Made by a program: the position numbers and the translations under genes. The notes below the pieces were generated by a model. It was not told the DNA's origin. It did not search any database and saw nothing but the letters and a program-made list of their open reading frames with translations. 64,000 nt of DNA from Callorhinchus milii (taxonomy: Eukaryota): assembly GCF_018977255.1 (NCBI RefSeq), contig NW_024704749.1, positions 7,564,001-7,628,000 of the forward strand. The letters run 5' to 3'. How positions within the stretch are numbered: the stretch's first letter is position 1; each line of letters begins with the position of its first letter. This document shows positions 1-64,000 of this stretch, in pieces.

Positions 1-59
1 TATCCCCCTTTCCCTCCCCACCGGAGCCGCCGTTGTCCGGCCGCGGGCTTCCCTCTCGC

Positions 60-490
60 CTCGCCGCCCCCCCGCCCGGAGGCTTGTGGAAGCTTCTGGA
101 AGCCGCCAAAACCCACCCGCACCGCACCGCCCGCAACACCCCCCCCCCACCTCCTCCGTCAAAAAAAAATATAAAGTACCTTCATGACAGTCGTTCGCCG
201 ACCGCGTCCCCAAAGCGCGCGGACATGACAGGAGCCGCCGGCGGAGGCGGCGGCGGCGAGAGGCGGCGGAGGCTCCCGAGCACCGGACACACCGCGCTCT
301 CGGCCCCGTCCCGCCTGTCAATCACCGCTCACAGGGGGCGGGGGAGACGCGCGAGAGCCGCCCACCCATTGGTTAGCCCGGCTGCCAATCACCCCGCAAG
401 CGGGCGTGAGCGCAAGCGGATTGGTGAGCGGATCGTCATGGCAATCACTGCCGCTCCTCCCCATTGGTCAATGCACGTGCCAATCAATCA
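60..490 (-). promoter_or_regulatory. CpG-island promoter and first exon, an inverted paralog of the RNF34 promoter/exon 1 (ATG AAG|GT at 185-178)
   Basis: The reverse complement of 173-243 nearly matches 15179-15250. ccggtgctcgggagcc, the TSS-region motif, the CCAAT array and the HSE also correspond. Confidence 0.8.
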
Positions 491-552
491 ATCAATCAGT
501 CAGTCAGTCAATCAATCAATCAATCAATCAGTCAGTCAGTCAGTCAGTCAGT
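481..552 (+). repeat. (AATC)n/(AGTC)n microsatellite
   Basis: Directly visible. Confidence 0.95.
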
Positions 553-970
553 CGCTGGTGGAGCCCAACCCTCACTGTGTGCTGGAGCCCAAGTGGTCTG
601 AGTGCCACTCCGAGTCTTCGTGGCCACAGGTGGTGGAGCAGTGCCTGTTTGGCAGCACGTCTTGTGGCACTGCAGCGTAGGCAGTGGCTTCGGGAAAATT
701 TGTTTACCCGGTGTTCATTCGAATAATCCTTCCATGTGAAACAGCACTTCATCCCGTTGCCCGGTAGCCTGAAAGCGATTCACGGTATGCGCACGCGGTA
801 TTGCAGCAAAGTGGTGCGACTGTGTAATTTTGTGAGCTCCCAATTGCTTAAGAGCCTTCCCGAAAGGAAGCCAGAAAGGGACGCGAGAAAGGGTTAGAAA
901 CCCAGGACCATCCTCGGCAAGTTCCCAATGACAGCGGTAGGCAAAAACGGGAGTGTGTTCTTTGTATATA

Positions 971-976
971 TTTATT
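971..976 (-). terminator. Probable ANAPC5 polyadenylation signal (AATAAA)
   Basis: tttatt on the + strand, about 180 nt past the ANAPC5 stop. Confidence 0.55.
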
Positions 977-1156
977 TAGACTCTTAACCTCAGTGTAAAT
1001 AAAACCAAAGTCCGACGATTGACTTAAACATCAATCTGTTGTGTTCGCTGTTTCCAGGAGTCAGTGATGCTCAATCAGCAAGGTTGCCGATGATCAACTG
1101 ATTTTACTGGATGAAAATTCCACATTGTACAGGTTGTTGTATTCAATGCACTGACG

Positions 1157-4100
1157 CTAGGACAGAAGGGGCACTCCGTAGGTCGGCAGCTCCTGGTGCA
1201 GTTGCCGAAACATCATAGCGCACTTGTTCCTCTCTTGCGTCTTGTTGAGGCTGTTGAACAGTCTGGCCTGCATGTAAAGGACTTCCCGTATTCGCTCTTT
1301 GCAGTCGGCCTTCTCAAAATAGATCTTGGCTTCGTTTAGGTTTTGAATGGCGGATTCCAAAGCTTCAAAACGAGAGGAAAAAAAATACATCATACTATTA
1401 AAAAAATGTGGCATTCATTGTACAGATTGGATGCTGTATTTAATAATGTGGAGTGCTGCAGCGTATTGATTAGAGCACTCGCCTCGCAAGCGAGAGGACC
1501 TGGGTTTGATTCCCTGGGCAGCGCGAAACATTAGGCAAGTTTCCTTACTCCACACGCCTCGCTTTACCTAGCAGTAAGTAGGAACACGGTTGTTAGTCAA
1601 ATTGCGGATTGCTTTTCCGGGGGTAATAAAAATCGCCCCAAGAAATAAACAACTGTTTGTGGGACACTGCTGTGCACAATTAGCTGCTGCATTTCGCCCA
1701 GAAAATATAGTCAAATCGCTTTACAGTATATCCTGTGAAGTGTTTTGAGATATCTCCACAACATAAGGCATTATCAAATACAAGGAATATTATTTTTATT
1801 ATTATAAGTTTGCTGCTGTAGAATTAAAAGTACACGGACCACAGCAGAGACTAAAGTTCAAAAACCTTACCCTCTGTTTTTTGTTGAGGGGAGTAGGAGG
1901 CCGCAGACGCAACTTGACACTTGGCCAACAGCAGCATAGCACGGCCTCTGTCCAAGACATTGCCATGAGCCAGGATAGGTTCTATGGCCATGTGCAGCAC
2001 ACTCAAAGCCTGTTCCGGAACTCCAAGCATCAGCTGGAAAATATAAATAAACTTTGCTCACATTTACTACAGAAATACATCTGCTAAAGATCAAAATGCT
2101 ACAAACACAACTTCCATCATTCATGCATGTTAGGTAGGCACAACAGTTTATACATTCTAACACCTTTCATCTTGGGAGGACGTCTGAAAGCACTTTCAGC
2201 TCACCAAGCGCTACCCTGCGTGAGGAGTGCTTATATAAATACAATTGTATAAATATTTTTGTTGTTGTTGACCAGGAGCTCGTAAAGCTGAGGAGGGGAG
2301 GATAAATGTGGCCGAAAGCTCATTTGAAGAGATGGGTCTTCTGGTGGGTTTTGAAGGCAGATGGAGGGGGAAAGGCGGAGGGACTCCGGGATTGAGTTCC
2401 AGAGAACTGGGGCAGAGTGGCTGAATATTAATAAGAATCCTTGCATTTGATACAGTGCCTTATCACGTCATTGAGACACTTCACAGGATGTACTGTAAAG
2501 TGGATTGACTGTGCATTATGTGGGCAAAACGCAGAAGACTTGTTCCGAGGTGGCGGGAAGTGAAGCAGGCTGGTGTTTGCTTGGGTACAGCGCTAGAAGG
2601 TTGCCATATGGACCGGAACTCACCTGAGAAAATGCCAAATGTAAGATGGCTTCAGAAGCCAGATACTCCAAGTGATATTCACGACTCAGAGCCAAGGCTT
2701 TGAGGAGTAGAGGAACTGCAATTGTGTGACATGAGGAACGCCAGAACAACTCTGCCTCAACAATCAGCACTCTATAAATAAAAAAACAACTTATTACTCC
2801 CCCCAGAAAAGCGATCCGTCAATCGACTAACAACCGGATTCCTACTTACTGTTAGGTAAGCAGAGGTGTGTGCGCGGAGTAAAGAAACTTGCCTAAAGTT
2901 TTGCCCTGCCTGTGAATTGAACCTGGGTTGTCTTGCTTGCCAGGCGAGCAGGCTAACCACTTTGCTAAGGGATTCTACCCCAATATTATAGATTCACACA
3001 AAAAGGAACAAAAACAAAAAAAACTTTTTAGGGGAAAAGTGGCTTGTGTTTTTCTTCCCTTCCATCCAATTGAAGTGAGTCAGGAAACCCATTCCCAGGC
3101 GTCTGAAAAGGAAATAAATAAAGACCAGAAAACCCTGGGAATGTGCCACAGGTCAATCAGCATCTGATAAAGCAAGCAAATATTAATCAGTTCCGATTCC
3201 ACTTGGCAAGCTTGTGCTATTTATATCCATCAAACTACATAAGGCTGTCTTAGTTTCATCTGTAACAAAGTTTAAAAAAAACGAAAGCAGAATTGCCAGT
3301 ACTGAAGTCGAGTCACACTGCTTCCCATGGTTAGCTGTGTGAACATAGGAACATGCCATAGGAGTAGGCCATTCAGCCCCTCAAGCCTGTTCTGTCATTT
3401 TATTAGACCATGGCTGATCTGTACATCAACTCCAATTACTCATCTTTGCTCTATATCTCTTGATACCCTGACCTAACAAAATTTGAATGGATCCAGCATC
3501 TACAGTGTTTTGGGTAGGGAGAGAGTTCCAAATTTCCACTACCCTCTGCATGACACCCAATGTTCAGTACTGGAAAGATAACGCATGCATTCATTCCAAC
3601 TTACTTGATCAACAATTCTGTAGATTTCTTTTTCTGACAATGGACCAGCAGCTTCTGCAGGAGTTTGTAGGCTTCCGTTATCTGGTTCTGTGCTTTCAGC
3701 ACAATCGCTTTTCTTGAGGGGGGCCACAAAAGAGAGAAGAGGTGAATGGGGGTGGGGATGGGGAGCGCTATGATCTTCTATCAACTGCTATAACATTTAT
3801 AGAGATTCAATTAGAGCACATTCACTCAAGCGTGTGGCAGCATTCATGCCATTTATTTATACAAAGTCCCATTCTTCACTGCAATCCAGCAATGTATTCA
3901 ATTATAATATAATAATCCTTGCATTTGATATAGAACCTTAGCATGTCTTCGCGACGTCTCACAGAATATACTGTAAAGTGAATTGACTGTATATTTTGTG
4001 GACGAAACGTATACTGAAGCAAGATTACAATTTGAAGCCATTTTATGTTAAGCCCTTCAGGATTTGTCCCTACCTGTACAGACCCTCTGCCCCATTAAGT

Positions 4101-7100
4101 GCGGCGATGCCAGGGACGAGGGATTCAGCGATGTGATATTTTCCATCGCTCATTGCTCGGTTAAATTGTATCTTTTGGTCAAACAGCATCCAAAGCTTTC
4201 AGATAATAAAGGAGGGAAAGAACTGGTCAGAAGCATGCAGACTGTTTGTGCTTTGTATTAACTCAATAGCAAGCAAGAAGAAAATGTATTTTTATAGTTG
4301 CTTATCAGATAAAGAAAACTTTCAATGTGCTTTACAATAATTACCAGTGGCTTTTGAATAATAATCAAATACTTTAGTGAAAAGGTGAATGATTAATTTA
4401 TCTGGAGCATGGTTGGCTTGGAAACCAGGCAAATCTCCCATTCCCTTTTGAATAGTCATGGTATTTTTAGTGTCAGCCTGAACAGGCAGACAGGACCTTG
4501 GTTTGTTTTATTTGAAGGATGGCAGCTCTGATAATGCACCACTCTCCCATTACTTCATAGAGGTATGAGCTTGGTCTACAAACTAAAGTCTTGATATGCA
4601 ACTTGAACCCACAATCTAACTGGACAAGCAGTGGGAAAGCTTGCCAGATAGCAATATCAATATTTTTAGCGGGTTAGACTCCAGCAGTTACCCCCAACAA
4701 ACACTCTAGGATCCCCTAGCCTTAGCCCCTGCCAACCTGTGCCTAATACTTTCCGGAATTAGGTAAGCAGGATGGTCCCTCCAGGGAGAGAGAGTGCGCA
4801 TTCCATTCCAACAATCTATCTCTGAGATTTCCATGTGTAAGTGGGATTCATGGAAATCTCAGCTTTGTTTGGATTCTCTTAAGCATCCCGATCGGTTTCC
4901 ACATGTGTCAAGACACCCAGCTGACCAAAAAGAAACTACCTATTGAGCCAGAAATGATTAAGCAAATTGGTTTACAAATTCAGCGTTGAAAGATACAGTG
5001 CAACTGACTGCTCTGCTACCAGTAACTGACCTTTGCATACTGGCTGTGTGTCGGAAAACGATCTTTCAAGTGTTTCAGGATTTCAGAAGCGGCAGCATAA
5101 TAGCCCTGTAAATAGCAAAATCGTCAGGTGCAGATTATGTAGACGGTAACCAGCAAGTGAAGCATATTGTCATGGGCAGCTAATGAAACAGAAACAATTT
5201 TATCAGTTAGAAAGGAAATGAAGTATATACCAGATATTAAGATATAAATTGCTCAGGTTACAAGGGGTACAATGCTACGCCGCCGCCCTCTCGTGGCCGG
5301 GCTCAGTAACTGCGCCATTCTCTCCATCCAAAAAGAACGTACTATTTATTTGCTCAAAAGTATAAAAGGTTAACGTTGATCAAAGCTCTCATTACATTTG
5401 CAAGGTTGCGACCAGTACTGGACCTCTAATGAGATTGTGCTCTGTGAAATTTAAGCCACCCCATGGCACATTACCATGACTAACGTTAACTCTTCCCCTT
5501 TACTTTTTTTCCCTGACTGTGGGATGTGCGAAATGGGTGGGGACAGAAAAGAGAAAGGGGTAGAAAGAGGCACATTCAGATCATTTTCTTTTTTAAAAAA
5601 AAAGGAAAATTGATAAAAAGTATTCTCACACTCCAATAAAAACTCTCATTGACTACTTTTTTCTTTTGAAAAATAGATGAGCAAATAATGTTTAATAGTA
5701 ATGATCCAGCAAACACAATCTCCAACACTCACCTGTTCTGCATGAAGTTCAGCCAAGTGACAGAGCACCACAGCCATTGCCTCAGTATTGTTCTGATGAA
5801 TGTCCATGCTCACAGACTCCAGGCTGTGCATGTACAGGAGCAGCTGTGCTTGCTGTAGGGCCATGGTGCTGCCAAGTTACACAACATTTAAATGTGAGCT
5901 GTCTGAATGTGTACACGCGTAAAGAATGATGAGCCCTGGCTCACCGGGCAAACGTACCATTTAATTCAGCATTGAGCCAGACAAACCACCGCCAACAACA
6001 ACAAATTACATTGGTACTGGATCCATTCAAAATATCAAGGCTGAGGTGGATAGATTTTTGTTAGGTCAGGGTATTGAGCGATATGGGGCAAAGGTGGGTA
6101 TTTGGAGTTGAGTGGAATGGGCTAGAGGGGCTGAATAGCCTACTCCTGTTCCTACATTTATATAGCGCCTTTCACGTCAGAAGGACGTCCCAAGCTGCTG
6201 GACAGTTAAGGGTTTGCACCTGAGCTCGGGGTTGGAATCAAGAGGGCTTGAGGGTAGGGAGAGTGGGGGTGGGAGTGTGGCCACAGGCAAGGACTTGAGA
6301 CGGGCTTTGAAGGAGGAGAAAGGCGGTGGAGGGATTCGGGGATAAAGTTCCAGAGGGTGGGGACAGGTTTGCATCTTAGTTTGCTCAGACACCACCTGAC
6401 GTTGCCCTAGGCAATAGTGCATCAACACTCTTGGCTTCAAAGGTTGGAGGAAATCAGTCAGTGCTCTCCCAGGAATGTACTGCGATGTTAGGCCAAACTA
6501 TGAGCTCAAGCCCACAACATGCACTGAATTAACAACGATCGAGAATGTAACTCATACGTACCTTTGACCGTACATTTTCCAAATTGCAGTTTTCTGTGCT
6601 ATGCTAACGTCAATAAGTTCTGAAAGGCCGTGTTTCCAATGCAACATGTCAGAGTCCTTCATGGCATCCATTAGCTTGTTTGCTGACCTGCCAGAAAAGG
6701 CCCTTTGTTGGACCAGGGATTGGATGCCCAGGGAAGCTAAGTACTACAGATAGAAGAGAAAGAGCATATATTTCTATCACACCTAGTTACGTCAAAATGT
6801 CTCAAAAGCTAATCACAAATCGAGATCTTCAAGTAATTACTGTCCAGTGTCCTAAACTCTTGTAGGCAAACACGGCTGCTATTTGCACACAATCTTCCCA
6901 CATGAGACAAGTGAATGAATTAACCTGGAGGAGTGTTGAGGAGTACACCTGGAGATGTGCCTCTCTCTTTCAAATAACGTCATGGGACGCGATAAGCTCA
7001 AATTGTTCAAAAGAACAAAGGGTATATNAAAAAAATCTTCCAAACAGGGGTAGAAATTTACAGCTATTTTATGAAGTTTGCCTCTTTAAAACATGCTCAT

Positions 7101-10100
7101 TTGATGAAGATTTTGCTTTGAGAGTTTAATACAGAAAGCCACTCACAGGTAAGCCAAGTTGTCCTGCTTTTTTCACTGAGTGTTCAACAAGAATTGTGTT
7201 ATCCGATCCTTTCATCTGGTCGAGTATGTACAGCCAACTCTATTAAAAATGAAAGATCAATAGATGAAGCTGGATACAGCACACATAATAAGAATAATTA
7301 TCATCATCCTTGCATTTAATATAGCGCCTCACCACATCGTTGAGATGTCTCAAATCGTTTCACAGGATAACACTGTAAAGTGGATTAACTGTATTTTGTG
7401 GGAAAAACGCAGCAGCCAGTTTACGTGCAATCTACAACCACGAAGCACTAAATGAATTCAAACAGCACACTTAAAGAGAGAAAGAGTCTGTCTCTGTCAC
7501 CCCATCAACCTTACCAAGCAGTGCTGTAAACACACATGGTCACTGGATTCCTGTGCAATACGTATAGCTTCCTGTAAGGCAAACTGGGCCTGCTCACTAC
7601 AGAAACAATAAGAGAAAAGGCAGTCAGAAGAGCAGAGATGTTCTCTTAATTAATAAGAAGCACATAACTTTCCTAATAAACTAGTATAACAAGAAAAAGC
7701 TGTACAGGGGGGGTCAGCCAGAACTGTACTCCAGCATGTCACTCCCTTCAGAAGAGAGAAGAACATTTCTATTAGATAACTTGAGGCAACAATAATAACA
7801 ATAATCCTTGCATTTGATATAGCACCTTATTACGTCGTTGAGATGTCTCAAAGCACTTCACAGGATATACTGTAAAGTGAATTGACTGTAAATTTTGTGG
7901 GTGAAACAAATCTATAACAATAATCTGGGTACTGTGCAGTTTAAACTGAGCTGCATATGATTCTCACTCCAGAGAATGTACCGGTAAGTAAAACACATAT
8001 TTGATCCTGAGATGCTTACTGGTGGCCAAATCTACAGTTCAGAGCAGCAAGATTGAGTGCTGCATATCGCAGACTTCGTCCAAATCCATCCTCTCCACTG
8101 CTTTTGCTGTCGCTGCCGGTAAGGATTAATCTATCGAAGTAGTGTAGGAGGCTGTGCATGGCACTGAAATAGTCCTGTACACGCAGACTGTTCAGGTAGC
8201 TCAGGTAATGCTGAAACAAACACAAGATTTCAACTCTTGAATTTATGGTCCATGATAGGAATTTAAGTACCTATACAGAAAAAAAAAACAAATGTGTGGT
8301 GAATTTGAATACTCACAGCTTCTGCGAAATCTGGATTGAATTTCAGCAAGTTGTTGAGTTCCTTCTGTAGAGTGGCCGGTGAGAGTGCTTTGTTTTCATT
8401 ATTTTTCAACAGAGAGGCCTGCAAAATTTAACATTCACAATGGTACATAGCAATAGGAGGAGGCCATTCAGCCCCTCGAGCCTGTTCTGCCATTCAATTA
8501 GATCATGGCTGATCTGTACCTCAACTCCAATTGCCTTTTGGGAGAGTGAGTTACAGATTTCCGCTATCCTTTGCATGCGTGAAAAAATGCTTCCTGATTT
8601 CACTTCTAAATGGCCCCTTGTTCTGGATTCCCCCACCAGAGGAAATAGTTTCTCTGCAGTTACCCCTATTAAATCCTTTTATCATTTTAAACACCTCAAT
8701 CAGATCACCCCTCACCCGGAATGACACATGCGTCATTCGTCCAGGGCCAAGCTGGTGCGCATGGAACAATGACATTCGTCTTAGCTTTTAAATCCAGTCT
8801 GAGCGGTGCTTTGTTCTATACTTGTACAAGATTATCACTGTACAGTATTAACCGTACTCTGCAACAGGAGCTTGCGATATGTTCTGTGTGGGTCAAGGAG
8901 AATCAGAACAGATCCATCCAATTTATGTGCTTTAATATCTATTTATTAACCGTAGCTGTAGCCCAAGACTAGATAGGCACTCAACTGCAAGTCTGCTCTA
9001 TACTTCTTCCCACATCTCAGTTCTGCACGGCCACAATTTCCGTTCAGCAAACAATACGTGACTAATCCTTGCAGTGTAGAAACACAGAAATATAAAAACT
9101 TTGTAACAAGAGTAGGTCATTCAGCCCCTCAAGCCTGTTCCGCCATTCTATAAGATCATGACAGATCTCTACCTCAACTCCAATTACCCGCCCATACCCC
9201 TTGATACCCTTACCTAACAAATATCTATGTATCTATCACAGGGGATGTAAAAACTTATCTGCTCAGCAAGTTTTGGACTGGATAGAACGTTTACAGCAGA
9301 GAGGTCCATTTAGCCCATCATGTCTTTTGTGCTGGTTCTAGCTCCCCCACTGGAACCCTCTACTCTAAACCAATTCCCTTTAGCCCTTTGTTATTTTCAC
9401 GTCAGGAGGACATCCCTGAGTCCCAAACCATGAGACGTATGAAATATATCCATGTGCCACTTTGACCAATGCCCACCCAATGTTCCACTCTCTGCCTGCC
9501 CACATCACAACCCTTTACGAAGACACGAGGCAATACTATACCTGTTCAGCGAGAAAATATTCTGCCTGTTTCTGGGATAGAGGCCCTCTGTCAATGACTT
9601 CATCATCCCTGTCAAACAACATCAGAGTCAACATGTTAACCGTGAAAATAGACAATAGGGGACAAAATAGAAATTGAAGATGGCAAACACCTAAACCTAC
9701 TTCTCCCCCCTTTAACCCATTAGCCAGAAATCTTGGTGTTAGTTAACCTACAGCAACTTACACAGGTTCTCACATAGCAGTGAGAGCCGCTCTGCAGGCT
9801 CCATGTACCATGTCCTGCCTGGCCCACCATCAGCAGTCAGGCCTTCAACCTCTCTGCCCCCACCTTTTGGAACTCCGTCCCACAATGCCTTCACCCTGTT
9901 CCCTCCCTTATCTCCTTCAAGGCACGTCTCAAAACCCTCAAAACCCTACTCTTTGACCAGGTCTTCGTTCACTCTCCTACCCCTTCCCTCCACCTCAAAC
10001 TCCCTTCTCGGGTCCAAATCCCTGACTGTCAAGCACCTTGGGATGTTCTCCAGACGTGAAAGGCACTATACAAATGTAATTTGTTGTTGTTGTTTCAAAG

Positions 10101-11680
10101 CACTTTACAGAGACGGATTGAGCAAGGTGGGAAAAGGAGGGGAAAGTATGACAATGCAGAGTCAGAGAGGTAGATTTTTGGGAGGATTCTAAAGGCTGAA
10201 TGAGAGTGAAGAGAGTAAAGGTATTAAGGTACAAAGTGTACCGTAGTCGAAACTCCAACTCCTCTTTTTCCATCTTCCCTTCCAGATCTAAAGTTGTCAA
10301 TTCCATATCTGTCTCCTCTCTTTCGGTGGCTCTTGAAGTCAAATTTTCGTAACTCTGGTAATACTGTTGCAGAGCGGTGTAAAGTTTGTAGACCTGGCTG
10401 AAGGACAGTTTATTATAAGCCAAGATCATGTGGCGTAAGAACAGACCTGCAGAAAACAGTTCATGTTAGGATTTGACTATAAATAATAGTAATACACCTT
10501 GCATTTGATATAGCGCCTTATCCCATCATTGGTACATTCACAGAATTTACTGTAAAGCAAGTTGACTGTGTATTTTGCGGGGGAAAATAAATCATGATTT
10601 TTAAATGATAAATAATTGTTTATCTGTTAATAAAAAAAATTAAATTAAAAATTAATTTCAATCACAGGAAGAGATAAATAATCATTCCCAAAATAGCACA
10701 ATTCCTACCTATCACACTTGTTTTGTGAACCGCTGGTTCGGTCCCACTGAAAACATCCTGCAGAGAATAGAAGAAATTTTCCATATCTTTCAACTCTCCT
10801 TCAGCCATCAGTACGACTCTAAAAAAAGACAGATTCAAAGTGAAATCATTCAGACATGAAACTTGTTTTTAAACAAGATCTTGGGTTTTACTAAAATAAA
10901 ATAATTTATAACAAACTGATAAAAAGTTAATTCCCAGCTACATAAAGCTATTGAAGCGGAGTTCATATACACAAAAATATAATCAACAACTTGCATTTAT
11001 ATAGCGGGGCAGTGTCTCAGAGCACTTAACAGTAGTGGAGCCTGACACCGAGCCGGGGACGGGTTCAATGGGCACAGGGAAAGGGATTAGAGCAGTCAGC
11101 TCCAATGGGAAACGAGGACTAGCATGTAGACAATAGTTGTAATCATGCTGTGATTCTATGTAAAATGGGACTTGACAGAAATAAAGATAAAATATACACA
11201 TTTACCTTGTAGTAACATCATTTGCAAGCTTAGGGCAGCATTCTCGAATAGTTTTAAGCAACTGAAGAAGAGGCATATCGGGACCCTACGAAAATAAATA
11301 TATTGGCAGATATACTTTGATGAGAAAATTATTTGTTAACTTAACAACAATCGAGCATTAGTACAGTAGTATTTAGGAGCCATTCAGTCCATCAATCCCG
11401 TTGAGGTGGAGGGATTCAGGGAGAGTGTTCCAGAGTTTCTGGATTCCCTCGAGATATGGACTCTCACCTGCAGCAAGGGCAAGATCATCTTGTTCATATG
11501 AAGCCGCCTGGTTTCAAACTCTGGCGTCCCCTGACTCTTGCAGGTGGCCATTTCGTGCAGCAAAAGCAGGATGGAGATCTTGTGCGGGGTCACCCAGTCC
11601 TTGATACCAAAGACGTTGGCGTGAACCACACCGTTGGCCATCATTGGGTTAAAGAACATGCTCTCATGAACACTGGCCAT
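1157..11680 (-). CDS. ANAPC5: Anaphase-promoting complex subunit 5 (17 coding exons, 760 aa)
   Basis: Starts MASVHESMFFNPMMANGVVHANVFGIKDWVTP and ends RQLHQELPTYGVPLLS*, matching vertebrate APC5. Exons (GT-AG): 11468-11680, 11206-11285, 10709-10818, 10242-10446, 9542-9608, 8317-8418, 8020-8210, 7515-7596, 7147-7239, 6562-6743, 5733-5868, 5031-5105, 4074-4195, 3605-3712, 2624-2771, 1871-2033, 1157-1362. Sum 2283 nt, in frame. Kozak context gcccgccATGG. Confidence 0.96.
1448..1805 (+). mobile_element. Near full-length tRNA-derived SINE with (ATT)n-type tail
   Basis: tRNA-like head ttagagcactcgcctcgcaagcgagaggacctgggtttgattccc; body tttgtgggacactgctgtgcacaatt; tail caaatacaaggaatattatt. Many copies in the window. 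Confidence 0.85.
2427..2535 (-). mobile_element. SINE 3' fragment
   Basis: aatccttgcatttgatacagtgccttatcacgtc... matches the family tail. Confidence 0.8.
2790..2977 (-). mobile_element. SINE 5' half (tRNA-like head)
   Basis: Reverse complement of the head and body seen at 1448-1630. Confidence 0.8.
3342..3550 (-). mobile_element. CR1-type LINE 3' fragment
   Basis: taggagtaggccattcagcccctcaagcctgttc...atggctgatctgtac. Related copies at ~6015-6155 (+), 8445-8810, 9095-9230 and 56770-56850. Confidence 0.7.
4400..4615 (-). mobile_element. DeuSINE-like (SacSINE1/AmnSINE1 central domain) fragment
   Basis: gaatagtcatggtatttttagtgtcagcctgaacaggcagacaggaccttggttt...gaaggatggcagctctgataatgcaccactc resembles the Deu domain as I recall it. 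Related pieces at ~13690-13800, 43555-43660, 51650-51770 and 56020-56160. Confidence 0.6.
5282..5315 (-). promoter_or_regulatory. Candidate CTCF site with upstream module, in an ANAPC5 intron
   Basis: Minus strand GCGCAGTTACTGAGCCCGGCCACGAGAGGGCGGC: close match to the CTCF core plus a GCAGT upstream motif, as a CpG-rich spot in an AT-rich intron. Confidence 0.6.
8445..8810 (-). mobile_element. CR1 LINE 3' end with degenerate ORF2 C-terminus
   Basis: Translation RVRGDLIEVFKMIKGF...FRSEIRKHFFTH is typical of the CR1 ORF2 C-terminus. Confidence 0.75.
9780..10092 (+). mobile_element. L2-type LINE 3' fragment with (GTT)n tail
   Basis: Homologous to the 3' end of the longer L2 at 44728-45600. Confidence 0.7.
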
Positions 11681-11814
11681 GGCGGGCGATGGGACGGAAT
11701 TAAACTGTCAGAAAAAACAAGACCTGAACATACGGAGAAAAAAAAGTCACTACATTTGACATCAATTCCCTGCAAAGTTCGCTCTCTGAAAGGTTTCTAT
11801 GTTAGAGGGCATGA

Positions 11815-12195
11815 GATAATAATTCCTGCATTTGATAGAGCGCCTTATCACGTCGTTCAAATGTCTCAAAGCGCGTCACAGAATATATTGCAAAGTGGAT
11901 TCATTGTATATTTTGTGGGCGAAACGCGGCAGCCAATTGCGCACAGCAGTGTCCCCACAAACAGTCGTGGACTGAAGTGACCACCAAATTATTCTTGCTA
12001 TCATTTTTTTTCGGAAGGGATTATTATCCCCGGAAAAGCGATCCGCCAATCGACTAACAACCGGGTCCCTGCTTACTGCCGGGTAAACACCGAGGCGTGC
12101 GGGTGGAGGGGTAAGGAAACTTTGCCTGAGGTTTCACCCTGCTTGGGAATCGGACCCAGATCCTCGCGCTAAACCACTGCTGCCACAGGACGCCA
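11815..12195 (-). mobile_element. Full-length tRNA-derived SINE
   Basis: Reverse complement of the 1448-1805 family. Confidence 0.85.
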
Positions 12196-12344
12196 CAGAT
12201 CGACTGCAATTTCATGTCCCAGAAAACACATGACACGACTTAATAACTGCTCAAAGAGTTAAGCAACGACTGCACGTGTGGGTGGTGCGGAGAGAGGCGG
12301 TGACAGCACTATTTTAACGTGCGCACGGTATACACTCGCAGCAG

Positions 12345-12700
12345 TAATAACAACAATAATAATCCTTGCATTTGATATAGCGCTTTTCACGTCGGGGGAG
12401 GACGTCGTCCCAAAGCGCTTCGCAGAACACACCGTAAAGTGAATCGACTGTGTATGGGTTTGTGGGCGAACGCGGCGGCCGACTGCGCGCAGCGGCGTCC
12501 GATTGAAAACGACCAATTTATTATGGTTTTGGGGGGTGTTTTTTGGGGAGGGGGTTATTATTAGGGCTGTGTGTGTGTGTGTGTGTGTGTGTGGAGTAAG
12601 GGAACCTGCCCGGGGTTTGGCCCCTGACCGGCCTGGGATTGAACCCCGGGGTCTCTCGCCACTCCAGTGCTCTTAACCACTGAGCTGCGGGGACTCCACA
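12345..12700 (-). mobile_element. tRNA-derived SINE with internal (GT)n
   Basis: Family tail at 12345-12480 and head at 12595-12700. Confidence 0.75.
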
Positions 12701-12839
12701 GTCGTGTCACGGCCATAAAGATTTTAGAGCAGTGTTCACGACAAGATTTGGGCTATTGTTTTGGCGCCAAAAGACCCCCTAACAACGACGACGACGACGA
12801 CAACAACAATATAGGCCTGAATGGGAACCTGCGGGACCC

Positions 12840-13380
12840 CGCTCCAGCCTGAGTGCGCCTCAGTCCGCCTTTCGTAACCACGAGGTGACGGGCGACCAGA
12901 GGAAGGGAATGATAGGCCCCTTTTTAAAAGAAAAAAAAAACCCCCACACACACACACAAAAGGATGAAAAAGAAAGCGCCTCCATATTTACCGCCTCTAC
13001 GGCCTGGAGCGACGCACGCACGCACGCACCGCGCACGCACCGCGCACCGCGCGCGCCGCACGCACGCACGTTACCGGCGCAGTCCGATCAATCGATTCAA
13101 AGCACGATCGACGACGACGTCTCGGCCATCCGTTTCCAGGCCAATAGAGGTGGGGGAGGGGAGGAGGAGGAGAGGGTGTGTGGGGGGGGGGAATTGTTTA
13201 GTCGCCATGGTTACGCCTCCCCCCTCCCCATCCCTTGCCACCTGGGGAGCCACAGCCAAGTCTTTTCTCCCTTCTCCAGCACACGGAGGAGACCCGCGCC
13301 GGACCTGCCGCCGTCCGGCCAGCACCGCCCCACCGGCACCAATGGCAGGGAGAGGAATTTAAGAGTGAGAACGGTTGCAA
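12840..13380 (-). promoter_or_regulatory. CpG island, probable ANAPC5 promoter and non-coding exon 1
   Basis: CpG-rich. Minus-strand donor CCG|GTAACG at 13075/13074, CHR-like TTTGAA at 13096-13101, CCAAT at 13141-13145, RFX X-box-like GTCGCCATGGTTAC at 13201-13214. The ATG exon has an upstream acceptor (ttgttttttctgacag, exon edge 11704). Confidence 0.65.
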
Positions 13381-14197
13381 ACCTGTTTAATCAATAATGG
13401 GTTGCTGTAGACCTTTCAGAGTGAGAGACTCCTTTAAGTTAGCTCGGTGTTGATTGCGTTATCAATGGCAAAATGATGCTCACAGTTCATTACAGACGAC
13501 GACGACAACAACAACAACAACAACAAATCGCACGTATATGGCGCTTTTCGTGTTGGGAGGACGTCCCAAGGCATTTCGATTGCATACTGCGTTTGTCAAG
13601 TGGGCAAATCCGACAGCCAATTTGTACGCAGCAAAGTCCCACAAACGAGTCATGAGGGTGTACAACCGATTATTTAAAGGGCTGTCAGCCAAGACACTGG
13701 GAGAAATTCCCTTCTCTTTTCAATGGTATCTTTAACAACCATCTAAACAGGCAGACTTTATTTTATTGTCTCATCTGAAAGGTGGGAGGCGCCACTGACA
13801 AAACCGAGAGGCCTTTGTGTATGGGCCAAGACTATGAGTGCCCTGGCTTTTTGTTTAAGGAGTAATTTTGTTATTTAATAGCACTGTCGTAAAATGAGAA
13901 ATTTAAAACATGACTGTGCTTTAGCGAATATATGGTTAGTTTTGCAGTCCCTTTTTATTTTTGTGCAGATCTAGGATTTTGATGTGCATAGGAGTAGGTG
14001 GAGATGATTCATTGGCATTTGACTTTAGGTATACCCAGTAAAATCTTAAAATTAGATCACCATAAAAACTGATGTTTGCCTCAGTCGCCTTGGCAAATAT
14101 AGATCAGCAGACTGGGATCAGACAGGGATTTGAACCTGCAACCTTCTGGCCTGATCGGTCCAGTGCTGTACCAAACAGTGCCTTTGCCAGCTGAGGC

Positions 14198-14597
14198 AAC
14201 AATAACAACAACAACAACAAAAAGATTGCATTTATAGAGCGCCTTTCACGTCGGGAGGACATCCCAAGGCACTGGACAGTTGGGTCGGGACCCGAGCATT
14301 GGGGGGAAATGGTCAGGGTGAGGCGAGGGAAGGGAGGGAGCGAGAAGGGGAGGGAAGGGAGGGAGCGAGAAGGGGAGGGAAGGGAGGGAGCGAGAAGGGG
14401 AGGGAAGGGAGGGAGCGAGAAGGGGAGGGAAGGGAGGGAGCGAGAAGGGGAGGGAAGGGAGGGAGCGAGAAGGGGAGGGAAGGGAGGGAGCGAGGAGGGG
14501 GTAGAGAGTCGAGAGGGGAGCTGAAGGCACGGTTGAAGAGAAAGGTCTTGAGACCGGCCTTGAAGGAGGAAAGGGAGGAAGCGAGGCGAAAGCGCTT
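14198..14597 (-). mobile_element. L2 3' fragment containing an expanded ~26-bp purine-rich tandem repeat (14325-14495)
   Basis: Same tail as 44728-44960. The unit gggaagggagggagcgagaagggga occurs ~6.5 times here and once in the longer copy. Confidence 0.8.
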
Positions 14598-14809
14598 GGT
14601 TAGGGTTAGCATTCTTTCGCTTGAATTATATACATTGACACCGCTGGGCGCAATTGGCTGCTGCGTTTCACCCGCAAAATACAGTCAATCCACTTTGCAA
14701 TATATTCTGTGAAACGCTTTGAGACGTCCCAACTATGTGATAAGGCGCCATATCAAATGTAAGGATTATTATTATTATTATTATTATTATTGTGTTCTTC
14801 CATTGCCCC

Positions 14810-15640
14810 CACAGTGCGGCGCAAATCCCGCCCCCGACCCCCATCGTCCCGCCCACGTCAAGGGGGAGCGTCATCTTCGGGCCGGCGCTGAGACAATGAT
14901 TGATAACGCGGCTGACCAATGGGAGGGCGGGGGGCGCGGCGGGTCTAGTCCTGATTGACACAGCGATTGACCAATCGGTGGTGGAACACGCCCCTCCCCC
15001 TTTTAATGGCTGATTGGCATCTAGACTGACCAATGGGGAGCTCCGTCGCATGGTCCGCCCACCCTCTGAGCGCTGACTGACAGCCGGGACGGGACGGGCT
15101 GAGCGAGCGAGCGAGCGAGCGCCGCGATCTGACAGGAGTCCCGGTGCTCGGGGAGCCTTTCAGTCTCGTTGCTTACCGGCGGCGGCGGCTCCTGTCATGT
15201 CCGCGCGCTTTGGGGACGCGGCCGGCGGACGACTGTCATGAAGGTACTTTTTTTTTAAAAAAAAGAAAGAGAAGGGGGTCGGTGGGTGGAGAGAAAGGGG
15301 GGAAAAAAAAGGGAGCGCGAGCTCGGCGGGAGAGAGAGGCGCTTCCAGAAGCTTCCAGAAGCCTAACGCGGAGGGCAGGGGTGGGAGCCGCGAGAGAGAG
15401 AGAGAGGAGAGAGACCGCACCCCGGGGGTGGTGGGGCCTCCGGGCACCCGGGGGACGAGGCCTGGGAGGGAGGGAGGGAGGGGATAAAGCCGCCGAGTTT
15501 GACGCCCTGTTCCCGCGGCAGCTTCACAACCCGCCTCCTCCTCCTCCTCGGCCTCAAAGCGCCGGGGTCTGGTTGCTGGCGAGGCCGTGTCGTCAGCGGT
15601 GAAATTGGGGCTGTGACCAGCTCTTGAGGGCGGCCTCTGA
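14810..15640 (+). promoter_or_regulatory. RNF34 CpG-island promoter: CCAAT/ATTG box array (14897-15035), GC boxes, intronic HSE (15342-15361)
   Basis: Alternating tgattg/ccaat boxes; cTTCc-aGAAg-cTTCc-aGAAg is a perfect 4-unit heat-shock element. Confidence 0.75.
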
Positions 15641-18600
15641 CCTCGGGGGTGACCCCCCACACACACACACACCCCCACCCACTCTGAAGGGAACAGATCA
15701 CGTTTTCGTCGACATCGATGCGTTTGATGCAGTTCCTCCTGTGATGGAAACGCCTCAAAGCCCTTCACCTGTCATGTGGGGTGACTTGTTTTGTAAATGG
15801 GGGGGGGAATCTATTTGCTCACATTTTCTGGCCTCAATGTTCCTCTACCCTGGTCACTGTTAGTCATCGGCTGTAGTCCTTTCTGTTAAGGAGAATTATA
15901 ATAATCCTCGCATTTGATATAGCGCCTTATCACGTCATTGAGGCATCTCAAAGCGGTTCGCAGAACTGTATGCTTAAGAGCGGAGTGACTGTTTTGGGTT
16001 TCGGAATCTGCGTTTTCTCGCTCGCTTCCTTCCTGGCCCCGTTGTCGCCTCGCCACGGACGCTCACCCACTGTCCCCCTTGGGATTGTGTGTTTGTGTCG
16101 GATGCGCTCATCGCCCAACTTTGGAACCGACCCTTACCAGTGCCAGTGGATTGCTGGTACACTGCACCGCTGGTGATTGTGCATCTGGGATAGTAGCTGA
16201 TTATTTGACTGGGTGGGTGGGGGGGGGGGGGGGGGGTGATAGTGAGGGTATCAGATCAGAGACTCAACAGGAATTACAGGAGAGAGATCAGGAGTAACAT
16301 TCCAGACCGCTTTCCTTCCCTAATGAAGGGATGCTTCTCCAGTTGTAATTCCTCCTATTGCTGGCTTCAGTTGCAAGCTGCCAACTCAGCACAGATCGGC
16401 AACCTGGCATCCTGCTAGTCTGTATGGCTCATTACCTCACTTGAAAAATGTGATACCTGCCGAGACATCATTGGAAACTTGTTATTCTTTCTGCTGATGG
16501 CTCCCCAGTGTATTCTTTCAGCAAGAAGGGAATATTGTCTTGGTTGTAAATTTTCCATTTCAAGCTGATCTCCATTTGGCTCAGGTGCAGTCTTGGCTTT
16601 TTGTCCTATTGTTCCTTTTTAATTATGGATTGTAATGGCAATTACATTAGAAGGTCTGATGGATAACTTTCCCCTCATATTAAAAGAAAGTCTTCAGGCT
16701 GCAGGCCCTTCCTCTAATATCCCCAAATTAGCTTTTTTTGAAGGTAGATAGTAAAATTGTTCCCAAATAACTTCACCTGTAAACAGTTGCTAGATAGATA
16801 ATAGGTAGTGTAATAATACATTTCAGGAGTCCTGTAGCTCAGTGGTTAGAGCACTGGCCTCGCAAGCGAGAGATCTGGGTTTGATTCCTGGCAGGACGAA
16901 ATCTTGGGCAAATTTCCTTTTTACACACATGATGATAATCTCTCAAGAAAAATAATAATAAAATTGGTCACTTCAATCCACAACTGTTTGTGGGACACTG
17001 CTGTGCACAATTGGCTGCCATGTTTTGTCCACAAATATACAGTCAATTCACATCACAGTATATTCTGTGCAGCGCTTTGAGACGTCTAGAAGACATGAAA
17101 AGCGCTATATCAAATGCAAGGATTATATTACTATTTATATACCCAACATTAACATTAACGTTTCGCACACAAATTACACAATCAATCTATTTTACGGTAT
17201 ATCCTGTGAAGCGCTTTGAGACGTCTCGATGATGCGATAAGGTGCTATATCAAATACAGGGATTATTATTATAAAATGACTTATCCACTGTTCTGGGAAT
17301 CATTTAGTTTGCAGGATTAGGATATTGATGTAAGATGTATCAGTAGTGGGTATCAAATAATTGATGGTAAATAGATATTTGGCTAAATTTAAATGACTAT
17401 GATTTCATTGTACTGTTTTTGCTACATCTCAGATATACAGTGCAATGTTGAATATGAAAAGTAAAGCAACATACAAGTTGAAAGTTATTTGACTTCCCTT
17501 CTCTAAATAATGTTTAAAGGAAAATGGAGTGCTTTCTATATTAAGAACATGACTAAACTGTTTTGACTGCTGGTAAAACCTGCTCATGTTTCGAGACTCC
17601 ACTTACCTCAAAGGAAATTGGGTCCTTGAGTCTGGTCTAAGAGTTGACTGTGAGCCATTCAACCCTGTGAAGGCCCAAAGCCCATAAGTATGCTCTAACA
17701 CCTGGGAGGGATCGTCTTCACTTTCCCAGGGATGTCGGTGCTGGATTGGCCCTCATGTCTGTCTTTAGAGATCACTCTCCTCCTCTAAAGTAAATGACAC
17801 TGTGCTGAGTAGTATGTCCAACCCCGATCATTTGCAGGATGTCAATAATTGAGAATCGTTTAGCAAGTTGAAACATTTGAATATTTTTCCAGTGTAATCC
17901 TGGGATACATTGAATGCAAAGTGTACCTCCAAACTTTGTTTTCCCCCTTTAAGCTTTCTGCTGAGGCCTACTTTGCGTACATTTATATCAGAGAAAGTGC
18001 AACAGCCTTAAATGTTTGCTCCCTGGTTACCTCAGATGACCTCTTTTGTCACTTGTGTATACTAAGACAAAGAAAGTACCTACAATAATGCCTGCATTCC
18101 TTTAATTTCAAGATTGCATTGCAAGACCTGAAAATATTTATTTCTGCAGTTTAGTACAATTGGAATAGATTAGTAGGATTGTAAATAGCCAGTTGTGTTG
18201 GAAAATGTGGAATTGTGCTTTCATTCCCACCATTATCCTTTTCTTCTCCTTCTATTTGTTGCTGCAGTGAGGTAACAGAATTCACCGATGGCTTCTCATT
18301 TCGTTCAACATCGAGTGGTAGACTGTGAAGCATTCTTTTGCAGCAAAGAACACAGTTGAGTAAATGTATGTGAATCTGTTGTGTAGGCAGGAGCATCATC
18401 GATGTGGGCTTCGTGTTGTGGTCTGCTGAATGAAGTAATGGGGACTGGAGCGGTGCGTGGGCAGCAGCCAGGGTTCAGTGGAGCAACGGGGCCATTCAGA
18501 TTCGCTCGTAACGCAGGCTATTCTTCATATCCCTCCCCAACACCAGGAGTTCCTAATCTAGTCTGCAAAAGCTGCGGGCAAGCCTTCTCCGTCTTTAGAA

Positions 18601-21600
18601 AGAAGGTGAGTTTGGTTATCGTTACAAAAGTACTCGTTGAAAAATAAAATTGTCTTTCTGCATTAAGTTGTGGGGCGGGGGGTGGGGGGGGGAGAGAAGA
18701 AGTAGCTTGAGTTGATAGATGGATCTGTCTCTGTAGGTATGGTGAATCTTGATACGGACTATATAAAGACTTCACTGAAAATATTTTTAATATCTCTATT
18801 TGTTCCCTCGCCTCCCCTTTCTGGTGTAATTAAACATTTTAGCAGTTTACTAAACTGGGTATCGGTTTACGCGCACATTGATGATGTGCCAGATGTTTTT
18901 TAAAAAGAAAAAAAACTTAATTGTTTTCAGTTCTTTGTCTAAAAGCACCTGTTGGAATTCTGTGTGGATATTCTCAACTAGATTTATTCATGTTATTCTA
19001 AAATTCAAGCACTTTACAGTTTTGAACGCATTGTCAGCTTTGAGCGTGATTTAAAAAAAAATGCATTTGTTGTTTGAAGTGTGATAACATTAGGGGAAAG
19101 CTGACATACTGTGTGTTACTTAAAGCAATATTTATTGGTGAAAAAGTGAAATAAACAATTTGGGGGAAGTGCTTACCTGGCTTCAATTAACTTAACTCTA
19201 GTTTAATTTTTAACATGAAGACTGGAGTGAAGTACTGTGGAGTACATGGTTTATCAAGGACAAATGCAGTGATTTTACTCTTTTACTAGAGTGGCCAGCA
19301 GTTAGTAATGTTCTTGTAGCTGCAATAACCAGTAATTCTGTATCTGTGTTTCTGCACGTATTTCTCATTTCTATCTGACTTCTTTGTAGCCAGAGACAGT
19401 ATGTACAAGTGAAACAAATTATTACTATTCTTCACAGATACGCAAAAATTACTTTCCCGTAGTTAAACACCACTCATTATATGAGGCATAACCATCAGCA
19501 ATGTAATTCCAGTAAATTTTAAAGAGCCTGGAGAGAATTATGAGGTACTTTTGTACCCTATTTAACCATGCCAGCAACTTCACAGCTCTGAATCCATGCC
19601 AGCAACTTCACAGCTCTGAATCCTCTCCACAAAGGGTGATGGATTAGTCAATAATCCACATTTGAATCAGTTTTCCACGTTTTTGGTTTGGGGCGACTGT
19701 TTGCCTAAAAACGGTCACTGTAATTAACAATTTGCTATAAAGTGCGACACTTTGACATGATAATGTACTAAAAATACAATTTTGCTTTCTTTCTACAACT
19801 ATAAATTTGAATTATGATGAATATAAAACTATGAATCAAGCAACTATTGTTTTAGTAAACTACTTTTATAAAACTCCACTGTCTTTATACTCAAAAGAAT
19901 TGCGGGGAATTGTCTGCTTATTACTTTAATGATTTAGTTGCATTCGAGAATAACTGAGTAATATGAATTTAAGGGATACTTGATATTTACTTGATATACA
20001 TTTATATACTGAAGCTAACTTAGAATAAAGGAAGAGTAACGTTATCAAGTGCCTAAAGAGAACTGTTTCTTCTCGCTTTGCCAGTATGTATGTAAAGACT
20101 GCAAGAAGAATTTCTGTTCGTTCTGCTCAGTACTGCAAGAGAATCTACGAAGATGCTGCACATGTCAGCTGCTGCAACAGACTGCGTTCCAGCGGAGCGA
20201 GTTAATGAAGCTAAAGGTGAAGGATCTGCGTCAATATCTCAGCCTAAGGAACATCTCCACAGACACATGTCGGGAAAAGGAGGACTTGGTAGATCTAGTA
20301 TTGGGCCATTATGGATCGGGTGAGGATAGCATGGACATTGAGAGTATAGACTCCTCGAGATCGCAGAGTTCACAATTACCTACCAATCCTTCAGCATCCC
20401 CAGCCCCACCCTCTCAGGAGACAGCCTCCAGCAGAAGGCCCAGTTCAGGAACTACACAAGTGCAGCAGGTACAGTATTATTATTATTTCCAAATATTATA
20501 AGTTCCTTATTTTCCAAAAATTCTTAAGAGGGATTTTAAATCCCTTTTGTTTTAGGCTGATACTTCTTGATAAGGCGCTGTGTTGAATGCAAGGATTATT
20601 ATTATTATTTTATAATGGATTTTGCTCACTAGGTGTTTGAGAAGCAATTGGTACCAATTCATTCAAATTTCCTTTTTGTGCCTTTCAAACTATACTACTG
20701 TACCATCAGCAGCCAAATGGAGTTTGACTATTCAGCCCTTAAATCGATTGTACATTCAAGCCTATGCAAAATCCGGTGTTCCTGCATCAGTAGCACTCCT
20801 AATAAATTGGCCGTTTTCCCACAATCGCATCAAGTTCTTCACTCTTTTAAGAATTGTCTCAATGCCGTAATGGATGGGATTCCGTCCAGAATGATATCAT
20901 CAAATGGGGCTGAATGAAGAGTTCTCTTCACCTCACATTGATCCAATATGTACAGCGCTATATAAGTGCAAGTTATTGATGTACTTTCTCAGAATGACAA
21001 TTACACTTGCTTTTTTCTGTCAAACTGCACACACAATTTGGAAGCAAATCAGCAATGAGGAAACTAACCCGATGTGGTTTGTGAAAGCTACTGAAGAGAT
21101 GCACACAGCTTGAAGAATCATCTTTCTTATTAATCGTGTTTGTTTCTCGCAGGTAAACGATCCCAGTCCTGACATCCCTCCAAAACGAACACGAGCCTCA
21201 TTGTCGGACCTGTCCAGTATTAACGACATTGAGGAGCTGACTGTACGTCAGCTGAAGGAAATCCTGGCTCGCAATTTTGTCAACTACTCGGGTTGCTGTG
21301 AAAAATGGGAATTGGTGGAACGAGTAAGCAGGTTATACAAAGAGACAGAAGAAAACCGCAAGGCGTGTAAGTCTGCTTTTACAAGCTGAAATGTGTTATG
21401 ATGAGAAGTACATTTTTTAATTCGTTTTTGTTTTTTTAAAAAAAAATTATTTATTTTCCAGTGGAAAACGGAAACAACCCAGAGGCAGCGACTGGTAAGT
21501 TCCCGGCCATTTTGCTGTTAGTTACAACAACAACAACAACAAGATTCCATTTATAGAGCGCCTTTCACGTCGGGAGGACGTCCCAAGGCGCTGTTACAAG

Positions 21601-22163
21601 TTACAGTAGGAGTGAGAGTAAAGCTGCTTCACCCCCAAGAGACAGACAGTTCACTTTAAGCATTTTGAGACGTCTTAAAGACCTGATAAGGCGCAATATC
21701 AAATGCAAAGATTATTATATTATAAGTTCCTTATTTTCCCAAAATTCTTAAGAGGGATTTTAAATCCCTTTCATTTTAGGCTGATATTTCTTGATAAGGC
21801 GCTGTGTCGAATGCAAGGATTATTATTATTTTATAATTAAATTAAAATGCACTTAAAAATAAAGGGCGACAAGTTTACACATGATTATAATGAAGACCGC
21901 AGACATTACCTGGAGGAGTGTCTGATTGAGAGCCTTGTTGATGCTCCGCTTGATGTTAGCCGGCCATTTCCCTTTCAGAAGGAGAGAAGATGCAGTTGGG
22001 TAGCGACGAGAACCTGTGCCGGATCTGCATGGACTCAGCGATCGACTGCGTGCTCCTGGAGTGCGGACACATGGTCACCTGCACCAAGTGCGGCAAGAGA
22101 ATGAGCGAGTGCCCCATTTGCCGGCAGTATGTGGTTCGGGCAGTGCACGTCTTCAAGTCTTAA
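15238..22163 (+). CDS. RNF34: E3 ubiquitin-protein ligase RNF34 (FYVE-like, SAP-like and RING domains), 346 aa
   Basis: MK|[27 protein letters not shown]...[48 protein letters not shown]. Exons 15238-15243, 18387-18605, 20085-20468, 21153-21366, 21462-21494, 21979-22163. Sum 1041 nt, in frame. The N-terminus distinguishes it from RFFL. Confidence 0.95.
16826..17130 (+). mobile_element. tRNA-derived SINE with well-preserved A/B boxes; second tail fragment at 17160-17272
   Basis: ggagtcctgTAGCTCAGTGGttagagcactggcctcgcaagcgagagatctgGGTTTGATTCC, followed by the family body and tail. Confidence 0.85.
19566..19622 (+). repeat. Perfect ~28-bp tandem duplication
   Basis: ccatgccagcaacttcacagctctgaat x2. 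Confidence 0.9.
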
Positions 22164-22831
22164 GAACCGAGAGCAGGTCGCATTGCGCATTACCAGAGAT
22201 CTGGCTTTTAACTGATCAGGATGCTTGATAAACCCATGGATTAAAACGAGTCAATGTTATCAGTAACGCCGGTTAATTTTTTTTTATCATTCGGACATTT
22301 GATTTTTTTTGCAGGGAAAAAAAAATGATTTTTAGTCTTACTAACAATTTATCATAGTTGCTTATTGACTGGAAGCCTTACAGAAATCAGTGCACAACAA
22401 AGCTACTTACATTATTAACCTTAAGGTGCATAAAAAACGATCCAAGTTAAATCTGTTTTGACCACTAGAATCGACAGCTAGAACCTGCAACTCAAACGGA
22501 CACATTGCAAAAAAAAGTTGGAAGAAAATTCTATTTTGAACTTTTCGTATAATTTTTATAAGTCTCCTGGAATTTTACTTTTTCAAGGATTAAGTTGGTC
22601 AGTAGCTTAGTCATTGTGCTGTGTATATGTGTGTGTGTGTGCACACATGTGTGCGTGTGAGAGAGAAATCAGCTTTTGACAGAAAGGAGACCCCGTTTGT
22701 GTGACTTCAAGACGTTATCAGTATGTTCGGCTAACAGTTGTATCCATCACAATTTACTCCCTCGCTCCCAACTTACCTTTTTGTATATCTGGAGGTTTTG
22801 AAATTCATTTTATTATTTCTGCCATTTGACT

Positions 22832-22837
22832 AATAAA
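22832..22837 (+). terminator. Probable RNF34 polyA signal (second copy near 35818-35823)
   Basis: AATAAA about 670 nt after the stop codon. Confidence 0.5.
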
Positions 22838-24616
22838 TGAATTGGATTAAATGGAAGCTTAAGTCTTTGCAACAAAAGTGAATTGACGGACACTAAAATC
22901 AGTTCTCAACCTGCTTACCCCTTCCCAATTGTTTACTGGTTTTAATTCACTTGTACCTTTCACTTTTAATTTGGACCCAGGTATTGATGGAAGGTTATAC
23001 ATACAATAAGTGGGAAGGAATAATAATAATAATAAAAAATTGGTCACTTCAATCTACGACTGTTTGTGGGACACTGCTGTGCGCAATTGGCTGCCACATT
23101 TGCCAGCAAAATATAAACTCAATTCACTTTACAGTATATTCTGTGCAGTGCTTTGAGACATCTCAAAGATCTGATAAGGTGCTATATTCAAATGCAAGGA
23201 TTATTTTTATTATAAGAAGAGGCTTTACAAATCAAAAAATCAGACTCATGCTGGTCTGGGTATCAATGGAGCCTATTCAGAATGGACCCAGTATAGCCTG
23301 TGCCAGCAGAACATGGGTCTCGTCAAGAAACTCAATTCAGCAAAATCATTTTTATAATTTTCCTTCCATTTCTTTAAAGCAAGTAAATGTTTGCCTTTTC
23401 TTAATGATACACATCTGTAATTGGACAGAAACTGTAACCTGTTCACTCAATACCTTTAGAGAACTTCCAACACCTACCTGCCAACCCCTCTACGCATAGT
23501 AAAGACCCTACTGCAAAAAGAGAAGAGTTTCTCCCAGTGCTCTGCCCATCAGTGCCTCAAATGTCTATCGAACCACTAAGCTTCGCTCTCAGTACCTGTG
23601 AAGTGCTTTTGACTCGTTGCGAGGCAATAAGGTGCTATCAAAATGGCAGTTCTTTCATTTCGAATAACACTCTCCCATTAGATGTAAAAATAAGAGGGCA
23701 CGCATCGCTGAAGACAAAAGTTTTATACAAAGTCAGCAATGACAAAATGGCAACAGCAATTAAGTGGTAAACCAACATCAGTCACCTAACAGTATTGTGG
23801 CTGCTTCAATGCCCCTTGTTTTGAGAGGCATGCAATGATGGCACATACAAACATCACACAGATCAACCCACATGGTCATTGAAACATGTGTAATTGTACA
23901 GAGATTAAACCACCAGCGAGCGAACGACTGATGGGAAGGAATCTGATATTGTAAGAATGGGAGAATTTGGAAATATTGATTTTTTTTCACAGTACTGTAC
24001 TCTCAATAAAGTAATTTCTGTACAAAAATATTTCTGGATAATGTACGATGGTTAAGAGTGTAGCAAAACAGAACATTATTTATAACCAGGTTGAAATGAC
24101 TCCCAATATACGGTCGGATATGTCCACAATTTTTTTTTTTCGTTTTTAAGACTGCGGCCGGTTTTAAAAAGGAACAAAAAATAAAAATTTACAATGTACA
24201 TGCCCCTAATTGTAATTCGTGCATGGAAATGTTGCGTTCAATCTGTTATTTTCTTCTCCCTCTCGCTTTTCCCTCCGTGTTCGGTCAAACGCTCGTGAAT
24301 GGGTGTGGGTTTCTTCATTTTATATATATATATATATATATAATATATATATACAGACACACACACACATTTAAAACATAAAGTTTTGTACTTCGGAGTG
24401 ATGTTTTTAAGCCAGTAGAAAAGTTTCTGGTTCAAAGTAAGCAGCTTCTGTTGCTGAACAGTGTTTTCAATCTCTCCGCTCCACCAGCCCAATCCAGGCT
24501 TTTCCTGTGTTTGAAGCGGAAGCTGGGAGTAATTAAATGACAGGGAGCAGAACGTCCGATGTCCCTCCTTCACGGACACAAGTCTCCAAGTGTCCCTTCA
24601 ACTGGGTTTCCTGCAG

Positions 24617-27600
24617 TTAACTAAGTTTCTGTAATAGTCTCTCCTCTGACAGGCTGAACTGAACACTGACAGACATCTCTGCTATGAACTTTTCACAGCT
24701 TCTTTACTTATCTGCTTGCAATAGCGGAGGTCTATCCGACAGACGTTGCCACAACGTTTGAAGTAGGCCAGGCATTGGTCAGTGACTCGATTGCAAACTG
24801 GAGAAAAAGGGACATTTTCAGTCGCTGTGCGTAACCTTTTGCACTGAAATTACACTTCAGCCGTTCACACTGATATAAACTTGTTGCGCTCTCTCCTCTC
24901 CCCTCTCTCCTTCCCACCAACCATGCAGTCAAATAGCCCCCTGATCCCACTCATTGCCAAATTTAAACAGGCTCATTCGTTCTCAGGTGTCGGTAGCACT
25001 TTTGCTTCGGAGTCAGAATGTGGGTTCAAGCCAGTTCCCGATGTGCACTTTTGAGGTTTCAGTCTGGGTGTCTGAGGAGGCATTACACTGAGATCCCTTT
25101 TGCTTGTTCAGGTGCATTCCCCGCCCCCCCCCAACATTTCCAAATAGTCAGAAAACTCAGGTTCTTTGAGACATTGATGCAATAGCCACTCTTCTCAAAT
25201 GTAATGACTTATTATTCCTCAATTTCATGCCCGGGTGGGGGGTGGGGGGAAGGACAGGCTGGGTCATTGGTAATGGCCATTGACTTGAATTTGGAGACTA
25301 CAGAAATAACTGGACAGATATTAAGTGGGACAGAACAGAACAATATCCACAGGAGTCGTTTTTAACAGGATATCATCTCAAATGGACTGTAATCACATTG
25401 CTAGCATGCAAGGCGGTTTTAACTCCGCTAACCTCCGTGCGTTCCAATAGGAATGGTTTGATCCTAGCGCGCGTTTCTGACCTGATAGGTTGATCTCCGT
25501 CAAGGAATCCCTGGTGCTGCTGCCCACCGCGGTGAGCAAGTTCATCGACTGGTCGGTTAGGTGATTGCAGTAACTGAGATCCAGTTTGGCGAGCAGCGGC
25601 ATGTGGCGGATTATAAGCCGGAGTGTCGAGTCCGTGACATCCAGCCCGCCCAGGCGCAGGTCCATCACGTTACGTAGCTTGCTACGATTGTCGATCTGGC
25701 CTTCATAGTCGAGACGGGCAACAGTTTCAGGCAGCAATAAGACTGATATTTCCATCTACCAACCCATCCAATCAACCTCCAAAAGGATTCCTTGCGCCCG
25801 TCTATTCTCATAAAAACCCCAACCCAAACTCTCCACATTCCCCCACCCCCTTCAAGATTCACTTGGGTTCTGTCAACCTTAATGTTTCCTTATTTGTACT
25901 TGCTAGTGCCAGTGTGCCCATAAAGTTATAGCTAATCTCCAATGAAAGACCACAGGTTGATTCTTCATTAAACATTAGTTCAGGAAGCCTTGCAAAATGG
26001 ACCCAGATTGCCCGGCGCCATTCCTGGGTCTAACCCTGCAGGTGGACGTCCACAGCAGTTTCTTACCTGGTCTGTTGTCAGTTGGAGGGGAGAGCAAATC
26101 TCTCATCTGAGCGTCTTTCAGTCCTTCCACCCATCTGAGGTCGAGGATCCTGAGCAAAGGGCAACTGGAACTACAGAGGGCAGAGATCGCTGCCCAGGAA
26201 CAGCCTGAGACAACCAAGTCCTTCAGACCTAAAGGAAGGAGATGAAAGAGATTGTGAATGTGAGTAACCAATGGCCAAGTGGAGACTGCCCAAAAACCAC
26301 TATAGGAGGTTGGGCCTTTAGCCTTTTTCAATCTCCCTCTGGAACCCATTCCAGAGCCTCTCCCTTGCCTCCTTCAAGGCCCGTCTCAAGAATCTCCTCT
26401 TCAACAGTGCCATTGGTTACTTTCCCACCACCATCCCCTTCCCCATGCCCTCCACCCCTCTCTGATTCCAACCGGCAGCTCGGGTGCAAACCCTTTAATG
26501 TCCAGGGCCTTGGGACGCCCTCGTATGACAATATCAAGGACGACATGAAAGAATTTATATAGCGCCACTCACACAGGGCAGAGTCTCAGAGCTATATAAA
26601 TACAATGTGTTGTTGTAAAAGCAGTAGCAATACCTTGTATTGGCAACACCACCAACCTCCATTCCCAATAACACTTACCTGGCAGCCGGTTGATGAGCCA
26701 GGTGAGCTGTTTTTTCGAGATGTTTGTCCAGCTCAGGTCCAGGGTGACGGGTTGCCTCCTGATAATGCCACTCAGCATGAGGGGTGTAATCGATTTACAG
26801 CGATTCAAATCGATATTCGTCCACAACCTCTTGTCACAGCACCTGGGAAGCCAACGTGCAATTATTAAGCAAACACTTCGTAACACCTAGATCTCCCTTT
26901 GTGTAAGAGTAGTGATTAACCTCAGGCCTCCCTCACATCCTTAGACTTAGTAATAATAATCCTTACGTTTGATTTGCGGCTTATCACGTCACTGAGACGT
27001 CTCAAAGCGCTACTGTAAAGTGAATTGGCTGTGTATTTTGTGGCAGTCAATTGCACACAGCAGTGTCCCACAGAGTCGTGGATTGAGTGACATTTTATTT
27101 TGAGGGATTATTACCCCCGAAAAGCGATCCCCCAATCCACGAACAACTGGGTTCTTACTTACTGTTGGGTAAACAGAGGTGTGTGTGTGTGTGTGTGGAG
27201 TAAGGAAATTTGCCAAAGGTTTCGCCCTGCCCAGGAATTGAATCCAGGTCCTCTTGCCTGCGAGGCGAGCACGCTAACCACTACGCTATGGGATTGCAAC
27301 CTGCGACTCCCTGGCCTAAGCTGCCCTAGGCTGTGATGTTACCCACGGGGCCATTGGGGAGGAGAAAGCTTCCACCATGTTATTTTCTCCCTGTTGTAAG
27401 GTGCAGCATTACTCACACCTACCAGGGACAACACGGAGAGAGAACCTTTCTCTCAGGGGTCATCAGTGCAATGTGGAGGCAGCTGGAAGGGAGCGGTCAC
27501 CAACAATACTCTTCAGCTACTCAGGGGATGACTCTCAACTCCTCAATTGGTTTCAATTGTTGCACACACCTCCTACACACTCCAATTATAACAAATCCTT

Positions 27601-30025
27601 GCATTTGATATGGGCTGCTAATAGGAAATGACATCTCAAAAGCTCTTCACGAGCGTAGTAGCAGCGGTCTGTTAGGACGAGAGCAAAGAGGCTTACTACT
27701 ACGCTCTAACAAGTGAATGGGGTGGATTTTGTGGGTGTAAGAGCACGGGTGAGGTTGCTGTAGTTGTAAGTGTAGGTGTCAATTTTGTGGTGTTTCTGGG
27801 ACAGTGCAGGGCGCAAACTGGCTGCCGCGTTTCACCAGCAAAATTCACAGTCACTGCACTTTACAGTATATTCTGTGAAGCGCTTTCGGAGACGTCTCAA
27901 GGACGTGATAAAGAGCTATACCAAATCCAACGATTAGTATTATTATATATACACACACACAACACCTTGCATTTATATAGTGTCCTTCAAGTGGGGTAGC
28001 GCCCCTGGAGCGCTAAAAATATCATCATAAATAAATATTAGCGCTTATATATAATTATTGTCAACATCATCATCATCGTCGTCAACATCATTATTATGAT
28101 TATTATTAATAAGGACAGACGAGAGGAACACAAGGCAGACACACAGCTTCACATCTCCCTGCCACTACTGGGGGAGGGGGGGGGGGGTGAGAGAGAGAGA
28201 CTCCATTGAACACCCACCATCTGTTCCAGGTTTTGCAGACCCTCATACAGACGCACAGGTCCCTGCGGCTGAGGGAGCCGAAGACAGCCATCCACACCTC
28301 CCTCTGAATCACGTGGTCCTCCCCGTCCACCAGGGGGAGCGAGTCCGGGGGCGGGCTGACGGGCGGGGGCCTGATGACGTGACGCTCCATGGGGATGAAC
28401 TTGGTGGGCGAGATGGAGGGTGGGGGGCGGGCGATGACCCTGGGAGCTCGGCGTAAGCCACCCCCTTCCCCCCCGCCCAGCGGGTGCCGTAGCCTGGCTG
28501 CCCCGTTCAGCCCTTTGCCGAGCCGGTGCAGTTTGTCACCGCTGGCCGGCTGGCGCTTGGGCTTCTCCGCTTTCTCCACGTCCCCTTCGGTCTTGATGGG
28601 CTGTTGGTTCTCGTTGGCCAGGCTGCTCTCCGTCTTGTGGATCTCCAGGTTGAGCTCTTTGCTCAACTCTTTGCTCAGCTCCTTGTTGTGAAGGCGTTTC
28701 TTCCTCTTCTCTCTCTGCCGCTCGCTCCTCTCCCTGTCCTTCTCCCTGTCCTTCTCCCTGTCCTTCTCCCTGTCCCTCTCCCTGTCCCTCTCCTTGTCCT
28801 TGGACGGGTCGGTCTCGGAGCTGGGACCGGCTCGAGGGGAGCTGGAGCGAGATTGGTCGCTCTCCTTGGCTCGTTGCGGAGTGAGAGGTACTGAGCCGAG
28901 CTGGGGATCGTCCTCAGGCTCCTGCTTGATGTTACGCAGCGACTTGATGGGGGTGCAGTGGTCTTCGTTCGGGAGTAAAGACCGTTTCTATTCGAGTGGG
29001 GACAAACGAAAAAGAATTTACAACAACAACTTTTCACCCCAGTTTCTGTCCTGACCGACAAAATCCTCCAACAAAATAAATTGGGGTCACTCACTTCCTG
29101 GCCGTTCTGAGGGATGTCGCTGTGTGCAAATTGGCTGCTACGTTCGTACATTGATAATAATGATAATAATAACAATCCTTGCATTCGATAAGGCACCTTA
29201 TCAGGTCATTGAGACGTCACAAAGCACCGCAAAAAAATAAAATAATAATCCTTGCATGATATAGCCTTTTCACGTCGAGACGTCCAAAGCGCTTCACGAA
29301 TATATGTATAATTGACTGTAATTTTGAAGACCATTTTTTGTTTTGTGGGGCGAAAATTACACTTTGGCGAATGCAAATCCTTGCTGAAACTGCTCTTTGA
29401 GACGGTCCTCAGCCGTGTACGTGGAAAGGCGCTAAACTAAATGGAAGGATTTGCGTTCATACAGCAGCTTTCACGATGGGAGGATGCCTCAAAGTGCTTC
29501 ACACAACTAATAATACGCCCCGGGGGTAAAACAGTAAGATTTTTTTTGAAGGGGAAAAAAATAAAGATTATTGTTAAGTAAAAACGAATACCTTTTTCCT
29601 CATGAGTTTCTCCTCCTTCCCAATCTTGAGCTGCGGGGAAAAGAAACAGGTTCTAGGTTACCATTAACCCATAGAGATTATTCCAATTGTACGTTCACAA
29701 GATCGAGAGAGATAGAGATAGAAAGGAAGCACCTTAAAATCCACATCCTTTGCTTGACAATGGCAGAGCATGTCTCCAAGCCGGAATAACAATTATTAAT
29801 AATAATAATAATAATCCTTGCATTCAATACAGCTCCTTATCACATTTTGTAGAGTCTCAGAGGGCTTCACAGAATATACGGTAAAGTGAATTGACTGTGT
29901 ATTTTGTGGGCGAAAAGATATAATTCAGCCTCGCTCGAGAAACAGACCATGTTGTAAACCCAGCCCCCGATTTAGAGACGGCAACAAGTCACCTTTTTCC
30001 TAACGATGGGCTCAGAGAGCCTGTC
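24617..30025 (-). pseudogene. KDM2B: Partial KDM2B copy 1 (3' exons only, promoterless, 1-nt frameshift in last exon)
   Basis: Exons 29993-30025 (truncated), 29592-29630, 28218-28987, 26679-26842, 26067-26228, 25482-25700, 24617-24797 (181 nt versus 182 in the intact gene; cacagcttc versus cacagccttc). May be an assembly duplicate. Confidence 0.75.
26950..27298 (-). mobile_element. tRNA-derived SINE (copies at ~33445-33790 and ~39945-40283)
   Basis: Family tail and head, triplicated with segment B. Confidence 0.85.
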
Positions 30026-33000
30026 TCCCAGTGCTCTGCCCATCAGTGCCTCAAATGTCTATCGAACCACTAAGCTTCGCTCTCAGTACCTGTGAAGTGC
30101 TTTTGACTCGTTGCGAGGCAATAAGGTGCTATCAAAATGGCAGTTCTTTCATTTCGAATAACACTCTCCCATTAGATGTAAAAATAAGAGGGCACGCATC
30201 GCTGAAGACAAAAGTTTTATACAAAGTCAGCAATGACAAAATGGCAACAGCAATTAAGTGGTAAACCAACATCAGTCACCTAACAGTATTGTGGCTGCTT
30301 CAATGCCCCTTGTTTTGAGAGGCATGCAATGATGGCACATACAAACATCACACAGATCAACCCACATGGTCATTGAAACATGTGTAATTGTACAGAGATT
30401 AAACCACCAGCGAGCGAACGACTGATGGGAAGGAAGGAATCTGATATTGTAAGAATGGGAGAATTTGGAAATATTGATTTTTTTTCACAGTACTGTACTC
30501 TCAATAAAGTAATTTCTGTACAAAAATATTTCTGGATAATGTACGATGGTTAAGAGTGTAGCAAAACAGAACATTATTTATAACCAGGTTGAAATGACTC
30601 CCAATATACGGTCGGATATGTCCACAATTTTTTTTTTTCGTTTTTAAGACTGCGGCCGGTTTTAAAAAGGAACAAAAAATAAAAATTTACAATGTACATG
30701 CCCCTAATTGTAATTCGTGCATGGAAATGTTGCGTTCAATCTGTTATTTTCTTCTCCCTCTCGCTTTTCCCTCCGTGTTCGGTCAAACGCTCGTGAATGG
30801 GTGTGGGTTTCTTCATTTTATATATATATATATATATATAATATATATATACAGACACACACACACATTTAAAACATAAAGTTTTGTACTTCGGAGTGAT
30901 GTTTTTAAGCCAGTAGAAAAGTTTCTGGTTCAAAGTAAGCAGCTTCTGTTGCTGAACAGTGTTTTCAATCTCTCCGCTCCACCAGCCCAATCCAGGCTTT
31001 TCCTGTGTTTGAAGCGGAAGCTGGGAGTAATTAAATGACAGGGAGCAGAACGTCCGATGTCCCTCCTTCACGGACACAAGTCTCCAAGTGTCCCTTCAAC
31101 TGGGTTTCCTGCAGTTAACTAAGTTTCTGTAATAGTCTCTCCTCTGACAGGCTGAACTGAACACTGACAGACATCTCTGCTATGAACTTTTCACAGCCTT
31201 CTTTACTTATCTGCTTGCAATAGCGGAGGTCTATCCGACAGACGTTGCCACAACGTTTGAAGTAGGCCAGGCATTGGTCAGTGACTCGATTGCAAACTGG
31301 AGAAAAAGGGACATTTTCAGTCGCTGTGCGTAACCTTTTGCACTGAAATTACACTTCAGCCGTTCACACTGATATAAACTTGTTGCGCTCTCTCCTCTCC
31401 CCTCTCTCCTTCCCACCAACCATGCAGTCAAATAGCCCCCTGATCCCACTCATTGCCAAATTTAAACAGGCTCATTCGTTCTCAGGTGTCGGTAGCACTT
31501 TTGCTTCGGAGTCAGAATGTGGGTTCAAGCCAGTTCCCGATGTGCACTTTTGAGGTTTCAGTCTGGGTGTCTGAGGAGGCATTACACTGAGATCCCTTTT
31601 GCTTGTTCAGGTGCATTCCCCGCCCCCCCCCAACATTTCCAAATAGTCAGAAAACTCAGGTTCTTTGAGACATTGATGCAATAGCCACTCTTCTCAAATG
31701 TAATGACTTATTATTCCTCAATTTCATGCCCGGGTGGGGGTGGGGGGAAGGACAGGCTGGGTCATTGGTAATGGCCATTGACTTGAATTTGGAGACTACA
31801 GAAATAACTGGACAGATATTAAGTGGGACAGAACAGAACAATATCCACAGGAGTCGTTTTTAACAGGATATCATCTCAAATGGACTGTAATCACATTGCT
31901 AGCATGCAAGGCGGTTTTAACTCCGCTAACCTCCGTGCGTTCCAATAGGAATGGTTTGATCCTAGCGCGCGTTTCTGACCTGATAGGTTGATCTCCGTCA
32001 AGGAATCCCTGGTGCTGCTGCCCACCGCGGTGAGCAAGTTCATCGACTGGTCGGTTAGGTGATTGCAGTAACTGAGATCCAGTTTGGCGAGCAGCGGCAT
32101 GTGGCGGATTATAAGCCGGAGTGTCGAGTCCGTGACATCCAGCCCGCCCAGGCGCAGGTCCATCACGTTACGTAGCTTGCTACGATTGTCGATCTGGCCT
32201 TCATAGTCGAGACGGGCAACAGTTTCAGGCAGCAATAAGACTGATATTTCCATCTACCAACCCATCCAATCAACCTCCAAAAGGATTCCTTGCGCCCGTC
32301 TATTCTCATAAAAACCCCAACCCAAACTCTCCACATTCCCCCACCCCCTTCAAGATTCACTTGGGTTCCGTCAACCTTAATGTTTCCTTATTTGTACTTG
32401 CTAGTGCCAGTGCGCCCATAAAGTTATAGCTAATCTCCAATGAAAGACCACAGGTTGATTCTTCATTAAACATCAGTTCAGGAAGCCTTGCAAAATGGAC
32501 CCAGATTGCCCGGCGCCATTCCTGGGTCTAACCCTGCAGGTGGACGTCCACAGCAGTTTCTTACCTGGTCTGTTGTCAGTTGGAGGGGAGAGCAAATCTC
32601 TCATCTGAGCGTCTTTCAGTCCTTCCACCCATCTGAGGTCGAGGATCCTGAGCAAAGGGCAACTGGAACTACAGAGGGCAGAGATCGCTGCCAGGAACAG
32701 CCTGAGACAACCAAGTCCTTCAGACCTAAAGGAAGGAGATGAAAGAGATTGTGAATGTGAGTAACCAATGGCCAAGTGGAGACTGCCCAAAAACCACTAT
32801 AGGAGGTTGGGCCTTTAGCCTTTTTCAATCTCCCTCTGGAACCCATTCCAAGCCTCTCCCTTGCCTCCTTCAAGGCCCGTCTCAAGAATCTCCTCTTCAA
32901 CAGTGCCATTGGTTACTTTCCCACCACCATCCCCTTCCCCATGCCCTCCACCCCTCTCTGATTCCAACCGGCAGCTCGGGTGCAAACCCTTTAATGTCCA

Positions 33001-34014
33001 GGGCCTTGGGACGCCCTCGTATGACAATATCAAGGACGACATGAAAGAATTTATATAGCGCCACTCACACAGGGCAGAGTCTCAGAGCTATATAAATACA
33101 ATGTTTGTTGTAAAAGCAGTAGCAATACCTTGTATTGGCAACACCACCAACCTCCATTCCCAATAACACTTACCTGGCAGCCGGTTGATGAGCCAGGTGA
33201 GCTGTTTTTTCGAGATGTTTGTCCAGCTCAGGTCCAGGGTGACGGGTTGCCTCCTGATAATGCCACTCAGCATGAGGGGTGTAATCGATTTACAGCGATT
33301 CAAATCGATATTCGTCCACAACCTCTTGTCACAGCACCTGGGAAGCCAACGTGCAATTATTAAGCAAACACTTCGTAACACCTAGATCTCCCTTTGTGTA
33401 AGAGTAGTGATTAACCTCAGGCCTCCCTCACATCCTTAGACTTAGTAATAATAATCCTTACGTTTGATTTGCGGCTTATCACGTCACTGAGACGTCTCAA
33501 AGCGCTACTGTAAAGTGAATTGGCTGTGTATTTTGTGGCAGTCAATTGCACACAGCAGTGTCCCACAGAGTCGTGGATTGAGTGACATTTTATTTTGAGG
33601 GATTATTACCCCCGAAAAGCGATCCCCCAATCCACGAACAACTGGGTTCTTACTTACTGTTGGGTAAACAGAGGTGTGTGTGTGTGTGTGTAGTAAGGAA
33701 ATTTGCCTAAGGTTTCGCCCTGCCCAGGAATTGAATCCAGGTCCTCTTGCCTGCGAGGCGAGCACGCTAACCACTACGCTATGGGATTGCAACCTGCGAC
33801 TCCCTGGCCTAAGCTGCCCTAGGCCGTGATGTTACCCACGGGCCATTGGGGAGGAGAAAGCTTCCACCATGTTATTTTCTCCCTGTTGTAAGGTGCAGCA
33901 TTACTCACACCTACCAGGGACAACACGGAGAGAAACCTTTCTCTCAGGGGTCATCAGTGCAATGTGGAGGCAGCTGGAAGGGAGCGGTCACCAACAATAC
34001 TCTTCAGCTACTCA
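30024..34014 (+). repeat. Triplicated segment B, middle copy
   Basis: Matches 23530-27523 and ~36517-40513. Confidence 0.95.
31115..33337 (-). pseudogene. KDM2B: Partial KDM2B copy 2 (last four exons, 1-nt frameshift)
   Basis: Exons 33174-33337, 32565-32725 (161 versus 162 nt; gctgccagg versus gctgcccagg), 31980-32198, 31115-31296. Confidence 0.75.
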
Positions 34015-34141
34015 AACTGCACACACAATTTGGAAGCAAATCAGCAATGAGGAAACTAACCCGATGTGGTTTGTGAAAGCTACTGAAGAGATGCACACAG
34101 CTTGAAGAATCTTTCTTATTAATCGTGTTTGTTTCTCGCAG

Positions 34142-35153
34142 GTAAACGATCCCAGTCCTGACATCCCTCCAAAACGAACACGAGCCTCATTGTCGGACCT
34201 GTCCAGTATTAACGACATTGAGGAGCTGACTGTACGTCAGCTGAAGGAAATCCTGGCTCGCAATTTTGTCAACTACTCGGGTTGCTGTGAAAAATGGGAA
34301 TTGGTGGAACGAGTAAGCAGGTTATACAAAGAGACAGAAGAAAACCGCAAGGCGTGTAAGTCTGCTTTTACAAGCTGAAATGTGTTATGATGAGAAGTAC
34401 ATTTTTTAATTCGTTTTGTTTTTTTAAAAAAAAAATTATTTATTTTCCAGTGGAAAACGGAAACAACCCAGAGGCAGCGACTGGTAAGTTCCCGGCCATA
34501 TTTCTGTTAGTTACAACAACAACAACAACAAGATTCCATTTATAGAGCGCCTTTCACGTTGGGAGGACGTCCCAAGGCGCTGTTACACGTTACAGTAGGA
34601 GTGAGAGTAAAGCTGCTTCACCCCCAAGAGACAGACAGTTCACTTTTAAGCATTTTGAGACGTCTTAAAGACCTGATAAGGCGCAATATCAAATGCAAAG
34701 ATTATTATATAAGTTCCTTATTTTCCCAAAATTCTTAAGAGGGATTTTAAATCCATTTCATTTTAGGCTGATACTTCTTGATAAGGCGCTGTGTCGAATG
34801 CAAGGATTATTATTATTATTTTATAATTAAATTAAAATGCACTTAAAAATAAAGGGCGACAAGTTTACACATGATTATAATGAAGACCGCAGACATTACC
34901 TGCAGGAGTGTCTGATTGAGAGCCTTGTTGATGCTCCGCTTGATGTTAGCCAGCCATTTCCCTTTCAGAAGGAGAGAAGATGCAGTTGGGCAGCGACGAG
35001 AACCTGTGCCGGATCTGCATGGACTCAGCGATCGACTGCGTGCTCCTGGAGTGCGGACACATGGTCACCTGCACCAAGTGCGGCAAGAGAATGAGCGAGT
35101 GCCCCATTTGCCGGCAGTATGTGGTTCGGGCAGTGCACGTCTTCAAGTCTTAA
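34142..35153 (+). pseudogene. RNF34: Orphan duplicate of RNF34 exons 4-6 (reading frame intact, no promoter)
   Basis: Exons 34142-34355, 34451-34483, 34969-35153. Matches the first copy apart from a synonymous GGT/GGC change that I could see. Confidence 0.75.
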
Positions 35154-37607
35154 GAACCGAGAGCAGGTCGCATTGCGCATTACCAGAGATCTGGCTTTTA
35201 ACTGATCAGGATGCTTGATAAACCCATGGATTAAAACGAGTCAATGTTATCAGTAACGCCGGTTAATTTTTTTTTATCATTCGGACATTTGATTTTTTTT
35301 GCAGGGAAAAAAAAATGATTTTTAGTCTTACTAACAATTTATCATAGTTGCTTATTGACTGGAAGCCTTACAGAAATCAGTGCACAACAAAGCTACTTAC
35401 ATTATTAACCTTAAGGTGCATAAAAAACGATCCAAGTTAAATCTGTTTTGACCACTAGAATCGACAGCTAGAACCTGCAACTCAAACGGACACATTGCAA
35501 AAAAAAGTTGGAAGAAAATTCTATTTTGAACTTTTCGTATAATTTTATAAGTCTCCTGGAATTTTACTTTTCAAGGATTAAGTTGGTCAGTAGCTTAGTC
35601 ATTGTGCTGTGTATATGTGTGTGTGTGCACACATGTGTGCGTGTGAGAGAGAAATCAGCTTTTGACAGAAAGGAGACCCCGTTTGTGTGACTTCAAGACG
35701 TTATCAGTATGTTCGGCTAACAGTTGTATCCATCACAATTTACTCCCTCGCTCCCAACTTACCTTTTTGTATATCTGGAGGTTTTGAAATTCATTTTATT
35801 ATTTCTGCCATTTGACTAATAAATGAATTGGATTAAATGGAAGCTTAAGTCTTTGCAACAAAAGTGAATTGACGGACACTAAAATCAGTTCTCAACCTGC
35901 TTACCCCTTCCCAATTGTTTACTGGTTTTAATTCACTTTGTACCTTTCACTTTTAATTTGGACCCAGGTATTGATGGAAGGTTATACATACAATAAGTGG
36001 GAAGGAATAATAATAATAATAAAAAATTGGTCACTTCAATCTACGACTGTTTGTGGGACACTGCTGTGCGCAATTGGCTGCCACGTTTGCCAGCAAAATA
36101 TAAACTCAATTCACTTTACAGTATATTCTGTGCAGTGCTTTGAGACATCTCGAAGATGTGATAAGGTGCTATATTCAAATGCAAGGATTATTTTTATTAT
36201 AAGAAGAGGCTTTACAAATCAAAAAATCAGACTCATGCTGGTCTGGGTATCAATGGAGCCTATTCAGAATGGACCCAGTATAGCCTGTGCCAGCAGAACA
36301 TGGGTCTCGTCAAGAAACTCAATTCAGCAAAATCATTTTTATAATTTTCCTTCCATTTCTTTAAAGCAAGTAAATGTTTGCCTTTTCTTAATGATACACA
36401 TCTGTAATTGGACAGAAACTGTAACCTGTTCACTCAATACCTTTAGAGAACTTCCAACACCTACCTGCCAACCCCTCTACGCATAGTAAAGACCCTACTG
36501 CAAAAAGAGAAGAGTTTCTCCCAGTGCTCTGCCCATCAGTGCCTCAAATGTCTATCGAACCACTAAGCTTCGCTCTCAGTACCTGTGAAGTGCTTTTGAC
36601 TCGTTGCGAGGCAATAAGGTGCTATCAAAATGGCAGTTCTTTCATTTCGAATAACACTCTCCCATTAGATGTAAAAATAAGAGGGCACGCATCGCTGAAG
36701 ACAAAAGTTTTATACAAAGTCAGCAATGACAAAATGGCAACAGCAATTAAGTGGTAAACCAACATCAGTCACCTAACAGTATTGTGGCTGCTTCAATGCC
36801 CCTTGTTTTGAGAGGCATGCAATGATGGCACATACAAACATCACACAGATCAACCCACATGGTCATTGAAACATGTGTAATTGTACAGAGATTAAACCAC
36901 CAGCGAGCGAACGACTGATGGGAAGGGAAGGAATCTGATATTGTAAGAATGGGAGAATTTGGAAATATTGATTTTTTTTCACAGTACTGTACTCTCAATA
37001 AAGTAATTTCTGTACAAAAATATTTCTGGATAATGTACGATGGTTAAGAGTGTAGCAAAACAGAACATTATTTATAACCAGGTTGAAATGACTCCCAATA
37101 TACGGTCGGATATGTCCACAATTTTTTTTTTCGTTTTTAAGACTGCGGCCGGTTTTAAAAAGGAACAAAAAATAAAAATTTACAATGTACATGCCCCTAA
37201 TTGTAATTCGTGCATGGAAATGTTGCGTTCAATCTGTTATTTTCTTCTCCCTCTCGCTTTTCCCTCCGTGTTCGGTCAAACGCTCGTGAATGGGTGTGGG
37301 TTTCTTCATTTTATATATATATATATATATATAATATATATATACAGACACACACACACATTTAAAACATAAAGTTTTGTACTTCGGAGTGATGTTTTTA
37401 AGCCAGTAGAAAAGTTTCTGGTTCAAAGTAAGCAGCTTCTGTTGCTGAACAGTGTTTTCAATCTCTCCGCTCCACCAGCCCAATCCAGGCTTTTCCTGTG
37501 TTTGAAGCGGAAGCTGGGAGTAATTAAATGACAGGGAGCAGAACGTCCGATGTCCCTCCTTCACGGACACAAGTCTCCAAGTGTCCCTTCAACTGGGTTT
37601 CCTGCAG

Positions 37608-63597
<25,990 letters not shown>

Positions 63598-64000
63598 TGC
63601 TGAGAGAGCATTATTCTAAAGCGCCAATGCATCGCCCAGGATATTATATGGTGGTGTTGGAATCCACAAATAGATAAGTTTTTCACTCCCCTCCACAGCC
63701 CTGCACAGAAAGACACCATCTCTCTCTCTCTCTCTCTCTCCAGGAGTTACAGCTCATGTTACGTCATTGCACTTTTGCAAACCAACCCTCCCCATATACA
63801 CACACACACACACACACACACATACATACATGCACACACACACACACACACACAGACACACAGACTCCCTCCCCTCCCCTCCCACAAAAAAATACACCTT
63901 ACGTCATGTCATTTTTTTTTGCACAAACAAAAAATTTTCTTATTTGCTCCAATAAATCTGCATTGAATTTCCTGATGCCTTTTTTTTTGTGTGACTCTCT

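Follow-up and report, generated by a model that had tools for sequence, protein, structure and literature searches.

A copy of the 5′ end of RNF34, comprising the promoter, exon 1 and the start of intron 1 (about 1.1 kb), lies inverted between the end of ANAPC5 and CAMKK2 in Callorhinchus milii, is spliced to CAMKK2, and likely serves as its main promoter. The duplication, its extent, the GT–AG join and the reading frame were observed directly in the 64,000-nucleotide stretch of DNA analysed here (the window) and in the sequence to its left. The older, native promoter of CAMKK2 was likely lost, because only ~490 bp are left between the ANAPC5 AATAAA and the copy (hereafter the twin), and the duplication event is probably lineage-restricted. 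Positions left of the window are given as negative numbers, with 0 being the base before position 1; the scale L024 equals the window position plus 8000. The features of both copies are collected in Table 1.

Table 1. Features of the twin, of CAMKK2 and of the RNF34 source (window positions; negative values lie left of the window)
Feature	Position	Strand	Remark
AATAAA after the ANAPC5 stop codon (1159–1157)	971..976	-	~490 bp from the first composite
(TGAC)n(TGAT)n microsatellite	481..556	-	adjoins composite 1; absent from RNF34
Twin composite 1: DECA-like TGATTGGC + 11 bp + CCAAT	463..486	-	
Twin composite 2: TGATTGCC + 15 bp + intact CCAAT	420..447	-	degenerate
Twin composite 3: TGATTGGC + 11 bp + CCAAT	368..391	-	
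GC box	341		just upstream of the twin DECA
Perfect PBX/PREP DECA motif TGATTGACAG	315..324	-	near the presumed TSS; motif according to the available part of PMC6023610
CAMKK2 non-coding exon 1, copy of RNF34 exon 1	180..340	-	3′ end from the joint; 5′ end (340) nominal
uORF1, 14 codons, in both copies	182..226	-	stop overlaps the copied ATG
Copied ATG-AAG (RNF34 Met-Lys start)	180..185	-	opens a 13-codon uORF out of the CAMKK2 frame
GT donor of the 2,802-base CAMKK2 intron 1	174..179	-	joins exon 2 at L024:5377–4843
Intronic HSE, twin	83..102	-	three of its four inverted nGAAn units perfect
Start of the intron block, ~80% identity	1..11	-	from alignment; duplicate runs on left to about L024:7410 (-590)
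Third shared CTGTCATG in the twin intron	-310		left of the window
SINE tail at the twin distal end	~-590		same junction as in RNF34
CAMKK2 main ATG	-2675	-	within exon 2
RNF34 source promoter with units of DECA-like + 11 bp + CCAAT at 14897, 14952 and 15011	14897..15034	+	
RNF34 DECA (15074–15083) to end of exon 1	15074..15243	+	exon 1 ends in coding ATG-AAG (15238–15243); donor 15244
Intronic HSE, RNF34	15342..15361	+	four perfect units
RNF34 intron-1 part of the duplicated segment	15476..15964	+	SINE tail at its end
RNF34 exon 2	18387..18605	+	in frame with ATG-AAG

Extent of the inverted duplicate

The left edge of the window had been described in a sequence-only reading as an inverted twin of the RNF34 5′ end. 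When the reverse complement of window 1–500 was aligned element by element with window 14890–15480, all the elements listed in that reading were found in place, including the TSS-region decamer, the ATG-AAG followed by the donor (179–178) and the intronic heat-shock element (HSE) in both copies. The near-identical exon end of 70 nt corresponds to a core in which 65 of 68 bases are identical (twin 241–174 vs. RNF34 15182–15249). The six CCAAT/ATTG boxes are likewise present, but the strict form CCAAT/ATTGG is found in only five of six in the twin and four of six in RNF34. The claim that the spacers have diverged holds for the proximal intron and the upstream 5′ UTR, but not for a 167-base intron block, which is ~80% identical between the copies.

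The homology reaches ~590 bp left of the window edge, still within intron 1. The longest identical stretch between the copies, which bears on a possible flipping of ANAPC5 between them, measures only ~40 bases. Measured against 200 shuffles, the z-scores were 12 for the promoter, 30 for the core, 24 for the first intron block and 12 for the distal intron, with the upstream 5′ UTR (2.8) and the proximal intron spacers (1.8 and 1.0) at or near the shuffle level. A DNA search of the genome with window 100–480 returned three matches, i.e., itself, RNF34 exon 1 (94% over 77 bases, E 2e-24) and a weak, GC-rich piece of 45 bases on another contig. The RNF34 intron block 15476–15660 matches only one further place in the genome, the twin (75%, E 4e-20). 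Because the homology takes in intron sequence, the duplication occurred at the DNA level; it takes in promoter, exon 1 and intron sequence, as in promoter and first-exon capture by 3′-truncated duplication. The identity of more than 90% that defines a segmental duplication in the strict sense (PMC6169893) is not found over the copy, since the best intron block is at ~80% and 96% is reached only in the 68-base core.

A same-strand SINE end lies within 20 bases of both distal junctions, which is expected by chance in ~1% of cases; the two SINEs are not mutual best matches (ranks 14 and 18 of 135). On the upstream side, the SINE remnant at 860–720 ranks only 12 of 77 against the upstream SINE of RNF34 and was therefore left out of the duplicate. 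The route of duplication was perhaps template switching with a SINE at one end.

The gene to the left is CAMKK2

The sequence-only reading had left two possibilities, a second RNF34-like gene or a captured promoter, and had proposed TBLASTN searches with both proteins. The search with CAMKK2 found its exons to the left on the minus strand. The first exon to the left, which is exon 2 and the first coding exon of CAMKK2, at -2623 to -3157 (L024:5377–4843), encodes a protein piece 100% identical to P0002 (CAMKK2 of Callorhinchus milii according to its source), and the remaining exons follow on the same strand to -19460. By contrast, a search with the five RNF34 exons gave no match better than E 0.10 across 200 kb on that side. 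A genome-wide search with the RNF34 protein matched this locus, its near-identical repeat at 34–35 kb, a paralog on contig C10, which we take to be RFFL, and four weak RING matches; the genome holds one RNF34 locus plus RFFL. A second RNF34-like gene is thus refuted, and the capture of the promoter by CAMKK2 is supported, the donor at 179 being spliced to the first coding exon of CAMKK2. Among the 39 genome matches listed (79 of 330 candidates scored), CAMKK2 exon 2 appears a single time and no intronless CAMKK2 copy is present.

Farther left, past CAMKK2, a P2X receptor gene is found on the opposite strand. The gene order here, P2RX–CAMKK2–ANAPC5–RNF34–KDM2B, is the human order, the strands of the human block being assumed by us. 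The same order is given by a human gene list in the available part of PMC11867633.

Splicing from the twin to CAMKK2 exon 2

Contigs of four sequencing runs were placed on L024:4700–8470. In runs X3 and X1, a joint from 5376 to 8179 in L024 skips 2,802 bases and ends in CT..AC on the plus strand, which is a GT–AG intron on the minus strand from window 179 to -2622. The join is thus listed in two of the four runs, both from study P1 and as contigs only, and in each of the two a single contig covers exon 2 and carries it. In X5 and X6, which belong to other studies, the join was not among the joints displayed; other CAMKK2 first exons are possible, given 184 joints beyond those displayed. Exon 2 is present in 14 of the 15 runs listed, none of which is RNA on record, their RNA status being guessed. 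The sequence-only reading had expected the donor at 179 to join a phase-0 exon; the join is seen, but the exon gives no in-frame continuation.

The short side of the join measures 53 letters, one of which is ambiguous and fits either side. Since the twin and RNF34 exons are nearly identical and the contig could carry the RNF34 allele, an allele check was run by simulation with k=31, according to which a contig should break 52 bases ahead of the donor if it carries the twin allele, but only 26 bases ahead if it carries that of RNF34. The observed contig break fits the twin allele, and no substituted letters are listed in the joined exon. Because no intronless CAMKK2 copy is among the 39 matches, spliced RNA is the most plausible reading of the joined form, i.e., a transcript that bridges into the exons of the neighbouring gene in the manner of promoter capture (two of four runs, RNA status guessed). 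A further joint in X1, from 5854 into 8179, has non-canonical ends and a side of 22 letters, and is probably repeat noise. Window 354–470 has no contig cover in the four runs. The contigs also carry an A>G difference from the assembly at L024 5181 in CAMKK2 exon 2 (X3 and X1) and a 2-base insertion at L024 8259 in the twin exon 1 (X3). RNF34 exon 2 (18387) and CAMKK2 exon 2 (L024 5377) both show GCAG after TAG, resembling a tandem acceptor.

The leader and the direction of copying

The acceptor used leaves 52 bases, including a stop, ahead of the CAMKK2 ATG, which rules out an in-frame Met-Lys extension of CAMKK2; the protein is unchanged. The spliced leader contains three chained uORFs of 14, 13 and 3 codons, and the stops of uORF1 and uORF2 each overlap the next ATG. 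Two of the three uORF starts derive from RNF34 exon 1. The CAMKK2 main ATG has an A at -3, and its context is good. No new ORF of the kind that marks a chimeric duplicate or a partial duplicate with recruitment was found, the copied ATG being out of frame and CAMKK2 exon 2 occurring only once among the matches. Both differences between the copies in uORF1 change an amino acid, so that the peptide is not what is kept.

The RNF34 protein begins with Met-Lys in 81 of the 120 homologs listed (of 629), among them sharks, rays, teleosts, a bird and a mammal; 80 were identified by pattern, and P0150, which the pattern missed, was added. The other 39 are alternative or partial starts. None of the 120 CAMKK2 homologs listed (of 465) begins with Met-Lys, and all eight chondrichthyan CAMKK2 proteins printed start with MSSCV. 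Since jawed vertebrates use ATG-AAG as the coding start of RNF34 and the copied codons here are out of frame, we infer that the copying ran from RNF34 to CAMKK2.

Promoter elements of the two copies

The six boxes are better understood as three pairs, each made up of a TALE-like site and a CCAAT box with 11 bp between them. In RNF34, a TGATTG-type 8-mer stands exactly 11 bases before each of the three CCAAT boxes (14916, 14971 and 15030), and in the twin the spacing is kept in two of three units (CCAAT at 467 and 372), with four extra bases in the middle one (424). For PBX/PREP, NF-Y and Sp2, the site geometry GAnnGAC-11 bp-CCAAT is described in the available part of a preprint (bioRxiv 10.64898/2026.02.16.706105). 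The units found here resemble this composite in their 11-bp spacing and in having a perfect DECA near the presumed TSS, and differ from it in that only one of six, the middle unit of RNF34, has the strict GAnnGAC form (RNF34 1/3, twin 0/3). With a relaxed form of our own (TGAnnG-type + 11 bp + CCAAT), the counts are 3/3 in RNF34 and 2/3 in the twin, which none of 500 shuffles reaches. Genome-wide, TGATTGRY-11-CCAAT occurs at 461 sites, vs. 160 with a 14-base gap and 59 in the reversed arrangement.

Each copy also contains four to five TGACAG sites, a number that, together with the DECA, was reached by 0 of 500 shuffles (both motifs as defined in the available part of PMC6023610). Both copies have GC boxes and no TATA. 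TGATTGGC is also an inverted CCAAT box, and the two intact units of the twin, which read TGATTGGC, may be paired NF-Y sites instead. TALE binding at the DECA-like units is therefore best treated as a lead, not a result. The microsatellite beside composite 1 contains words resembling TALE half-sites where RNF34 has only a short TGATTGAT, and it could be a length-variable tuning element. Elsewhere in the genome, two triple DECA-CCAAT arrays with identical units lie 5.6 kb from each other (G000:C1:136320986-136326848) and make up another duplicated promoter-like block.

A heat-shock element consists of at least three contiguous inverted nGAAn units. Such an element is present in the first intron of both copies and was reached by 2 of 500 and 0 of 500 shuffles. 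Perfect three-unit HSEs number only five in 264 kb, and one of this type lies ~120 bp before CAMKK2 exon 2 (L004 ~7495–7507; -2505 to -2493). Another three-unit HSE was observed in a CpG island before the first coding exon of CAMKK1 (L034 5235–5247; G000:C10:955235-955247), an island without homology to the module. The CAMKK genes may share heat-shock input independently.

Constraint, CpG retention and age

The earlier claim of motif-level constraint is borne out in one respect, as 53–56 of 61 bases are identical in motifs vs. 62–74 of 131 in spacers (Fisher p<5e-7; motifs defined on RNF34 alone, four gap settings, alignments that anchor on the motifs). However, constraint on RNF34 alone would produce a comparable contrast at a neutral divergence of ~20%, where the 10 mismatches among the 149 bases of motifs, core and HSE give p=0.11, and it is rejected only from 27% upward (p=0.007). 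One-sided constraint on RNF34 may explain much of the motif-over-spacer contrast, and the conservation of the motifs does not prove selection on the twin. The retention of CpGs is better, though indirect, evidence that the twin stayed active. Its CpG obs/exp is 1.0 vs. 0.54, and of the 51 RNF34 CpGs that could be aligned, the twin retains 38 while 5 have decayed to TG/CA. The twin is the only CpG island between the ANAPC5 end and CAMKK2 exon 2. A conserved RNA structure in the core was rejected, since folding was no better than in shuffles (z -0.36 to 0.83).

The description of the twin as an old duplicate stands in a relative sense only, in that the best intron block shows 0.22–0.25 substitutions per site, like the local SINE family (104 copies, median identity 78%). 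This divergence suggests an origin well after the genome duplications, perhaps within chimaeras; two metagenome scans for outgroup DNA gave no match.

Surroundings of the locus

The gene between the copies, which we take to be ANAPC5 (the name given in the sequence-only reading), does sit between two outward-facing sister copies, as had been claimed, and has its own CpG island at ~12.4–13.5 kb. This island (12400–13500) has a CCAAT box and lies ~1.5 kb from the RNF34 promoter; it also holds words that are presumably YY1-like. The first coding exon of ANAPC5 is near 11680. RNF34 and KDM2B have their 3′ ends repeated with 99.0–99.6% identity (21020–29249 vs. 34012–42231; units 23530–27523 vs. 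30024–34014 vs. 36517–40511), which reflects either a tandem duplication of very recent date or an artefact of the assembly. At G000:C10:0.96-1.31 Mb, matches to CAMKK1-like, RFFL-like and P2X sequences share one contig, the paralogous block of the CAMKK2/RNF34 locus; one P2X exon match (C10 964072-964254, minus) lies between CAMKK1 exon matches.

Alternative explanations

The twin could instead be a minor or tissue-restricted first exon, with the native CAMKK2 promoter elsewhere, e.g., at a non-CpG site in intron 1 or by read-through from ANAPC5. The detection of the join in two of four runs of one study, with most joints beyond those displayed, and the separate HSE before exon 2 would fit such an arrangement, but it is improbable given that no other CpG island lies between the ANAPC5 end and exon 2, that the single contig over exon 2 carries the join in both X3 and X1, and that ANAPC5 has its own AATAAA. 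An origin of the module at CAMKK2 with later copying to RNF34, or convergence of two NF-Y/TALE promoters, is very improbable. DECA-CCAAT units are indeed a common promoter grammar in the genome, but colinear intron homology cannot be convergent, and the Met-Lys codons open the RNF34 reading frame throughout jawed vertebrates, yet lie out of frame in CAMKK2. Moreover, no homology to the module was found in the 40 kb upstream of RFFL or the 60 kb upstream of CAMKK1, where the weak matches (3 and 5) all fall in a single short piece of the RNF34 segment, at its distal end, so that an ancestral module in the paralogs was rejected. The intact donor and ATG-AAG and the decay of the proximal spacers to shuffle level would suit either a dead relic or the first part of a further RNF34-like gene. 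Either is hardly credible beside the lack of RNF34 exons to the left, the single RNF34 locus, the retained CpGs and, if the runs are RNA, the splicing of the donor to CAMKK2.

The capture of the promoter by CAMKK2 is compatible with a further process, gene conversion between the inverted copies, which rather than selection could have kept the 68-base core. Its 3 mismatches are few against a baseline of 20–25% (p 2e-4 to 7e-6, the region having been picked after seeing it), the uORF1 peptide is not conserved, and the core has no unusual RNA fold. On the other hand, the core includes the RNF34 start codon, the donor and two TGACAG sites, and with RNF34 frozen, so few mismatches in 68 bases would be nothing unusual at a divergence of 20% (p=0.08). 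Conversion is thus unlikely, though by no means negligible.

Proposed explanation and comparison with known systems

In the explanation we favour, an inverted copy of the RNF34 promoter, exon 1 and intron start would have been placed before CAMKK2, in place of its native promoter. NF-Y and PBX/PREP, perhaps with Sp2 as a bridge, would hold the island open and initiate transcription without a TATA box, as they would at RNF34, and HSF1 would bind the intronic HSE, making both genes stress-inducible. Of the three chained uORFs, the middle one opens with the RNF34 start codon; together they are predicted to dampen or gate translation, with the main ATG of CAMKK2 downstream. CAMKK2 would thus come under RNF34-type control, possibly including heat shock. 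The fuller account, in which the promoter and exon 1 of CAMKK2 were completely replaced in the chimaera lineage, bringing NF-Y/TALE/HSF1 control and a uORF brake that were kept by selection, is tentative, with slightly less than an even chance.

Promoter capture is a known class. According to the available part of PMC6169893, GTF2IP1/4 use a promoter and first exon derived from GATSL2, 3′-truncated duplicates fuse to neighbours, and a retained promoter usually brings the expression pattern of its ancestor. The twin most resembles the GTF2IP1/4 case, in that a copied promoter and first exon are spliced into the exons of another gene, as in those truncated duplicates. In contrast to the cases described there, which are young (>90% identity) and whose recipients are truncated duplicates, the twin is ~20–25% diverged, the recipient is a single-copy, full-length CAMKK2 ortholog, and a coding start has become a uORF start. 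Like the partial duplicate with recruitment of Katju 2012 (PMC3449122, available part), a partial gene copy is joined to sequence at the new site; unlike the duplicates described there, no new ORF arises, CAMKK2 is not duplicated and the outcome is regulatory. The human CAMKK2 5′ leader also carries upstream AUGs, according to the available part of PMC5799362, and here two of the three such starts come from RNF34 exon 1.

Implications

The case at CAMKK2 appears to be new, as far as titles and the beginnings of abstracts indicate, among which no literature on this RNF34/CAMKK2/ANAPC5 case was found (most subscription journals lie outside this search); the genome annotation may already draw the twin exon as camkk2 5′ UTR without noting its origin. 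Known promoter captures are mostly rescues of young, broken duplicates, whereas here an old, conserved kinase appears to use the promoter of its neighbour. If true, this would be a natural promoter-swap experiment on the unchanged protein of a single-copy, pan-vertebrate signalling kinase. Two unrelated genes with sister promoters at the same locus would allow a clean test of the share of the promoter in expression, and the pair of copies would footprint which NF-Y/TALE/HSE promoter elements persist. It would also be a case of a coding start codon reused as a uORF. Callorhinchus milii evolves slowly and serves as a proxy for the ancestor of jawed vertebrates, and the expression of CAMKK2 in this species may be derived, not ancestral.
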